Below are positions 1 to 64,000 of a stretch of DNA of 64,000 bases, piece after piece (position 1 is the stretch's first letter; each line of letters starts with the position of its first letter). Source of the stretch: an uncultured virus (IMG/VR IMGVR_UViG_3300030707_000002) (Duplodnaviria > Heunggongvirae > Uroviricota > Caudoviricetes); IMG/VR virus record IMGVR_UViG_3300030707_000002; one strand, given 5' to 3'. The notes under the pieces are model-generated. The model was not told the DNA's origin and searched no databases. It saw only the letters and a program-made list of their open reading frames with translations. Position numbers and translations under genes: made by a program.

Positions 1-218
1 CTGAAGATGTGCCGGTCCTGTTCCCCTTCCGGCCCCTGCAGCGAGACTCGCACCCACACCGGCCGCCAGCCGGCGTGCATCAAATGCTCACAGTGCCCGT
101 CGGCGGTCTCGCACTCCTCGACAGCCGGATGGTCGAACGTCGCCTCGCAGTGCTCGCAGAGGCAAATGCAGTGACCAACTGGCCGTCCTCCTGCGCGAGT
201 AACCGTCTTGGTCTTCAT
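1..218 (-). CDS. Cys/His-rich hypothetical protein, runs off window start
   Basis: ATG at 218 overlaps upstream stop (ATGA); MKTKTVTRAGGRPVGHCICLCEHCEA... open to the edge. Confidence 0.6.
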   Translation of the reverse strand, partial: MKTKTVTRAGGRPVGHCICLCEHCEATFDHPAVEECETADGHCEHLMHAGWRPVWVRVSLQGPEGEQDRHIF

Positions 219-349
219 CGTACCTCCTCCACGGTGAACTGCTTCCCCGGCCACATGCTCGCCGCCCGCTCCTCGGCGTCGTCTTGGCTCCTGGCGAGCA
301 GCCGACCGAGCTCGGAACCGTCTGGGGCGACGACGCGGTAGGGCTTCAC
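215..349 (-). CDS. small hypothetical protein
   Basis: GGAGG SD, GTG start coupled to the upstream stop; (V)KPYRVVAPDGSELG...TVEEVR. Confidence 0.6.
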   Translation of the reverse strand: MKPYRVVAPDGSELGRLLARSQDDAEERAASMWPGKQFTVEEVR

Positions 350-528
350 GGCGCCTCCGTCGGCTGCATGCCAATCAGGCTCGGTCCCAGCACAATCGCC
401 AAAGTCGACTTGCATGAGCAATTACGAAGTTCGAGCCGCTCTACCTCGTCGTCTATCTCGCCAACGTAGGGCAAGAGTTTCCACTCACCCGAGTCGTACT
501 GTCTCCCACACCCACACTGTTTGTTCAT
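346..528 (-). CDS. small Zn-ribbon-like protein
   Basis: MNKQCGCG...RNCSCKSTL; AGGAG SD; ATGA coupling. Confidence 0.65.
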   Translation of the reverse strand: MNKQCGCGRQYDSGEWKLLPYVGEIDDEVERLELRNCSCKSTLAIVLGPSLIGMQPTEAP

Positions 529-746
529 CGACCGCTCTCCTTTCGCCTCCGCACCCGACTCGCCAGTACCGCGAAGTGGGCCGGGAGCGCCTCCCGCCAG
601 ACCTCGCGCACCTCCGGGATGCCCTGGCTGGTGGCGAGCTTCTCGAACTCGGGGCACACGGGGCCCTCGTGGGCGATGGCCTGCGCGGCGTCGTCCTTCT
701 GGACCTCGAGCCGGCAGAACGGGCACTTGCTTACCTGCGTCGCCAT
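525..746 (-). CDS. CxxC-H-C small protein, paralog of 10227-10397
   Basis: CPFC...AHEGPVCPEFE; GGAGG SD. Confidence 0.7.
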   Translation of the reverse strand: MATQVSKCPFCRLEVQKDDAAQAIAHEGPVCPEFEKLATSQGIPEVREVWREALPAHFAVLASRVRRRKESGR

Positions 747-789
747 GAGCCCTCCGAGGGTACGGCACGCCGCTGCGCGCGGATAAGGG

Positions 790-1152
790 TCACGGCGCCT
801 CGACGAGGGCGAGCTTGCGCCGGCAGAGCTTGCAGGTGACCTCCTCGCGGTTCGTTGTGAGGTTGCGGCGGGCTACGTGCGCGGTGTCGCAGGCGTGCCG
901 CCGGCCGTCCTCGGTGTAGTGCAGCTTGCGCGGCGTGAAGTGCAAGACCTCCTCCCGGGTGGCCTGCCGGACCTCGACCCAACGGTTATGGACGTCCCGG
1001 CCGCCCGCCGTCTCGAACCGCGCATGCAACTCCTCCTGGAACTGCTCAACGAGGGTCTGGAGTGCGGGATACTCGCTCGCGGGGAAAACGCCGATAACGC
1101 TTATTTCTACCACGGTAGCGATCGGCCACTTGGCAGGCGATGGTTCTGTCAT
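790..1152 (-). CDS. hypothetical protein with C-terminal H-C-CxxC finger
   Basis: LHY...HAC...VTCKLC; ATGA coupling. Confidence 0.65.
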   Translation of the reverse strand: MTEPSPAKWPIATVVEISVIGVFPASEYPALQTLVEQFQEELHARFETAGGRDVHNRWVEVRQATREEVLHFTPRKLHYTEDGRRHACDTAHVARRNLTTNREEVTCKLCRRKLALVEAP

Positions 1153-1319
1153 GGGATCCTCGACTCCCTGCGGGTCTCTGTAGCCAGAGCACGGCGAGCG
1201 CAGTAGGTGTGCTTGATCCGGTACGGTCCGGGAGGTCTGCCGAAGCACCGGGCGCCCTTGGCCGCCCCGCAGCGGGGGCACGGTACCGATCGGGCCAGGA
1301 GGTCGTAATCGCGTTTCAT
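1149..1319 (-). CDS. small zinc-finger protein
   Basis: VPCPRCGAAKGARC...KH..C; coupled at both ends. Confidence 0.6.
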   Translation of the reverse strand: MKRDYDLLARSVPCPRCGAAKGARCFGRPPGPYRIKHTYCARRALATETRRESRIP

Positions 1320-1627
1320 CGACGGCCCATGTTGGTTCCGTCCGACCCTTCTATGAAGCCGAGCACCGCTTTAGCCCGCTCTCCGTTGGGTTGGGACGCG
1401 TACCACTCCAGCGCGTCAGCCGCCGCTGCGAGCTTCTCGCGGAGCGATTCGCGTGATCCAAGCACCGCGTCCTGCGCCAGGCGGACACGACGCCGGAAGG
1501 CGACTTGCGCCCGAGTGAAATATGAATCGGGTTCAGTGGACTCGACGGCGTCCACGAGACCGGCCAGTCGGTTGCGTGCGCGCTTCAGGCGGCTAAAATC
1601 GTGCAGCAATGGATTCATCCGAGGCAT
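1316..1627 (-). CDS. hypothetical protein
   Basis: GGAGGAGG SD before ATG 1627; helical composition. Confidence 0.6.
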   Translation of the reverse strand: MPRMNPLLHDFSRLKRARNRLAGLVDAVESTEPDSYFTRAQVAFRRRVRLAQDAVLGSRESLREKLAAAADALEWYASQPNGERAKAVLGFIEGSDGTNMGRR

Positions 1628-2160
1628 TTGACCTCCTCCACGATCGCCTCGAGCGCCACCGGCGCGTAATCGCGCACGTCGACCCCTACGTTGATCATCC
1701 GGCCGCGCGTCTTCCATAACCCGTGGATGTGCCCGTGCAGGAGCACTCGTCCGTAGTCATACGGTCGGTACGCGTGGTACTTCTCCCGGTCATCGCCCGA
1801 GTACGGCATGTGGTGCACGAGCATCCCGTCCACGACGAGGCTCTCGACCACCTCCACAAAGCCTGCACGGAGGTAGCGCCCCTTGGCGGCTACGTGATCC
1901 TTCCGGCACGGGTGGCAGCGATCGTGGTTGCCGAAGACGAGGGTGTGCCGGCCGTGGAGCTGTGGCAGGATCGAGGACACGAGCTGCTCGTTCATCGCGA
2001 AATCGCCTACGTGGATCACGTGGTCGGACGGGCCGACGACGGCGTTGTGCCTGGCCACGAGCTCCTGCTTCATGTGCTCGGCATCGAAGAACGGTCGCTC
2101 GCAATAACGAATGATGTTCGTGTGGCCGTAGTGTTCGTCCGCTGTGATCCAGGTGGTCAT
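1615..2160 (-). CDS. calcineurin-like metallophosphoesterase
   Basis: ADEHYGH, VGDF, GNHD, HH.P, LHGHIH and INVGVD motifs. Confidence 0.9.
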   Translation of the reverse strand: MTTWITADEHYGHTNIIRYCERPFFDAEHMKQELVARHNAVVGPSDHVIHVGDFAMNEQLVSSILPQLHGRHTLVFGNHDRCHPCRKDHVAAKGRYLRAGFVEVVESLVVDGMLVHHMPYSGDDREKYHAYRPYDYGRVLLHGHIHGLWKTRGRMINVGVDVRDYAPVALEAIVEEVKCLG

Positions 2161-2203
2161 CCGCAGCCTCGGACCAAGGCTAGGCACCAACGAATCAATC
2201 GAA

Positions 2204-2710
2204 TCATGCTCGCTCTCCAATCGTCCGGTACTCGACCGGCCTACCACTCGCCTGCGCCGCGTCGATCCCCCGCCGCATCCCCTCGGTGATTCCGAGGTCC
2301 CTGTAGACCACCGTGGCCTCCGCCTGGACGGCCCAGGCGAGGCCGCACGCGATCCCGATCTCGCGCTCCGCCGGAACGTCCTCGTCCAGAAACTGCGTGT
2401 AGAGGGCGTGACTGGCGAACGGGGCCTCGGTCCGATCCATCGAATCGCGCATGCTCCGCCAGAGGTATTCGAGGTTGCGTTCGCACCCTTCGGGCGTGTC
2501 GGCGCGGAACGGCGACTCGAGGTAGACGCGACGCCTGGCGTTGCCGACCTCTTCGACCGTGATGCGAATACGCCGGCCGTGCAGCCCCCGCACCCACTCC
2601 TGCCAGTACGCGATGCGCGGCGGCGATTCACTCAGCACGACGTACGTGTCCTGGGCATGCGATTCGTCCTCGTGGGCGAGCGTCCCCTCGAAACAGCGTT
2701 TCTCAACCAT
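2204..2710 (-). CDS. nucleoside deoxyribosyltransferase-like fold protein with extra N-terminal module
   Basis: VYLESPF...EAPFASHALYTQFLD...GITEGMRRGI pattern typical of this phage family. Confidence 0.7.
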   Translation of the reverse strand: MVEKRCFEGTLAHEDESHAQDTYVVLSESPPRIAYWQEWVRGLHGRRIRITVEEVGNARRRVYLESPFRADTPEGCERNLEYLWRSMRDSMDRTEAPFASHALYTQFLDEDVPAEREIGIACGLAWAVQAEATVVYRDLGITEGMRRGIDAAQASGRPVEYRTIGERA

Positions 2711-4985
2711 CGTCGTCCTCCTCGTCCCGCACCTTGATCCGCTTCGCCGGCTTGGCCGCATACTCCAGGTCGTCCGAAATCCCCACCGCCAGCTCGAAGT
2801 CGTGCCGCGACACGCAGCGAATCGACCGCTCGCAGCCGTAGTCTTGCTCCTTCGGCCGCTCGATGGACCCGTCCGGTCGGATGCCGTCGATCGTGAAGGT
2901 CCCGCGCGACAAGTGCGTCACCCGCCAGAGCAACCCCTTCGCGTACTTGGTTCCGCCCCTGGTCGTGATGGACCGGACCAGCCGCACAGCCTTGCCGAGC
3001 AAGGCCTTGTCCGCCTTGCGCCGGGCGTACTCGCTTCGCCCGTCCGACTGTGGCTTGGGTACCGGCTTCGGCGGCGCTGCGAGCGGAGGGGGCTCTTCGT
3101 GCCGACCCGCCTTGTACTCCTCGGCCGAGAGCAGCAGCGGCGCCCACCCGAGGTACTCCTCGCGGGTGCGCGGATCCGCGAAGAACTGCTTGTAGTCGCC
3201 AGCCTGGTAGCCGTCGACGTTGAGCACGCGGCTCGTCCTGCAGACGTAGGTACGGCCGACCGGCGGGCCACCGCCCCGGCTGCGCTCCTTGGTCCACCGG
3301 TACCACGCGCGGCCGTCCTTCTTCGCGAGTCGCGCAACCCGCGCGAATCGGCCCGGTCCCGGATCGCCGCTCGGCTGGTAGCGATCGGGCCGCCATTCGC
3401 TAGCCCTGCGGCCGAGAGCGTCCCGCCGAGCGTTTTCCTTCCTCGCCTCCAGCCGCTCCCAGGCGACTTCCTGACCGACCGTCACCGAGCCGACCGCGAG
3501 CAGCGCGTTGACGCGTGCCCGGTACGCCTCGAAGTCGGGCCTGTCGCCGGCCACGAGCACCCGATCCGAGTCGCGATGCAGGCGCAGCGCCTGCCCGAAG
3601 CCTGCCGCGTCGTAAAGCCTCCACGGCGGGTGCGGGTGCAGCGCAGGCGACCGGTCGAGCAGCCCTTGAAGCACGAGCACGACGCGGTTGTGCTGCTCCA
3701 TCTGGCGCGCGATCCGGCGCGCGATGTCGTCGTACTCGACGCTCTCCCGGGTGAACGGCACGTAGTCGCGGGCCGCCCGATCGAAGTAGGAGAAGCTCGA
3801 GACGTACTCGCGCTCAGCCTTCGGTTTCTTGTTCTCTTCCGCGACCCGTCGCTTGGTCTCGCGCTCCTTCTGCTCGTCGCTCTCGACCCTCGCGCGGTAC
3901 TCGTTCTCGCCGATGACCGTGAAGTCCTTGCCGCTGCCCTTGGCGTAGAGCCGCCCCTCGCCAGCCGAGAGTGTCGGGTGGTCGGCGTCCGGGAAGAGCT
4001 TCTCGCCGAAGTCGATCTCGGTCGACAACCGATGCACCTGCGCGCCGTTGCGGATGTAGAGGAACGTCAGCGTGTCGAGCTGCTTCAAGTCCATGAAGCG
4101 GATGAACTCGCGAATGCTTCCGGCCTCCCGCTCCTTGTCGTGCCGGCGGACCCGCATCGCCACGACCGTGCGCTGGAACGGGAGCACCCGGTCGAGGTTG
4201 TCCTTCCGACAGAGCCAGCGGTCGAATGCGCGGATGTCCTTGAACTCCATGCCTCCCGTGTCGTAGTTCGCGAGGCACTCCTCATCCATGCACAGACGCC
4301 GCTGAAAGAGGTGCACGGGCTCCGTCAGCGCCGCGGGCTTGCCGTCCTTGACGCACTTCACCGTCTCGCAGAGCCCCGCGTAGAGCTCGACGGAGAAGAT
4401 GCGGTCCTCGACCCGCTGGATGGCCGGCTTGAGCGAACGCGCCTCGGCCTTCATCGGGATGACCTGCGCCGACAGCCAGTGCTTGTACTCCTCGCTCTTT
4501 CCCTTGATTTTCTCGAACAGCTCCGGGAGCATCTCGTCCTTGGCCTTCACGAGCGCGGTCTTGTACTCGGCGGCTGGCTGATCGGCCGCGACCGTGATCG
4601 CCGTCGCGGCGACCTCGCCCGAACCGAGTGACAGGCTGGGGGCGACCCCGAGCTTCGCAGTGAGGAACTTGACCTCCTCCATGAGTCCGTCGAGCTCGCG
4701 CCGGCACCGCTCGGCGTTGCCGCGCAGGAGCGCCTCCGGATCTTCGACAAACTCGCAGAGGGACCAGAAGATGTCGTTGTGGAGTCGCTGCGTCGACTCG
4801 TGCTCGATGTACGTGACCTCCACGTAGTTCGAGCCGAGCTTGGTCACGCACGCCAGCGAGGGGGCACCTCCCTCGTCCTTCACCCAGTACCAGCGGCCGA
4901 CCTTCGGAGTGTCGGGCTGCTCGCCGCCAACCTGCTCGGCGCGATCGGACTCGGGTGACGGAGCGTGGACGATGTCGGCGATCAT
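2703..4985 (-). CDS. large hypothetical protein (760 aa) with coiled coils
   Basis: Long ORF with GC3-biased codons, coupled to neighbours; no motif recognised. Confidence 0.85.
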   Translation of the reverse strand: MIADIVHAPSPESDRAEQVGGEQPDTPKVGRWYWVKDEGGAPSLACVTKLGSNYVEVTYIEHESTQRLHNDIFWSLCEFVEDPEALLRGNAERCRRELDGLMEEVKFLTAKLGVAPSLSLGSGEVAATAITVAADQPAAEYKTALVKAKDEMLPELFEKIKGKSEEYKHWLSAQVIPMKAEARSLKPAIQRVEDRIFSVELYAGLCETVKCVKDGKPAALTEPVHLFQRRLCMDEECLANYDTGGMEFKDIRAFDRWLCRKDNLDRVLPFQRTVVAMRVRRHDKEREAGSIREFIRFMDLKQLDTLTFLYIRNGAQVHRLSTEIDFGEKLFPDADHPTLSAGEGRLYAKGSGKDFTVIGENEYRARVESDEQKERETKRRVAEENKKPKAEREYVSSFSYFDRAARDYVPFTRESVEYDDIARRIARQMEQHNRVVLVLQGLLDRSPALHPHPPWRLYDAAGFGQALRLHRDSDRVLVAGDRPDFEAYRARVNALLAVGSVTVGQEVAWERLEARKENARRDALGRRASEWRPDRYQPSGDPGPGRFARVARLAKKDGRAWYRWTKERSRGGGPPVGRTYVCRTSRVLNVDGYQAGDYKQFFADPRTREEYLGWAPLLLSAEEYKAGRHEEPPPLAAPPKPVPKPQSDGRSEYARRKADKALLGKAVRLVRSITTRGGTKYAKGLLWRVTHLSRGTFTIDGIRPDGSIERPKEQDYGCERSIRCVSRHDFELAVGISDDLEYAAKPAKRIKVRDEEDDDG

Positions 4986-5413
4986 GGGCCGCCCAAGCTG
5001 TCGCCGTAGAACTCGTCGAGCCCCTTCACTTCCTTCGTCGGGTCCACCACCTCGGTCGCCTCGGCGGGGAGGTAAGCCCGGAGCAATGACACCACGCGAG
5101 CCAGTCGCCCCATGTGGGTCACGATGCGCCGGGAGTGATCATCACCTTCCCGCCCCGCGTTCTGGAGAATCATGACGGGGGCGCCATCGAGCCAGAGCGC
5201 GTACAGCCACCAGATCCGGCGCTCGTCGGAACTGCGCCGGCCGTAGAACCGGAGCTCGAACCGACCCTTCAGGAGACCTTCGACAATAGGGGCCAGGTCG
5301 GCCACGTTCGCATCCACTTCGGGGAGGTGGTCGTAGTTGTAGCCCTTGAGCGGGTCCAAGTTGTCCCGCACGACCTCCACCGGGTCGCGCGCGTAGAGCT
5401 CGTTGGGGGTCAT
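4982..5413 (-). CDS. hypothetical protein
   Basis: MTPNELYARDP...; ATGA coupling. Confidence 0.7.
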   Translation of the reverse strand: MTPNELYARDPVEVVRDNLDPLKGYNYDHLPEVDANVADLAPIVEGLLKGRFELRFYGRRSSDERRIWWLYALWLDGAPVMILQNAGREGDDHSRRIVTHMGRLARVVSLLRAYLPAEATEVVDPTKEVKGLDEFYGDSLGGP

Positions 5414-5619
5414 GATGGTGCGCTCCCAGCGCTCTCGATGGCGTAGATGATCGCGTATGCCAGGTAGCCGGCGTCGTTCTCCTGGCCGAGATTGCGGTTG
5501 ATGGCCTCCATGTTCGGCTTGATGACCTCGTCGCGAATGCGTTGATGGTCGGGATAGAGCGCGCGGCAGAGTTCGAGCTGTTCGTTCGTGAGAACGTCGC
5601 CGATCGTGACCGTCTTCAT
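5410..5619 (-). CDS. hypothetical protein
   Basis: 69 aa, coupled at both ends. Confidence 0.7.
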   Translation of the reverse strand: MKTVTIGDVLTNEQLELCRALYPDHQRIRDEVIKPNMEAINRNLGQENDAGYLAYAIIYAIESAGSAPS

Positions 5620-6059
5620 GATGATCTTGGGTCCCTCTCGCCTGCATGTTCGATGGCTTCGTACTCTGCACGGGGGTCAGACTCCGGCGGTTCGTCTTCG
5701 TTCTCTGAAGTCGGATTCTCGCTCGCCCCGTCCCCCTCGTTGATCGCCACCTGCCGCGCGTCCGACTCCGACAGCTTCTCGTCGAGCGCGTCGAGCGTCG
5801 TTTCGATGGTGAGGATGGACGCGCGGATGATCCCGAGTGAGGTCTTGAGCGAGGCCGCGGTCGCCCGGACGAGACCGATCGCGGCGCGAAAACCGCTCAC
5901 CTGCCGGCGCAGCCGATCGTGCACGCTCCCGCTCTCGATCTGCCTCTTCACTCGGTCGAGCCACAGGTCAAGTTCGCTCGCCTCGTCTGGCATGTGTGAC
6001 CCGAGCGACTCGCGCGCCATCGCGACGACTTCCAGCAGATCCTGCTTGTGCGTGCTCAT
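5616..6059 (-). CDS. coiled-coil protein with acidic tail
   Basis: 147 aa, GAGGAG SD, coupled. Confidence 0.7.
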   Translation of the reverse strand: MSTHKQDLLEVVAMARESLGSHMPDEASELDLWLDRVKRQIESGSVHDRLRRQVSGFRAAIGLVRATAASLKTSLGIIRASILTIETTLDALDEKLSESDARQVAINEGDGASENPTSENEDEPPESDPRAEYEAIEHAGERDPRSS

Positions 6060-6541
6060 TGCAGAGGAGTCTCCTCAGGCGACACTGGGACGCGAACCAA
6101 CTCGGGACCGCTGCCGGTCCCATCGACGAATTTCTGCATGGAGCACACGGCTTGGTGGGCGAGACCGAGGGCGGCGAAGCCAGGCACCCCCTGCACGTAC
6201 CACCCGATCCGTGGTGCGCTCACGGCGACCAAGCAATCGAGGCCACGGGTCGACGCGAGCTTGGACACTGCGGTCGTGAACGCCTTCACGTCATCGAACG
6301 AGACGATGGTGTCCGGCAGGACGTCTCGCATTGGCGGCAGCACCTCAAGAGCATCGACGAGCCGCTTGACGGATGGAGAGAGCTCCCAGGGATCTCCGAA
6401 TTTGGAGACCGCTCCGCAAGACCCGCATAGGCTATAGCCACCATCGCATAGGCCGTTGCCGTCGTGCTTGCACTGCACGATCGCCTTTGCAGCATCGAGA
6501 ATGGCTTGGAGCTGAATGTTGGTTTCGTTGGATGTGCTCAC
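6056..6541 (-). CDS. hypothetical protein with CxH/CxxC motif
   Basis: 161 aa, coupled. Confidence 0.65.
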   Translation of the reverse strand: MSTSNETNIQLQAILDAAKAIVQCKHDGNGLCDGGYSLCGSCGAVSKFGDPWELSPSVKRLVDALEVLPPMRDVLPDTIVSFDDVKAFTTAVSKLASTRGLDCLVAVSAPRIGWYVQGVPGFAALGLAHQAVCSMQKFVDGTGSGPELVRVPVSPEETPLQ

Positions 6542-6927
6542 GATAACCTCTCATCCATTTCGTACTTCGCCTTCAGCCTGGCGAGCTCCGCGCGTTCCGT
6601 TCGCTCTGTCTCGTCCGCGAGCTGATTTGCAGCGGCTCCATACAGACCCATAGTGACCACCACCGACCGAAGCTGCTGCTCCAAATCAGTCAGTGTCCGT
6701 CGTTGCTGCTCCTCGTCGACCATGATCGCGAACGTGTCCACCCGTTCCGCTGGACCGCTGAATCGCACGTTGTAGAACCCGTCGATGTCGAAGTGTGCGA
6801 TGAACTCGAACGTCCGAGAGAGATCACGGTAGAGCTCCTTCGTGAAGAGCGTCCGCTTGTACCCCGACGCCGCGAAGCGACCGAACGATTCCACGGTCTT
6901 CGCGTCGATGTTCTCTGACTTCTTCAT
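6538..6927 (-). CDS. hypothetical protein
   Basis: MKKSENID...FTKELY..LS..F.FIAHFD..GFY; TGATG coupling. Confidence 0.7.
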   Translation of the reverse strand: MKKSENIDAKTVESFGRFAASGYKRTLFTKELYRDLSRTFEFIAHFDIDGFYNVRFSGPAERVDTFAIMVDEEQQRRTLTDLEQQLRSVVVTMGLYGAAANQLADETERTERAELARLKAKYEMDERLS

Positions 6928-7193
6928 CAGTGCAAGCCCTCTCCACACCGCGTACCTCTTCCGTACGGGTGCACGTAAGACCACTCCATCCCCAGGTCGA
7001 CCCCGCCGAGCATTACCGCCTCGGCTGTGCGCAGCGCCTTCATGATGACGTTCCGCGGATGCCTGCCTCGCGCCTCGACCCGTCGACCGGTCTCTCTCGA
7101 GGTGACTGTGGCGAGCCACTCGGAGCCGTCCGCGCGGATGGCTACCCGCACCCGGGACGGGTCCACGCGGAATCGAGCGAGTGCTCGTCTCAC
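6927..7193 (-). CDS. hypothetical protein
   Basis: GTG start coupled to the 7190 stop, GGGGAG SD. Confidence 0.55.
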   Translation of the reverse strand: MRRALARFRVDPSRVRVAIRADGSEWLATVTSRETGRRVEARGRHPRNVIMKALRTAEAVMLGGVDLGMEWSYVHPYGRGTRCGEGLH

Positions 7194-7810
7194 GACTCCC
7201 CCTTGTCGGCGGCCACATCGACCGACGGAGCCGCCGTTTCGAACGCCCGCGCAGCCGCCCGCTCGGCCGCCTGCACGCGCCGCTTCCACCGCTTGGCGAT
7301 CGTTTCCGCCCGCCGCACGCGCGTCTCGGCCCGCTTGAGCATCGAGCGCGCGTGCGCGAGCTTCTGGGTGCGGACGGCGAACGGATCGACGGCCTCCTCC
7401 TCGGCGTGCTCGAGAACGACGCCGGCCGACCAGCTCGGAGCCGGACCCTGGCAATAAAGAATGTCCGGCGTCATGTCGGCGTGCTGCGCCCCGCGCCAGT
7501 GCAAGACCTCGTGCCGCACGACGCGGGCGAACTGCCCGACGTCGAGCTCGGCCGGGTCGCGCGGCAGGGAGAGCGCCATGTTGAGCCCCGACAGCGCCGG
7601 GCTGCTCCCGAGCGCCGCGCAGCCGTGGTGCCTGCTCACCGACGAGTAGACGACGCGCACGGCGCCGCGAACGTGCATCCCGTAAAACCGCAGGCAGCGG
7701 ACGACGAGCGATCGGATCGCCCGGCCGTCGTAGCCGGTCTCGTTGAGGATTTCGAGCTTGCGTAGGTGGTGGTGAGAGACCTCGGGCAAGGCGGCGCGGC
7801 GGCGGCTCAT
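7190..7810 (-). CDS. putative zinc metallopeptidase with basic coiled-coil tail
   Basis: HEVLHWRGAQH = HExxHxxGxxH, followed by Met. Confidence 0.65.
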   Translation of the reverse strand: MSRRRAALPEVSHHHLRKLEILNETGYDGRAIRSLVVRCLRFYGMHVRGAVRVVYSSVSRHHGCAALGSSPALSGLNMALSLPRDPAELDVGQFARVVRHEVLHWRGAQHADMTPDILYCQGPAPSWSAGVVLEHAEEEAVDPFAVRTQKLAHARSMLKRAETRVRRAETIAKRWKRRVQAAERAAARAFETAAPSVDVAADKGES

Positions 7811-8223
7811 CGCTTCTTGCCCTCTGATTCGAGTTGGTCGACGCCCCGATAGAGCGCCATACGGATCGCCTCAGAACGATTGATGCGCTTGCCAGGTGTA
7901 CTCATTTGATTAGCTATCTTATCAACCCGACTCAGCAACAAATTAGGAATCCGGAAAGCAGTCTGAAACGCGTCGGACGTGTCTGGCTCATGTTCTTGCG
8001 CCGCCACTCGAATGAACGTCAAAAGCTCGTCGCCAGGCTTGAACCACTCTCCTCGAACTCGCAGATGAGCGAAACGCTTATGGAGCTTTTTCTCAATCTC
8101 CCGATCTCCAGCAATCGCTCCGATCATTTTCGCTTTCACCGCCGTCAACCGGCCACGTACGCTGCGACTCCAGCCGATCTTGATTAGACCGCCTCGTCGT
8201 CGTTGGGCGAAGTAGACGCTCAC
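7807..8223 (-). CDS. GIY-YIG-like (T5orf172/MUG113) domain plus C-terminal ribbon-helix-helix
   Basis: VYF...IKIGWS...RL...E..LH..F...RVRGEWF; tail AFRIP..LL..VD...RSEAIR.AL; lower GC. Confidence 0.75.
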   Translation of the reverse strand: MSVYFAQRRRGGLIKIGWSRSVRGRLTAVKAKMIGAIAGDREIEKKLHKRFAHLRVRGEWFKPGDELLTFIRVAAQEHEPDTSDAFQTAFRIPNLLLSRVDKIANQMSTPGKRINRSEAIRMALYRGVDQLESEGKKR

Positions 8224-8411
8224 CTTGTCTCCTTCCCAGTCGACTCCGCCGCACGTGATGCGCGGAGGCCGAGCAGGAGCAGCCAGGTGCTTGCGCCGAG
8301 ACCGTCGCGACCTGCGGCATCCTCGATCGCAGCTTTCTGCTGATCGGTGCACCGCACGTTGATGACGTTCTCCTTGAGGAGCTTGGAGTTCTTTTTGACC
8401 TTCGTAGTCAT
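8220..8411 (-). CDS. ribbon-helix-helix DNA-binding protein
   Basis: INVRCTDQQKAAIEDAAGRDGLGASTW; start at 8411 because the promoter lies too close to ATG 8435. Confidence 0.7.
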   Translation of the reverse strand: MTTKVKKNSKLLKENVINVRCTDQQKAAIEDAAGRDGLGASTWLLLLGLRASRAAESTGKETR

Positions 8412-8437
8412 GCTCGGTCGCCTTTCCTTGTCCATAC

Positions 8438-8466
8438 AGTGTACACCGATTGTGTATCGTTGTCAA
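8438..8466 (-). promoter_or_regulatory. sigma70-type promoter
   Basis: TTGACA-17 bp-TACACT; overlapped by GTGTACAC palindrome and TACAC-N5-GTGTA inverted repeat. Confidence 0.8.
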
Positions 8467-8494
8467 ATTCTCGATCGTGACGAGCGGAGCGATG

Positions 8495-8725
8495 TCAGCC
8501 ACGCGACATCTCCTTGAGTTTCGCCATCATCTCGACCAGCTCGTCCAGTGTGAAGCTGGAGTAGTCGTGCACCACCACCACCCGTGGCGGAGAGCCCGGG
8601 TGCCACTGGAGCATGGCAACAAGACCTTGCGGTGATCGACCGAGACGGTTGATGCTGCCGTACGAACCGTGTTCGCGCACGACGTCGAACGAGTGCGCAT
8701 CCATCGTATGGCGGAAAACGATCAC
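8495..8725 (-). CDS. hypothetical protein
   Basis: 76 aa, GTGA coupling. Confidence 0.6.
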   Translation of the reverse strand: MIVFRHTMDAHSFDVVREHGSYGSINRLGRSPQGLVAMLQWHPGSPPRVVVVHDYSSFTLDELVEMMAKLKEMSRG

Positions 8726-9462
8726 GACGACACCTTCGCCTCGTCCGAGCCATCACCCAGTAGCGGAACGGATGTGCCTAGCGCGAATCGTCTCAACCGA
8801 TCTCGGAAATCGGCCTGACCGATCAGCGCCTTGACCTTCGCGTGCAGCTCGTCGACCGCGACCTTCATCGCGAGCAGGCCGCGCCAGGTGTCCTCGTCGT
8901 AGGGCAGCTCCACCACGTCGGCGTCGTTCGAGTAGGTCTGCGGCCGGTCGAGCGTCTTGTCCCTCACCTCCCGGTCGTACTCGCTCGGGCCCCGCGCCTC
9001 GAAGTCGAGCGCGTGCTCGCGCTCGATGCAGCCCTCGCGCTCGATCGGTCCCCCCTGATCGCTCCCCCAGCCGCCACGACCCGTCCGGCCTCCATTGCGC
9101 TCGCGCTCGCGGACGATGCGCTCGACGACCTCCGCGCGGTCAGGGAGCGGCGACAGCTCGCAGCGGCGGAACGTGAAGCTGACAGACGCTCCCTCAACTG
9201 GCTTGGTGCGGACCGAGTGGTCCTGCTCGTCGTAGGCGGCATGCAGCGTGACCAGGATCACCGGCGTCCAGCAGAGCGGCGCCGCCTTCTCGTAGACCTC
9301 GTGCAGTCGCCGCCAGACCTCGACGAAGGTCTCAGCGTGTACACGACTACGCGTGCCGGGCTCCTCGAAGAAGAAGTCGTGCTCGCGGAAGTCGTAGAAG
9401 ACCTCGACCTCGGCTCCGCCGGCCTGGACCTTGTCGACCGCGATCGGTTTGCGGTCCCTCAT
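8722..9462 (-). CDS. hypothetical protein (246 aa)
   Basis: GC3-biased ORF bracketed by 20-bp direct repeats. Confidence 0.75.
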   Translation of the reverse strand: MRDRKPIAVDKVQAGGAEVEVFYDFREHDFFFEEPGTRSRVHAETFVEVWRRLHEVYEKAAPLCWTPVILVTLHAAYDEQDHSVRTKPVEGASVSFTFRRCELSPLPDRAEVVERIVRERERNGGRTGRGGWGSDQGGPIEREGCIEREHALDFEARGPSEYDREVRDKTLDRPQTYSNDADVVELPYDEDTWRGLLAMKVAVDELHAKVKALIGQADFRDRLRRFALGTSVPLLGDGSDEAKVSS

Positions 9463-9484
9463 GGCGACACCTTCGTCTCGTCCG
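8728..9484. repeat. 20-bp direct repeat pair (8728-8747; 9465-9484)
   Basis: CGACACCTTCG[C/T]CTCGTCCG, 19/20 identical. Confidence 0.85.
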
Positions 9485-9746
9485 CCTCGTTCGGTAGGTC
9501 TTCGCCCGCGAGGAAGTGGTCAATCGAGTCGCGGAGCGCCTGCAACTCGGCGCGATCGAGATGGGCTATCGCGACGACGAAGTCCTTTCCCTCTCGACCG
9601 CCGCGCAGCTTCATCGGTCCGCGCACCTGGAGCGCCCAGGTGGTGCCCATCTGCTCGCAATAAGCCCGGACCGCCGACTCGCGCTCGACATTGTCCACCG
9701 CGCGGATGTTGGTTGATGTGCGCCTGTAGAACTGACCCCGGCTCAT
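9459..9746 (-). CDS. hypothetical protein
   Basis: MSRGQFYRR...; coupled. Confidence 0.7.
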   Translation of the reverse strand: MSRGQFYRRTSTNIRAVDNVERESAVRAYCEQMGTTWALQVRGPMKLRGGREGKDFVVAIAHLDRAELQALRDSIDHFLAGEDLPNEADETKVSP

Positions 9747-10012
9747 GATCGGCTCCATTCCTTGAGCGCTCGGCGCCCCTTGGGTGTGACCACCCACTGG
9801 TTCTCTCCGAAGTTCGTGCAGACGAGCACCGGAAAGAAGTCCGGCTGAAGCCACGAGTGCCCGCGGGTGAACTTCACTCCCTCGCCGCACGTCGGGCAGC
9901 GGTCGAGCCGGTACGGCATCCGATCGCAGGGGGCGGAGAGGCCACCGCCCACGAGGTAGAGGCCATTTATTTTCCGAAAACCACAGCCCCTGCGCGCTTC
10001 GACAGCCATCAC
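9743..10012 (-). CDS. Cys-rich hypothetical protein, possibly truncated or chimeric
   Basis: RGCGFRK..GLYL...CDRMP...CPTCG; wing-like tail VTPKGRRAL. Confidence 0.65.
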   Translation of the reverse strand: MMAVEARRGCGFRKINGLYLVGGGLSAPCDRMPYRLDRCPTCGEGVKFTRGHSWLQPDFFPVLVCTNFGENQWVVTPKGRRALKEWSRS

Positions 10013-10227
10013 GCACCTCCTTGTTCGCTCTTGCGCAAATCGCGCAGCGCCTGGTTGGCCGTATCGTGATCGAGGCAGACGGCGATGACCTGCCGCGCGC
10101 CGTCACGGACCTCGAACGGCCACGGCCACGGCCAGCCAAACGCCTTCATGACTGCCGGCTCGCACCCCCGAACCGTGCCTATCAGTCGGATCAAACCGCC
10201 CTTGTACATGACTCGGTCGGACGCCAT
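10009..10227 (-). CDS. hypothetical protein
   Basis: GGAGG SD, coupled. Confidence 0.6.
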   Translation of the reverse strand: MASDRVMYKGGLIRLIGTVRGCEPAVMKAFGWPWPWPFEVRDGARQVIAVCLDHDTANQALRDLRKSEQGGA

Positions 10228-10408
10228 CACTTGCCTCCCGCTTGTTCGGCAACCCAGGCCGCGTGCGCTCTCGGGAAGTCCTTCGCGATACGCGCCTCGA
10301 ACTTGACGCATACCGGGACCTCGTGCTCGAGGGTCCGAGCCTCGTTGTCGTATCGGACTTTCAGTTTGCAGTACGGACACGCGCCCACGGAGACCATCAC
10401 TTGCCTCC
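10224..10408. repeat. 15-bp direct repeat pair (10224-10238; 10394-10408)
   Basis: Exact CCATCACTTGCCTCC; on minus strand GGAGGCAAG-TGATG-G (SD, stop, start). Confidence 0.85.
10227..10397 (-). CDS. CxxC-H-C small protein, paralog of 525-746
   Basis: CPYC...EHEVPVCVKFE; GGAGG SD. Confidence 0.7.
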   Translation of the reverse strand: MVSVGACPYCKLKVRYDNEARTLEHEVPVCVKFEARIAKDFPRAHAAWVAEQAGGK

Positions 10409-11347
10409 GCTCTCTTCGAACCGAATGACCACGTCCTTGCCGTCCGCAAAGAGCACCGCGATGGCGTAGCCTTGCTTCGGATTCGGTGGCCGCACAAGGT
10501 CTGGAGCACCGAACTCTGCCCGATGGGCATTCAGCGCCTTGTAGATGAGGTTTGCGAGCCAAGCGACATTGTCATGGGTATGGCTCCGTACCTCCGTCTC
10601 TCGCCGCGCCTTGAACTGCTCGGCGTTCTCCACGCCGACGGCGTGCTCGCTCACTCGGTAGACACGCTTGCCGACGTCCACGTCTGTGATCGTGCCGATG
10701 AAATCACTCACCGGCCAGTGACGACCGAACGCGTGGAACGTGCTGCGTCCGACGTCGTACTGCTCGATCTCCGCGTACTCTCGCTCCTTGACCATCTCTC
10801 CTCCTTGACACTCGACGACGAGCTGCTCGTCTGCACCGACAGGTACACCGCCAAGCACATCAACGGTGACCCACTGATAGCCATCCTGATATTCGAGCCA
10901 GCAAGTCCAGCTCTGTCCGCGCCGTGCGCCAACGATCCGGCACCGGATTCCCACGGACAGACACAGCGTCGCTGCGGCTAGCACCGCGTCATCAGCGTCA
11001 ACCGGACCGGCTCGAAGAATCGAGTCCACATGCAGAAAAGACTCCTGAACCGTCGGATCGACACCCCTGGCGTTTTTGCGGACCATGTCCACAATGGCCT
11101 GCACCTTCAGCAGAACGGTCGCCTGCTTGCCAGTCAGTCTCCTCGCCGTCTTGTAGACGTTTGCTAACGTCCGATCACGCCAGGCGCGGCTGGCAATCTG
11201 CTTCAAGCTCAACTCAATAACCGTATTCCCCTGCATGACTAGCTCCTCCCACTCGATGCGTATCCACCCGTTGGCCCCGTCCCCGTCCGCCGTTCCCGGC
11301 GAACCACCCGCACCGGTGACGGTGACGGCTGGGACACGATCCGCCAT
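10397..11347 (-). CDS. composite ORF with degenerate transglutaminase-like domain and internal in-frame starts at 11236 and 10795
   Basis: GPVDADD.VLAAATL...GI.CRIV...W.E...W..VD; strong SDs ahead of both internal ATGs. Confidence 0.6.
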   Translation of the reverse strand: MADRVPAVTVTGAGGSPGTADGDGANGWIRIEWEELVMQGNTVIELSLKQIASRAWRDRTLANVYKTARRLTGKQATVLLKVQAIVDMVRKNARGVDPTVQESFLHVDSILRAGPVDADDAVLAAATLCLSVGIRCRIVGARRGQSWTCWLEYQDGYQWVTVDVLGGVPVGADEQLVVECQGGEMVKEREYAEIEQYDVGRSTFHAFGRHWPVSDFIGTITDVDVGKRVYRVSEHAVGVENAEQFKARRETEVRSHTHDNVAWLANLIYKALNAHRAEFGAPDLVRPPNPKQGYAIAVLFADGKDVVIRFEESGGK

Positions 11348-11349
11348 GA

Positions 11350-11559
11350 CTACTTCCTCCCCATCGCATCGACGATGACGCGCAAGCACTCGACGACCGC
11401 GGCGTCCTCGCGCACACCGCCGTTCCCGTCGGTCCCGTGCTCGCCCACGTAGTCGGCGAGATGTCCTACCTCCTCGGCACTGAACCCGAGCATCAACGCC
11501 TCCGTCGCGCGGACAAACGCGCGCAGTTCATCGACCCCTGGCAGATACGTGTCAGCCAT
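11350..11559 (-). CDS. hypothetical protein
   Basis: GGGGAG SD; MADTYLPG... Confidence 0.6.
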   Translation of the reverse strand: MADTYLPGVDELRAFVRATEALMLGFSAEEVGHLADYVGEHGTDGNGGVREDAAVVECLRVIVDAMGRK

Positions 11560-11968
11560 ATCGAATCTCCCCGAGCAGCGCGAGCTGCACCACGACGTCC
11601 TCGCGGTTGGCGTCCGTCTCTTCGTACCAGTCGACGCCCCAGCGCTTGACGCCCTCCTCCCAGGCGCGGAGAGCGGCCGCGCGGTCCAGCCGGTACCAGC
11701 CCTTCGGGAGCGGCAAGTTGTCACGCCACGCTCGCAGGGCCTCCTCGCGGTCGGGCTCCTCGCCGCGCCGGTGCCGCTCGTCGTCCTCCCAGCAGAGCCA
11801 CCCGGTGCGGTCCCGCTCGACGCCGCGCAGCCAGGTGCCGGCGTACTGCCGTCCGAAGATGTCCGGCCACCGCGTGAGGTACTCGACCCAGAACCCGTCG
11901 ACCGCGACGGTGAGCGAGAATGTGTGCTTGAACGGTTCCGGCCGATCGACAACTGTTTCAGTATTCAT
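11552..11968 (-). CDS. Trp-rich hypothetical protein
   Basis: 138 aa ending D..VQLALLGEIRYG; GGAGGT SD. Confidence 0.75.
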   Translation of the reverse strand: MNTETVVDRPEPFKHTFSLTVAVDGFWVEYLTRWPDIFGRQYAGTWLRGVERDRTGWLCWEDDERHRRGEEPDREEALRAWRDNLPLPKGWYRLDRAAALRAWEEGVKRWGVDWYEETDANREDVVVQLALLGEIRYG

Positions 11969-12346
11969 TTAGGTACCTCCGTTTCGGTGACCGTTGCATG
12001 CGGCATACGCCTCCCGCGCCCTCTCGATCATCCGATCGAGCACGGCCTCGACGCTCCCCGTCCGGTGCACCCTGGTCGCCTTGAAGATGGGGACCTCGCG
12101 CGCCGGGTAGTGGAACCGACCGTCGAGGAAGATGGCCACGACCCGGATCGCGTCCTCCCCGCACTCGCGGACCTCATCAGCTCCGCGCTGGATCGAGCTG
12201 TAGACCTTGACGGTGTACCGAGCATCCTTGTCGTGCGGCCGCTCGTAGACCTCCTCGCCGTGTGGCGCGGAGATCAGGCGGAACCTCGCCGCCGCCAACC
12301 GTTCCCGGATGGCGGAGGCGGGGACGGGGACGAAGCCCCGGCTCAC
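11969..12346 (-). CDS. hypothetical phage protein
   Basis: VKVYSSI...R.CGEDAIRV...RVHRT; GTGA-coupled to the helicase. Confidence 0.75.
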   Translation of the reverse strand: MSRGFVPVPASAIRERLAAARFRLISAPHGEEVYERPHDKDARYTVKVYSSIQRGADEVRECGEDAIRVVAIFLDGRFHYPAREVPIFKATRVHRTGSVEAVLDRMIERAREAYAACNGHRNGGT

Positions 12347-13758
12347 TTGAGCCCCTCGACCAGCATGAGCGACTTGCGGGCGCGAGTGCAGGCTACATAC
12401 CACAGGTTGTCCTCTTCCACGCCCGGTCGGCGGCGGTACGTGTCCTCGAGCAGCCACACCCGATCGCGCTCGAGACCCTTCGCGCGGTGCGTCGAACTGA
12501 GGACGATCCGGCCGCTCTCGTTGGTATCGGCGAACAGCGCCCCGATGCGGTCGAGGACGTCCTTGACGGAAGCCGCACCCTCGCTGATGGCCAGAATGCA
12601 GGCCGCCTTGTCCTCGACCGGCTGGATGTCGCGTCGCTTCGCCGCAAGCCGGGCGCATTCCTTCTTGCCCCACGCCTCGATGTAATCCCGCAACCCCTCC
12701 ACGTTCGTGGCCTTCGCCTTCTTGACGAGCCCAGCGAGCTGCTGGCCGACATCGCGGCCCTGGATCATCGCCGACCGCCCTTCGGCGATCAGACCCAGGC
12801 AGAGCGAGACCAGCGGCGCGTTCGTGCGGGAAAGCACGAAGTCTCCCGGCTGCACCGCCTTGCGCATCTCCTCGTAGAGGACCGACTTGACCTCCCCCAC
12901 TTCGGCGTCCGGAGCGGCCTGGATGCCAGGCACGATCGCCTGCGCCACCTGCACGATGCTCTTCGCGCAGCGGTAGCAGACCGACAACGGCAGCACCTTG
13001 GCGTTGAGCTTGGAGACAACGTTCTCGAACGCATGCTCGTCGGCACCACGGAACCGATAGATCGCCTGCCGTGGGTCGCCGACCGCGACGATGCGGCCGT
13101 TCGGCTTGATGGCGCGCAGGGTCAGCTCGATTTGCGCGGCATTCAGGTCCTGTGTCTCGTCGATGAAGACGCGATCGAACTGGCGTTGCCGGAGGTTGCG
13201 CACGATGGGCAACCAGATCATGTCGTCGTAGTCGATGCAGCCGTCCTCCGTGCCCGTACACTGCATGAGGAGCTGGAGCACGTTGGCGATGAAGCCGTCG
13301 CGCGAGCCGTTCTGCGCGCCGTTGTAGCCGAACTCGTCGATGATCGCGTCGATACCCGCCTCGTCGCTCGCGAGCTTGGCCTTCGCCATCGACACGCAAT
13401 CGGTGATGTCCTTGCGCAGCTCCGGGTTCTTGGCGATGTCCACGCTGAACTTGCAGGCCAAGTCGTCCACCCGGAACTTGTTGAGCGGCAAGTTGCCGAG
13501 CGCGCGGTTGACCGCGTTGACTCCATAGGAGTGCAACCCGCGAACCTCGACACCCCTCGGCGCCCGACGCTTCAGCTCCTCGATGATCTTCGTGTTGAAA
13601 GCCATGAAGAGGGTCGAGCAGCCGGCCGGCACGTGGCCCAGGCCGGTGACCAGCGTCGTGGTCTTGCCGCTGCCGGCGACCGCATTGACAGCCGTGTGGC
13701 CGGTACCGCTGGCGATGTCTTCGAAGATGGCAACTTGAAATGGGCTCGGTGTGAACAT
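12343..13758 (-). CDS. UvrD/Rep-family SF1 helicase
   Basis: AVAGSGKTT, IDETQD, VGDPRQAIYRFRGA, STHRAKGLE, YVACTRAR; GGAGGT SD. Confidence 0.95.
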   Translation of the reverse strand: MFTPSPFQVAIFEDIASGTGHTAVNAVAGSGKTTTLVTGLGHVPAGCSTLFMAFNTKIIEELKRRAPRGVEVRGLHSYGVNAVNRALGNLPLNKFRVDDLACKFSVDIAKNPELRKDITDCVSMAKAKLASDEAGIDAIIDEFGYNGAQNGSRDGFIANVLQLLMQCTGTEDGCIDYDDMIWLPIVRNLRQRQFDRVFIDETQDLNAAQIELTLRAIKPNGRIVAVGDPRQAIYRFRGADEHAFENVVSKLNAKVLPLSVCYRCAKSIVQVAQAIVPGIQAAPDAEVGEVKSVLYEEMRKAVQPGDFVLSRTNAPLVSLCLGLIAEGRSAMIQGRDVGQQLAGLVKKAKATNVEGLRDYIEAWGKKECARLAAKRRDIQPVEDKAACILAISEGAASVKDVLDRIGALFADTNESGRIVLSSTHRAKGLERDRVWLLEDTYRRRPGVEEDNLWYVACTRARKSLMLVEGLK

Positions 13759-13784
13759 TGGGGACCTCCCTGGGGGATGAACTG

Positions 13785-13849
13785 AACGTAACACACGGGT
13801 GGTCATTGTCAATAAAAAAGGTTGCGTTTATCCACCGAATGGCTATACT
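13785..13849. promoter_or_regulatory. back-to-back divergent sigma70-type promoters
   Basis: Minus TTGACA-16-TACGTT with TGn extension; plus TTGCGT-16-TATACT; A-tract between the -35 boxes. Confidence 0.7.
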
Positions 13850-13862
13850 CATTGAAACGCCC

Positions 13863-14363
13863 ATGAATCAGCCACTCCTCCAGCAGCAAATCGCCGTCGT
13901 CCTTGGCCTGCGCCGCGCCTTCGAGAAGTTCCGCCACCACGCGCAATTCACCCGCCGCGTGAAGCCCTTCATCGTGGCCGAACTGCCCGGCACCACGGTC
14001 AGCGTGGAGCCCGATCACTACGGCCTCCGGACCATCCGGATCTGGGGCAACGGCCTTCCCTACGACAACGGAGTGTCCCTCTGCTGGAACGGTTCCAAGC
14101 CGTGGGCCGAGGGCATGGCCGAGGCCCTCGAGATCGCCGACTCGCGCGACTACGCGGAGCGCGTAGAGGCCGAGGAATCGCTCAAGGACAAGCTCGACAA
14201 GCTGCACGCCGAGGTCGAGAAGTGCCGCCTGGCGGCAGCGATCCTCATCGAGCAGCTCCCCATTCCCGCTTCGGCGACCATCCGGGCGGAGTCCCACTTC
14301 TGGGACGGGCCGTCCAGCGATCTGGGCAAGAAGTACCCCCTACTCTTCGGGCGCGTCCGATGA
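13863..14363 (+). CDS. hypothetical protein, first gene of the rightward block
   Basis: Strong GC3 bias; follows promoter. Confidence 0.75.
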   Translation: MNQPLLQQQIAVVLGLRRAFEKFRHHAQFTRRVKPFIVAELPGTTVSVEPDHYGLRTIRIWGNGLPYDNGVSLCWNGSKPWAEGMAEALEIADSRDYAERVEAEESLKDKLDKLHAEVEKCRLAAAILIEQLPIPASATIRAESHFWDGPSSDLGKKYPLLFGRVR

Positions 14364-14548
14364 AGACGTCCTGCCCTCGCTGTGGCCTGCCGGCCACTGC
14401 CACGCACTCGGCGCGTGGGACCGAGCGACTGCACTCGCACAACTGCCCGCACGGCGAGCGCTGCCGGATGGACGGTGAGCGTGTGGCTTGCAGGGACTGC
14501 CGTGCGACCGGTGGGCCTCCGGCCGCCTCCGAAGGAGGTCCATCGTGA
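14360..14548 (+). CDS. small zinc-finger protein
   Basis: CPRC...HNCPHG..C...CRDC; ATGA coupling. Confidence 0.65.
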   Translation: MKTSCPRCGLPATATHSARGTERLHSHNCPHGERCRMDGERVACRDCRATGGPPAASEGGPS

Positions 14549-14895
14549 AAATCGCCACCGTCCGCTTGTACGTCGCCCTGGTATCTCTGATCTCCGCCGT
14601 CCTCGAGCTGGGCGCCGCCTTGGTGCGCCTCGTCACGGCCCTGGCCCTGCGAGCTGCTACCGTGGTCCGGCCGCGCCCCCAAGCCGCCCCGGCGCCCGGA
14701 CGCCCGAACCTCCGGGTCGTCCCCCCGCCCGCCCGGAACGTCGACCTGGAGACCGGGCGACTCGTCTCCGCGCTCGTGGGTATGGGCTTCAAGGTACCGG
14801 CCGTCCGCCGGTTCGTGGACGGCCTCGGCGACCGCGTCGGCCGCGAACCGATCGAGGCACTCATCAAGGAGGGGCTCGCCCACCTGGCGGCCTGA
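14545..14895 (+). CDS. hydrophobic N-terminus, Pro linker and RuvA C-terminal (domain III)-like domain
   Basis: LVSALVGMGFK...V......IEALIKEGL; AAGGAGG SD. Confidence 0.7.
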   Translation: MKIATVRLYVALVSLISAVLELGAALVRLVTALALRAATVVRPRPQAAPAPGRPNLRVVPPPARNVDLETGRLVSALVGMGFKVPAVRRFVDGLGDRVGREPIEALIKEGLAHLAA

Positions 14896-14905
14896 GAAAA
14901 ATCCC

Positions 14906-15079
14906 ATGAGCTGGCAACCCAATCGGTTGAGAGAGATCAAGAAGAAGATGAACCAGCTTCGTCGACAGCTCAATGTCTTGAAGGCCGAGTACCGGACCAT
15001 CGAAGAGACGTGCGAGCACAAGGAGTTCGACGAGGTCGATCGCTGCGTCGGTTGCGGTGCTCTGATCGACTACCTCTAA
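14906..15079 (+). CDS. small coiled-coil/Zn-ribbon protein
   Basis: MSWQPNRL...CEH...CVGCG. Confidence 0.6.
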   Translation: MSWQPNRLREIKKKMNQLRRQLNVLKAEYRTIEETCEHKEFDEVDRCVGCGALIDYL

Positions 15080-15098
15080 GGTTGAAGGAGCCGAAACC

Positions 15099-15278
15099 AT
15101 GAACGCGATCCAGATCCACACGGTTCCCGCAACCCGGAAGTACCTCGTGATGGTCGCCAAGCCCGGCATCGTCCACCGCCACGAGTGCGCCTCCCCGCAG
15201 GCGGCCGCTGCCGCCACCCGCGTCTACCGCAAGGCCGGCTGGGCGGTGACCGTGCTGCCAGAGAGAAGCTCCCCATGA
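15099..15278 (+). CDS. small hypothetical protein
   Basis: AAGGAG SD; MNAIQIHT... Confidence 0.6.
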   Translation: MNAIQIHTVPATRKYLVMVAKPGIVHRHECASPQAAAAATRVYRKAGWAVTVLPERSSP

Positions 15279-15451
15279 CCACCGTCCTCATGTTCGCCTA
15301 CTGCCACCGCAAGCACGGCATGATCCGCGAACGGGTCCCGGTCGAGCTCATCGAGGCCCGCGAAACCCAACTCCGAGCGGCCGGCTGGGACGTCGGCCAC
15401 TTGCCGCTCGGGGCCCCACTGAAGCCCGACACCGCCACGAGGTGCCCATGA
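15275..15451 (+). CDS. small hypothetical protein
   Basis: ATGA-coupled; shares R.AGW.V with the preceding gene. Confidence 0.55.
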   Translation: MTTVLMFAYCHRKHGMIRERVPVELIEARETQLRAAGWDVGHLPLGAPLKPDTATRCP

Positions 15452-15639
15452 CAAAATTCTCTCTCCTGACGAAGGTGAAAAAGGGACACGCCGACGGCAA
15501 CAGCACACTGACGTGGTGGTGGATCAGTGTAGAGGTCAACGGATTTGAGGGTAGCGGAGATGGGTCCTCTGTCGGTTATGCCTTTGAACACGCATACGAG
15601 GATGCAATGGCGAAACTCGCGGAAGGCACATCGCAATGA
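15448..15639 (+). CDS. small hypothetical protein
   Basis: GAGGT SD, coupled. Confidence 0.55.
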   Translation: MTKFSLLTKVKKGHADGNSTLTWWWISVEVNGFEGSGDGSSVGYAFEHAYEDAMAKLAEGTSQ

Positions 15640-15836
15640 CACGCCACCACGCCCTCCCGCAGAACATCCACCTCCTCCCGAGGGGTCGCTCCGTCACCCG
15701 ACTCTGCGGCGCGACGACCGGCGGATTCGTCCGGCTGAACGCCGAGGGCGAGAAGTGGCTCAAGAAGTTCCTCGCACAGGGCGGCGGACTCTGCCCCGAG
15801 TGCGCGAAGCTGAACAAGCTGGCGGAGGTCGGGTGA
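15636..15836 (+). CDS. H-LCG-CxxC finger protein
   Basis: IHL...RLCG...CPEC. Confidence 0.6.
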   Translation: MTRHHALPQNIHLLPRGRSVTRLCGATTGGFVRLNAEGEKWLKKFLAQGGGLCPECAKLNKLAEVG

Positions 15837-16087
15837 TGGTGACCAACTTTTCAGTACCAATCGAAGTGGCCGAGAACTTGGCAGCCTACTTCGACAGCTA
15901 CATCGCTCGGTGTGGTGTGGCTGGGCGTACGTTCGACGATGCTCGCGCGGTCGCAAGCGCGGCCCTCACGCACGTACGGTCCATCGCTTCTAGTCGCGCC
16001 GGCGATCCGGATGCCGCGCGGCTCCGCTTGGCAGAACTCGTCGCGAAGCTCGCGGCTTTTGAACCGCCACCCCCGGAGGGATCATGA
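15836..16087 (+). CDS. hypothetical protein
   Basis: GGAGGT SD, TGATG coupling. Confidence 0.55.
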   Translation: MVTNFSVPIEVAENLAAYFDSYIARCGVAGRTFDDARAVASAALTHVRSIASSRAGDPDAARLRLAELVAKLAAFEPPPPEGS

Positions 16088-16257
16088 AAAGAGTCATGCA
16101 CGCGCGCAAGCCCTGGATCAAGAACGGCCAGGTGGCGGGAGAGTGCGTCGGCGAGCCGTGGTGCGGCGCCCGCAGCTCACGCACCGATTCGCGCGATCGG
16201 GTGACCTGCGAGCGGTGCATTCGACTCATCACGAAGCGCACATGGATCCCCCGATGA
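16084..16257 (+). CDS. H-C-CxxC finger protein
   Basis: MH...PWCG...VTCERC; GGAGG SD. Confidence 0.6.
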   Translation: MKRVMHARKPWIKNGQVAGECVGEPWCGARSSRTDSRDRVTCERCIRLITKRTWIPR

Positions 16258-16625
16258 GGCGCCGGCAACGCACCATGATCGCCAAGCGCCACAATGACCC
16301 TCCGTCTCCGAAAAGGAGCGACCCCGGTCCCGTGAGCGATCCCGTTCCGTGCGTCCACGGTGCGCTACCAAATCTCTGCGCATTCGCAGGCTGCCCGCAC
16401 TTCGCGCCCGACGGCCCCCGCGACGAGCGGTGGGCTTTCCGGCCGGGCACGACTGCGGAGGACATCACCGCCGCGCTCGCGGAGAACGAGGCGCAGCACG
16501 CGCGAGCTCCAGGCAGCGCGAGCCCGATCCACCTGGTCGTTGATCGCAAGATGCGCGATCGGCTCGAAGAGACCACCTGCCCGACGTGCGCCGGAACCGG
16601 CCGCGTACCGAGGGTTATCCCATGA
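16254..16625 (+). CDS. hypothetical protein with CxHG..C and CxxCxGxG motifs
   Basis: Coupled at both ends. Confidence 0.55.
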   Translation: MRRRQRTMIAKRHNDPPSPKRSDPGPVSDPVPCVHGALPNLCAFAGCPHFAPDGPRDERWAFRPGTTAEDITAALAENEAQHARAPGSASPIHLVVDRKMRDRLEETTCPTCAGTGRVPRVIP

Positions 16626-17221
16626 TCAACGGCTTCTCCGACTTGGTCCCCTGCAGCGTCCACGAAGTCGTCTGCGCGTGGCTGACGGCCGAAGTTCCGA
16701 TTCTTGAGCGTCAGAGCCACAGACAACCGAGCCTGATCGGGCGACTCGGTCGAGTGCTTCGCGAGCTGGTTGGCAAACCGGTCCGCTCGGTGACCGGCCT
16801 GAGCCTCCGCCTCTCGCTCGACGCGCCCGATCTCCACGACCGAGAGCAGAACCGCAAGCGCCTACGCGCCCTCTGCGGGATGCGGCGGTGGCTCTGGGTT
16901 GAGATCCCACCGGACACGATCTGGTACCGGGGTCGCGCCCTCTTTTCCAGCAGCCAGCGCATCGTCCGCGAGTGGGGCTTCGAGTCCACGATGAAGCCCA
17001 GCGATGCGGTGTCGCTCGACGGGTTGATCTTCTGGGGCCACACGGTGCGGGCACCCCTCCTGCTGGAGGGCAATCACCGGTACAGCCAGTGGGTGACCAA
17101 CGGCCGCCCCGACCAGGAAGCCGCCGTCTTCGTCGGGCTGTCTCCCTCGAACTACCAGTGGTTCCCGGGAGACAGCACAATCCCGTACGTCCCCATTCCT
17201 GCTGGATCCTTCTACGAATGA
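16622..17221 (+). CDS. hypothetical protein with ParB/Srx-like LEGNHR motif
   Basis: LLLEGNHR; GAGG SD. Confidence 0.6.
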   Translation: MINGFSDLVPCSVHEVVCAWLTAEVPILERQSHRQPSLIGRLGRVLRELVGKPVRSVTGLSLRLSLDAPDLHDREQNRKRLRALCGMRRWLWVEIPPDTIWYRGRALFSSSQRIVREWGFESTMKPSDAVSLDGLIFWGHTVRAPLLLEGNHRYSQWVTNGRPDQEAAVFVGLSPSNYQWFPGDSTIPYVPIPAGSFYE

Positions 17222-17228
17222 GTGCCCC

Positions 17229-17639
17229 ATGACACCCGAAGAGAATGAAGTGATCGCGCAAGCGATGCGCTGGTGGACGGTTCGGTCGAAGACGATCGGA
17301 CCCACGGCGCCAGCCGGAGGCACTCTCGCAAACGCGTGCGCCGCGCTGGACCGGTCCAGGCAAGCTGTCCGCCCCATCACCGCCGTCGACCGCATGCTCG
17401 CGTTCGGCGACCGCCTCACCGGCAACCGGCATCGACCAGCCGCTCGCCGCCGCACGCACTTCCGATTCGGTGCGCTCGAGGTCATCGTCGTCGAGCAGGC
17501 GGCCGAACCGACCGAGGTGTACCTGACGAACGGCAACGCCGTCATCGTCGAGACGCTGGCCACGGACCTGATCCAGGCAACGGACGCTGTCCAGAAACTG
17601 CTCGCGAATCCACCCCCCGTGAAGAGGAGATCCCGGTGA
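17229..17639 (+). CDS. hypothetical protein
   Basis: 136 aa, GTGA-coupled to the NTase. Confidence 0.55.
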   Translation: MTPEENEVIAQAMRWWTVRSKTIGPTAPAGGTLANACAALDRSRQAVRPITAVDRMLAFGDRLTGNRHRPAARRRTHFRFGALEVIVVEQAAEPTEVYLTNGNAVIVETLATDLIQATDAVQKLLANPPPVKRRSR

Positions 17640-18307
17640 GCAACATCCCCCCCTCCGACCCCGCAGTCACGAACGCTCTGCTCGACATCCGGCGCGCCGC
17701 CACCAACGCGCGCGTCCCGTGGGCGCTCATCGGTGGTCAGGCCCTCATCGCCTACGGCGTACCGAAACACACCGAGGACGCCGACGCGCTCGTGCCGACG
17801 GCCAACCTCGAAGACTTCGCGGACGTGCTCGTCGAGACGTTCGGCTACACGCCCCTGCTCTACGACGCAGGCACAGACGACTACGTGCCGACCGACAGGG
17901 CGACGGTCCACTACATGGACGACGGGGTGCTCTTCGACATCCACGAGGAGCGGTCCATGATCCCACTGCGCAGCCCGCTCGGTCTCGGTGTGGACCTTCT
18001 CGCAGCACAGCACCCGATCGAGCAGGAGATGATCGAGCTGTCGCACATGCAGACCCACTACGGCGTCCAGGTCCCGATCGCTCCGCTCGGCGGCATCCTG
18101 CTCGTCAAGACGAAGGCCGACCGACCGAAAGACGTCGCCGCGATCGAGCAAGCTGCCGAGAGCCTGCCGGCGCAGCAGCTTGACGCTGCGGTGGCCTGGG
18201 CCGCCAAACGCGATCCGGAGACGGCTAATGAACTGCGCTCCACCATGAACTTCGCGCGGACCCGACGCGCTCCGAAACGCACCACCCGACGAGAGCCACC
18301 ACAGTAA
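17636..18307 (+). CDS. AbiEii-like nucleotidyltransferase
   Basis: LIGGQAL..YG..KHTEDAD and K....RPKD motifs; GAGGAG SD. Confidence 0.8.
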   Translation: MSNIPPSDPAVTNALLDIRRAATNARVPWALIGGQALIAYGVPKHTEDADALVPTANLEDFADVLVETFGYTPLLYDAGTDDYVPTDRATVHYMDDGVLFDIHEERSMIPLRSPLGLGVDLLAAQHPIEQEMIELSHMQTHYGVQVPIAPLGGILLVKTKADRPKDVAAIEQAAESLPAQQLDAAVAWAAKRDPETANELRSTMNFARTRRAPKRTTRREPPQ

Positions 18308-18317
18308 GGAGATCCCC

Positions 18318-18556
18318 ATGAGATGGTCCAGACGGCGCCACATGCGCCAACGCAAGCAACTGCGCCGCACACTTGCGTTCCTGCACGAGAAGCACGACCG
18401 CGTCCCGTTCGACCGGTCGACGTCCTCGCCGTGCTGCCCCTCAAGCAGCTCGCGCGGCTCGTGACGAGCGGGCAGGTGGAGATCCGCCGGCTAGGGGTCA
18501 CGCTCCGGCAGAACCTGCGCGCGTGGGGCGAGCGGAACAAGGTGGCCATCCCATGA
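18318..18556 (+). pseudogene. small gene with apparent 1-nt frameshift near 18414
   Basis: TAAGGAG SD plus ATG 18318; codon bias changes frame at TTCGACCGGTC; second frame ends ATGA-coupled to the next gene. Confidence 0.45.
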
Positions 18557-18942
18557 GCGAAACAAAAAGAAGGCTGGAGGCGGCGCAAAAGGAAACGCGA
18601 GAGGTTGCCCGCACCGGCAAGGCGCTCGTCGTCGTGGCGCACGGCAAGCCGTACGTGCTCGCGTGGCAGGCGGGGAAGCATCTCGCCGAGGTCATGGCGG
18701 GGCATGGTGCCGACAAAGACGGATTTGACCCGGAGAAGAACGGCTACGACATGGGCCCCGCCCCGAACGGGGACGGCGTCTACGTCTGCGACCTCGGGTG
18801 GGTGGACGACGGGCCGGGAGACTGGCCTGGCTCCCGCGAAGTGCTGCCGTCGATCAAGACGTGGCGGCCGGTGACGGCCGAGGAGTGGGGATATCAGCGC
18901 AACGGCGAGTGGCCGTGGTACCCGGAGGAAGGGTGGACTTGA
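18553..18942 (+). CDS. hypothetical protein
   Basis: MSETKRRL...WRPVT.EEW; coupled. Confidence 0.7.
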   Translation: MSETKRRLEAAQKETREVARTGKALVVVAHGKPYVLAWQAGKHLAEVMAGHGADKDGFDPEKNGYDMGPAPNGDGVYVCDLGWVDDGPGDWPGSREVLPSIKTWRPVTAEEWGYQRNGEWPWYPEEGWT

Positions 18943-19304
18943 AGCGCGCAAACGAAGACGTGTGGGTGGACTGGCCCGCCGGCGATGCCCTCGATCTGCG
19001 AAAAAGAGCCAAGGTCCGACTCGGTGTCACCGTCCGGGCGGCAGTCTTCGCACGCGATGGCTACCGCTGCCAGTACTGCGGGATTGTCTGCGTTGACGCG
19101 CCAGTGCTGGCTCCGTACATGAAGACCGGTCCGTGGCCAGACAACACCCGAACGATCGAACACGTCGTCCCCCGATCGCGCGGCGGCCAGACGACCCTGG
19201 AGAACCTCGTCATCGCGTGCATGCGTTGCAATCTGCGCAAAGGAGACGGATTGCTGGAAGAGGTGGGGATGGTGTTGATCGAGCGGACAGGAGAGAAAAA
19301 ATGA
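18939..19304 (+). CDS. HNH endonuclease
   Basis: VFARDGYRCQYCG...TIEHVVPRSRGG....NLVIACMRCNLRKG. Confidence 0.9.
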   Translation: MKRANEDVWVDWPAGDALDLRKRAKVRLGVTVRAAVFARDGYRCQYCGIVCVDAPVLAPYMKTGPWPDNTRTIEHVVPRSRGGQTTLENLVIACMRCNLRKGDGLLEEVGMVLIERTGEKK

Positions 19305-20008
19305 CGAACATCACGCCTGGCGCATACTGGGTGCGACCCAAGGATGATTCCGATGCCGACGTGCAGCTAGCTTACTTCTGGCAAACCTCCGAAGGCGATT
19401 CGGGCTGGTCGACGTTCGGGTCCGAGGACAGCTACGCTGCTAGCGCCCTCGTGGCAGTCGCTCCGGCGATTGCTCCAGTCAAGACCCCTGAGCGATCCCC
19501 CTGCACGCTCGAGAACTGCGGACACATGCGGCAGCTCGATGCCATCGTGGATCTCCTCGGGATGCCGCGCGGCACGCGGTCCGTCCTGGACGAGCTCCGC
19601 GCGCGCAGCCTCTGGGAGGACGCCGCCGACGAGTGGACTGACGCCATCAAGGAGGCGTTCCCGACCCGAAGCGGATCGCATAACGAGTACATCACCGCGA
19701 TGCAGATGGTTCAGCACCGGCACAGCAAGAGCGGGCTGGTTGCGCTCGTCAACTGGCTGCTCGTGGAGCAGGCCAAGCTCCGCGCCGAGGAGCGCGTCAC
19801 CAAGGCTCGGCTGGACGGGACGACGAGTGCCATCCCCGCCATCGTCAACAACCACACAAAGTCGTACCGGGCCGACCTCCACCGATTCATCGCCGCCTAC
19901 GAGCAAATGCGTTTCCGATTCGGCGATGAGTACGAGGGTCGATTCGAGGAGTGCGACCGGATGGTGGAGCTCCACCTCGCAGACAAGCCGCTGTCGGGGA
20001 AGCCATGA
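19301..20008 (+). CDS. hypothetical multi-module protein
   Basis: AGGAG SD, ATGA coupling. Confidence 0.7.
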   Translation: MTNITPGAYWVRPKDDSDADVQLAYFWQTSEGDSGWSTFGSEDSYAASALVAVAPAIAPVKTPERSPCTLENCGHMRQLDAIVDLLGMPRGTRSVLDELRARSLWEDAADEWTDAIKEAFPTRSGSHNEYITAMQMVQHRHSKSGLVALVNWLLVEQAKLRAEERVTKARLDGTTSAIPAIVNNHTKSYRADLHRFIAAYEQMRFRFGDEYEGRFEECDRMVELHLADKPLSGKP

Positions 20009-20475
20009 GCGGTTTGCCGACGGCTTGGGAGACCCTGCGTCGGAGCGTGAACGGGGAGTCGGGTCTCATCGGTACGCCCGGCATTCGGGACCCCGACGGA
20101 GTGTGCGAATCCTTCGATGGCAAGGGGTACACCGGCCGAGGGACCTGCCACTCCGACGGACACTACCTGTGCGTAGAGTGCTCCGAGCTGTCGCCGGACG
20201 CGCCACGGTTCCATGAGCACGGGCGCGCGGGTCGCGCCGATCGCTTGCGCCTATTCTGGGCTCGCACTGGCTTGACGGCTCTTCTTGCGCTCATCGTCGG
20301 CTGCAACACCCCCGTGCCCTGCCCTGACCTGGCGCCTGCGTCATCCGCTCTCGCCATTCCCATCCTGGTTTCCGTTATGGCCTCGGCCTGGTTTGTTCGG
20401 CGATACCGCCGTTCCCGACTCGAGTGGCTCCAAGCCGTCGAGGCGTGGAACCGATACAAGAGCCGCTGCCGATGA
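20005..20475 (+). CDS. Cys-rich domain fused to membrane segments
   Basis: C..DGHYLC..C, then two hydrophobic stretches. Confidence 0.6.
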   Translation: MSGLPTAWETLRRSVNGESGLIGTPGIRDPDGVCESFDGKGYTGRGTCHSDGHYLCVECSELSPDAPRFHEHGRAGRADRLRLFWARTGLTALLALIVGCNTPVPCPDLAPASSALAIPILVSVMASAWFVRRYRRSRLEWLQAVEAWNRYKSRCR

Positions 20476-21032
20476 ACCCTCCCGTCCGCGCCGCCTACCG
20501 CGAGTTCGATGTCGCGGTCGCTCGCCTCGTCCGGCACGCGCGCACCGAGGTCAGTATCCCGTGCGCCGACGGGTGCAGCGCATGCTGTTTCGATGTCGCA
20601 TGGGCGGTCAAGCCCGAGGTCGACGAAATCGCCGAGCGCGTGCGGAGCATGCCGACCGCCAAGCGAGCACGGGTCTTGGAGCGCACCCGGCAGTGGCTCG
20701 CCGGGATGCGGGCAGCGGGTCTGGACCCCGACGACACCTGGCCGGACCTGCGCACCTACCACCGAGCCCACCTCGCGTGCCCGCTGCTCGAAGATAACCG
20801 CTGCCTGACCTACGATCTTCGCCCGATGTCCTGCCGCGCGCACTACGTAGTCGCCCCCGACGCGAACGGCTGCGCGAACCGCGCCGAGGTGCCGACGATC
20901 GAGACGCTGGAGATGCCGGGCCTCCTGACCGAGGCGTTCGCGCGAATGCTCGACTGGAAACCCACCAAACTGCGCGATCACTTGCTCCCGCGCCTGCTCG
21001 GTGCCGCACTCGGCGTCGAACCGTTGTCATGA
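20472..21032 (+). CDS. YkgJ/FliB-family (CxxxCxxCC) cysteine-cluster protein
   Basis: CADGCSACC...CPLL....CLTYDLRPMSCR. Confidence 0.85.
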   Translation: MNPPVRAAYREFDVAVARLVRHARTEVSIPCADGCSACCFDVAWAVKPEVDEIAERVRSMPTAKRARVLERTRQWLAGMRAAGLDPDDTWPDLRTYHRAHLACPLLEDNRCLTYDLRPMSCRAHYVVAPDANGCANRAEVPTIETLEMPGLLTEAFARMLDWKPTKLRDHLLPRLLGAALGVEPLS

Positions 21033-21319
21033 ATCATCGCGACGTCATCAACATGGTGGCAGCCGATGCCGAGGTCGAACGGAAGATCGTCTTGCGCGTG
21101 CTCGACGCGTACAATCGGCTCAAGCACCTGCCGTGGCGAGAAAGACTCGAACGGCAGGGGCGGCGATGGGGACGGCCAAGCACCGTCGGAGCGGATCTAT
21201 TGAAGCGTGCCACTGCGATGCGCCGCGACGGAATGTCTGTCCACCGCATCGCAGCCGAACTCAAAGTGACTAGGTCGACACTCTCACGAGCGATGAAATC
21301 CCAATCCACCAAGGAGTAA
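21029..21319 (+). CDS. helix-turn-helix protein (resolvase-like HTH tail)
   Basis: GRP...GMSVHRIAAELKVTRSTLSR. Confidence 0.7.
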   Translation: MNHRDVINMVAADAEVERKIVLRVLDAYNRLKHLPWRERLERQGRRWGRPSTVGADLLKRATAMRRDGMSVHRIAAELKVTRSTLSRAMKSQSTKE

Positions 21320-21324
21320 AGATT

Positions 21325-21564
21325 ATGCCTGTTCCCGACCCCATCTCGATCAAGGCTCGCGAAATCGCCCGAGAGTTCGGCGCCGAGGCGGTCGTCATCG
21401 TCTCGCTGCGACCGACAGAGGACGGCAAGGGCTGGAACGCGCACCACTCGGCGTACCTGGAGAAGGACTGCGGCATGAGCTGGGAGACCATCGCGCAGGC
21501 CGTCCACGACACCGCCGACAGCATCGAGACCGACGAACCGATCGAGATGCCGGAGCCGTCCTAG
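21325..21564 (+). CDS. hypothetical protein
   Basis: AAGGAG SD. Confidence 0.7.
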   Translation: MPVPDPISIKAREIAREFGAEAVVIVSLRPTEDGKGWNAHHSAYLEKDCGMSWETIAQAVHDTADSIETDEPIEMPEPS

Positions 21565-21747
21565 ATGTGCAGCGCCCGACCGCTCAAGAGGTGCACGAGC
21601 CAGAAGAGACCGATGGTGAACGTGATCTTCCCGACCTCCATCACCTTCCCTGGCTTCGAGAAGCCCCAGATTGCACCGCCCACGATCGCCACGAGCAACG
21701 GCCAGACCATTGTCGCCATGTGTCACCTCCGCCACTGGGTAGCGTAG
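21565..21747 (+). CDS. possible small protein
   Basis: ORF abutting the previous stop; start uncertain. Confidence 0.35.
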   Translation: MCSARPLKRCTSQKRPMVNVIFPTSITFPGFEKPQIAPPTIATSNGQTIVAMCHLRHWVA

Positions 21748-21756
21748 CAAGCTTTT

Positions 21757-22431
21757 CTAGCCTCGGGGCGGAGCGACCGATCGCGCCATCGCCGCAATCG
21801 TTCGCGCGTGGTGCCCGATGATGCGAACCGCGAGCGCGAGGCAGGCGAGCAAGAGCGCCGCTCCCACCGCGAGCCCGATCGCGATAGGCTTCCACTTCGC
21901 CGCCTCCGCGTCCGCCGCCGCCTTGGCCTGGTTCACGTCGACCTGAATCGGCACCAGCGCACCGGCAATGGATTGCTGAACGGCCTTGGTCAGGTGAGGC
22001 GCCGCTGCATCGATCAGCGCGTTGAGGTCTTGCTGGAGTGGCTGCCCCGCGATCTGCTCACGCAGAGCCGAAATCTCCCGCAGCGTCACTTCGTCGAGCG
22101 CTTCGTCGATCACCAACCGAACCGTTTGCAAGAGCCTCGGCCTGAGATCCAGCGTCACGAGGTCATCCGCCTGCTCGCGGGCGGTCGCGCCGGCTCCCGC
22201 GAGGATGCGCTGGACGTCCGCGTCGGTCGCCGGGCCCAGCGCCTCGTCGCGCGCCGCGCTTGCTGCCGCCTTTGCCGCTTCGGCACCCACCGTGGCGAGC
22301 GCCGCCCCCGCGTCGGGACTCGTCAGCGCGTCGATGGCACCGACCGCCGCCTCGTGACCCCAGGCGGTGAACGTAGCTCCGCAGCCGAGGAGAATCGGCA
22401 AGCAGAGTGCGAGCGTCCAGCGAGCGAGCAC
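21757..22431 (-). CDS. lipoprotein with C-terminal transmembrane helix
   Basis: Signal peptide with lipobox LLGC, Ala-rich helical body, hydrophobic C-terminus. Confidence 0.7.
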   Translation of the reverse strand: MLARWTLALCLPILLGCGATFTAWGHEAAVGAIDALTSPDAGAALATVGAEAAKAAASAARDEALGPATDADVQRILAGAGATAREQADDLVTLDLRPRLLQTVRLVIDEALDEVTLREISALREQIAGQPLQQDLNALIDAAAPHLTKAVQQSIAGALVPIQVDVNQAKAAADAEAAKWKPIAIGLAVGAALLLACLALAVRIIGHHARTIAAMARSVAPPRG

Positions 22432-22449
22432 AACGGGAATCGTACACGA

Positions 22450-22833
22450 TCAGGCGCAGGTCCCCTGTTTTCGCGCCATCAGTGCCCGCACGGCCAGCGA
22501 TTCAGTCTCGCGTTGGACGAGCTGACGGATGACGGAGAGGACGCTCCGAGAACTCGTCGCGAGCCCACCTTTCCGGCCCGCCACCCGCGCCTCCTCGGGC
22601 GTCCACTCGTGGGCCGACCCGCTCTCGTGCGCCGCACGACCGCCGAGGCGACCGATCTCACTCCTGTTGAGCGGACGGTCGGGTCGGGGCGGTGCCGGCG
22701 CCACGCGGCGGGCAGCTCCCCTCCCCTCCGCACCATATCCTAGCAAATCCTCGCACCGACCGAGCACGCACGCGGCCCGGTAGTGGGTCACTCCGCACCG
22801 GGGGCACGGGTCGAGGATGAGTCGCTTGGTCAA
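22450..22833 (-). CDS. KGG-repeat protein with N-terminal CxxC...H...C
   Basis: SEIGRLGG...AHEWTPEEARVAGRKGG; TTG start inferred. Confidence 0.65.
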   Translation of the reverse strand: MTKRLILDPCPRCGVTHYRAACVLGRCEDLLGYGAEGRGAARRVAPAPPRPDRPLNRSEIGRLGGRAAHESGSAHEWTPEEARVAGRKGGLATSSRSVLSVIRQLVQRETESLAVRALMARKQGTCA

Positions 22834-22856
22834 CGTACCCAAGTGAATCGCGCGCG

Positions 22857-23135
22857 CTAGGCTGCCCGCTCCATCGACCGGCGGACCCGGTGCAGGTTGT
22901 CGAGCACGTACTTCTCGACGTCGGGCGGCAGTCGCCGGGCGCACCGAAAGACCTCATCGACCGAGAGCTTGAGCGATTCCGCCAGCCGCAGGAGGCGCCG
23001 GGCGCTGATGCGGACGTGCTCGCCGCGCTCGATGCGCGAGAGAAACGACGCCGACACCCCGACGTCCTCCGCGAGGTCGCGCAGGTTCAGGCCCAGCTTG
23101 GAGCGGGCGGTCCGAACGAGCGTCGAGAGTTTCAT
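22857..23135 (-). CDS. XRE-family HTH transcription regulator
   Basis: LRDLAEDVGVSASFLSRIERGE. Confidence 0.9.
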   Translation of the reverse strand: MKLSTLVRTARSKLGLNLRDLAEDVGVSASFLSRIERGEHVRISARRLLRLAESLKLSVDEVFRCARRLPPDVEKYVLDNLHRVRRSMERAA

Positions 23136-24412
23136 GCCTTCTTCTTCTGACGGGCGTCGAGTCGAGGTTTCTGCGGGGTCTGGATGGACTTGGCGGCCAC
23201 GCGCACGCGCAAAAAATCGCGGACCTTGTGTGGAATGCGTTCGTCGTTCTCTACCTTACCCATTATCGCATCGAGCGCCGTGTTGTCGACTGTCAGCGCG
23301 GGGGTGAGGTCCACACCGACTTCCCGGAAGAGCGCGAGCAGTTCGGGCATCGGGTAGCTCGCGTTGAAGTACTGCGCGAGCCGGTAGACGACGCCCCCGA
23401 GCTCGAGACTCTCCTTCTCGCCGATGGCGTTCTTCAGGATGCCGTCCAGGTGCTCCTTCCGGGCGTAGGCCGCCTTGGCGATCTTGGCGACACGCTCGCG
23501 CTCCATCGCGAGGGTCTCGAGGTCGTTTGCGCTCACCGCCACCACCTCGAGCTTCCGCTCGACGGCGAGCTTGTAGACCTCGCAGCGTGCGCGATGGTCA
23601 CAGGTCCCGCAGTGCGTGTTGAGCTTCGGCTTGTAGGGTCCCTTCTCGGTGCGGGTCCCGAGCGCGAGCACGTACTGGCGAGCGCTCTCCAAGTCCTCGG
23701 CCGTACGCACCGTCATCTGCCGGAGCCCATGCCGGAGCATGTGAAAGGACATCCGGATCTCGGTCGCCCACGGGTAGAGGCACTGCGCGACGAGCGCGTA
23801 GACGGACATCTGGAGGTCGTCCGCGAGCTCCTCCTTGGAGAAAAGTAAGCGCCCGCTCTTGTAGTCGATGATCTCGACGATGCCCGGCTCGGGCTTGTCG
23901 ACCCGATCCATGAACCCGTTGATAACGAAGTGGTCGGCGTCCTCAGCCCACCGCGCCTTCTCGCTTGCGTCGATCAGTCGGCACCCCTTGAACCCATGCG
24001 CGGGCGGACCCACGAGCAGGTTGAACTCCCGTTCGACGGAGAGCGTCCGCATGTGGTCGACTCGCCCCACGTCGGTCGCGTACCGACGAAGGATTTCCCG
24101 CCCCTCCTGGTAGAGACCCACTCCAACAAGGCCGCTGTCGATCCACGCGAGCCGGAAGAACTCGAGGAGCTCCGCCTCGGGGAAGACCCCCTCGTGCTCC
24201 TCGTCCATGATCCACTGGTAGGTGCGCTCCAGCGCGTCGTGCAGCACCGTTCCGAACTCGGCGGGCTCGCCGCGGGCGGCGTCGAGCGCCGGCTCCGGCT
24301 TGTCGACGTACTGGTAGTAGAACGCGAGCGGACACTCCTCGTAACGGCGGAGACGTGAAACGCTAAGATGCTCGTTGCGGAAGACCGGGAGGTGAGTAGC
24401 GGTCGTGGTCAT
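23132..24412 (-). CDS. RecB-family PD-(D/E)XK exonuclease with four-Cys (Fe-S-type) staple
   Basis: SVSRL..YEECP, GTVLH, GFMDRVD, IIDYKSG, QMSVYA, C..CDH...C. Confidence 0.9.
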   Translation of the reverse strand: MTTTATHLPVFRNEHLSVSRLRRYEECPLAFYYQYVDKPEPALDAARGEPAEFGTVLHDALERTYQWIMDEEHEGVFPEAELLEFFRLAWIDSGLVGVGLYQEGREILRRYATDVGRVDHMRTLSVEREFNLLVGPPAHGFKGCRLIDASEKARWAEDADHFVINGFMDRVDKPEPGIVEIIDYKSGRLLFSKEELADDLQMSVYALVAQCLYPWATEIRMSFHMLRHGLRQMTVRTAEDLESARQYVLALGTRTEKGPYKPKLNTHCGTCDHRARCEVYKLAVERKLEVVAVSANDLETLAMERERVAKIAKAAYARKEHLDGILKNAIGEKESLELGGVVYRLAQYFNASYPMPELLALFREVGVDLTPALTVDNTALDAIMGKVENDERIPHKVRDFLRVRVAAKSIQTPQKPRLDARQKKKA

Positions 24413-24618
24413 TGGGGATTCCCTTTGCTGCGCTCGGCAACCACCTTCATAACCCCGAGCTTGACGCGGTGGAGCATGCAGAGATTCTCCAGCACGTCCT
24501 TGAGTGACCGGGTCAAGCACTCCGCCAGGCAGAAGACGTACACCTCGTCGTTCTTCTGCGGGGCCTTGTCGTTCGCAACGATGCACGCCCGACACGACGC
24601 GACGGGTGTCGTCGTCAC
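24409..24618 (-). CDS. small Cys-rich protein
   Basis: CRAC...LCMLH; coupled. Confidence 0.55.
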   Translation of the reverse strand: MTTTPVASCRACIVANDKAPQKNDEVYVFCLAECLTRSLKDVLENLCMLHRVKLGVMKVVAERSKGNPQ

Positions 24619-24977
24619 GACGAGTGCCTCGGGTGATTGCAGTTCTCGCACGTGCCGTCGATCACTTCGTACTTCACCCGCTCCTCCTCGGTGCAGTCGC
24701 AGAAGAGGACCGGGGCCGCATACTCTTCCATCAACCACACGACCGTCTCGACCACGTTGGCGTTGACCGGATTGGTCTTTCCGTACGGATGTTCCTTGCT
24801 GACTGTCTCGTGCGTCACTCCGGACACGATGGCGCAGAACGGTTCGTCCTTCCTCTGGCAAACGCGCGGATGCCAGAGCACGAACGGATCGCCGACGCGC
24901 GGCAGGTAATCGGACTCGTACACGCCGAGGTTTTCTCCCTCGTCGTTGTTCGAGACCTTGATGTTGAAGCTGGGCAT
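24615..24977 (-). CDS. hypothetical protein with C-terminal Zn ribbon
   Basis: CDC...CENC. Confidence 0.65.
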   Translation of the reverse strand: MPSFNIKVSNNDEGENLGVYESDYLPRVGDPFVLWHPRVCQRKDEPFCAIVSGVTHETVSKEHPYGKTNPVNANVVETVVWLMEEYAAPVLFCDCTEEERVKYEVIDGTCENCNHPRHSS

Positions 24978-24979
24978 TT

Positions 24980-25252
24980 TTACATCACTCCCTTCCGGAG
25001 AAAATCGATCTCCTTAGTCAACTGTTCGATGGCTGCGCTCGGGCCGTACGTGGCCGCTGCACGCGAGACAAACCACTCCACCAGCAGCCCGACCTGGGCG
25101 TTCGGATCGAGGTCGCTCCACTGCTCCTCCGGACCCAGAAATGCCGCCATGACGCCCACCTCTCGGATCGCTTCCATCGGAAGAGGGTTGGTGACGCCTA
25201 GAATCTCAGCGAGTTTGGTGCGCTCGCCGGCGGACAGCGATCTCGCGCTCAT
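24980..25252 (-). CDS. hypothetical protein
   Basis: 90 aa, coupled. Confidence 0.6.
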   Translation of the reverse strand: MSARSLSAGERTKLAEILGVTNPLPMEAIREVGVMAAFLGPEEQWSDLDPNAQVGLLVEWFVSRAAATYGPSAAIEQLTKEIDFLRKGVM

Positions 25253-25452
25253 CCTCGATCCTTCGGTTGGTGCATGCAGCGTGGATCCTGAGAGACGCAG
25301 CCACCGTCCTCCGTGGTTATGCAGTGAGCGTCCGGTTCGACTTCAATCTCGCCGGTGCCGCCGCAGTCCTCGCACTTCAGTTCCTGGGGCCCGTGCGCGT
25401 TGACCATGACGAAGCCGTGGCCGTCGCACGCCTTGCACGGAGAGCTCGCCAT
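25249..25452 (-). CDS. DnaJ-type zinc-finger small protein
   Basis: CKACDGHG...CEDCGGTG; AAGGAG SD. Confidence 0.65.
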   Translation of the reverse strand: MASSPCKACDGHGFVMVNAHGPQELKCEDCGGTGEIEVEPDAHCITTEDGGCVSQDPRCMHQPKDRG

Positions 25453-26024
25453 CACCGATCTCCTTTCGATTCCCACGGTTGCCGCTCCCACGGCTGCTTC
25501 GTTCGCAGCCACTCCGCGCACAGCTTCGCGTGCTCGATGGACTCCAGGATGTCGGCGCGAGCCCGGTGCGCTTCCGCCTTCATGACCTTCGTCATCCCGA
25601 GCGACCGGCAGAAAAGCTTCACCGCCGAGACATCGTAGTGGCGGTACGAGAGCCGCGCAGCGAGCCGGGGCATGTGGACACGCAAGAACCCGTGGTCAAA
25701 GTGCACGGTCGACCCGGCAAGTGTCGGCTTGTCCTCGCCGCTTGCGACCTCTGGCTCGGGCACGATCGTCAGCAGATGCTCTTCGATCTCGGCCACGGTC
25801 GTCGTGGACCGAGCGCACTCGTCGAGCAGTCCGCTCTCCCGGTGGGACCGTCGCGCGAAGTCGGTGCTAAGCCGAGAGGTGTCGACGAACCGAAACACAG
25901 AGTTGCGAATGGGGCCGATGTCGAACGGACGCTCGAGGTCGGCCTCGGCGATGGCTATCTCGAGCAGATCGTTGCTCTCGGGCACGAGCCCTGAAGTTTC
26001 TAAATCGATCCAATACATCTTCAT
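25452..26024 (-). CDS. orn: oligoribonuclease-like DEDDh exonuclease
   Basis: WIDLETSGL, LEIA, LAGSTVHFD..FL..HMP.L...LSYRHYDVS, HRA.ADI.ESI; AGGAGG SD. Confidence 0.85.
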   Translation of the reverse strand: MKMYWIDLETSGLVPESNDLLEIAIAEADLERPFDIGPIRNSVFRFVDTSRLSTDFARRSHRESGLLDECARSTTTVAEIEEHLLTIVPEPEVASGEDKPTLAGSTVHFDHGFLRVHMPRLAARLSYRHYDVSAVKLFCRSLGMTKVMKAEAHRARADILESIEHAKLCAEWLRTKQPWERQPWESKGDR

Positions 26025-26125
26025 GTGCAGCCTCCTATGTTCGCTGTTGCCACTTGAACCGGATGCCAGTTCTGCGCCGTGGCTCGCTGCGCATGGTCGC
26101 ACTCGTGGCACCGGCGGTTGAATGC

Positions 26126-26800
26126 TCATGACAGTGGGTCAACCTCCTCGCTTCGCATAAACCGAACCAACCTATCAAGGTCTTCGATTGTCGCGTCACT
26201 TTTCAACCTATTTGCCTTCCACGACATGACCATCACGTTTCCGCGGATATAACCTTTTGTGTTGTCTCTACGATCTACAGAAATAGAGTCATCCGCCCTG
26301 TTCCTATTGAATTGCAGCTTCATCCCAAAAACTGGACATGTATCTACCCACACAGCCAACAGGTCCGACTCATCTAGATCGAAATGTACACCTTTCACCT
26401 TAGCTTGACCTCGCAAGTGATTGATCATGTACCTTACTGGATTATCGAGTCGTCTTTGCTTTAGGTAGCAGGCATTACATATTCCGTTAGAACCTCTCGG
26501 CCTGTCTGGGTGGCAGAGTGACACAAGTTCTCGAACGTGATCATCGTCTATGCGTACACATCTTCGGTTTTCACACACATAACTCAACCTCGTACTAGGC
26601 TGACGCTTCTTGATCTGCTCGAAGGCATATCTGGCGCACATCACCGTTCTGTAAAGCAAAGTGCCCTGATCGGTTCGGTAACTGACTGAGAACCGCCCCA
26701 ATCCATCTACACCAGCATGTCCATTCCAAATCCAGCAAGCTTCGGTCTTTTCCACCTTAGACCAAAATCGGACATCGTTTTCTATTAGAGGTCTACTCAT
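26126..26800 (-). CDS. HNH-type (homing-like) endonuclease, low GC
   Basis: RFWSKV.K...CWIW N-domain; CPVFG...SVDR.DNTKGYI.GNV..MSWKAN.LK; visibly AT-richer. Confidence 0.8.
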   Translation of the reverse strand: MSRPLIENDVRFWSKVEKTEACWIWNGHAGVDGLGRFSVSYRTDQGTLLYRTVMCARYAFEQIKKRQPSTRLSYVCENRRCVRIDDDHVRELVSLCHPDRPRGSNGICNACYLKQRRLDNPVRYMINHLRGQAKVKGVHFDLDESDLLAVWVDTCPVFGMKLQFNRNRADDSISVDRRDNTKGYIRGNVMVMSWKANRLKSDATIEDLDRLVRFMRSEEVDPLS

Positions 26801-26808
26801 TGGACTTC

Positions 26809-27576
26809 CTATGTGAACGGATCGATCTCTTCATCACCGATCCCGACCGTCGATTGATCTTCTAGCTTCTGTTTTACCGATGCAAAATCGTGCATCATGC
26901 AGTCGCTCTGCTCGATGAGTAAGCACGGTCGGCTAAGTCGCACTGCGGCGACACCTGTACTGCCGCTACCAGCCATTGGATCGAGTACAAGCTCACCTGG
27001 ATTGCTCGACGTCTCGATCATGATCTCGGCGAGACGAGATGGTTTTTCGGCAGGATGGATCTTGCCGCGGAACAGTTCCACTACGTCCGTCCAGACGTTC
27101 GTTCGACGAAGGAACTCGCTCTTGGCCGGGAAGCGAGCGTTGTACCCGGGGTACCCGCGCTTCACGTCGAGCAGCGGAATGTTGAACGTGCGCGGCTTGT
27201 CGCCCTTGACGAGCATGGCGCATTCCTCCCTCGTGAAAAGTAGATTGGAAGCCGTCCCGTACGCGCGCTTCTTCGACCACGTGATGAGGTTGTGGATACG
27301 GAGTGTCGTCTCCCGCTCAACCCGCGTGAGCCAGTCGAAGAAGACGCGCGGCTTGCCAGGCTTGCCGATCCCGCCCCAGACGTACGAAGTGCCACCCTCC
27401 GGGAGCAGTCGCTCGATGAGGACGGCCAGTTCATCGTAGAGACTCCCCTTCCGGTCCCAGTTCACCTTCAGAATGTCGACGTACGGCGGGTCCGCGATGA
27501 TGAGCGGGAACGATCCGTCGGCGAGCGTCTTCGCGTACTCGAAGCAGTTGGCGCGAACGACCGTGGGCAGAATCAT
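26809..27576 (-). CDS. DNA amino-methyltransferase (N6-A/N4-C, beta class)
   Basis: IIADPPY first, then HPAEKP and VLDPMAGSGSTG. Confidence 0.9.
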   Translation of the reverse strand: MILPTVVRANCFEYAKTLADGSFPLIIADPPYVDILKVNWDRKGSLYDELAVLIERLLPEGGTSYVWGGIGKPGKPRVFFDWLTRVERETTLRIHNLITWSKKRAYGTASNLLFTREECAMLVKGDKPRTFNIPLLDVKRGYPGYNARFPAKSEFLRRTNVWTDVVELFRGKIHPAEKPSRLAEIMIETSSNPGELVLDPMAGSGSTGVAAVRLSRPCLLIEQSDCMMHDFASVKQKLEDQSTVGIGDEEIDPFT

Positions 27577-27809
27577 CGCTTCGGCTCCGTGATCACTCGT
27601 ACCACCGCGAGCTGCATCGGCGTCGGCTCCACGATCTTGCTGAGAGCGCACCGAACCAGGCGCGCTGTGGCGATCTGCCGCTGCGCCTCGAAGTCGGGAT
27701 GCTCACGCATCCGGCAGTCGCTCGGGTGGCCGCACGGACAGCCCTTGCGCTCGCTGCCGCCCATGCACGTCAAGCCGCACCAGACGAGGAACTTGGTCGC
27801 GTCGTTCAT
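27573..27809 (-). CDS. small Cys-rich protein
   Basis: GAGGAGG SD, coupled at both ends. Confidence 0.6.
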   Translation of the reverse strand: MNDATKFLVWCGLTCMGGSERKGCPCGHPSDCRMREHPDFEAQRQIATARLVRCALSKIVEPTPMQLAVVRVITEPKR

Positions 27810-28546
27810 GAGAGCGGGTCCTCCTCGTCGAGCGTTGGATCGTTCGGAACGCCTGTGTCGACGGCTACCTCGGCGGCCAGCGTTGGTATTGCCACCGCAC
27901 CGTGTTGGCGCTGATGCGGACATCCGCCGCGCGATTTGGCCCAGTTGCAGTTGTGGCAGAGAGTCTGAAAACCAGGAGGGAAACCGTTCTTCTTTAGCCA
28001 CCGATAAAAAAATGCCGAACTGACGCCTCTTAGTTCGCGTCGATGCTCAGCTCCATCATTGTTGACGTGATCGATCGCTAAAAAAATCTCTTCCTTCTCA
28101 CCGCAACATGCACAAACATTTCCGTAAGCGAGCAGCACCTCTCTTCGTAGTTCTCGATTGAACCTGTTCATTGCGCGACGAGAGTTCTCTCGCACGCGAT
28201 TCACCACCGTGCACTTCTTGCAGTAATGCGTTCCTGTGCGTTCCGGAGGCAGACAATCTCCACACCGAGGACAGGTGCCGTCCCAGAGACCCACCGTGCA
28301 CACGGTCGGATCGTTGTGCTTGCGCCACCGCTTCCAGTGCATGAGGCACCAACCACGGGCGACGGACGTGCGAACGCACCCGTCGATTGAGCAGGTCGCC
28401 TTCGGTGGCAACGGCGCACTCATATCCGAACCTCGACTGGCGCGCTGCCGATGCGCCACACACACGTCGCCAGAGTCAGCGGTCCGAACGCAGCCGTCGA
28501 CCGAGCACGTGGCGTTCTTTGGAGGGTGAGGCATGGCAAAAATCAC
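27806..28546 (-). CDS. HNH endonuclease with two N-terminal Cx4C-CxxH repeats
   Basis: TCS[VI]DGCVRT twice; YG..CACCGE...IDHVNNDG...LCHNCNWAK; start GTG 28546 or ATG 28534. Confidence 0.85.
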   Translation of the reverse strand: MIFAMPHPPKNATCSVDGCVRTADSGDVCVAHRQRASRGSDMSAPLPPKATCSIDGCVRTSVARGWCLMHWKRWRKHNDPTVCTVGLWDGTCPRCGDCLPPERTGTHYCKKCTVVNRVRENSRRAMNRFNRELRREVLLAYGNVCACCGEKEEIFLAIDHVNNDGAEHRRELRGVSSAFFYRWLKKNGFPPGFQTLCHNCNWAKSRGGCPHQRQHGAVAIPTLAAEVAVDTGVPNDPTLDEEDPLS

Positions 28547-29160
28547 GACAGCGGATCCTCGTCGACCACATCTCGAACTGGACCCGCAACTGGACCACCA
28601 CGGTAAGCCGTCACGTGGCAACCTGGGAAAGCATCGACCAGTAATCTTATTACAGCGCATTCCCTGAACGTGATCTCGCTCCGGTCCTTCCTCCCCGTCC
28701 TCGCCGGCACGAGCGTGATCCCTCCGTCGAGGTGGGGAGCCGAGAGCTCGACCTCCACCCCAGCCTGCTCGAGAGCCTCCAGGCTCGACGGGTCGATCTC
28801 CTTGGCCGGTTCGAATGGACGCGGGGGGGCCATCGTCACCGTCCCGTGGGCCGTCCGCAGGCGGGCCGGTGGGCGCGGCGGGGGCGGGTCCTGGGCGGCG
28901 AGCACCAGCGGAGCCGGAGTATCCCCGTCGGGAATGGGGGGGGCTGACTTCGGCTTCCGCCGAACATCCAGGAGCTGGCTCTTCTGCGCCTCGCTCCCGT
29001 TCCGACGGACCCACTCCACGCAGAGCAGCTCGCTCGGGAGCTTGCAGAGTCCCTCCGCCTCCATCTCCCCGGGCGGGATGTAGTAGCGACAGAGCTTGGC
29101 CCCAGGAGAGGCTGGCTCCCACTTCGTGCACTCAATACCGCTCGGCAGGGGGATGGTCAT
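28543..29160 (-). CDS. hypothetical protein: Cys-rich domain, Pro linker, C-terminal domain
   Basis: GAGGT SD; next to the candidate origin. Confidence 0.7.
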   Translation of the reverse strand: MTIPLPSGIECTKWEPASPGAKLCRYYIPPGEMEAEGLCKLPSELLCVEWVRRNGSEAQKSQLLDVRRKPKSAPPIPDGDTPAPLVLAAQDPPPPRPPARLRTAHGTVTMAPPRPFEPAKEIDPSSLEALEQAGVEVELSAPHLDGGITLVPARTGRKDRSEITFRECAVIRLLVDAFPGCHVTAYRGGPVAGPVRDVVDEDPLS

Positions 29161-29180
29161 GGTCACACCTCGGGACCCTC

Positions 29181-29555
29181 TCAAGGGATCAATTTTTGGC
29201 AAGTGGACGTGATTTTGAAGCAACGGATCGCCTGTGGAAAACTCGAATTTATTTTTAGTTACGTATAGTTAGGTACCAAGTGATCGACAGCACGCAAGGG
29301 CACAGACGTTGCCACTATTTTACTGTGTATGAGGATTGGTTTGTGAGTATGGGATCGATTTGTCTTGGATCGTGTCCGGTGGTTCGGTGGATTTCTCTCT
29401 GCGAAAACAACCATAGGAACAGCTACATTTTGTTGATCCCTTGATCACTTGATATGGTTTGACGACGCAACTCGTCGAATAGGATGAGAAAATCAAGGGA
29501 TCGTTGAAGTGATCCCTTATAGGTCCCTTGCTTCGTTGCGCGATCACTTGGGGGT
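29181..29555. repeat. candidate replication origin: AT-rich region with GATC(C/A)CTTG iteron-like repeats
   Basis: About 10 exact or near copies in both orientations; 11-bp inverted repeat 29435-29445/29492-29502; directly downstream of the primase gene. Confidence 0.65.
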
Positions 29556-32500
29556 TCATCCTTCACCGAGCCCTCTCCTCCACGGCGGAAGCGGCGGAGC
29601 CTTCCCCGCCGATTTGCGTTCGCCGCCCCATGTGGCTGGAACTCCAGGCCAATCGAGCTCGAGGCCGACCCGCTCGAACGCTTTCTCCACGTCGATGAGC
29701 CAGCACCGGACGCGTACGGGATGGGAAGTCTCCTCGCCCACATCGTCGGTGGATCCCATCCGGTACGGGAAGCTCGGGTCGACGAGCCAGCCGGTGTCCC
29801 CCTCCTTGGCGTACTCCTCGCGGGCGGCGTTCCGGAGCGCCGTCAAGCCGTTCGTGGGGTCCGGACGGCCTCGCGTCTTCGCTTCCCTCGACAGCGTCAC
29901 GGCGAGGCTGCCAGGGTGCACGACGAGCATCTTCCGGAAGTTCCGGAGGCAGAGCCGGTAGCACTTGTGTTCTGCGAAGTCCCCCTTCTGGGCGTACGGG
30001 CTGACCTCCTCCAGCGCCCGGACGACCAGGCTCTTCGCGGTGATGGAGATGACGTTCCCCCCCTCCTCGGGGATCACCATCTCGGTCGTCGTCTCGAGGA
30101 CCCTCCGGAACACGCTGTCGAGGAGCGGCCGGGGCACCGCGGTGTGGGCGCGCTCGGCCCGGGAGGCGAGCCATTCGTTCCAGCTTCGCACCCGGAAGGC
30201 GAGTTCGATGCAGAGGTCGACTGTCCGTGGGGCCACCCGCAACTTCATCCGGTCGAGCGCCTCGGCGGCGTCCCGCTTCGCGTCGGACCACCACACGCGG
30301 ATGACGGACGGGTCGACCCGCATCCGCCACTGCAGGATGTCGGTCGCGACCCGCCACCGCTCGTCGGTCTCGAGCACCTCGTGCAGTTCCTTGGTCGCCT
30401 TGCGGGTCTCGATCGTGGTGCGGTCGAGCGACACCATGACGAGCCGCTCGCCCATCGCGGCGTCCATGTCTCCGCGTTGCTCGCCGGCGAGCAGCACCGC
30501 GCCGTGCAGTTCGTATCCGCGCACCGACTGGTCGCGGCTGCCGCGCATCTCGGAGGTGCCGGAGAACCCGGTGCGGAGCAGGCGCATGAAATCGTTTCCC
30601 GCCTCATCGACCCGGTACTCGTCGAACGCGGACACGAAGAGGTTCGACCAGGAGAGGTTGCGAATGGTGGCGAAGCGGGTCTCGGCCGGCGTCGCCATCT
30701 CGAACCGGGGACCGAACGGCTGGAAGGTCTTGCTGAGCACCCCTTTCGTCAGCGTTGTCTTCGAACTGCCGGTCGTCCCGAAGACGTTGAGGATGCTCGC
30801 CTTGCCGCCGTTCATTTCGCGGATGTTGGGCAAGAAGTAGCAGCCGACGAACCACGCGCAGAGGATCGTGAGCTTGATCGGATCGTTCAGCGTGAAGATG
30901 AGCGCAAGCAGCCGCTCGATGAGCGGGTCGACCTCGGCGGGATCCTGCTTGCCGTCGACCTTGATCATCGAGCAGAACGGCACCGACCCGGTGTCGGTCG
31001 TGTAGACGATGTCGGGGTTCTCCATGACCCCCTCGGCGTTCCAGGTCTCGCCGGGCAGCACGAGCCGCAGGCCGCCCGCGGTCTGGTGCAGGCCCACGAC
31101 GGGCTCCCCGCGCACGGTGGGGACGGCGAGCCGGGCCGCCCGCTCGCTCACGATCTGGTAGACCGAGTGCACGTTGAAGTCCGAGCCGTTGAACTGCATC
31201 CGCTCGTGCGGGAAGGACGAGACGAAGGCTCGCCGGCTGGTCCACGCGAGCTTCGGCACGACCCAGCGTTCGACGAGCGACGTGTCGGTCTCGATGTGCA
31301 CAGAGACCTCCAAGAGCCGGTCGCCGTTCGAGCCGATGATGATGCGCGAGGGCTGGAGCAGGAACGTCGAGACGGTGATGGGCGACCCGTCCTTGGCGTA
31401 GCCCTGGTAGCAGCGTACCTTGCCGGGCTGGTCGAAGCCGCCGCGCTCGATGACGCGCCCCTCGATGTCGAGAATCTTGTCGTCCTGGATGGCGGCCAGC
31501 GCGGCTGCTTCGGCTTTTGCCGCAATATCGAGCCGCTCGTCGGCTTCCCCCATCGCCTGCTTGATGGCGGTCTTGGTGAACTTGGTGGTGAGATGGTTTT
31601 TGACGAGGTGCGCGATCTCTTCCTTCTCGGCCTTGCTCGACTTCGCCGCCCGAGCGAACTGCACGATCTGGTTGAGCGCTTCCGGAAGTTGGTTGGCCGT
31701 GAGGTCGGTGGGGAGGAACCCGACGAGAGCCGCCGCGACGCTCGGCGCGTTTGCCATGAGCTCCGCGAACGGGTCGTCGTCCTTCCCGGCCCGCTTCCAC
31801 GCGAGCACCCAACTCGCAGGGTCCACCTTCGTCTCGCCGGGCGGGAGCGGGAAGACGAGGAGCCGAACGCGCTTGCCGGCGGCGATCAGGGTCGGCGCCA
31901 TCCGGAGCGCACCCTCGAGCCCGGGTCGGCGGCCGTCCGGCTTGACGTCGGTGTCCGTCGCGAGGACGACTTCCTTGTACTGGGCGGTGGCCTCCAGCAG
32001 CATCGGCACGTCTTCACTGCGGATGCTGGTGGCGACTGGCGCCACGCAGTCGTAGCCGGCCTCCACCATCGCCATGCAGTCGCTCGGCCCCTCGACGATG
32101 ACGAGCCGCGCGAAACCGGTGCGGCTATGGGCGCCGTTGTCGGCGTTGTAGAGGAGATCGTTCTGGACGAACGGACTGACGCTCGGGTGCGACGGTCCAC
32201 CGACGAGCGCCTTCTTGAACTTCGCCTGCTCCCACGGGAAGCGATCGAAGTACGACGGCTGGATCTCCTGCTCGTAGATGATGCGCGCGCACGCGTACCG
32301 GCACTTGCCGCGGAAGAGGTACGGGTAGAGTAGTCGCCCGTCGAAGAGGCACCGGAGCTCGGGGTCCGGATCGTTGGGGATCTGGGATCGCTGTAGGAAC
32401 CACCCGGTCTTGACGAGCTGCTTGCGCGTGTACGGGAACACCCCCTGCTCACGGAGATCCTCGAGCACGTCCGCGAATCCGTGCGGCACGAACCCGAGCA

Positions 32501-33050
32501 TGAACCGCTGCTGCGTCTCCTCGGAGATCCCCCAGCGAGCCTCGATGTACGGGACGAGCTTCGATCGGATCAGCCACGAGTGGCAGAGGTCGACCATCGC
32601 TTGCTGCATGCTGGCGATGAGCTGCCGCTCATCGAGCGTGAGCGTCTTCTCGTACGCCCGGTCCCACTCCTCCTGCGTGAATCCGTCGGGGGGTGGGGAC
32701 TTGCCGCCGCCGCCCTCGCCGTGCTGTTTCTTGTACGCGTCCCACGGCATGCCGGCGCGGTCGCCGCACCACTTCACGGCGCCGACGAAATCGAGCCCCT
32801 CCTTTCGTTCGACGTACGCGTAGAGGTCGAAGCTCTCGCGGGTCGCGAAGTCGAACGCGACGTACTCGCCACCGCCTTCGAAGACGGAGAAGCTCGGGTG
32901 CCGATCCTCGCGGAGCGGCGAACAGCAGAGGATGCTCGATTTGCCGGTCGCTCGAAGCTGTTTGGGGTGACTCTCCTCGACGAGGTCCCGGAGCGAGACC
33001 TTGAGTCGGACCTCGTTCTTGTATTTCTCGAAGAGGGAATCCTGGCTCAT
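29556..33050 (-). CDS. DNA primase (Zn finger + TOPRIM) fused to a P-loop ATPase/helicase domain
   Basis: CCSPLRED.HPSF N-terminus, IVEGPSD and D.D TOPRIM, G..GSSKTT Walker A, AFDEY Walker B. Confidence 0.9.
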   Translation of the reverse strand: MSQDSLFEKYKNEVRLKVSLRDLVEESHPKQLRATGKSSILCCSPLREDRHPSFSVFEGGGEYVAFDFATRESFDLYAYVERKEGLDFVGAVKWCGDRAGMPWDAYKKQHGEGGGGKSPPPDGFTQEEWDRAYEKTLTLDERQLIASMQQAMVDLCHSWLIRSKLVPYIEARWGISEETQQRFMLGFVPHGFADVLEDLREQGVFPYTRKQLVKTGWFLQRSQIPNDPDPELRCLFDGRLLYPYLFRGKCRYACARIIYEQEIQPSYFDRFPWEQAKFKKALVGGPSHPSVSPFVQNDLLYNADNGAHSRTGFARLVIVEGPSDCMAMVEAGYDCVAPVATSIRSEDVPMLLEATAQYKEVVLATDTDVKPDGRRPGLEGALRMAPTLIAAGKRVRLLVFPLPPGETKVDPASWVLAWKRAGKDDDPFAELMANAPSVAAALVGFLPTDLTANQLPEALNQIVQFARAAKSSKAEKEEIAHLVKNHLTTKFTKTAIKQAMGEADERLDIAAKAEAAALAAIQDDKILDIEGRVIERGGFDQPGKVRCYQGYAKDGSPITVSTFLLQPSRIIIGSNGDRLLEVSVHIETDTSLVERWVVPKLAWTSRRAFVSSFPHERMQFNGSDFNVHSVYQIVSERAARLAVPTVRGEPVVGLHQTAGGLRLVLPGETWNAEGVMENPDIVYTTDTGSVPFCSMIKVDGKQDPAEVDPLIERLLALIFTLNDPIKLTILCAWFVGCYFLPNIREMNGGKASILNVFGTTGSSKTTLTKGVLSKTFQPFGPRFEMATPAETRFATIRNLSWSNLFVSAFDEYRVDEAGNDFMRLLRTGFSGTSEMRGSRDQSVRGYELHGAVLLAGEQRGDMDAAMGERLVMVSLDRTTIETRKATKELHEVLETDERWRVATDILQWRMRVDPSVIRVWWSDAKRDAAEALDRMKLRVAPRTVDLCIELAFRVRSWNEWLASRAERAHTAVPRPLLDSVFRRVLETTTEMVIPEEGGNVISITAKSLVVRALEEVSPYAQKGDFAEHKCYRLCLRNFRKMLVVHPGSLAVTLSREAKTRGRPDPTNGLTALRNAAREEYAKEGDTGWLVDPSFPYRMGSTDDVGEETSHPVRVRCWLIDVEKAFERVGLELDWPGVPATWGGERKSAGKAPPLPPWRRGLGEG

Positions 33051-34423
33051 GCGTCGATCCCGATCGATCGGTATGCCCGTCGTCGCTCACCCGCCCGGCG
33101 GGCCAGGGTCTCCACGTGCTTGTCTACGACGTCGAAGAGGATGGGGTCCTTGCCCTCCCACTTGCGGGTCAGTCGACCGACCCGCTGCACGGTCTTGCCG
33201 CGCCCCCGTTCGGGGAAGGCGAGGACGATGCGGGAGAGCCGCTCGATGTTGAGCCCCTCGTCGGCGAGCGATGTCGCGATGACGACGGAGGCGCGACCGG
33301 CGCGCAGATCGTCGAGCGCCCCCTTCCGCTGAGACTTGCCAGTCGTCCCAACGACGACGCGGGCGTCCACACCCATCGCGGCGAGCAGCTTGCCGAGTTT
33401 GCGGCAGTGGTCCTTCCGGTTCGAGAGGAGCAGCACCGTCTCGCCGGCCTGCGCTTCCCACATCACCAGCTCCGTGATGAGCTGATTGCGGTCCTTGTCA
33501 GCGGTGATCGCACGGTGCAGCTTTGTGATGCGGCGCGGGTCCGTCGAGCTCATCTCGAACTCGAATGCGGTGGGCACCTCGACGACGCGCGGCATCATGA
33601 GGAACCCGTCATCGACCAGCTCCTGCACCGTCTTCGTGAGCAGCCTCGAACCGAACGACCAGTCGACCAGCTTGCCGTGGCCGTCCTCGCGATCGGGGGT
33701 GGCTGTGAGGCCGAGACGGAGTCGGGCGGGCAAGTAGCGGATCACGCGCTGGAAGGTGTTCGCTGGGACGTGCTGTGCCTCATCGAGGATGACCAGTCCA
33801 AACCGTTTTCCGAGCTCGGGCCAAGTTTCGAGCAAGGTTGCCAGCGAGAACACGCTTGCGACGACGATGTCCCGCTCAATGTCCTTGTGCTCGTCGTTGA
33901 TGATCCCTGGCTCGATACCGAGTCCCTCCCGAATCTCCTCGACCCACTGATCGAGCAGGTCTCCTGTGTGCACGAGCACGATCGTGGTGCGGCAGAACCG
34001 CGCGATGGCGCCGGTTCCAAGCTTGGTCTTGCCGCCTCCGCATGGCAGCACGACCAGACCCTGGGTTCGGCTCTCCAGCTTGGAGATGCCGCTCGTCTGG
34101 TACGAGCGCGCGTTCGGGATCGAGAGGGGACCGATGGCGGAGCCGTTCGTGCGCCGGTCCTCGAAGTCGACACCGATGTCATCCTCGGCGAGTGCGCCAC
34201 GAACCACATCGATCGCGCCGCGAGGCACCGAGATGGATCCGTCTGGCCACTCGGTCATGCACTCGAACCGCAGCGGCAGACCGGCGGTGCTGAGGTTGAG
34301 CCGGCTGGCTTTCACGTACTCGGGGTGCGGGTACGAGAGCGAGAAGCGGAGCCGTTCGATGCTGCGGATGGGGAGGTCGCGGAGGACGATCTCGGCGGAG
34401 ACCGTGGCGCGGGTGCGATTCAC
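33047..34423 (-). CDS. SF2 DExH-like helicase
   Basis: LPCGGGKT, LDEAQH, GLTATPDR.DG, EGLNI, QRVGRLTR. Confidence 0.92.
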   Translation of the reverse strand: MNRTRATVSAEIVLRDLPIRSIERLRFSLSYPHPEYVKASRLNLSTAGLPLRFECMTEWPDGSISVPRGAIDVVRGALAEDDIGVDFEDRRTNGSAIGPLSIPNARSYQTSGISKLESRTQGLVVLPCGGGKTKLGTGAIARFCRTTIVLVHTGDLLDQWVEEIREGLGIEPGIINDEHKDIERDIVVASVFSLATLLETWPELGKRFGLVILDEAQHVPANTFQRVIRYLPARLRLGLTATPDREDGHGKLVDWSFGSRLLTKTVQELVDDGFLMMPRVVEVPTAFEFEMSSTDPRRITKLHRAITADKDRNQLITELVMWEAQAGETVLLLSNRKDHCRKLGKLLAAMGVDARVVVGTTGKSQRKGALDDLRAGRASVVIATSLADEGLNIERLSRIVLAFPERGRGKTVQRVGRLTRKWEGKDPILFDVVDKHVETLARRAGERRRAYRSIGIDA

Positions 34424-35103
34424 GGAGCGCCGCCACTCGCGAGATACTCGGTCTCGTCCTGATCGACGATGCGCCGGACGTCGTGCCAGTTGACGCCGTA
34501 CCAGCCGTTGCGGGTGAGCAGTCCGTTGGCGGTTGGCTCTTCGCGACAGCCGATCGATTCAGGTGGCAGCTCGTCACCCTCTTGAATCCATCCTTTTCTG
34601 CGCTTCCTCGCGAAGAGCTCCACGTGCGCCTCGGGCCAGAGCTCCAGCGGGTACAGCCGCTCGACGATGCGGTAAAACTCCTCGGGCTTCTCCGAGTGCT
34701 CGGTCGTGCGGGGTGCACGAAACGACGTTCGCTCGCTCTTGCTCGTCGGTTTGATCAGCTTGCCGCGCCGGGCGACGATGCACGTCTCGTGGCTGCCGCG
34801 CACGATGTGGCCCATGCCGATCGCGTCCTTCTCACCGTCTGGCATCGTCTTGTTCCAGACGATCTCGCTCTTGGGAACGAAGTCCCAGGCCCGGACGACT
34901 TGGTACGCCTCCTCGACCATCGAGCTGACGCGCCAGAGAAAGAGCACGGCGTCCTTGTGGATGGGTGGGAGAGGCATACGCATGATCGCACTCAGACTCA
35001 TGCACTTGTAGTGTTTCTTGGCTCCCCGCCCTTTGCCTGGGAGCTGATCGCGATGCGACCAGGGTGGATCGACAATAAGCACGCGAGCTAGCGTCGTCGT
35101 CAT
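34420..35103 (-). CDS. MT-A70-family adenine methyltransferase
   Basis: VDPPW, LFLW, W.K, HSEKP, ELFAR..RKGW. Confidence 0.9.
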   Translation of the reverse strand: MTTTLARVLIVDPPWSHRDQLPGKGRGAKKHYKCMSLSAIMRMPLPPIHKDAVLFLWRVSSMVEEAYQVVRAWDFVPKSEIVWNKTMPDGEKDAIGMGHIVRGSHETCIVARRGKLIKPTSKSERTSFRAPRTTEHSEKPEEFYRIVERLYPLELWPEAHVELFARKRRKGWIQEGDELPPESIGCREEPTANGLLTRNGWYGVNWHDVRRIVDQDETEYLASGGAP

Positions 35104-35171
35104 GTACGCACCAACCTTCTCCGGTGCTCGCGCGATCGGCGACGCAAACCGGGACCAGCACTCTCTCCGCT

Positions 35172-35191
35172 TGTTGACTAGCTAGTCAACA
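35172..35191. promoter_or_regulatory. perfect 20-bp palindrome, candidate operator
   Basis: TGTTGACTAGCTAGTCAACA between divergent replication operons. Confidence 0.7.
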
Positions 35192-35199
35192 GAAAACGG

Positions 35200-35229
35200 T
35201 TGACGAAATCTCTTCGTGCGACCTAGTGT
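35200..35229 (+). promoter_or_regulatory. sigma70-type promoter for the SSB/DinG operon
   Basis: TTGACG-18-TAGTGT. Confidence 0.5.
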
Positions 35230-35299
35230 TCGTCCTCGCGTGAGTAGCCCTGTGCGGGAGGTCCCCGCGAGTGGCTCGGTACGTCAAGGAGAGAGAATC

Positions 35300-36181
35300 A
35301 TGTCAGGGAGCAAAGGTTCCTGGGCAAAGACCCAGGAGGCAATGGAAAATTCGGGATCGAGTACGTTCTTGCGGTTGGAGCACGACGGAGACAGTGCGGT
35401 CGTGGCCTTCTGCGGGTCACCGTTTCACAGGGCCATTTGTTTCAACGAGAAGACCGGTACCTACGAGGCGTGGGACGACGCCGCGAAGGCATCGGGCAGG
35501 AAGAAGTCGGACCGCTACGCGATGAACGCCTTCGTGGTGTCGGTCAAGGGCGTCGAGACCAACGAAATGAAGGTCGTCGACATGAACTTCAAGACGATGC
35601 AGAACGTCATCGCCCTGAAGGACAAGTACACGCTCGGCAAATGCTTGTTCGAGATCAAGCGGCATGGCTCGAAGGGCGACACGAAAACGCAGTACCAGAT
35701 TCTGCCTGACGCAGAGATCAAGCCCGAGCAGCGGACCATCTTCGGCAGCCAGGATCCGAAGGATCCGGACAACTGGATCGAGGGGACGGACAAGCTCATC
35801 GATCTCGAGGAAGCGACCGCCAAGGACAGCAGTGACGCGTCCACGGCGGTCACCGACGACGTCAAGGCGAAGGCGAGCGGCAAGGGTGCTGCGAAGACCA
35901 ACGGCACGACGGCGCCGGCGGCACCCGCGCCTGTACCTACCGCTGCGCCTGTACCGACCGCTGCACCGAGCGGCGACGTGATCTCGAAGGCATCGGCCGC
36001 CGAGATCATCGAGAAGCTGAAGCCGCTCGATCGGGAGAAGGGCATCGGTCCGTTCCTTGCGAAGTTCCCGTACGCGAGGAAGGTGAGCGAGGTGCGGGCC
36101 TCCGACGAGGCGACCGCACGCGCGCTCGCGGTGGAACTGTCGGGCGGCGGCAAGCCGGCGGCGGAAGACCCCTTCGCCTGA
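35300..36181 (+). CDS. putative phage single-stranded DNA-binding protein
   Basis: FLRL..DGD, FEIKRHG.KGD..T.Y.ILP pattern, Pro/Ala linker (APVPTA x2), acidic-aromatic tail EDPFA; AAGGAG SD. Confidence 0.6.
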   Translation: MSGSKGSWAKTQEAMENSGSSTFLRLEHDGDSAVVAFCGSPFHRAICFNEKTGTYEAWDDAAKASGRKKSDRYAMNAFVVSVKGVETNEMKVVDMNFKTMQNVIALKDKYTLGKCLFEIKRHGSKGDTKTQYQILPDAEIKPEQRTIFGSQDPKDPDNWIEGTDKLIDLEEATAKDSSDASTAVTDDVKAKASGKGAAKTNGTTAPAAPAPVPTAAPVPTAAPSGDVISKASAAEIIEKLKPLDREKGIGPFLAKFPYARKVSEVRASDEATARALAVELSGGGKPAAEDPFA

Positions 36182-36188
36182 AGGACGA

Positions 36189-36241
36189 TCCACGCGCAGC
36201 TCGACGGACAGATCGTAGCGTCCGCCGGGCTGCGTGATGGA
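36189..36241 (+). other. GC-rich stem-loop after the SSB stop
   Basis: TCCA-CGCGCAGCTCG-A-CGGAC pairs with GTCCG-C-CGGGCTGCGTG-A-TGGA; no U tract. Confidence 0.5.
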
Positions 36242-36369
36242 CGAGTCGTTCGCGTGTGCGGCCGAGCAGGAGCTCGATCGTGGCGCGAAGCTTCATCCAA
36301 GGAATCTCGAGCTCTCGTCGAGTCGCTGCTCGACGTGTGGGGCTCGTGGGAGAGTCGAGGTCGGCCTAC

Positions 36370-38466
36370 GTGAATGACTTATGGGACGCGGACCTTCCGT
36401 CCGCGGACGCGTACATCGACGCGACGTTCGGGCCGGACGGCTACCTCGCGAAGAAGTGGGGGTATCGGTACCAGCCGCGCGATGGGCAGATCGCTTTGGC
36501 TCGATCGGTTGACGCCGCGTTGAGCAGTCGAACGCATCTCTTGTCAGAGGCGCCCACAGGTACCGGCAAATCGATCGCGTACTCCGTCCCAGCCACCTAC
36601 CACGCGGCCACGCGCGGCCAGACGGTGGTCATCGTCACGGCAAACATCGCCCTGCAAGAGCAAATCGTGAATAAGGATCTCCCGCTGCTCGGTGAGATCC
36701 TGCCGTGGGCGTTCTCGTTTGGTCTCTTGAAGGGCCGATCAAACTACCTCTGTCGAACGCAGTACGAGAAGGTGCGGCTTGGTCATCGCCAGCAGGCGAT
36801 GTTCGGTGAGTCCGGGGGGTCCAAGGATGACCGCGACCGGACGCGGCTCATGAAGTGGGCGGAGAGCGAGATCGCGGAGCGCGGGTACGGCGACAGCTCG
36901 TCGCTTGATTGGAAACCGACCGACAAGCTTTGGCGGGAGCTCTCGGTCGCACCGGAAGACTGTCGTGGTGGCAAGTGCTCGTTCGCCGACACCTGTGGGG
37001 CGTTGGCCGCGCAGCGCGTCGCGCGCGAGAGTCAGGTCGTCGTCACCAACTACCACCTCTTCTTCTTGAACCTGCTCATCTGCATGGAGAAGGGGATGGA
37101 CTTGATCCTGCCGCCGTTCGACGTTGCCATCTTCGACGAAGCGCACCGTGCGCCTGACATTGCTCGGGACTTCTTCGGATGGAAGATCGGCGAAGGCTCC
37201 GTCCGACGGGTGGCCCGTCACCTCCGCGTCGCGGACCCGGCGCTCATGGAGAGCCTGGAGCAGGCGGGCGGACGGTTCTTCGAACAGATGCTGCAGCTCC
37301 GGCGCGACCGGGACCGGTACAAGGCCCGCGTCGTTCCCGAGCGACTCAATACGTACGACCTCGCGGCGGCAAATCACCTGCTCGAACGGCTGTCGATCTT
37401 CTTGGCTCGGCTGAACGAGGAGACGCAGGGGCTCGCGTCCATCGCCTCGAGCGGGAGTCGGCAGGCGATCGATCAGCTCGGCGGCACGGAGATCGTGGTG
37501 AGCCGGGCCGAGAAGCTGATCGGGGCGGTCGCAAGCGTTCTCGAGAACGACGACGACAACGAGGTGATCTTCATCGAGGAGGACGAGTTCCACAAGGCGT
37601 ACGTGTCGTGCCGATTGGTCAAGCCGGCGCAGATGCTTCGTGGATCGCTCTTCGGCAAAACGGTCACGCATCCGCCGACGATGGATGCGCCACCCTCCGA
37701 TCCCGAGCCGGTCTCCGTCGTCTGCACGAGCGCGACGCTCGCCACCGAGTCGAGCTTCGATTTCGCCAAGAGCGAGCTCGGGGTACCGCGCTGCGAGGAG
37801 ATCGTCGTCGACAGCCCGTTCGACTACGAGCGGCAGGCCCTCTTCATCATTCCCGACGTCTGCGACCCGAACGATCCACGGTTCACGGCGGAAGTGGCCG
37901 CAGTGCTCCTGCGAACGATCGAGCTGGCGCGCGGGCGGACGCTCGGGCTCTTCACGTCCCGCAAGCGGATGAACGAGGTCTTCGACTCCGTCGCGCCGCG
38001 CACGCCGTTCCGGATCATCCGGCAGGACGACGGGCAGCGCACGCAGCTTATCGAAGAGTTCCGGCGTGACACGCACTCGGTGCTGCTCGGCGTGGCGAGC
38101 TTCTGGGCCGGTGTGGACGTCCCCGGGGAATCCCTGTCGTGCGTGTTCATCGACAAGATTCCGTTCCCGACGCCGGACGACCCGGTTCTCGAGCGGCTCA
38201 TGGAGCACGACAAGCGGGCGTGGAGCGGGTACGCGGTGCCGCGCGCCATCATCGAGTTCAAGCAGGGGTTCGGGCGGCTGATTCGCAGCAGCACCGATCG
38301 AGGCGTCATCGTCTGCTGCGATTCGCGGCTCATCACGAAGGGCTACGGCAAACAGTTCCTGCGGGCGATGCCGAAGGGGATGCAGAAAATACGGAACCTG
38401 GAGGCCATCCGCGAGTGGCTTGACGGGCCGGGGATGGCAGAGGAATCGATCGATCCGCTAAGCTAG
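36370..38466 (+). CDS. dinG: DinG/YoaA-family Fe-S helicase
   Basis: EAPTGTGKS, KGRSNYLC, C....C....C, DEAH, SATL, FWAGVDVPG, QGFGRLIR. Confidence 0.95.
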   Translation: MNDLWDADLPSADAYIDATFGPDGYLAKKWGYRYQPRDGQIALARSVDAALSSRTHLLSEAPTGTGKSIAYSVPATYHAATRGQTVVIVTANIALQEQIVNKDLPLLGEILPWAFSFGLLKGRSNYLCRTQYEKVRLGHRQQAMFGESGGSKDDRDRTRLMKWAESEIAERGYGDSSSLDWKPTDKLWRELSVAPEDCRGGKCSFADTCGALAAQRVARESQVVVTNYHLFFLNLLICMEKGMDLILPPFDVAIFDEAHRAPDIARDFFGWKIGEGSVRRVARHLRVADPALMESLEQAGGRFFEQMLQLRRDRDRYKARVVPERLNTYDLAAANHLLERLSIFLARLNEETQGLASIASSGSRQAIDQLGGTEIVVSRAEKLIGAVASVLENDDDNEVIFIEEDEFHKAYVSCRLVKPAQMLRGSLFGKTVTHPPTMDAPPSDPEPVSVVCTSATLATESSFDFAKSELGVPRCEEIVVDSPFDYERQALFIIPDVCDPNDPRFTAEVAAVLLRTIELARGRTLGLFTSRKRMNEVFDSVAPRTPFRIIRQDDGQRTQLIEEFRRDTHSVLLGVASFWAGVDVPGESLSCVFIDKIPFPTPDDPVLERLMEHDKRAWSGYAVPRAIIEFKQGFGRLIRSSTDRGVIVCCDSRLITKGYGKQFLRAMPKGMQKIRNLEAIREWLDGPGMAEESIDPLS

Positions 38467-38502
38467 GGAGGGCACTACGTACGGCACTCGGCTATCGTAA
38501 AA

Positions 38503-39219
38503 TCACTGCCGATTCCTCTCCCTCGCCTGCTCGACCGTGACCTCGCTCCCGTCTTCGTTGTAGAGATCTTCGGAGAAGGCGCCGCGGACGGTCGGCGGGG
38601 ACGGTTCCACCCACTCGTGAACGATCTCCTGCAGTGTCTCGAAGGCAGCCGCGTGCCCGGCCGCGAGCCGACGGAACACTTCCGGAAGCGTGTCGGCGTG
38701 GCAGGCGATCTGGTGCTCCACGTCGTCCACCTGCGAATCGAAGAGTTGGTTGTTCGCGGTCTCGAGGACGCGCCGGAGCACCACCACCTCGCGCTCCGCG
38801 ATCGTGGGCGGGTACCGACCGGACAGTGCCTCGTCCAATAGCTTGCGCGATGGCTCGAACGGGTCCTCGTGCTCGTCGAGTGCGTCCGCCATGATGGCGC
38901 GGCGGCGGAGCTCCCCACCTTGGCGGACGGCGTTCTTCAGGGCGTCCAGTAGGGTCTGGGTGTGCCCGCGCTCGGTGTCCAGGTCGGCGACGGCCTTGTC
39001 GCGCTCCTCTCGGTAGTAGTCCGCGTTCGCGGCATACTGGGCGGCCGTGGCGATCCAGCTTTGAGCGAACCGCTTCCCCTCCTCGATCGAAGTGATTCGC
39101 CGACCGGCAACGATCTCGGCGGCCATCGCTTCGCGATCTGCGTCGAGCTGTTGCTGCTCGGCGAGCAGTGAGTCGCCGCGCTCGCGCGGTGTGGCGTGGA
39201 CCTTTTCGCTCTCATCCAT
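38503..39219 (-). CDS. hypothetical coiled-coil protein
   Basis: AAGGAGG SD; 238 aa. Confidence 0.7.
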   Translation of the reverse strand: MDESEKVHATPRERGDSLLAEQQQLDADREAMAAEIVAGRRITSIEEGKRFAQSWIATAAQYAANADYYREERDKAVADLDTERGHTQTLLDALKNAVRQGGELRRRAIMADALDEHEDPFEPSRKLLDEALSGRYPPTIAEREVVVLRRVLETANNQLFDSQVDDVEHQIACHADTLPEVFRRLAAGHAAAFETLQEIVHEWVEPSPPTVRGAFSEDLYNEDGSEVTVEQARERNRQ

Positions 39220-39601
39220 TGACGACCTCCTTGGCGACCATCGCGCCGTACCGATACCACTCCGACCCGTCGCTTCGCTGTCCGTCGAACCCGCAGATGA
39301 ACCCGTCGATCTGGTCGCCCGTGAGCCCGAGCACCCGCATCACGGTCGCGCGCGGTGAGCTCTCGCGCGGGTCGGCAGCAGCCCCTTTGGCGACGAGCAT
39401 CAGTCCGAGCGCGCAGCAGCGGTCGCCGGTGAGTACCCACTTTCGCTTCGGGCCGATGCCGATGCCCCACGCGCCGCGCACGATGCGCGTCGAGAACGAC
39501 AGCGATCGGGCGGCGTGCAGGATGTCGGCGACGACGGGTGGCACGCCGATCGGGGGAGGTGGCGACGGGCCGCCGAGGGAGAGCGAGAGCTGGTCAGGCA
39601 T
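39212..39601 (-). CDS. hypothetical protein
   Basis: MPDQLSLSL...CCALG...GFICGFDG. Confidence 0.65.
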   Translation of the reverse strand: MPDQLSLSLGGPSPPPPIGVPPVVADILHAARSLSFSTRIVRGAWGIGIGPKRKWVLTGDRCCALGLMLVAKGAAADPRESSPRATVMRVLGLTGDQIDGFICGFDGQRSDGSEWYRYGAMVAKEVVNG

Positions 39602-39920
39602 GGTTGATTCCGATCGATTGCGACAAACGACGCAGAGGGCAAGTCGCATCGCATGATGCAAAACGTGGTCGCACGGATGGGCGAACGTCGAGCATGAGCG
39701 CGTCGATGACGCAATCCAAGTACGCACTGCACAGAGCGGTGCGATGGCTCTCTTCGACAGCGACCGCGTTAGCCGGATCATTCTTCCAGGCGTCCGCGCA
39801 TCTCATCGAGCAGAAGTCCCGACCGTGCGAGCCGATTTTTGTCGAGGTCCAGTCGGACCCGTCACTCGGTCGGTGAGCGCGTGACAGGTCGATTCGTTTG
39901 CTGCACTGGCAGCACTTCAC
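39594..39920 (-). CDS. TRASH-like zinc-binding protein
   Basis: CCQC...FCSMRC; GGAGGT SD. Confidence 0.6.
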   Translation of the reverse strand: MKCCQCSKRIDLSRAHRPSDGSDWTSTKIGSHGRDFCSMRCADAWKNDPANAVAVEESHRTALCSAYLDCVIDALMLDVRPSVRPRFASCDATCPLRRLSQSIGINHA

Positions 39921-40234
39921 GTCGACCTCCCGATCTTCTTCGACAGCTCCACCGTCGTCTTCCCCTTCTTTGCATCGTCCTTCGTGAGCGCCTGCGCCAT
40001 CAACACTGCATCGGCCTGCGCATGCTCGCGCGTCATCGAGTGCCCACGCGCGTCCGCCTTCGAGGGTCCCTTGCTGCCGAAGAACCACACCCGACCGTAA
40101 CGCTCCACCTCGCGCAGTGGGATGACCGACCAGCGCCAGCGGTGATCGCTGCGCGTGACGGAGACGCGCAGGAGGTAGTCGCCGAGGATGGCCTGGGTCT
40201 CGAGCGGTTCCCAGGTGGGCTTGCTATCCGTCAT
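39917..40234 (-). CDS. hypothetical protein
   Basis: 105 aa, coupled. Confidence 0.6.
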   Translation of the reverse strand: MTDSKPTWEPLETQAILGDYLLRVSVTRSDHRWRWSVIPLREVERYGRVWFFGSKGPSKADARGHSMTREHAQADAVLMAQALTKDDAKKGKTTVELSKKIGRST

Positions 40235-40661
40235 GCGGTGGTTCCAGTTCGGCAGTCGTCACGACGTCGGTAGTCGTCACGACGATGGACAGCTTCCGAT
40301 CGCCCATCCGTTCCATCAATAGGGCGAGCGCGGGCAGCAGCGATTTTGCCTGGACGTCGGTCTCCTTGATCAAGAGGACGCCGTCCGCCGCTAGACGGGA
40401 TTCAACCACCGGAGGCTTGTCACCAAGGTACGCGAACCGCCGCATTCGTTTGCCCTCGCCCCCCACCCAGTCGTCCCACGCGTCCGGATCGCCGGGTACG
40501 GGCTTGAGGGGCCGAATCTTGAGCTTACCCATCGTGTGGCTGATGTAGAGCACGTACGGGGCGTGCGTCTCGTGATGTTCCACGAGTCCGAGCGCAGTGT
40601 AGGCTCCCCCTTTGTAGTGCGCGTAGTTTCCAGCTCGAACGCCTGGTTTCTCTTCCGACAT
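40224..40661 (-). CDS. DUF1653-like domain plus shared C-terminal module
   Basis: G.YAHYKGG.Y......HHET....V.Y...RP. Confidence 0.75.
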   Translation of the reverse strand: MSEEKPGVRAGNYAHYKGGAYTALGLVEHHETHAPYVLYISHTMGKLKIRPLKPVPGDPDAWDDWVGGEGKRMRRFAYLGDKPPVVESRLAADGVLLIKETDVQAKSLLPALALLMERMGDRKLSIVVTTTDVVTTAELEPPHDG

Positions 40662-40673
40662 GGTGGATCTCCC

Positions 40674-40952
40674 TCAATGGATCGGGTGAATGGTGACGCC
40701 ACCGCGTTCTCGTCGGATGGCTACGATGATGTCTCTCAGTTTGCGCATGTCGCCGCCGCACGCGGCGAAGCACGGCTCGCACACCGCGACGTACCGGACG
40801 AGAACGTCTGTTCCGGACTTGTCGTCGGTCAGCGTCAGAAAATCGTCGGTGTCCTTGCGGGCGAAGAATCGAACAGGCCGATCGGCGTCGCTCAGTAGCT
40901 TTAGCCCTCGTTTGCAGCAGGCCCCCACCCGATCCCCATGCTCAATTCGCAC
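40674..40952 (-). CDS. Cys-containing hypothetical protein
   Basis: ACC...VCEPC. Confidence 0.55.
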   Translation of the reverse strand: MRIEHGDRVGACCKRGLKLLSDADRPVRFFARKDTDDFLTLTDDKSGTDVLVRYVAVCEPCFAACGGDMRKLRDIIVAIRRERGGVTIHPIH

Positions 40953-40976
40953 GGTTCGCCTCCTTGTCGAAGTCGC

Positions 40977-41249
40977 TCACGACGGCTCCAGGTACTTGAT
41001 TGGTTCGTCGTCGTCCCGCCAGGTGGCGTCGCACGCGAGCGGTGCGTCGGACGCGCGGCCGCCTGAGAGGACGTACACTTCGCGGCATGTGTCGCAGAGC
41101 ACGATCCACTTTGCCGTGCCGGTTGTCCTGTCGGGGCGCGTGAACGGCAGTCCGCTCGGAACCAGGAAGACGTGCGCGGCGTAGGGGTTCGGCTTGTGGA
41201 TGCAGCCGAGCAGCACGTCGCCGGGTTGGGGGCGCGGTCGATTGGTCAC
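40977..41249 (-). CDS. CxH-CxxC hypothetical protein
   Basis: GCIH...WIVLCDTC; resembles the adjacent 40674 gene. Confidence 0.6.
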   Translation of the reverse strand: MTNRPRPQPGDVLLGCIHKPNPYAAHVFLVPSGLPFTRPDRTTGTAKWIVLCDTCREVYVLSGGRASDAPLACDATWRDDDEPIKYLEPS

Positions 41250-41425
41250 GGTCGCTCCCCATCGGGGTGCCAGGTACGGCGTCTCAATGACCCATCCGGG
41301 AGGACGAGTCCCGCCTCCGCCTCCGCGTGCTCGGCCCGGCAGTCAGGCGTGGCGAAGCGTTCGCCGAGGGCAGTGAGCACGCAGCGGCATCCAGGGTCTT
41401 TCTTGGGTCGATTCCGCCCGGTCAT
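41246..41425 (-). CDS. small hypothetical protein
   Basis: Coupled at both ends. Confidence 0.5.
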   Translation of the reverse strand: MTGRNRPKKDPGCRCVLTALGERFATPDCRAEHAEAEAGLVLPDGSLRRRTWHPDGERP

Positions 41426-41634
41426 GTCGCTGTGTTTTCTGGTTTGCACGCCATCGCCTTCTTGGCGAAGAAGCACGCCTCTTCCAGCTTGGTTCGGCAC
41501 AAAGACATCTCCCGCGACGGATCCGGCACGACGGCGAGTAGGGTCGACAGGCAGGTGTCGAAAGTCTGGGCGATGGTCGCAGCCTTCGACTTGCCGTCTG
41601 CGTTGAGCATGTGGACTTCAAATTCCTTGTTCAT
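41422..41634 (-). CDS. Acb2/Tad1-like helical hairpin protein (putative cyclic-nucleotide sponge)
   Basis: SREMSLCRTKLEEACFFAKKAMA; AAGGAG SD. Confidence 0.75.
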   Translation of the reverse strand: MNKEFEVHMLNADGKSKAATIAQTFDTCLSTLLAVVPDPSREMSLCRTKLEEACFFAKKAMACKPENTAT

Positions 41635-41647
41635 GGTTGGTTCTCCT

Positions 41648-41836
41648 TCATTTGAGCAGATCGATAGCCGGCCGATGCCCGCAGAGCATGCAGCGAGCCC
41701 GCCCGTCGTTGGTCACGACGATCACATTTCTCTGGGCGCAGCCTGGGCACCGCAGCGCCGCTGCGCGAGCGCGACGAAGCTCCAGCCGCACCCTGCGGAA
41801 CATCTGCTTGACGCGGTTCATGATGTCGGCGGTCAC
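41648..41836 (-). CDS. small Zn-ribbon protein
   Basis: CPGC...CMLCG. Confidence 0.55.
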   Translation of the reverse strand: MTADIMNRVKQMFRRVRLELRRARAAALRCPGCAQRNVIVVTNDGRARCMLCGHRPAIDLLK

Positions 41837-41842
41837 GCCCGC

Positions 41843-42868
41843 TCACTTCGACTTGCCAGTTCTCGCATTACCAGCTCGTGGTAGTGACCTTGACAGGCGT
41901 ACTCGAACACGCCGCCGATCTGTTTGAGATACGAGATTCTGACTGGACCCGCACACGCAACACTGGGCTTGATTCAACGACTTCGTTTGCTTGGATAGAG
42001 GTAAAGGTAGAACCTCGTCTTTGGCGAGCCGGACGCCGACGTCTCTAATGCCGTTGAGGATGATCTGACTGGCCCGCGCTCTAGACACTCCGAGTTTGTC
42101 ACCAACCTCTTCGAGGGCAGCGTCGTTCTCGAAACGCTGGAGCAGTGCTTTTCTCCGACGCGGATCGATTGCGCTAAGCGCGCGCCGCACGCCCTCTCTG
42201 TCCTGCTCCAGAATGATGCGCCGCTCTGCATTGCTCGAGAACTCGCGGAGCTGCTCGCTGGTCGCTTCGAACTCGACACGCGCCTTCTCCACCCTTCGCG
42301 AAGCTTTTGGCCATAGGTCTTCAGGCGCCATGAAGAGCGCGTCGGCGATCCTTAGCGCGGACTCTTTCCACTCCATGCTGTCTTTCTTTAGCGGCGTTTC
42401 AGCCATCGTCTCGTAACTGACGAGTATCCCGTACGTGAGGTTGAGTGCATCGGCCGCCGCCTTGGCGGACTTGTAACCGAGCCGCTCTCTGGCGCGGATG
42501 AGTCGGTTGTTCCGAACGCGGATCTCGACGCGGAACTCGGGCGGCAACGTCGCTTTTTCGATGGGGTCAGTCACGACGATCCATTCTATCACGATAGGCC
42601 GCACCATGAGGACGATCTCTTCCTCGGTCCTCGGTCTTCCACCAGCGAGGATGTTGCCGATCGAGTTCGGGCTGCGGAGCCCCGCGCGCAGCTCCTCGGC
42701 ATGCTCGTCGCAGAGCGGCTTGTTGTCGTCGTAGCTGGTGTGCGTCGCCGGTCTACCGCACGGCTCGTAGGCGAGGATGTGCCGGAGCGTGCTGAAGAGC
42801 CACGCACCCACCGGTTGCTCGGCGATCGGTTGGGGGTGCCGGTTCGCGCGGCAGGTCGGTTTGTTCAC
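41843..42868 (-). CDS. fusion of Cys/His module, XRE-like HTH and sigma70 region-4-like HTH
   Basis: LIRARERLGY.S...AA..L; ALSAIDPRRRKALLQRF....LEEVGDKLGVSRARASQI. Confidence 0.7.
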   Translation of the reverse strand: MNKPTCRANRHPQPIAEQPVGAWLFSTLRHILAYEPCGRPATHTSYDDNKPLCDEHAEELRAGLRSPNSIGNILAGGRPRTEEEIVLMVRPIVIEWIVVTDPIEKATLPPEFRVEIRVRNNRLIRARERLGYKSAKAAADALNLTYGILVSYETMAETPLKKDSMEWKESALRIADALFMAPEDLWPKASRRVEKARVEFEATSEQLREFSSNAERRIILEQDREGVRRALSAIDPRRRKALLQRFENDAALEEVGDKLGVSRARASQIILNGIRDVGVRLAKDEVLPLPLSKQTKSLNQAQCCVCGSSQNLVSQTDRRRVRVRLSRSLPRAGNARTGKSK

Positions 42869-43380
42869 ACCGCCTCCCGCATCTGGCACGCCGTGCACCG
42901 CTTGAACCCGTACACCCCGGCCGGTACGCAGATCCCCTCCCCGCAGCCGTCCAAGAGCTCGAGGGTGCATGGCTTGTCCGGAGTGCATCCGCAGGTGTTG
43001 CATCGGCGGCCGTCGGGCGCCCACGCGGAGCTCGGAACCTCGGCCGGCACGTCCTTCCAAGTGGCGTGCTGACGACCCTTAGGCAGATGCCGGACAGCCC
43101 ACGCGCAGCGGGCAGCGAGGTCGGCGGCGAGGGGGTGAGTCGCCAACCGATAGAGGTGCACGAGGCGACCCGCCTTGCCGCGCCGATGCCGGCCGTGGAG
43201 CGTCGCGTACTCCAGCGCTCGGGTGCCCCGCTCGGTACCGAGCGAAATGAGCGCGGTGGGTGCGAGCTCTCGCGCCGCCTTCTCCCAGGATCCCCAGACG
43301 GCCACCGATTCGCTCGGGCTGCGCTCGTGCGCCTCGTGCGCCATCGCCAGGAGCGCGATCTGGATGGGGGTCAGATTCAT
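42865..43380 (-). CDS. hypothetical protein with C-terminal zinc finger
   Basis: CNTCGCT...C...CTAC. Confidence 0.6.
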   Translation of the reverse strand: MNLTPIQIALLAMAHEAHERSPSESVAVWGSWEKAARELAPTALISLGTERGTRALEYATLHGRHRRGKAGRLVHLYRLATHPLAADLAARCAWAVRHLPKGRQHATWKDVPAEVPSSAWAPDGRRCNTCGCTPDKPCTLELLDGCGEGICVPAGVYGFKRCTACQMREAV

Positions 43381-43610
43381 GAGTGAAGCCTCGCGGTGCG
43401 CCGCCGCACCCGTCGCGGTCCCTGGTTGCCGAAGCGCTTTCTGCGCTGCTTCAGCATGTCGTCGGCATACTCGGCGGCGGTCAGGGGATCCTCTTCGCCG
43501 TCGTTGCGCTGTTGGTGCGAGAAGCCGAGCGCGATGCTCCAGGCGGCCGCGTACTGGTCCCATGCGAAGCGTTCTTCCTGGCTGGCGCGGCGCCTCACGG
43601 CCGCCTCCAT
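43377..43610 (-). CDS. small helical protein, similar to 55664-55936
   Basis: W..YAAA...AAEYADDML..R.KRF. Confidence 0.6.
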   Translation of the reverse strand: MEAAVRRRASQEERFAWDQYAAAWSIALGFSHQQRNDGEEDPLTAAEYADDMLKQRRKRFGNQGPRRVRRRTARLHS

Positions 43611-44041
43611 ATATCGACGCTGTATTCCTCGGTGCACTCGAACCCGTAGTGGACGAGGATCTCCGTCATGTGCGCGAGCGGGCTCGGCACGACGACGCGC
43701 AGTCCCGCCCGCTCGATGCCGGCGAACAAATCGCGTAGATACCCTCGGCCCTCGTGGGTCGCCTGCACGCTCGATACGACGATCTCGTCGCCGATCCGGA
43801 AGAGAAACGAGATCGGTTCCCACCGTTTGGCCGTGAAGGTCCACTTCTTCGCCATCCGGTGGCCCGGCGCCATCGGACCGATGAGCGTACGCCCAGAGGC
43901 CATCGCCATCACCACACGACGTTGATCCTCGAAGAAGAGATCGCTCCTCTCCTTGGCCGACAAGTTCTCGGTCATCCACCACACAATGCGGCGATCGGCA
44001 TTCGAGAGCCCGGAAAGATAGGAGAGCTGCTTCTCGTCCAT
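43595..44041 (-). CDS. GNAT-like acetyltransferase domain protein
   Basis: V.....EGRGYLRDL ... L.HYGF. Confidence 0.55.
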   Translation of the reverse strand: MDEKQLSYLSGLSNADRRIVWWMTENLSAKERSDLFFEDQRRVVMAMASGRTLIGPMAPGHRMAKKWTFTAKRWEPISFLFRIGDEIVVSSVQATHEGRGYLRDLFAGIERAGLRVVVPSPLAHMTEILVHYGFECTEEYSVDIWRRP

Positions 44042-44964
44042 CAGGCTCGGTTCCGGATGAGAGAGGACGCCGACACGAAGCTGAGGCAGCGGTCGCACGG
44101 TGTGCAGGTCTCGTTCGTGGGGATGGAGAGGACGCCCGGTTCGCGCTCGATCACTTCGACGATCGAGACCCAGTTGTGCCCGTCCGGCCAGCCGCTTGGA
44201 ACGGATCCGGCCATGAAACCACAGAGCGGGTGGCCCTCGAAGAGAACGTGCGTCGTCGTCGGGCCGTGAATCGGCGGAGCCGTTGGTTGCAGAAGGGCGG
44301 TGTCGATGCGCCATTCCAGGTCGTCGACCTGGGCGATGAACGATTGTGGGCTGCTGGTCTCGGGCCAGTGGTCTCTCGCGCGCTTCAAAAACGGTCGCGT
44401 TTCTTTGAGCAGCGCCGCAAGCTGCGCGCGCCCGCGATCGAACACCGCTCGAAACTGAGCGGCGAGGGCGTCGAGCGACCCGAGTCCTACCTGGTGCTCG
44501 TCGGGCGACAGGCGACTCACGACCTCCGCGAGCGCGCGCGAGGCCTCGACCGTGGCCCAGTCCGTGACCTTTGTTGGGGATGACTCTGACTTGACCTCTG
44601 CTGGTTTGGACGCTGGGATCATCCCCCCGAAGAAATGCAGCGAGCAGTAGTGGTACCCAACGATCTCTGGGCGATTCGCTTGGCGTTCCGCAACCGGGCA
44701 TACGATGTGCCCAACCGGTTCGCCGGCTCCGCACTGACTGCATCCGATAAGCTCCGCGCCACAGGTGCACCGCACCGTGCGCGGAGTGGAGGGCTGCTTC
44801 AACCATTCCAGGATCGCCGCCATGCACGAGGCGCAAACGTGGTGCTTGACCACCCAGTCTCCGAGGAGTCCGTCGATCTGCCCCTCCTGGTATGGCGGTC
44901 TCAAGAGGACCCCACCTTTTTCGTTCAGCTCGCGGCGGCAGCGGCAGCAGGTGGCGGCGATCAT
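44041..44964 (-). CDS. multi-zinc-finger mosaic protein
   Basis: Several CxxC and H-LCG modules. Confidence 0.65.
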   Translation of the reverse strand: MIAATCCRCRRELNEKGGVLLRPPYQEGQIDGLLGDWVVKHHVCASCMAAILEWLKQPSTPRTVRCTCGAELIGCSQCGAGEPVGHIVCPVAERQANRPEIVGYHYCSLHFFGGMIPASKPAEVKSESSPTKVTDWATVEASRALAEVVSRLSPDEHQVGLGSLDALAAQFRAVFDRGRAQLAALLKETRPFLKRARDHWPETSSPQSFIAQVDDLEWRIDTALLQPTAPPIHGPTTTHVLFEGHPLCGFMAGSVPSGWPDGHNWVSIVEVIEREPGVLSIPTNETCTPCDRCLSFVSASSLIRNRA

Positions 44965-45239
44965 GGGTGACTCCCATCGTCGTGGTCTTTGAGTTCGCCT
45001 GGAAGGATGACGTCCGTGTAGCCGCACTTCGGGCACTCGACGGAAGCCCAGTGCCGCGAAAAGCGGACCCACGCGCCGAGACCGAGTGTCTTCGAGTACG
45101 TCTGCATCATCTCCGCGGCGATCGACGGGGAGGTGGCGACCAAGACGCGAACGAGCTTGAAGGCGGCGAAGACCCCGAAGATCATCCCCGCGACGAACAG
45201 GAATACGAGCGAGAAGGGATGGATGGCGACGGAACTCAT
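44961..45239 (-). CDS. membrane protein with CxxC tail
   Basis: Hydrophobic N-terminus, CPKCG. Confidence 0.6.
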   Translation of the reverse strand: MSSVAIHPFSLVFLFVAGMIFGVFAAFKLVRVLVATSPSIAAEMMQTYSKTLGLGAWVRFSRHWASVECPKCGYTDVILPGELKDHDDGSHP

Positions 45240-45240
45240 T

Positions 45241-45528
45241 CTAGTCGCCCCCGTCGTCTGGGTCGGCATCGAAGTTCGGGTCGCTGCTGGCGCTGTCTCC
45301 GTGCGCGGCGGGAGGTGGCGGCACCGTCTGGGCGAGCGACGCAATGAACGTGCGCCCGCGGTCCCGGTCCACGCGCGCGCAGTACCCTCGTTCAGAGAGA
45401 GCTAGATCCATCGCGCAGTCCGGTTGGTGCGTCTCGAGCCCGCGGCAGATGGGGCAGGCGAGGAGGAATGTCCCGCCGGACGGGCAGCTCCACTCGGCGA
45501 GCAGGAGCGCCTTGTCGGTGTTGGTCAT
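45241..45528 (-). CDS. hypothetical protein, CxxC-H-C
   Basis: CPIC....H..DC. Confidence 0.6.
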   Translation of the reverse strand: MTNTDKALLLAEWSCPSGGTFLLACPICRGLETHQPDCAMDLALSERGYCARVDRDRGRTFIASLAQTVPPPPAAHGDSASSDPNFDADPDDGGD

Positions 45529-46112
45529 TCGTCCTGCTCCAGTTCATGGAGGGCGCGGTTGTAGGCTAAGCGCAACCGTTCGTGGGGACGCACCAGGTTT
45601 GCCAGCTCATCGAGATTGATGGAGCCGGCTCGCATCATGTCCACGACGGCCGCGATGTCCTGCGATCGGCTGCCTGCGAGCTTCGTCACCGCGACCATCT
45701 CCGGCCGCGGGATCCACACACCCGGCTCGTCGCTCTCGATGGCAGTCTCGATCGCGCGCTCGTACAGCTCGCGGTACTTGACGTGCACCGGGATGTTGTC
45801 GATCGGCACCTGGCAAGCTTCCTGCGGGATGCCGGCCTTGAGGCTGATGACGACGCCGTATGTGTCCCACGCCTCGTCGCCGACGAGGAAGTCGACGTCC
45901 TTCGTCCCCCGAGGCCGACCGTACGCGCTGGCGGCTACGCCACCGACAAGCACAGCGCGTACCCCAAGTCGCCGGTACGTGTCGGCTGCGGCGTGCACCG
46001 CTTCTCGGAATCGTGGAGCCAAGTGGTCGAGCGCGGCGACGAGGTTGGGTTCGCCCGGGGTCGCAGGAGGTTCCTCGAAGCGACGCGGCCCGCGGATTTC
46101 TAGGCGGACCAT
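45525..46112 (-). CDS. AbiEii-like nucleotidyltransferase
   Basis: LVGGVAA..YG.PRGTKDVDFLV; KL...R.QD. Confidence 0.85.
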   Translation of the reverse strand: MVRLEIRGPRRFEEPPATPGEPNLVAALDHLAPRFREAVHAAADTYRRLGVRAVLVGGVAASAYGRPRGTKDVDFLVGDEAWDTYGVVISLKAGIPQEACQVPIDNIPVHVKYRELYERAIETAIESDEPGVWIPRPEMVAVTKLAGSRSQDIAAVVDMMRAGSINLDELANLVRPHERLRLAYNRALHELEQDE

Positions 46113-46285
46113 CAGCGACCTCGCTTGCCGTTCGCATCCAAGCCGCGCTCGAGGAGCAGTCGCACGACGTCGCTGATGCTTGGCTCGATGCCGGTCAGTC
46201 GCTTGGCTTCTTGCTGTTGCTTCACGATGCGCGCGTGAAGCGCCTTGCTAACTCGTGCGGCAATCTGGATGTCGTTTCCGTTCAT
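46112..46285 (-). CDS. ribbon-helix-helix protein (antitoxin/regulator-like)
   Basis: IAARVSKALH...SISDVVRLLLERGL; TGATG-coupled to the NTase. Confidence 0.75.
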   Translation of the reverse strand: MNGNDIQIAARVSKALHARIVKQQQEAKRLTGIEPSISDVVRLLLERGLDANGKRGR

Positions 46286-46295
46286 CACACGAGGC

Positions 46296-46346
46296 ATCCT
46301 AGCAATAGGTTTCGCCGTTGACAATGGGAACATCGCAGTCTACCGT
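46296..46346. promoter_or_regulatory. divergent promoters sharing overlapping -35 boxes
   Basis: Plus TTGACA-17-TACCGT; minus TTGTCA-17-TAGGAT; both -35 boxes within TTGACAA 46318-46324. Confidence 0.7.
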
Positions 46347-46355
46347 CCTCAGGCG

Positions 46356-46943
46356 ATGCCGGAAGCCGCCGTGAGCTGGGTCGAGCGCGACGGAAAAGTG
46401 CTCGTCGTCTGGAACCGCCGGTACCGAGGCTGGACGCTCCCCGGTGGACTCATCGAGGAGGGGGAAACCCCGCCGCAGGGGATGGCGCGGGAGCTTCGAG
46501 AAGAGACGGGACTTGTCGTCGTGACGGCTCCGGTGCTCTACGACGCGCCCGCCGAACTGATCGCCGATGGTCCCAAGAACCGCGGCAGCCACGTCTGGGT
46601 ATTTCTCTGCGATCAGGCGTACGGAATCGCCAGTCCCGTCGAGGGGCCGATCATGTGGGTTACGCGCGACGAGTTTCTTGCGCTCTGCCCGTTCAAGCGC
46701 TTCTACGAGCGGATGTTCGCGGTGCTCGGATGGACGGGCGCCGAAGAACCGAAGAGCGCCGCAATCGTCAAGCATGCGGGGCCCGTGGCGTACGTTACGG
46801 CGCGGCTGGATGGTCTGCTGATTGTGAGTGAGCTCGACAAACCGGCCTCTTGGTTATTGGCTCCGGTCACGAACCTTCTCAAGGACTACGGCGACAGGCG
46901 GGTGTCGATTGTTATCGCGAGCGAGGATCCGCTCAATGGGTGA
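46356..46943 (+). CDS. Nudix hydrolase plus shared C-terminal module
   Basis: PGGLIEEGETPPQGMARELREETGL Nudix box. Confidence 0.9.
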   Translation: MPEAAVSWVERDGKVLVVWNRRYRGWTLPGGLIEEGETPPQGMARELREETGLVVVTAPVLYDAPAELIADGPKNRGSHVWVFLCDQAYGIASPVEGPIMWVTRDEFLALCPFKRFYERMFAVLGWTGAEEPKSAAIVKHAGPVAYVTARLDGLLIVSELDKPASWLLAPVTNLLKDYGDRRVSIVIASEDPLNG

Positions 46944-47283
46944 GTCCACCGGCTGCCCGCGCCACCCCGGCGGTGACCGTGCCTGCACGGACCTCCGCTG
47001 CCTCTGGACCTGGGAGCCGCCCGGTGCGCCGACGCCGGACGAGCAGCTCCGGCGCTGGGCAGCCGGCGACTCCGTGTGCCCGAACACCCGGCACGAGTGC
47101 TGCCCGGATTTCTCGTGCTGCAAGCCGCACCTCGCGTGGCCGCTCGAGAAGCGCGCGAAGTACGTCGCCGCCGATCAGGGGACGCGAGAGAAAATGATGA
47201 TGGGCGCGCTCAACGCGCTGGTCGGCGAGGCCATCGATGGCAAGAAGGTCCATATCTCGCGCGGGGAGCCGACGGACCCATGA
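46936..47283 (+). CDS. Cys-rich hypothetical protein
   Basis: ECCPDFSCC.P motif. Confidence 0.65.
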   Translation: MGESTGCPRHPGGDRACTDLRCLWTWEPPGAPTPDEQLRRWAAGDSVCPNTRHECCPDFSCCKPHLAWPLEKRAKYVAADQGTREKMMMGALNALVGEAIDGKKVHISRGEPTDP

Positions 47284-47555
47284 ATAAGCTGCGACTCACT
47301 TGGGAGAAGCAGTCGCACAAGCGCTACAGCGCGTCGTGCGGCCCTGGTCACGTCGAGGTGCGCAAGGCCGGTATCGCCGGCATCCACACGTACTGGACTG
47401 TGGGCGAAGTGTTCGGTCGACACCACCATGACTCCAGCAAGTACCGGGTGCCACGAGGCGGGATGGCGCTCTTGGAGGCGCAGGCGATGGCCGAGCGTGT
47501 GGCGGCCGACATGATTGCGGCGTTCACAAAGTCGCTGCTCGGAAAGAAAGGATGA
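47280..47555 (+). CDS. hypothetical protein
   Basis: ATGA coupling. Confidence 0.6.
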   Translation: MNKLRLTWEKQSHKRYSASCGPGHVEVRKAGIAGIHTYWTVGEVFGRHHHDSSKYRVPRGGMALLEAQAMAERVAADMIAAFTKSLLGKKG

Positions 47556-47562
47556 CCCCACC

Positions 47563-48498
47563 ATGCCGAAAGCCTCTCGAGACTCCCTGCACGCGAAGGG
47601 CAAGACCGACGTCTACTACTTCGATCCCGCCGACGTGGTCCTGGTCACGGACAAGAAGTCGGCGCTTTATGATGAGCGGGTTGACCTCGACTTCAAGGAG
47701 TCGCTCGTCCAAAACATGATGTACCAGCCGGACCCGGACGGTCCGCCGCAGGGCGTGCTCAAGGTGCTGAACGGTCGGCGCAACCCCGAGACTGGCAAAG
47801 TCGAGATTATCGACGGTCGGCAGCGCACCAAGGCGGCGCGCGAGGCGAACCGGCGGCTCAAGAAGCAGGGGGCCGAACCGATCCGGCTACCCGTGCTGCT
47901 CAAGCGGGCGGGCAGCGACCAGCGGACGATGGCGATGCTCATCAGCTCGAACGAGCACGGCACCGAGGATTCGCCCTCGGCCAGGGCGAGGAAGGCCCAG
48001 CGGTACATCGATCTCGGGCGCGACGAGAAGGAGGTGGCGGTCCTGCTCGGCGTCAGCGAATCGACCATCAAGAACATGCTCCGGTTTCTCGAGGCTCCAG
48101 CCGCCATCCGCAACGCGGCAGACGCCGGGAAGATTACCCATTCCGACGCGTACCGGCTCTCGCGCGAGGAGCCGGAGGAGGCGAAGAAGAAGCTCGGCAA
48201 GCTCCTCGAGCAGGCCCCACGCACTCCTGGCAAGAAGCGCAGCAAGAACGCGCAAAAGGCTCGGGAGATCGTTCAGGGGGTTGATGGCAACGCCGGAACA
48301 GAGAAGGCAACCAACGCCCTCGACCGCTCGATACTTCGATCGGAGAAGTTGGTCGAGGACGCGGCGGCGGAAGCCATTGCCTCCTGGATCGATGCGACCT
48401 GGAACGGCGACGAGAACTGGGATGGTTCGCCCAAAGAGATCCCGAATCGGATTCGATCGGGGGAGTGGCGGGAGAAGGCGAAGGGGAACGCGGCGTGA
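47563..48498 (+). CDS. ParB-like protein (ParB/Srx domain + HTH)
   Basis: IIDGRQRTKA, SNE, EVAVLLGVSESTIKN. Confidence 0.8.
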   Translation: MPKASRDSLHAKGKTDVYYFDPADVVLVTDKKSALYDERVDLDFKESLVQNMMYQPDPDGPPQGVLKVLNGRRNPETGKVEIIDGRQRTKAAREANRRLKKQGAEPIRLPVLLKRAGSDQRTMAMLISSNEHGTEDSPSARARKAQRYIDLGRDEKEVAVLLGVSESTIKNMLRFLEAPAAIRNAADAGKITHSDAYRLSREEPEEAKKKLGKLLEQAPRTPGKKRSKNAQKAREIVQGVDGNAGTEKATNALDRSILRSEKLVEDAAAEAIASWIDATWNGDENWDGSPKEIPNRIRSGEWREKAKGNAA

Positions 48499-48683
48499 TT
48501 CCGCGAGCGTTATGGTGGACGCTCTTCGGGCTCGCGCTGCTCGATTTTGTGTGGAATACAGTGGCGTTTTTCTTCAATCCACCCCACTGGCACCGTGATG
48601 TGGTTATCGTCGATCTGCTGACCGTCACCCTGACGGCCCACCGGTTGGCGTACCCGCCGAAAGTAAACGGAGGCGCTGCGTGA
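48495..48683 (+). CDS. small two-helix membrane protein
   Basis: Two hydrophobic stretches; coupled. Confidence 0.55.
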   Translation: MIPRALWWTLFGLALLDFVWNTVAFFFNPPHWHRDVVIVDLLTVTLTAHRLAYPPKVNGGAA

Positions 48684-48922
48684 CGAAACGAGAGATGGGG
48701 TTTCGGGTCATGGACCCGGAGCGCGTTCGCGAGATTGCCAGCAAGGGCGGGAAATCGGCGCACGACCGGGGGCTCGCCCACGAGTTCGATCCGTCCGAGG
48801 CGCGGGAGGCCGGGCGCAAGGGAGGGATCAAGGTGAGTGCGGACCGCGAGCACATGGCTGCGATTGGGCGCAAGGGGGCCCTCAAGCGCGCGGAGAACGC
48901 GCGGAAGGCGAGGGGTGAATGA
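48680..48922 (+). CDS. KGG-repeat general stress protein (YciG/GsiB-like)
   Basis: GF..MDPERVREIASKGG...EAREAGRKGG...MAAIGRKG. Confidence 0.85.
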   Translation: MTKREMGFRVMDPERVREIASKGGKSAHDRGLAHEFDPSEAREAGRKGGIKVSADREHMAAIGRKGALKRAENARKARGE

Positions 48923-49116
48923 TCGTCTGGAAGTCTCAGCGCACCGAGAGTGCGAAGGCGCACGCCTTCTACGACGACGCGGAGGTCCCGCTTTGCGGTC
49001 ACCCCATCCCCGGAACGCTCGTCCGCGTGACGCATCCCGAGGCGGCGCGTCGGTGCATCCCGTGCCTGGACGCCTCCGAAGCAGATGCCGTCACCAAGAC
49101 CAAGCGGGTGCGGTGA
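48919..49116 (+). CDS. H-LCG-CxxC finger protein
   Basis: AHA...PLCG...RCIPC. Confidence 0.6.
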   Translation: MIVWKSQRTESAKAHAFYDDAEVPLCGHPIPGTLVRVTHPEAARRCIPCLDASEADAVTKTKRVR

Positions 49117-49598
49117 TGCGTGTCCTGTCGTTTCGTCAGCCCTGGTGCCACGTTGTCTTGCATTTTGGCAAGACGATCGAGAATCGGCGATGGCGGCCAG
49201 TCGACCCAGCACTTCTCGAAGAGCTTCGGCGCGGGTTTCTGATCCATGCAGCGAAGGGGATGACCCGTGCATACTACGCGAACGCGCTGGCGTTTATCGC
49301 CGGCGTGCTGGGTGCCGAAAAATGCGCCGAGTTCCTGTCCGACTTTTCGGATCGGGCGCAGTTCGGTGGCATCGTCGGTCGCGCGCGGCTCGTCGAGGTC
49401 GTGAAGCCCTGGATAGCGGAGCCGCCCGTCATCGAGCGGCTCTACCCGCCTGGCGTCAACCCAAAGTGGCACATGCGGAATCAGTTTGGATTCGTGCTGT
49501 CCGACGTGACGGCGCTGCCGTTCACGCCGATGAAGGGACGACTGAGCTTCTTCAACGTGCCCGAGGACGTCGCGACTTCGCTGGAGGAACTGTCGTGA
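49116..49598 (+). CDS. ASCH/PUA-like domain protein
   Basis: LSFRQPW...GKTIENRRW...LIHA...GGIVG...MKGRLSFF. Confidence 0.85.
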   Translation: MRVLSFRQPWCHVVLHFGKTIENRRWRPVDPALLEELRRGFLIHAAKGMTRAYYANALAFIAGVLGAEKCAEFLSDFSDRAQFGGIVGRARLVEVVKPWIAEPPVIERLYPPGVNPKWHMRNQFGFVLSDVTALPFTPMKGRLSFFNVPEDVATSLEELS

Positions 49599-50224
49599 CG
49601 ACGCAGCTCGACGACTACCGCCACTTCGTGCTGGCGCACCTCAAGTCGTACTCGGTCAAGGTGGCGGCCCCCGGGGAGTGGTTCACACTCGCGTCGGGCG
49701 GCAAGTCGAAGCTCTATATCGACGCGAAGCGGACGGCGCTCCATCGCCAGATCCACCGGCCGCTCGCCGCGCTTCTGCACGACGAGATCCGTGCATTCGG
49801 GCACGCCGACGCGGTGGCTGGCGTCGTGCTCGGCGGCTGTCACCTGGCCAGCATCGTCGCCACCTACGCCGCCGTCCGTGGCGAGCCGATCTACAGCGTC
49901 GTCTACGTGAGGAAGACCCCAAAGGACCACGGTACCGGGCATGTGGTCGAGCAGGCATGGACGCCGCGGTTTGGCGGGTTGGTCGTCCTTTTGGAAGACG
50001 TCCTCTCGACCGGGGCCACCTCGAAGCACGCCGTAGGCGCCTTGCGGGAGGAGGGGTTCGAGGTGCGCGGTGTTGTTGCGCTGCTCGACCGACGATCACC
50101 GAATGCGCGCACGGACACCATCGAGGGGGCGCCGCTACGATCGGTATTTCAGCTCGAAGACCTCGAGCTGTCGAAGGACGACCTGAGTCAGATTTCGAAT
50201 GATCCACAAGGAGAACGACCATGA
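49595..50224 (+). CDS. pyrE: orotate phosphoribosyltransferase
   Basis: FTLASG.KS..YID, VRK..KDHGT, LLEDVLSTG PRPP motif, LLDR. Confidence 0.85.
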   Translation: MTTQLDDYRHFVLAHLKSYSVKVAAPGEWFTLASGGKSKLYIDAKRTALHRQIHRPLAALLHDEIRAFGHADAVAGVVLGGCHLASIVATYAAVRGEPIYSVVYVRKTPKDHGTGHVVEQAWTPRFGGLVVLLEDVLSTGATSKHAVGALREEGFEVRGVVALLDRRSPNARTDTIEGAPLRSVFQLEDLELSKDDLSQISNDPQGERP

Positions 50225-50406
50225 ACAATCGACCGATCCCGTACGTTGTCACCGATCTCCCCATCCCGTACCGCCTGCGCGTCCTCACAGCGAGTCCCGA
50301 GCTGCGCGCGTTCGTCGTGCCCAAGCTCGGTATCCAGCCGATCGCCACTGTGACCCTCCCACTTCTCGAGGAGGAGAAGTCTGGGGTCCGGATGAAAGTG
50401 GCCTAG
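50221..50406 (+). CDS. small hypothetical protein
   Basis: AAGGAG SD. Confidence 0.55.
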   Translation: MNNRPIPYVVTDLPIPYRLRVLTASPELRAFVVPKLGIQPIATVTLPLLEEEKSGVRMKVA

Positions 50407-50407
50407 A

Positions 50408-50518
50408 ATGTCGCCGAGGGAACTCGTTGCAGACGTCGGGGCCTGCGTCGCGGCATTGTGCGCGCTGGCCTCGCTGATCGTGCAGGTCGTCCGTCGTCGG
50501 CGGCGAGGTCACCGATGA
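50408..50518 (+). CDS. 36-aa single-helix membrane peptide with poly-Arg tail
   Basis: MSPRELVADVGACVAALCALASLIVQVVRRRRRGHR; ATGA-coupled to the next gene. Confidence 0.5.
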   Translation: MSPRELVADVGACVAALCALASLIVQVVRRRRRGHR

Positions 50519-50706
50519 CGGTCACGAACACACAGATCGAACGCACGATTGCGGAGGACGCCCCGTGCTCCAGAGCGACGGCCCGAAAGGCCCTGGAGCA
50601 CGGGTACATGACGATTCGGATCATCGCCGTTCGCGACCGCGTGGCCTTTGCGCTCCGCAGGAACCGCGCACTTGTAGCCCAGTACAGCAAGGACCACTAC
50701 CCGTGA
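50515..50706 (+). CDS. small hypothetical protein
   Basis: GAGGT SD, coupled. Confidence 0.55.
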   Translation: MTVTNTQIERTIAEDAPCSRATARKALEHGYMTIRIIAVRDRVAFALRRNRALVAQYSKDHYP

Positions 50707-51008
50707 AGAAGTGGCTCGGCACCATTCGGGTACTGCCTGCGGCAACCGAGGCCACGGTTGAGGCAAGCGAAACAGAGGTCGTGAGCGACGACGAACTTGC
50801 GACCCACTACGCACTCGCCTGCAAGGGCGACAAGACGCGGGCATTGCTCATGGCGCTTGACGCGGGGTACGACTTCACGCGGGTCGTTGGAGCGTTCGGC
50901 GACGAGGGGGTCAAGATCGCCTTCGACTGCCTGCTCAAGAGTTGGATCGACCAGGGTCGGATTACCGACGCGGGACGTGCCGTGCTTCGGAACGGATCCG
51001 ACGCATGA
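50703..51008 (+). CDS. small winged-helix-like protein
   Basis: L.KSWID.GRITDAGRAVL. Confidence 0.55.
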   Translation: MKKWLGTIRVLPAATEATVEASETEVVSDDELATHYALACKGDKTRALLMALDAGYDFTRVVGAFGDEGVKIAFDCLLKSWIDQGRITDAGRAVLRNGSDA

Positions 51009-51199
51009 GCAAGTCTCTCCCGCTCGCCTACGTGTGCGACTGCGGCGTCGTCGCCGGCAACCAGACCGAATGCCCTCGGTGCGGGCGCATCATCCAGCGG
51101 AAAGGGTCCCGGAAGGACCGGCAAATCCTGCAGGCTCGGATGCGAGGCAAGCAACCGGAGAGGCGGCCCCACGTGACCATCCAACGAGCAAAACGATGA
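51005..51199 (+). CDS. small Zn-ribbon protein
   Basis: YVCDCG...CPRCG. Confidence 0.55.
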   Translation: MSKSLPLAYVCDCGVVAGNQTECPRCGRIIQRKGSRKDRQILQARMRGKQPERRPHVTIQRAKR

Positions 51200-51678
51200 C
51201 CGAAGCCAGCCGACGGACGATTCAATTCGTGCTCTTACTCAACCGCTTCGAGGACGAGGCGCTCCGGCGCGTCGTCAAGGTGGGTGGGTACCGATCGGCC
51301 TCCGAGGCACTCCGCTACCTCGTCCGGCGGGAGGACCCGGAGGGCCACCTCGACCTGATGCCAGACGATCAGGATCGATCGCAGGTGGTGCGGGCGTGGC
51401 GGCGGCTGGCGACCGCCATTGCGGCGGCTAGGGCCACCGACGGGGAGATGCCGGTGGGGTTGCTCCCGTCCGAGCACGGCCCTTCCTTCGACGCGGACGT
51501 GGAGTTGCTCGACACAGCGATCCCCGAGCTGATGGGGCTTACGAACCTCTTGAAGGAAGCGCGTGAGTGGACCGCGAAGTACGCCGGCATCGACGGGAGC
51601 GACCCGACCACGAACATCGGCAACTGCCTGGATCGGATCGACAAGGCGCTCGCGGCGCTGGAAGGACCAGACGCATGA
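51196..51678 (+). CDS. RHH-like N-terminus plus unknown domains
   Basis: GGYRSASEALRYLVR. Confidence 0.6.
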   Translation: MTEASRRTIQFVLLLNRFEDEALRRVVKVGGYRSASEALRYLVRREDPEGHLDLMPDDQDRSQVVRAWRRLATAIAAARATDGEMPVGLLPSEHGPSFDADVELLDTAIPELMGLTNLLKEAREWTAKYAGIDGSDPTTNIGNCLDRIDKALAALEGPDA

Positions 51679-53384
51679 AGCTGCATCTCTCTTCCGATGT
51701 CACGCTTCCGATGGACGCTGTCACACAGACGTTCGCCGTGCTGGGCAAGCGTGGGAGTGGAAAAACCAACACAGCCAGCGTGCTCGCCGAGCAGCTCATT
51801 GGGGCGGGACTACCCGTCGTGTACGTCGACCCCATCGGCGTAACTTGGGGGCTGCGGCATTCGCGGGACGGCAAGTCGCCGGGGCTGCCGGTCATCATCC
51901 TCGGCGGCGAGCACGCGGACGTGCCGCTCGAGGAGACGGGCGGCGTCGTCATCGCCGACTTCGTGATCGAGCACCGGCAGCCCGTGGTGCTCGATCTCGG
52001 TCTCTTCTCGAAGGGCGCGCAGCGGCGGTTCATGGTGGACTTCGCCGAGCGGCTCTACTTGAAGAACCGCGACGCGTTGCACGTCATGCTGGATGAATGC
52101 GACACGTTTGTGCCTCAGCGCATCGACCACGGCGGCGAGCGGCTGGTGGGGGCCATCAACGATCTCGTGCGCAAGGGCCGCGCACGGGGGCTCGGCGTGA
52201 CCCTCATTAGCCAGCGGCCGGCGTTGGTCTCGAAGGACGTGCTCACCCAGGTCGAGACGCTCATCGCGCATCGGATGACCGGCCCGCAGGACCGCGACGC
52301 GATCGAGCGGTGGATCGAGCAGAACGCCGACCGAGACGGCGCCGAGGTACTTTCCTCGCTCCAGACACTCGACGACGGCGACGCGTGGGTGTGGAGCCCG
52401 AACTGGCTGCGCATCCTCAAACGCACGCACATCAACCTGCGGGAGACGTTCGACTCGTCGGCGACCCCGAAGGCGGGAGCTCGAGTGATCGCTCCAAAGC
52501 ACGCGGCCGAGGTGAACCTGGGGGAGCTCCGCGACAAGTTGGCGGCGACCATCGAGAAGGCGAAGGCGGACGACCCCCGCGAGCTGCGGCGGCGGATCGC
52601 GGAGCTGGAGAGGCAGGTGAAGACTCAATGGTTGCAGCCGGTGCTAGCGCCTGCCGAGCCGCGTTTGACGAAGGAGCAAGAACGGATGCTCGAAAGCGCG
52701 AGGAAAGAGCTGAACGGGGCACGCGCGAAGCAGCAAATGGTACTTCACGCCTTTGTGCAGAGTGAGCGTGACGTAAGCGAGATACTCGATCATGTTGCGG
52801 AGTTGATCGTGCAGGTTGGCGCCCACCAACCGGCATCACCAACGCTTCGCATTGTGAATGGATCCACATCAAGCAAGCCTGTTGCAGCCGTCCGTCAGCC
52901 CGTCTCCACTGGCGCCGGTGAACCGATACCGAGCGGCCAGCGGCGCATCCTGCTCGCACTCGCCCGCTACGGGGCATGCGGCAAGGGCAAGCTCGCCATC
53001 CTCACCCGCTACGCCTCGAATGGCGGGGGGTTCAACAACAACCTGAGCGCGCTCCGGACGGTCGGGCACATCGCCGGCAGCGACCCGATCGATGCTACCG
53101 AGACCGGTCTGCGCGCGCTCGGTCCATTCGATCCGCTGCCCGATGAGGCAGACGCGCTCTTTGCGGAGTGGCTGAATCATCCTGAACTCGGCAGGTCGCA
53201 CCGGGAGATTCTGAGGGTGCTCAGAGAACTGGGTCGTTCGATGTCGAAGGAAGAGATTGCCGTGAATTGCGTTCCGCCGTACGAGCCGAATGGCGGCGGA
53301 TTCAACAACGCGCTCTCGCGGTTGCGCACTCTTGGCGTCATCGAGGGCAAGGGCGACATTCGGCTCGCGGAGCAGCTCCGATGA
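51675..53384 (+). CDS. HerA/DUF87-like P-loop ATPase with two C-terminal winged-helix repeats
   Basis: GKRGSGKT, VDP.G, LDEC, RKGRARGLG..LISQRPA; repeated NGGGFNN.LS.LRT.G.I.G. Confidence 0.85.
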   Translation: MKLHLSSDVTLPMDAVTQTFAVLGKRGSGKTNTASVLAEQLIGAGLPVVYVDPIGVTWGLRHSRDGKSPGLPVIILGGEHADVPLEETGGVVIADFVIEHRQPVVLDLGLFSKGAQRRFMVDFAERLYLKNRDALHVMLDECDTFVPQRIDHGGERLVGAINDLVRKGRARGLGVTLISQRPALVSKDVLTQVETLIAHRMTGPQDRDAIERWIEQNADRDGAEVLSSLQTLDDGDAWVWSPNWLRILKRTHINLRETFDSSATPKAGARVIAPKHAAEVNLGELRDKLAATIEKAKADDPRELRRRIAELERQVKTQWLQPVLAPAEPRLTKEQERMLESARKELNGARAKQQMVLHAFVQSERDVSEILDHVAELIVQVGAHQPASPTLRIVNGSTSSKPVAAVRQPVSTGAGEPIPSGQRRILLALARYGACGKGKLAILTRYASNGGGFNNNLSALRTVGHIAGSDPIDATETGLRALGPFDPLPDEADALFAEWLNHPELGRSHREILRVLRELGRSMSKEEIAVNCVPPYEPNGGGFNNALSRLRTLGVIEGKGDIRLAEQLR

Positions 53385-53683
53385 CAAATGTGTTCAATGT
53401 CGCCACGATCGAGGTGGTTCGTCTCGAGCAATTCATTGCCGGTGAGCGATGGGTGCAGATTCGGTGTCACTACGCAGGCGACGGCAGTCCGCTTCTGGTT
53501 CAGCTCCCAGAGGTGGAGTGGGTGCGGGCGGTTGGTGACGAGGCAAGTCACCTCAGTCTCCAGGTGGACGAACTGACGGCGCAGCGAGACGCCTTCGGGC
53601 AGAAGGCGCACCAACTGCAGGAGCGGGTGAAGGAGCTGGAGGACGTCGTAAAGTTGGCTCGCCACGCGTTGGAGAGAATTTGA
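53381..53683 (+). CDS. hypothetical protein with coiled coil
   Basis: ATGA coupling. Confidence 0.6.
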   Translation: MTNVFNVATIEVVRLEQFIAGERWVQIRCHYAGDGSPLLVQLPEVEWVRAVGDEASHLSLQVDELTAQRDAFGQKAHQLQERVKELEDVVKLARHALERI

Positions 53684-54591
53684 AGAAAGGGAAGGCGACA
53701 GTGAGTATGAAACGAGGAGCAGAGGTCAAGGTCCTGGACCACGGGTACTTGAAACTCGCGGACTGGATGGGTAGCGACGAGAGCATCATTGAGGCCGCAC
53801 GGATGAGCACCGGGAAAGGATTCCTCGGGTGGGGACCAAACGACTGCCCTGACTGCGGACCTCTCCCATCAGAGGAGAAGATCCACCTTCATGGGACTCC
53901 GCTCGGCAAGCAGGGGTGCAAGACGTGTGGAGGCAAGGGCTACGTCCCCGGCGACGAGAAGCTCCTCCAGTTTCTCTACGAGAACCGCCACGACACGCCG
54001 TTCGAGATGGTGGAGCTGGTCATCGAGGTTCAGGCGCCCATCATGGTGTTCCGGGAATGGCACCGGCACAGAACCGCCAGCTACAACGAAATGTCCGCGC
54101 GCTACGTCCGGATGCCAAACCTCCACTACATTCCGAACGAGGAGCGCATCATCGCGGCGTCGAAGAAGCACCGCAACAAGCAGCAGGGAGGTGGCGGTGA
54201 GCTGAAGATGCCGCCGCGACACAGCGATTCTTCATGGACAGAGTCGCAGATAGCGGGATGGGTCCGTTCACGGCTCGCTCAAGAGCAGCAGTCCATCTAC
54301 GATCTGTACGAAGTGCTGCTGGGGATGGGCATCGCCCCGGAAGTCGCTCGCATCGACACGCCGGTGGCGCGCTACTCGCGGATGCGCGCGAAGACGGACC
54401 TGCGAAACTGGCTGGCGTTCCTGACGTTGCGCTCGGACGAGGCTGCACAGTGGGAGATCCGTCAATTTGCATACGCACTCGGGTACTTCATCTCACGCCT
54501 ATTCCCACGCACATGGGACCTATGGCTCAACGCGGATCGCAAGAAGCCGCAGATTGACAAGAACGGATTCATTCTCGAGGAGGCTGCGTAA
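53680..54591 (+). CDS. thyX: FAD-dependent thymidylate synthase
   Basis: AARMS, HDTPFE, REWHRHRTASYNEMSARY, APEVAR, AQWEIR. Confidence 0.95.
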   Translation: MKKGKATVSMKRGAEVKVLDHGYLKLADWMGSDESIIEAARMSTGKGFLGWGPNDCPDCGPLPSEEKIHLHGTPLGKQGCKTCGGKGYVPGDEKLLQFLYENRHDTPFEMVELVIEVQAPIMVFREWHRHRTASYNEMSARYVRMPNLHYIPNEERIIAASKKHRNKQQGGGGELKMPPRHSDSSWTESQIAGWVRSRLAQEQQSIYDLYEVLLGMGIAPEVARIDTPVARYSRMRAKTDLRNWLAFLTLRSDEAAQWEIRQFAYALGYFISRLFPRTWDLWLNADRKKPQIDKNGFILEEAA

Positions 54592-54914
54592 TGGACATCG
54601 CGACCCTGCAAACCGAAGTCAACCGCCGCTGGGGCAGCCAGGACACCAACCTGTGCCATGTCTCGGACACCAGCCACGCGCTCACCCACCTGATGAAGGC
54701 GCTTGGTGTGATAGCGTCGGCGCTCAACGACTCCGAGCACGAGCAGCGCACCCCTCGATCGGACGAAGTAGGCAAATACTTGGCCGACCTCGTCATCTGC
54801 GCTGCGCGATTTTCGAACGGCATCGTGGATCTCGACGCCGCATGCGTGGAGCGGCTCGCCAAGAAGTTTCCGGTTGTTCCGCAAGAGACCCACGAACCGC
54901 AGAGTGGAGCCTGA
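54591..54914 (+). CDS. MazG-like NTP pyrophosphohydrolase, degenerate acidic motif
   Basis: HLMKALG..A...EVGKYLADLVI...DL; GAGGAGG SD. Confidence 0.65.
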   Translation: MDIATLQTEVNRRWGSQDTNLCHVSDTSHALTHLMKALGVIASALNDSEHEQRTPRSDEVGKYLADLVICAARFSNGIVDLDAACVERLAKKFPVVPQETHEPQSGA

Positions 54915-54917
54915 CTC

Positions 54918-55355
54918 GTGGGACAACAACTCAGGCATGACCCTGCCGTGGTAGGGGGACCGTGCCGCCGGTGCGGACTCGTCTACTCTCCGAAGACCGC
55001 TTACACGCCGTGCTTCGAAGAAGGTGACACGCTCGAAACGTGGAAGGCAAGGCAGCCGATGGAGCCTGCAGAACCGACCGGCATCGACGCTGCGAAGCAG
55101 GCGGCCGTGGGATCGATTCGTCGGCTGATGTCGATCGTGGTGCTCAGCACTCCGAGCACATCGGCGACCAACCGGGAAACGGTGGCGGCCGAGGTGGTGG
55201 ACGATCTGTCCGCGCTCATCACCGCGCAGCTTCACACGATGACCGAGAGCGCATGGCAGCAGGACGACTACGCGACGGTGGTGGCCGATAGGGATCGGCT
55301 TGCCGCGCGGGTGCTGGAGCTGGAGGCCGAGCTTGCGCGACGGGGAAGTGCGTGA
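54918..55355 (+). CDS. hypothetical protein
   Basis: CRRCG motif, C-terminal coiled coil. Confidence 0.55.
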   Translation: MGQQLRHDPAVVGGPCRRCGLVYSPKTAYTPCFEEGDTLETWKARQPMEPAEPTGIDAAKQAAVGSIRRLMSIVVLSTPSTSATNRETVAAEVVDDLSALITAQLHTMTESAWQQDDYATVVADRDRLAARVLELEAELARRGSA

Positions 55356-55645
55356 TCGATACCGGGTGCCCTCATCCCGAGTCGGAGGTTGTCCTCATCG
55401 GCGATGGGCACACGCTCGTGGGCTGGTGCCCGCTCTGCGGGTCGATCTGCGACAACAACGGCGATCACGGCGCGCCGGCAGGCAAATGGCGCGCTCCGGG
55501 TGGACTGGCGCTACCTGGATGGACGTGCGCGTCGTGTGGAGGGATGAACGGATCCGCGAAAGAATTGCTAACGGAGTGCCGCGGGTGCGGACATCCTCGT
55601 GATACACAACGGTTGACAGGCGGTAGTTCGAACGATAGGGATTGA
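55352..55645 (+). CDS. double zinc-finger protein (RanBP2-like W.C..C...N...C..C)
   Basis: CPH...WCPLCGS; WTCASCG..N...CRGCG. Confidence 0.6.
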   Translation: MIDTGCPHPESEVVLIGDGHTLVGWCPLCGSICDNNGDHGAPAGKWRAPGGLALPGWTCASCGGMNGSAKELLTECRGCGHPRDTQRLTGGSSNDRD

Positions 55646-55663
55646 ATAAACGGAGGAAGTTCT

Positions 55664-55936
55664 ATGGACGAAAAGGAAATATGGCTGCGGCTCGTGTGTT
55701 CAGCCGCAGAGAGCTACGAGGTGCCTGCCGATTTCGACGGCGACACGGACGATCTGATCAACGACATTGCCGATGTCGCCGAGGGATTCGCCGACGAGAT
55801 TCTTGACCGGTTCGAGGACAAGTTTGGCCCCCTCCAGGAGGGAGGTCGTCGTCCCCCCAAGCGCAAGCGGGGTGATGGTGGGAGCAGGGGGAGGGGTAGG
55901 GCTCGAGGAGGGGAGACGCCGCCGGCGGACGACTGA
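55664..55936 (+). CDS. small acidic protein with basic tail
   Basis: GGAGG SD; TTGACA at 55613 may be a promoter. Confidence 0.7.
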   Translation: MDEKEIWLRLVCSAAESYEVPADFDGDTDDLINDIADVAEGFADEILDRFEDKFGPLQEGGRRPPKRKRGDGGSRGRGRARGGETPPADD

Positions 55937-56199
55937 TGCCCATTCCTGACTGGCTCACGGTCGGCGCGCTCGTCACGCTGCCCGACCTGGACACCCGCAC
56001 GGCCAAACACGGTCACCGCTACCGCGTCGTCCACGTCGAGTCCTCGCCGCAGCATGTGGCGACGGGCATCGAGGTGGGCGTGCAACCGGTCGACGCACCA
56101 GAGTACAAGCGGCCCAAATGCGTCGATATGGCCCACTGCATGCGGTGGGTGGACTCGGACAACGCACCCGACGGTCGACTTCCGAGGATCCTAGCATGA
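55936..56199 (+). CDS. hypothetical protein
   Basis: TGATG coupling. Confidence 0.55.
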   Translation: MPIPDWLTVGALVTLPDLDTRTAKHGHRYRVVHVESSPQHVATGIEVGVQPVDAPEYKRPKCVDMAHCMRWVDSDNAPDGRLPRILA

Positions 56200-56822
56200 G
56201 CACACTCGACCTGATCCAGGAGGCCCGCAAGCTGCCGAGGACGATCGATCGGTTGATCGACGCGCTGGAATCGGCGCAAGCGCGATGCGAGACGGCCTGG
56301 GAGAAGGTTCGCGAGATCAACGCGGACCGGAACAAGGCTGTGGAAATGTTTCACGCGGAGGTCCGCAAGGTCATTGCCGACACGAGGGATGCGCTCGGCA
56401 TCACTGAGGCGCAGGGCATCCGGGAAGAGGCGCTGAAGCTACGCTCCCGCAACGCGCTGCTCGAGGACGTGGCAAAAGCGGCGCGATTGTTCCTTCCGTG
56501 CGACGGGTCGTGCGCGACGTGCGTGCAGGCGAGTCAACCGTGCGTTCGTGCGCGGCTGACGCGGGCCTTCGCCGACTTCGATGCGGCGGCGGCCGCCTGG
56601 GAGCAGTACCATCGACCAGTCCTCGCCGAACCGAACGATGCGCGGATACTGGAATTGGCTGAGGACATCCTCGAATTGCAGCGTCGGATCGACGGTCTGG
56701 ACGATCCGAAAGGGAAGGTTGACGACCGCAACACGCTTCACGCGCTCATGTCCCAGCAAGCCACTGCGGCTCCAGTTGTCGCTCGATGGGTTCAAGCAAG
56801 GTTGAGGGCGATCTTGCCATGA
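56196..56822 (+). CDS. coiled-coil hypothetical protein
   Basis: GAGGA SD, coupled. Confidence 0.65.
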   Translation: MSTLDLIQEARKLPRTIDRLIDALESAQARCETAWEKVREINADRNKAVEMFHAEVRKVIADTRDALGITEAQGIREEALKLRSRNALLEDVAKAARLFLPCDGSCATCVQASQPCVRARLTRAFADFDAAAAAWEQYHRPVLAEPNDARILELAEDILELQRRIDGLDDPKGKVDDRNTLHALMSQQATAAPVVARWVQARLRAILP

Positions 56823-57010
56823 AGGCGCGGTGCTGCCAGCAGTGCGGCCGGCGACCGAGCGAGTCGGAGCGGACGGTCATCAAGCGGCAGGTTGCGAAGA
56901 GCGGCCGCATGAAGCCGAACGGGTGGCTCTGCACCCGGTGCCGACCTGCCGGTTACCCTGTCGACGGGCTCTGCTACCGCGTGCTCACGGTTGGAGGAGC
57001 GTCGCAATGA
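56819..57010 (+). CDS. small zinc-finger protein
   Basis: CQQC...WLCTRC. Confidence 0.55.
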   Translation: MKARCCQQCGRRPSESERTVIKRQVAKSGRMKPNGWLCTRCRPAGYPVDGLCYRVLTVGGASQ

Positions 57011-57081
57011 CTCGCGCATACACGGGGCGTCGGGCGTCTGGCCGACGTAGGCTGTCGCGTGAAGCGGAAAGAGGAGCGATT

Positions 57082-57417
57082 ATGGACGTCGTGCAAAAAG
57101 TGAGGGACCTGTCGAAGCTGGCGTTCGAGGAGCGCGGGAACGTCAACGAGCGGCTGGAGGCCGCCGTCGCGGCGCTCCGACTCGTCGACTCGTACTTACT
57201 GCCAAAGGGCAAAAAGAAGATCGATGTCGCGGCCGACATCGCCAACAAGATCATGAACCCCGACTTCGTGGAGGGGGTCGCCATCCAAGCCGAGAAGATT
57301 GCGGACGGTTTCGATCGCATCCTCGGGAGCGGTAAGAGGGTGCTGGATCGTTTTACGCAGAGTGCTGGAGAGGGTCGCGGCCGCAGAGGTGGCAAGCGGA
57401 AGTACGGCGGCCGCTAA
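57082..57417 (+). CDS. hypothetical protein, DUF2786-like N-terminus
   Basis: KVRDLSKLA......NE...A...A..L; GAGGAG SD. Confidence 0.6.
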   Translation: MDVVQKVRDLSKLAFEERGNVNERLEAAVAALRLVDSYLLPKGKKKIDVAADIANKIMNPDFVEGVAIQAEKIADGFDRILGSGKRVLDRFTQSAGEGRGRRGGKRKYGGR

Positions 57418-58781
57418 TGAGCACGCGGCTCGATCTCGCCCTGCAGAAGTTTCCCGAACACGAGGACGGGATCCGGCTGCTCGCCGAGCGCGACCCGTCT
57501 GGGAACTTCAAGTACCTCGATTGGGGCGCGAGGATGCTGGCGGCCGGGCAGGCGCTCGCGCCTGAGGTTGCCGACGTCCTCGACCTCTTCCACCGGTTCA
57601 GCGGGCAGTGGGTCGGCAGAGCGCGGCACGGACGGCGCCAGCTTCCGCGCGACCGGATCCGCTCCGACCTCTACACGTACCGACCGCAGGACTTCGCGAC
57701 TTTCCGCGACGCCCTCTTCAAGATCCGGCGAGCGCAGGACAAGAAGCGGCGCGAACGCGAACGGCTCTACCGCATCGAGGGATCGGTTGAGGCCGTCGTC
57801 GTCTACGACTCGCCGGACCTCATCGTCCGGCACATCCAGAACAAGCAGGCCAGTGTCCACTACGGCGGAGCCACGAAGTGGTGCATCTCGATGCTCCGCG
57901 AGGGGTACTTCGAGGACTACGAAGCACACAACGCCACCTTCTTCTTCTTCGAGCGCAAGACGCCGGTGGGCGACGAGTTCGACAAGGTGGCCTTGATGAT
58001 CCCCCGCAGTCGAGACCAAGGGTACTGGGCGGCGAATGTCGCGGTATTCAACTCGCTCGACCTGCAGGTGGACATGATGGGACTCGCCCGGGTGTACGGG
58101 GTGCGCGTGTTCGACATCTTCCGGATGATCCACGAGTGCAGCGAGCAGTACCCTGGTTCCGCGATCTTCCACGTCTACGCGGGCAGCGCTACGAGCGATC
58201 AACTGGAAGCGGTCGTTACGGACCTCGTCCAGGGCAAGTTGAAGAAGTCCGTGAGTCCATACGAGATCGGTCCGATGCTGGAGGCCATCTGCTGCAACGA
58301 CGCGGCATCGCCGGCGCTGTTGGAGGGGATCGCTCGGGAGGCCGTCGCGCTATTCACCGCAGCGTGGAAGCTCCCCAACCGCCGTCGGAGGATGGGGAGA
58401 AACAGACGGGGCGGCGACCGCGTCAAGGAGCTGTGGCGCACCGTCGCGGCGGCCCTCGTGACCCACCCGCAGACACCGACGGACCTCCGCGAGAGGCTCG
58501 TCAAAGACTTGCGACGGCGGCACGTCCGCATCGACCAGATCCACCGAGAGAGCGACAGGGGTCGGATCGGGGTGACGTGGGACTCGCCGGGGATCCGGCT
58601 CGGTCGGCATCGTCGTGTTCGTTTTCGCAAAAGACGGAGAGAGACACCATCCTGGCTTCGCCAGTACGCGCGAAAACTCGACGGGATGGCTGCTCGGGTA
58701 CGCAAGCGGCTCAAGAAGGTGGAGCAGAAGTTGGCAGCCAAGAAGCAGAAGTTGAAGAAGAAGCAGAGGAAACGAAAATGA
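57417..58781 (+). CDS. 454-aa protein with S..YG..TKWCI motif and very basic C-terminus
   Basis: DPSGN.KYL.W, YGGATKWCISM...YF..Y. Confidence 0.8.
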   Translation: MSTRLDLALQKFPEHEDGIRLLAERDPSGNFKYLDWGARMLAAGQALAPEVADVLDLFHRFSGQWVGRARHGRRQLPRDRIRSDLYTYRPQDFATFRDALFKIRRAQDKKRRERERLYRIEGSVEAVVVYDSPDLIVRHIQNKQASVHYGGATKWCISMLREGYFEDYEAHNATFFFFERKTPVGDEFDKVALMIPRSRDQGYWAANVAVFNSLDLQVDMMGLARVYGVRVFDIFRMIHECSEQYPGSAIFHVYAGSATSDQLEAVVTDLVQGKLKKSVSPYEIGPMLEAICCNDAASPALLEGIAREAVALFTAAWKLPNRRRRMGRNRRGGDRVKELWRTVAAALVTHPQTPTDLRERLVKDLRRRHVRIDQIHRESDRGRIGVTWDSPGIRLGRHRRVRFRKRRRETPSWLRQYARKLDGMAARVRKRLKKVEQKLAAKKQKLKKKQRKRK

Positions 58782-59458
58782 ACACTCCCCCCGAGCTACC
58801 GCCGGCTCGCACCGAACCGGCGCCACCACCCAAAACTCACCCTGTCGACATTGCACTCGCGGCGCTCAGCGAGGTGGCGGCGGAGCTGCTCGCCAGTGGC
58901 AGGACGAGCCGGTTCGCGGAGGCTCAGCAGGTCATGGTCGTCGCGGGCTACGTGCAGCGGCTCCGGGTGCCGCTCGCCGTCGACGACGTGGACGCCATCT
59001 ACGGGGACCGTGACGACGACGTCGTTGGACAGCCGATGATGATGCGAAACCCAGTCGCCATTCGTCACCACCAACGCTTCAACGACGGCGCCGACTTGAA
59101 CCGTGAGCTCATCATGCTCGCGCAGAGCTTTCTCACGCAGTACGTGGAGGCCGAGAAAAAGAAGGCGTCCAAGCCCGACCCCGACGTCCGCCTGAACGAA
59201 GTGACGGAGCTTGCGGAGCTGTTCGAGCTCCGCCTCAAACTCGCGCTCGCGGACCAGCCGGTTCCGGGCGAGATCACGATTCGCATCGACCACCTCCTCA
59301 AACGAATTGGAGCATCACCCCATGAACCTGAATCAGATTCCGTTCTTTCTGCCGAGCCTGTACGGCGACATCCGCTTGACGGCGCAAGCGAACCAGACGG
59401 AGGTCGAGTGGGAGAACCTCTCGCCGAGCGAGCGGGAGGCGATTTCGCTGCTGGGTAA
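58778..59458 (+). CDS. hypothetical protein overlapping the next gene by 137 nt
   Basis: GAGGA SD, ATGA coupling. Confidence 0.6.
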   Translation: MNTPPELPPARTEPAPPPKTHPVDIALAALSEVAAELLASGRTSRFAEAQQVMVVAGYVQRLRVPLAVDDVDAIYGDRDDDVVGQPMMMRNPVAIRHHQRFNDGADLNRELIMLAQSFLTQYVEAEKKKASKPDPDVRLNEVTELAELFELRLKLALADQPVPGEITIRIDHLLKRIGASPHEPESDSVLSAEPVRRHPLDGASEPDGGRVGEPLAERAGGDFAAG

Positions 59459-60047
59459 GAAGTTCGACCTCGACACCTCGACCCAGGTTGGCAAGATCGT
59501 CGTTCCGAAGCCCATCGGTAAGGTGGAGGCTGTGCTCTCCAAGGCAATGAAGCGCGGCCGCAAGCTGCTTTCGGCGGTCGTTTTCCAGAACGGCCGCATC
59601 GAGGAGATTCACCGCACGGCGGACGGGGAGGTGCAGCAGGCTCCATATCGGGAGCCGGCCAGGGACATCGTCAAGGCCGCTGTCACCGTGGCGCAACCGG
59701 CACTCTCGTGCCCCGTGCCCGAGTTCGAACGCGCCGACGTCCGTGCGACGCGCGTCCTACGGGCGTTTCTGACGCAGCAGCAGCTCGCCGACTTCGAGAA
59801 GACGCAGAGCTTCCTCGTCACGGGGGCCGACTCGGGGCACCGGTACGTGCTGACGAGCCGGCAGGCTTCGTTCGAGCGGCTGGCGAAGGTCGGCGGCCGC
59901 AGCGTGTTCGACGTCAACCGAGGGCACGCCGTCTGCGTGCACGACTGGGTGGTGCCGGCGTCGGAGGAGCTTCTGGAACTGAAGCTGTTTCTGGAGCTCG
60001 AGGGCCACGAGGCGTACGTGAGTCAGATGCCTCTCGAGTTGCACTAG
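59322..60047 (+). CDS. hypothetical protein
   Basis: A..VL..FLT..Q...F....F.VTG..SG.RY...VCVH; GGAG SD. Confidence 0.75.
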   Translation: MNLNQIPFFLPSLYGDIRLTAQANQTEVEWENLSPSEREAISLLGKKFDLDTSTQVGKIVVPKPIGKVEAVLSKAMKRGRKLLSAVVFQNGRIEEIHRTADGEVQQAPYREPARDIVKAAVTVAQPALSCPVPEFERADVRATRVLRAFLTQQQLADFEKTQSFLVTGADSGHRYVLTSRQASFERLAKVGGRSVFDVNRGHAVCVHDWVVPASEELLELKLFLELEGHEAYVSQMPLELH

Positions 60048-60058
60048 GAGTGCCGGAT

Positions 60059-60391
60059 ATGAACAACGAACCGCAGGTCGAGAACCCGAACCAGGTCACC
60101 ATGAGCAAGGGTCGGCTCCGGACGCAGGTCCGCGAGCTGGAGCTCGAGATCGTTTGGCTCAAGGACGCCCCGCTCCGACGCGAGGCGGAACGGTTGCGCG
60201 TGCAAAACGATCGGCTTCAGGCGCGCTGCGTGGCTATCGAGGAGCAGGCGCTGGCAGATGGCGATGCGCCAGGCAGTCCAGAAGCGCGAGAAGCGCTCAT
60301 TGAGCGACGGCTGATCGAGTGGATACCCGGAAAGTCCGGCCTTCGACTCACGGCGGCAGGGGTCAAGGCGCTTCGAGAGAGACATAAATGA
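60059..60391 (+). CDS. coiled coil plus winged-helix-like tail
   Basis: AGGAG SD; L.ERRLI...LTAAG..AL. Confidence 0.6.
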   Translation: MNNEPQVENPNQVTMSKGRLRTQVRELELEIVWLKDAPLRREAERLRVQNDRLQARCVAIEEQALADGDAPGSPEAREALIERRLIEWIPGKSGLRLTAAGVKALRERHK

Positions 60392-60612
60392 ATGCGCGCG
60401 CGGCACTCCTAGCAGCCATCTTCGTCGTTGGGTGTGACCGTCATCCGAGTTTGCCGATTTGCATCCCATACCCACCACCTGGCGTATACAAGGCCCGTAC
60501 GTGGGCAGAACTAGGGACTCGATTCCCGGAGCAGTGGGTGATTTGTCGTCCAGCAAGGGCGGAACAGGCGGACGAGTTGACCGTTTGGATTTCCCAGTCA
60601 GGAGACAGATGA
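60388..60612 (+). CDS. small putative lipoprotein
   Basis: MNARAALLAAIFVVGC lipobox-like. Confidence 0.55.
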   Translation: MNARAALLAAIFVVGCDRHPSLPICIPYPPPGVYKARTWAELGTRFPEQWVICRPARAEQADELTVWISQSGDR

Positions 60613-60797
60613 ATCTGCGCGCGACCTCGAAACGGCGTCGGGTGACCGCGACCCTCGACAAGACCCACCGGGAGCACTTCCTACAGGTGAGGCGCTACGT
60701 CGTAGGCTTATGCGGTCGCGTGTCGGACGCCGAGGTCATGCGCTTTGCGATTCGGACTGCTCTGATGGATCTGCAACAACGCGGAGAGACGAAGTGA
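60609..60797 (+). CDS. RHH-like small protein
   Basis: RVTATLD...SDAEVMRFAIR. Confidence 0.6.
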   Translation: MNLRATSKRRRVTATLDKTHREHFLQVRRYVVGLCGRVSDAEVMRFAIRTALMDLQQRGETK

Positions 60798-60982
60798 CGA
60801 ATCTGCGCGCGCTCCAGATTCCTTACCTCTTACAGAGGTGGGCACATCGAAAGTCAGGTCGGGTTGTGCGCATTGAGGGCACCTCTCCTGCACGGATCGA
60901 GTACAGGTATATTGGGTCGCGAAATGTGGTGTTTCTGAACCGGGAAAGGTTTGGACGGTTGTTCAAATACGTGGGCGGTTGA
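60794..60982 (+). CDS. small beta-rich hypothetical protein
   Basis: RW.H.KSGR.V.I...F...FK; bracketed by imperfect direct repeats. Confidence 0.6.
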   Translation: MTNLRALQIPYLLQRWAHRKSGRVVRIEGTSPARIEYRYIGSRNVVFLNRERFGRLFKYVGG

Positions 60983-60983
60983 A

Positions 60984-61679
60984 GTGACGATTTTGCGCTC
61001 GTCACAACCCACGACCGTTGCAGCGCTTTTCGTCGCCAAGGGCGGTGCCTACTTTGGTGTCGACGGCGTCGACCCGTGGGACGTCGAGATGGACGCGCGC
61101 AAGTACGTCGGGCCGTATCCGGTCGTGGCGCACCCGCCGTGCGAGCGGTGGGGTCGGTACTGGGGCGGCGGGCCGAGCGCGAAGACGCCGCGCAAGCTCG
61201 GCGACGACGGGGGGTGCTTCGCGTCGGCGCTGGCGTCGGTTCGTCGGTGGGGCGGGGTCCTAGAGCACCCCGAGGCAAGCCACGCCTTCGCAGCTCACGG
61301 CATCGCCACGCCAAAGTGGCGCGAGGGCTGGACCTACGCTCGGGACGGACACGGGTACGTGTGCTGCGTTGCTCAGGGAAACTACGGGCACCGAGCACGT
61401 AAGCTGACGTGGCTGTACGCCGCCCGAGTGCCGCTCTTCGCTGGCGAGTGCCGTCTCTTCGAGCTCGACTGGACCATCCCGGCGCCGCGGTCTCGTCTCG
61501 ACTATGGGTTCCACTCGGCCGAGGAGCGACGCCTTCGTGGACATCTCGTCACCCCGCGCGTGAAACCGACCAGGCTCCGCACCGGGGAGAACTTGGCAAC
61601 GCCGTTGGCGTTCCGAGACGTCCTGATCGACCTCGCGCGCATGACGGCAGGCGACACAAAACAGCGGGTGGCAGAGTGA
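60984..61679 (+). CDS. minimal DNA cytosine-5 methyltransferase-like protein
   Basis: AALF, DARKY, AHPPC (motif IV), LEHP (VI-like), Q..YGH...K.TW (VIII-like). Confidence 0.7.
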   Translation: MTILRSSQPTTVAALFVAKGGAYFGVDGVDPWDVEMDARKYVGPYPVVAHPPCERWGRYWGGGPSAKTPRKLGDDGGCFASALASVRRWGGVLEHPEASHAFAAHGIATPKWREGWTYARDGHGYVCCVAQGNYGHRARKLTWLYAARVPLFAGECRLFELDWTIPAPRSRLDYGFHSAEERRLRGHLVTPRVKPTRLRTGENLATPLAFRDVLIDLARMTAGDTKQRVAE

Positions 61680-61716
61680 CGACCATGCGCGCTTCGCAGG
61701 ACGACACGAAGGAGAC

Positions 61717-61863
61717 GTGACGATGATCACTCCGTACAACGATGGCGACATACGAGACCTGCGGTCGTGGGCGAAAGCTTTCCCGACCGCCAGTGGTGCG
61801 AGCGAGGTAGCGGCGTGGGTCGCCACCTACGACGAGCAACAGGCGCGAACAAGCCGGACGTGA
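61717..61863 (+). CDS. small hypothetical protein
   Basis: AAGGAG SD. Confidence 0.45.
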   Translation: MTMITPYNDGDIRDLRSWAKAFPTASGASEVAAWVATYDEQQARTSRT

Positions 61864-61867
61864 AACC

Positions 61868-62194
61868 TTGAGCACCATGTACGAGTGTAGGGCGCCTGGC
61901 TGCCAAGCAGGCGTTGTATCGCACGCAGACCACGGCCCCGAGTTCTTCTGCCGTACGGCGGGGATGAACGAGCACTTTCGTCGCAACGACGGCAGCGCGT
62001 TTGTCCCGGACGAATGCTCGCCTGGATGCCACTGCCTGGATGATGGTGATTTCTTCCACGACGCGATCTGCGCTGGCAGACTCGCGAAACGCGAGCGCGC
62101 GCGGCCAGGACCCGTCCACCACTGGGACGAGTGGTGGCGCGCGTTCCTTGAGCACGTATCCAAACACGGCACCGGCTACGGCGGATCTTATTGA
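61868..62194 (+). CDS. Cys/His-rich hypothetical protein
   Basis: 108 aa. Confidence 0.55.
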   Translation: MSTMYECRAPGCQAGVVSHADHGPEFFCRTAGMNEHFRRNDGSAFVPDECSPGCHCLDDGDFFHDAICAGRLAKRERARPGPVHHWDEWWRAFLEHVSKHGTGYGGSY

Positions 62195-62223
62195 TTTGTG
62201 CCGGACAAATCTCAAGAGGTACC

Positions 62224-62886
62224 ATGAAGGTCAAAGCACTGATCGAGAAGCTCCAGAAACTTGAATCCGCCGAAGACTGCGAGGTGTTCGTGATCATCCG
62301 CAACGGCGTGAACCTCGACCCCCTATTCATCACGACCGACCGCAGCGACGTGTACGTCTCTGCCATCGACCTCGTCGGCCGCTGCGTCGTGTTCGACACC
62401 GCGAACGAGGTGATTGAGGCAGCCCGCATTCCACCGTGCGACCTATGCGGACGAGTACAGGTCGTGAGCGGTGCTGTACTCTGGAGCGCACCGAACACGA
62501 TGGGTCTGTGCGCGAAGTCTCACGTGTGCATCTTGTGCTACTCACGCATCATCATGTTTGGGCCCGCATCCTCCGCGTTCTGCGGGACGGGAGGTCTCGG
62601 TACGCCCTGGAAGCCTGGCGAGCCTGACGGATGCGGGGAGCCGGTGTTTTTCGATCGGCTATTCCCAGATGTTCGCCACACGGCAATTCGATGTGTCGAT
62701 TGCTTTGCTGTTTTCTGCGTGGAGTGTGCAAAGTTGCACTTCAGTACGGGACAAGGGGCCGTCGTCATGGCGGCCCGAGCCATGACCGACAGGTGGAAGC
62801 GTGGAAGACTTGGAGGTGAGAGGGCTGATGTACTAGAGCGAAAGCTGGAGCAAGCGGTGGACGGAATATGCGGGAGACCTCGGTAA
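62224..62886 (+). CDS. mosaic multi-zinc-finger protein
   Basis: GAGGT SD; MKVK.LIEKLQ head, CxxC modules, CVDC...FC..C...HF. Confidence 0.65.
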   Translation: MKVKALIEKLQKLESAEDCEVFVIIRNGVNLDPLFITTDRSDVYVSAIDLVGRCVVFDTANEVIEAARIPPCDLCGRVQVVSGAVLWSAPNTMGLCAKSHVCILCYSRIIMFGPASSAFCGTGGLGTPWKPGEPDGCGEPVFFDRLFPDVRHTAIRCVDCFAVFCVECAKLHFSTGQGAVVMAARAMTDRWKRGRLGGERADVLERKLEQAVDGICGRPR

Positions 62887-62903
62887 ACATTTTGCGAGCG
62901 CGC

Positions 62904-62997
62904 TCGACTTTTTGAACCTGTCTCGTGGAAGTCTTGGGTGCCCGACGTGGCCACGGAAGTAAGGGTCGACGGAAACGTGGCAGGTTCAAACGGTCGA
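62904..62997 (+). ncRNA. candidate structured non-coding element (long hairpin)
   Basis: 23-position stem 62904-62926/62975-62997 with 2 G-U and 2 mismatches, in an intergenic gap. Confidence 0.45.
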
Positions 62998-63037
62998 TCG
63001 GCGGAGACTCGGTAAATTGCGCGCGAAGGGAGACGAG

Positions 63038-63271
63038 ATGGCCGAGATTGATGTGGAGGGGAGTCCGTGGTCGGCCTTGTGCCGACTCCTCTGGTGCTGG
63101 CTACGTCGCCACCCACGACGGTACATCTCGTGGTGGCTGGTGAAGCCCACGCGCGAAGGCGGCTGCCTCACCAGCTCCGGCCCCACGTCGGGTCACGACG
63201 TAGCCCCATTCGTGGCGGTGACCTGGACATGCCCAACTTGTGGGCGGCTTCGACTCGATCAGGTGACGTAA
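63038..63271 (+). CDS. small protein with C-H-CxxC
   Basis: AGGGAG SD. Confidence 0.55.
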   Translation: MAEIDVEGSPWSALCRLLWCWLRRHPRRYISWWLVKPTREGGCLTSSGPTSGHDVAPFVAVTWTCPTCGRLRLDQVT

Positions 63272-63294
63272 CGGTGCGCGCGAAGGAGGCTTAG

Positions 63295-63813
63295 ATGATG
63301 AACACGTGGATTCTATTAGGTGGAATGATCATCACGTGGGCTCTCTCCTATGTTGCCGGTCACATGCGCGGCTTACGCATAGGCGAAGACCGAGGCCGAC
63401 AGGCAGGACGAGACTACGAACGAAAGGAACGAGAGTCGTATTGGCCAAAAGACCCTCCGGAGACTCTTCGTTGGGGATCCGGCGGACCGCATCTTGAATA
63501 CGACTGCGGGCCGTGCGTGAAGTACGTCCGCGAAGATGTAGTATGTGCGCAGCCGGCTGCGTCTCTCGCGGTTGGCTTGCCACCTGTACGCGGACGTGGT
63601 TCGAGCGCGTTCCGTGGATTCCCGAACGCATGCGCGGTGCGTGAGCGTACGGCGGATGGGACGCCCGTTGGCCGCTGTTACTTCCACACGGAAAACGGCG
63701 TGTGCCCTCGACATGGTAACGTGAGTATGGTGCAGGAGGAGTACGTGCGAACCGGACGTCTGACTGACGAGGGCGACCTGGACAAAATGAGGAAGGACCA
63801 GGCGAAGAGGTGA
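63295..63813 (+). CDS. membrane-anchored Cys-rich protein
   Basis: AAGGAGG SD; N-terminal TM; C.VRE...GRC...CPRHG. Confidence 0.65.
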   Translation: MMNTWILLGGMIITWALSYVAGHMRGLRIGEDRGRQAGRDYERKERESYWPKDPPETLRWGSGGPHLEYDCGPCVKYVREDVVCAQPAASLAVGLPPVRGRGSSAFRGFPNACAVRERTADGTPVGRCYFHTENGVCPRHGNVSMVQEEYVRTGRLTDEGDLDKMRKDQAKR

Positions 63814-63941
63814 TGCCGTACCGAATCAAAACCGTGGGCGGTTGGTGGGTCTGGGTTCCTGCACCAGGACGCAGCGGCTTCCCGACGATGGGGCACGGTC
63901 ACTACGTGTACGAACAGGGCGACGGTTGCGTGGTAGCCTAG
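63813..63941 (+). CDS. small hypothetical protein
   Basis: GAGGT SD, TGATG coupling. Confidence 0.4.
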   Translation: MPYRIKTVGGWWVWVPAPGRSGFPTMGHGHYVYEQGDGCVVA

Positions 63942-64000
63942 GCTCTCGATGGCTCCGTCGCCCCAGGTTCTCCAAGCACTGCTCGCGGACGCTCGGCGCG

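Follow-up and report, generated by a model that had tools for sequence, protein, structure and literature searches.

The window, that is, the whole 64,000-nucleotide stretch of an uncultured Caudoviricetes virus analysed here, encodes six DNA-handling proteins of unrelated families whose C-termini all read [DE]x0-2-D-P-[LF]-[STA]-stop, as seen both in the translations and in a six-frame scan. All six lie inside 12.3 kb. The tails listed in the first-pass annotation of this DNA were all recovered, and the six codon strings that it quoted were correct. The carriers, two tail-less candidate receptors and one lookalike are as follows.

26126-26800, minus strand: HNH/endonuclease VII-like protein, 224 aa, ending RSEEVDPLS (phrog_3322 endonuclease, 1.5e-29)
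26809-27576, minus strand: N6/N4 DNA methyltransferase, 255 aa, ending GDEEIDPFT (Pfam N6_N4_Mtase, 2.4e-21, residues 25-225)
27806-28534, minus strand: HNH endonuclease, 242 aa, ending LDEEDPLS (PHROG HNH families, 2.9e-11)
28543-29166, minus strand: Cys-rich protein, 207 aa, ending VVDEDPLS, beside an iteron-like intergenic region
29556-33050, minus strand: primase-helicase (Pfam and PHROG) with a CHC2 zinc finger, Toprim and a Walker A motif near residue 760; candidate receptor
33047-34423, minus strand: SF2 helicase (Pfam and PHROG); tail-less, candidate receptor
35300-36181, plus strand: SSB-like protein, 293 aa, ending AAEDPFA (phrog_14578 SSB, 1.4e-9)
36337-38466, plus strand: DinG/XPD-like helicase, ending EESIDPLS (Pfam Helicase_C_2, 3.9e-41)
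46269-46943, plus strand: Nudix protein, ending SEDPLNG (Pfam NUDIX, 3.3e-15); lookalike, not counted as a carrier

The DinG start at 36337 is that of a 709-aa version (the gene caller's own start is 36370), and the ATG of the SSB-like gene at 35300 was checked. The 207-aa protein matched no Pfam or PHROG family. The HNH gene at 27806 sits within a low-GC island (GC 0.56 vs 0.65), while the stop of the HNH gene at 26126 overlaps the start of a DnaQ-like exonuclease gene (ATGA). The low-complexity linker earlier described before most tails is found in the SSB-like protein and in DinG orthologs, where it consists of variable Pro/Ala-rich stretches of unequal length, but not in HNH 26126, whose tail directly follows the PHROG-matched domain. 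The related ending of the Nudix protein is real, but its membership was rejected because two orthologs end otherwise (...KVPPG in L090 and ...QVQDS in L093).

Across the six frames of the window, DP[LF]x stands directly before 6 of 2064 stop codons; all six close long open frames of 234-742 codons, namely the real genes, and none of the remaining 2058 stops has this ending. We also assembled a composite proteome of 215 proteins, to which the window contributed 108 and the near-identical record G001, whose first 26.4 kb are those of the window, contributed 107 from beyond this overlap. In these counts, which are approximate because the crude home-made gene caller missed both low-GC HNH genes, DP[LF]x occurred 22 times in 42165 positions and six times at a C-terminus, against 0.082 expected (Poisson P 3.9e-10). 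In 2000 shuffles of the 30 C-terminal residues, the motif closed a mean of 0.094 proteins and at most 2. Among called proteins, neither the other 102 of the window nor the 107 of G001 beyond the overlap carried the tail. The enrichment extends to relatives: in the 13 loci of clade A, 31 of 1053 six-frame ORFs carry the tail, compared with 44 of the 17725 other ORFs of L015-L159.

The SSB-like protein comprises an N-terminal OB core, a disordered acidic/PA linker (residues 164-209 in the alignment and the AF2 model), a three-helix domain and the acidic tip. Its AF2 model (mean pLDDT 76) is predicted to fold like the T4 gp32 core: the best Foldseek matches were T4/RB69 gp32 (8gme_A, E 5.9e-4, prob 1.00; 2a1k; 1gpc), with TM-scores of only 0.31-0.41, indicating a distant resemblance. 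A bacterial SSB of PF00436 was rejected, given that no Pfam family matched at E 0.001 and the nearest fold was that of gp32. The tip had been likened to that of bacterial SSB, and this likeness did not hold up. The bacterial SSB-Ct hub ends ...DDDIPF, and a [DE][DE][DE][IL]PF tip was rejected since the tails read ...[VI]DP[LF][STA]; here an Asp precedes the Pro and one small residue follows the Phe/Leu anchor, whereas Phe is last in SSB-Ct. The two tips can be compared in one Corallococcus genome, in which the host SSB (the one host-genome SSB read) ends DEDIPF and the SSB-like protein of the prophage relative ends VDPFGP.

A D[PA]F[STAG] end was found in 45 of 48 SSB-like homologs, with D and F invariant in the alignment. 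The DPF remains on the SSB-like protein in clades B and C, and relatives on Myxococcus, Corallococcus and Myxococcales contigs have kept the tip. At the Corallococcus locus L161, SF2 helicase and primase-helicase homologs were present within 10 kb either side of the SSB-like gene, and no DinG homolog was found in that interval. Judged from these sequences, the D-P-F-small tip of the SSB-like family is the ancestral copy of the tail.

Conservation on the other core carriers was similarly strong. All 34 DinG homologs at ≥59% identity end DP[LFW][ST], and the tail was present in the four orthologs of the 207-aa protein that were seen (207-296 aa), which end EEEDPLS, EEDPFS, NVDPLS and MEDPLS in G002, L087, L093 and L094, respectively; clade B homologs of this protein do not carry it. 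Over 39 distinct tail ends, Asp is written with 2 codons, Pro with 4, Leu with 4 and Ser with 5, the last from both codon families. This variety contradicts conservation at the DNA level only and supports a protein-level short linear motif under purifying selection. A signal in the nucleic acid itself, either a translated Shine-Dalgarno/ATGA coupling element or a terminator, is therefore a highly improbable explanation. It could account for the GAGGAG of the acidic run lying 10-13 bases before the overlapping ATGA starts at 26126 and 27806, and for the TGA stop in 32 of the 39 tails. Nevertheless, TCA TGA closes only 5 of the 39 ends, the ending is absent from the other six-frame stops, and the SSB-like gene is followed by a gap of >150 bases. 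Likewise DinG, whose tail uses an AGC Ser codon, has no co-oriented downstream gene, as noted before; the next gene is convergent.

Tips vary among more distant relatives. Among 120 DinG homologs listed, 35 had DP-type, 30 AWDEL-like, 11 SLFD-like and 5 DDEIPF-like ends, the latter three replacing the DP tip in other clades. Ends of PTLSLFD, PTLNLFG or PVDPFEL occur on some homologs of the SF2 helicase, and in clade B (L138, L141, L149 and L158) the primase-helicase ends DPW[SA]. Tails have been gained and exchanged as modules.

The accessory carriers offer a view of how tails are gained. The methylase at 26809 has about 25 appended residues, its closest homologs stopping just after a shared ...SxCxMH, and the tail was found in none of its 150 best homologs (among 1.84 billion representatives); this tail thus appears to have been gained by a foreign gene. 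L093 encodes another N6_N4 methylase with a tail. In the window, two accessory genes with a tail come immediately after another tailed gene (the HNH genes behind the 207-aa gene and behind the methylase), and the same arrangement occurs in L087, L092, L093 and L096. In L092, the gene after DinG shares 28 of 33 end bases with DinG, including its unusual AGC Ser codon. A LAGLIDADG endonuclease gene of L104 (Pfam 6.5e-8) begins on the DinG stop and repeats the AWDAL end of DinG at 19 of 21 bases. Furthermore, the last 24 residues of HNH 27806 are 58% identical to the C-terminus of the G002 ortholog of the 207-aa protein encoded upstream of it (BLASTP, E 3e-5). Because some downstream tails are near-copies of the neighbour's tail-coding end, junction duplication, raised earlier as an alternative source of the tails, is a real route of origin for some of them, several on homing endonucleases. 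It accounts neither for the conserved tails of DinG, SSB-like and 207-aa orthologs nor for the synonymous divergence.

Only the core tails (SSB-like, DinG and 207-aa) might be functional, those of homing endonucleases, methylases and small ORFs being passive: a newcomer would insert at, or recombine through, the tail-coding end of a resident gene, which would retain one copy, and the frame of the newcomer would run into the other. The position of accessory genes right behind tailed genes and the three end matches above all speak for this explanation, which we regard as possible but doubtful. A frame merely running into a duplicated end should decay fast, yet neighbouring tails in the window island share only 15-22 of 33 bases while the motif is kept with F/L and S/T changes. 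Moreover, some tailed accessory genes have no tailed neighbour, namely G002 HNH_3 (14779-15201, Pfam 2.2e-12), L093 21688-22212 and the phrog_3193 proteins in L092 and L098.

Several proteins of the window are without the tail, including the primase-helicase (Walker A motif GSxGSGKT in the alignment), which ends ...RRGLGEG, the SF2 helicase, the MT-A70 methylase, the PD-(D/E)XK and DnaQ-like exonucleases, the UvrD-like helicase and a third HNH protein. The tail was found in 0 of 120 SF2 helicase homologs, which have a conserved end of their own, R[AS]YRSIG[MI]D[AV]. Pfam identified no phage DNA polymerase in any of the window, G001 and G002, and no clamp family among 100 window, 98 G001 (non-overlapping) and 146 G002 proteins, a search that a divergent clamp could escape. 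The usual receptors of such tails thus seem to be missing from the phage. The receptor may be one of the two tail-less helicases (the SF2 helicase or the primase-helicase), the core of the SSB or a subunit of the host replisome.

Given a protein-level conserved motif on unrelated families that is tied to an SSB, we favour, with a probability of roughly 0.6, the explanation that the tail is a lineage-specific docking peptide, the native tip of gp32-like SSBs borrowed by clients of one putative receptor. The earlier proposal of a docking tag thus gains support, but not as a phage-wide one: in the window the tail is confined to the replication module and is absent from several replisome proteins. 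The consensus [DE][DE]x0-1[VI]0-1-D-P-[LFW]-[small]-COOH would be a short linear docking motif native to the C-terminus of the SSB family, where it would most likely recruit partners to ssDNA, both at forks and in recombination intermediates, as the tips of T4 gp32, T7 gp2.5 and bacterial SSB do. Within the clade of the window, this tip, attached by a flexible linker, would have been adopted by the DinG helicase and the 207-aa protein, and within a sister clade by the primase-helicase. As several proteins carry the same tip, they would compete for, or be delivered to, one receptor pocket, and we infer that the six carriers are probably plugged by their tails into one partner at replicating DNA. 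As the tip is unlike the one host SSB tip read, it would form a private channel. An accessory gene landing behind a tailed gene, be it a homing endonuclease, a methylase or a small ORF, would gain the tail by tail-end duplication, and selection would then keep it in at least some cases. Against docking, the AF2 model leaves the tail of the SSB-like protein at low confidence (last ten residues averaging pLDDT 54; residues 270-273 <50), the phage has several evident replisome proteins with no tail, the usual receptors (polymerase and clamp) went unrecognised by Pfam, and the accessory tails of L092 and L104, near-identical in DNA to their neighbours', may be passive insertion products.

Two other roles for the peptide appear less compatible with the data. 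The tails could act in cis as acidic DNA mimics that fold onto the carrier's own DNA-binding surface and gate its access to DNA, with no common receptor needed. All carriers bind DNA, and their acidic tail has a single hydrophobic anchor and sits at the end of a flexible linker; T7 gp2.5 and the gp32 C-terminal domain, which gate their own DNA binding in cis, provide a precedent. However, unrelated DNA-binding folds would not need an identical, strict D-P-[LF]-small end, AF2 does not dock the SSB tail onto its own core, and DinG orthologs swap the tip for lookalikes of known trans motifs (DDEIPF and SLF-type), making this mechanism improbable. Alternatively, since C-terminal peptides can serve as degrons, the tail might mark proteins of the replication module for destruction at a set time by a protease of host or phage, and a subtilase-like S8 peptidase is encoded in both G001 and G002. 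We consider this very unlikely: the tail does not resemble the ClpX-recognised ssrA-type degron with its hydrophobic ...LAA-type end, an SSB, being abundant and stoichiometric, would hardly be chosen for proteolysis, the tip sits where SSBs carry an interaction motif, and other clades replace it by SSB-Ct-like and clamp-motif-like ends.

A bolder extension of the docking explanation, which we hold only as a rather unlikely conjecture, is that these phages run a private tip code, in which the D-P-[FLW]-small tip of the SSB and its clients would address one receptor orthogonally to the host SSB-Ct. The tail-coding end, being conserved DNA at the 3' terminus of several essential genes, could double as a landing or recombination site. 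If so, a homing endonuclease, methylase or small ORF that lands there would inherit the tip and join the replication machinery while the resident gene retains its own copy, and related clades would use other codes alike, e.g., AWDEL with a LAGLIDADG gene behind DinG.

Several known systems resemble parts of this arrangement. In T7, the SSB gp2.5 and the primase-helicase gp4 have acidic tails ending in Phe, and both bind T7 DNA polymerase. A comparable pair, SSB-like ...DPFA with primase-helicase ...DPW[SA], is found only in the four clade B loci; unlike in T7, the primase-helicase in the clade of the window has no tail, no phage polymerase was detected by Pfam, and the aromatic/Leu residue is penultimate rather than terminal. 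The bacterial beta-clamp-binding motif is a QL[SD]LF-like pentapeptide; it was rejected for the tails, which contain neither Gln nor Leu-x-Leu-Phe, and clamp-motif-like ends (PTLSLFD and RSLFDL) were found on distant DinG and SF2 homologs instead. In archaea and eukaryotes, PIP-box clients, of which DNMT1 is one, likewise include nucleases and a DNA methyltransferase, which a short common peptide brings to DNA under replication. An HNH endonuclease, ZRANB3, is also described among these PCNA-interacting clients in part of PMC5481773. The resemblance is functional only, as motif and hub differ. The gp32 C-terminus engages the Dda helicase, according to a passage of PMC11551737. Here too an SSB tip, on a gp32-like fold, follows a disordered linker, and there the tip is the protein-interaction site; in the SSB-Ct/gp32 systems, however, one tip serves many receptors, whereas here many proteins carry the same tip, pointing to one receptor. 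A parallel to the tailed DinG is E. coli YoaA, a DinG-family helicase tethered to the replication machinery via its extreme C-terminus, the last 18 residues docking it onto HolC (excerpt of PMC8378479). The YoaA sequence is different, its partner is a known host protein, and its tail, as described there, is not common to other proteins. In T4, the C-termini of gp43, gp55 and gp33 are highly similar, hydrophobic and acidic; they follow divergent linkers, can be exchanged for one another and attach to the gp45 clamp (section of PMC2988020). The tails of the window agree with these in joining unrelated proteins of one phage through a similar C-terminal peptide on variable linkers; they differ in the D-P-[LF]-small motif, in the absence of a Pfam-recognised clamp gene (a divergent one could escape) and in carriers that include the SSB itself, homing endonucleases and methylases. 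Docking peptides of this kind are known from the T4 clamp tails, T7 gp2.5/gp4 and SSB-Ct, and the D-P-[LF]-small tail would be a new form of them.

The window has a G+C content of 65% and is densely coding, and Pfam and PHROG annotation found no structural genes in it. Its replication module spans 25.4-38.5 kb and is organised as follows.

25452-26129, minus strand: DnaQ-like exonuclease
26126-26800, minus strand: second HNH/endo VII-like gene
26809-27576, minus strand: N6/N4 methylase
between the N6/N4 methylase and the HNH gene at 27806, minus strand: 78-aa ORF
27806-28534, minus strand: HNH endonuclease
28543-29166, minus strand: 207-aa Cys-rich protein
29167-29555: intergenic region of about 390 bases
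29556-33050, minus strand: 1164-aa DnaG-type primase fused to a P-loop ATPase (primase-helicase)
33047-34423, minus strand: SF2 helicase
34420-35103, minus strand: MT-A70 methylase
35300-36181, plus strand: SSB-like gene
ending at 38466, plus strand: DinG/XPD-like helicase

The stop codon of the SF2 helicase gene overlaps the start of the primase-helicase gene. Six of the seven window copies of CAAGKGATC, in both orientations and each containing GATC, lie in the intergenic region that separates the 207-aa gene from the primase-helicase gene, against an expectation of 0.96 copies for the whole window; these copies look like iterons of a candidate origin or operator. Furthermore, a perfect 20-base palindrome (35172-35191, core TTGACTAGCTAGTCAA), likely an operator or promoter element, lies where the MT-A70/helicase/primase operon and the SSB-like gene diverge. 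No near relative of the window was found among GenBank phages, whose protein matches to DinG and the primase had just 22-33% identity. A sequence search of the primase-helicase against solved structures returned only three DnaG primase entries, weak (E about 1e-3) and in the N-terminal half, with no match for the C-terminal half, and its AF2 model (mean pLDDT 56, 11-row alignment) was of too low a quality to search for folds or choose domains. Outside the module, a 760-aa protein (2703-4985) with no Pfam or PHROG family and no counterpart in the relative genome G002 has an acidic end of another kind (...RDEEDDDG), and a 70-aa protein (41422-41634) has a Pfam match (3.2e-8) to the Acb2/Tad1 hairpin domain, making it a candidate sponge for cyclic-nucleotide defence signals.

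The first-pass annotation had reported an acidic C-terminal tail, D-P-[LF]-[STA]-stop, on six unrelated proteins of this module: the SSB-like protein, DinG, the 207-aa protein, the N6/N4 methylase and both HNH proteins. Translation and a six-frame scan recovered all six endings with the codons it quoted. The pattern DP[LF]x precedes exactly 6 of the 2064 stop codons in the six frames of the window, and all six close long real genes, confined to 12.3 kb. As a proteome we used the window together with G001, a 117.7-kb record whose first 26394 bases match window positions 1-26394 at 99.985% identity and whose remainder is other DNA, with the rest of the window absent; because of this identity, the two amount to about 155 kb of essentially one phage, with 215 called proteins. 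The gene caller was crude, and the two low-GC HNH genes, which it missed, were added by hand. In these 215 proteins the four-residue pattern occurred 16 times internally and six times at the C-terminus, where 0.082 occurrences were expected (P 3.9e-10), and in 2000 shuffles of the last 30 residues the count never exceeded two, compared with the six observed. The occurrence of the tail is therefore far beyond chance. The Nudix protein, which had been put forward as carrying a related tail (SEDPLNG), was dropped since its orthologs do not conserve that end, and the GVEPLS end of the gene at 20445-21032 was rejected for lacking D-P.

The tail is kept in homologs from related phages. All 34 homologs of DinG with at least 59% identity in the protein collection end in [EA][EV][VI]DP[LFW][ST], preceded by a Pro/Ala-rich linker of unequal length, and 45 of 48 SSB-like homologs end in [ED]D[PA]F[ASGT], with D and F invariant in the alignment. 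In G002, a complete genome of 116,275 bp with terminal repeats and a DinG 66% identical to that of the window, DinG (VEDPFS), the 296-aa ortholog of the 207-aa protein (EEEDPLS) and an HNH_3 endonuclease (SIDPFS) are tailed, and the SSB-like protein carries the variant SEDAFS. In 13 metagenome loci of the window's own clade (clade A), 31 of 1053 six-frame ORFs were tailed, including all SSB-like genes, all DinGs and all orthologs of the 207-aa protein; the other fetched loci had 44 tailed ORFs among 17725. Altogether, the tip is borne by at least 10 unrelated protein families in a clade of soil phages that are uncultivated and at least 116 kb in size. Every tail position uses several synonymous codons among 39 distinct tail ends (AGC, AGT, TCG, TCA and TCC for Ser; CTG, CTC, CTA and TTG for Leu), so what is conserved is the peptide and not the DNA, and a DNA-level signal was rejected as the conserved feature. 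An IMG/VR scan with a broad DinG alignment returned mostly distant DinGs without tails, and a similarity screen of these found no shared tails.

The distribution among clades indicates that the DPF tip of the SSB-like protein predates the other tails. In the sister clade B (DinG 40% identical), the ends are ETDPFA on the SSB-like protein and EIDPWS on the primase-helicase, and DinG has no tail; in clade C, the SSB-like end is DPFA and DinG ends in AWDEL, AWDAL or DEEIPF. SSB-like relatives encoded on contigs of Myxococcus xanthus, Corallococcus and Myxococcales have the ends VDPFGP, VDPFA or VDPFE. At the Corallococcus locus the SSB-like gene is followed directly by the SF2 helicase and primase-helicase genes, with no DinG homolog within 10 kb on either side. 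The host's own SSB, elsewhere in that Corallococcus genome, ends in DEDIPF, so the phage tip is not a copy of the host tip, and the tail is not a bacterial-type SSB-Ct. The AF2 model of the SSB-like protein (mean pLDDT 76) comprises an N-terminal domain (1-165), a disordered stretch (164-209), a three-helix domain (210-266) and a low-confidence tip. A sequence search against solved structures gave nothing meaningful for this protein; Foldseek placed T4/RB69 gp32 first (8gme_A, E 5.9e-4, probability 1.00; then 2a1k and 1gpc), at modest TM-scores of 0.31-0.41.

The ends of 120 listed DinG homologs fell into the DP type (35), AWDEL (30), SLFD, which resembles a clamp-binding motif (11), DDEIPF, which resembles the bacterial SSB tip (5), HDPY (2) and none of these (37). 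This variety indicates that the tips are exchangeable modules, swapped between clades for host-SSB-like or clamp-motif-like ones. None of 120 SF2 helicase homologs had the DP tail. The close ones have an end of their own, R[AS]YRSIG[MI]D[AV], and the distant ones end in PTLSLFD, PTLNLFG or PVDPFEL. The former end is strictly conserved in the window SF2 helicase (33047-34423) and homologs P0169-P0209 and may be a second docking motif. The 150 homologs that best match the window methylase among 1.84 billion representatives all lack the tail; the closest of these stop just past a common ...SxCxMH, so the window methylase has approximately 25 appended residues. On related contigs, many DinG (P0005, P0007, P0010, P0011, P0015, P0019 and P0020) and SF2 helicase orthologs (P0198, P0200, P0222 and P0250) are 150-400 residues longer, with Pfam intein/Hint and homing-endonuclease domains. 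These insertions indicate that the replication module is heavily colonised by selfish elements.

The methylase lies in a 2.4-kb island (26126-28534; G+C 0.56 versus 0.65) that is absent at that place in G002. The island holds the HNH gene, the 78-aa ORF, the methylase and the second HNH gene between the 207-aa and DnaQ-like genes, and G001 terminates within it at its base 1 end, corresponding to window position 26394. The G002 ortholog of the 207-aa protein aligns to residues 1-192 at 70% identity, and its last 24 residues resemble the last 24 of the HNH protein at 27806 (58% identity, E 3e-5). This match suggests that the endonuclease gene replaced the C-terminal portion of the resident 207-aa gene, with the tail kept by both products. 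Tailed accessory genes often stand directly behind a tailed gene, and the identity over the last 33 bases was 28/33 for the L092 DinG and the next gene (with the same AGC Ser codon), 24/33 for the L093 pair, 23/33 for the L096 pair and 15-22/33 for the window pairs. In the clade C locus L104, a LAGLIDADG endonuclease gene (4781-5284) begins on the DinG stop codon and repeats the AWDAL end in 19 of 21 bases, so the sharing of an end with a neighbour is not limited to the DP type. Because such accessory ends nearly copy the DNA of the neighbouring tailed gene, junction duplication, which the first-pass annotation had raised as an alternative, is a real route of origin, but it is not the whole story. 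Tails also occur on accessory genes that have no tailed neighbour, namely the G002 HNH_3 gene, a 174-aa ORF in L093 and phrog_3193 genes in L092 (PTDPLS) and L098 (GEDPLS), and older copies have diverged synonymously with the motif retained. Two further phrog_3193 proteins end in SLEELS (window 49260-49598) and QEDLLS (L093 21128-21691), which may be decayed or variant tails.

A docking peptide is the most economical reading of the tail. The proposal of a docking tag is plausible and fits all the comparative data. Contrary to the first-pass annotation, the tag is not phage-wide. Under the docking reading, an SSB tip on a flexible linker would have been taken over by other proteins, which would gain access to whatever the SSB tip binds. 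Neither a polymerase nor a clamp family was detected by Pfam in 100 window, 98 G001 (outside the overlap) and 146 G002 proteins, and none is among the 60 proteins shared with G002; replication of the phage therefore probably relies on the host polymerase in combination with the phage DnaQ-like exonuclease. The phage, at least 116 kb in size, does encode a primase-helicase, an SF2 helicase, DinG, an SSB, the DnaQ-like exonuclease, ThyX and ParB. The receptor could be the SF2 helicase, the primase-helicase, the core of the SSB or a subunit of the host replisome. The genes of the two helicases adjoin that of the SSB-like protein in clades A and B, as well as in L161 and L164 from Myxococcales, and share its locus in clade C. 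Complex prediction of the SF2 helicase, the tipless SSB-like protein and the last 40 residues of DinG gave an ipSAE of 0.00 in both runs, for three chains with a mostly disordered partner, unlike the tool's calibration, and counts neither for nor against binding.

The tip would offer a simple sequence handle toward the hub of a replication system without a recognisable polymerase. With selfish endonucleases and methylases among its carriers and a spread traceable at the DNA level, it is a natural example of new genes becoming connected to a molecular machine, and it may serve as a peptide tag for recruiting cargo to phage replication sites.

Shared C-terminal docking peptides wire replisomes in T4, T7, bacteria and eukaryotes. 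In the known phage cases, two or three proteins take part and the hub has been identified. A general-term literature search, largely without subscription journals and hence not proof of being unpublished, found no description of a D-P-[LF]-small tail motif in the titles and opening abstract lines that it returned. The tails of T7 gp2.5 and gp4 and the bacterial SSB-Ct are close to the present tail, and the clamp-binding ends of T4 gp43, gp55 and gp33 are the closest known system. These three proteins bind the gp45 clamp through acidic and hydrophobic C-terminal ends that can be interchanged and sit on divergent linkers (PMC2988020). Close as well are the gp32 C-terminus, which engages Dda (PMC11551737), and YoaA, a DinG-family helicase that docks on HolC by its C-terminal 18 residues (PMC8378479). 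The present system differs from these in its motif, in the SSB being only one of many carriers, in the number and kind of those carriers, which include endonucleases and methylases, and in having no recognisable hub.
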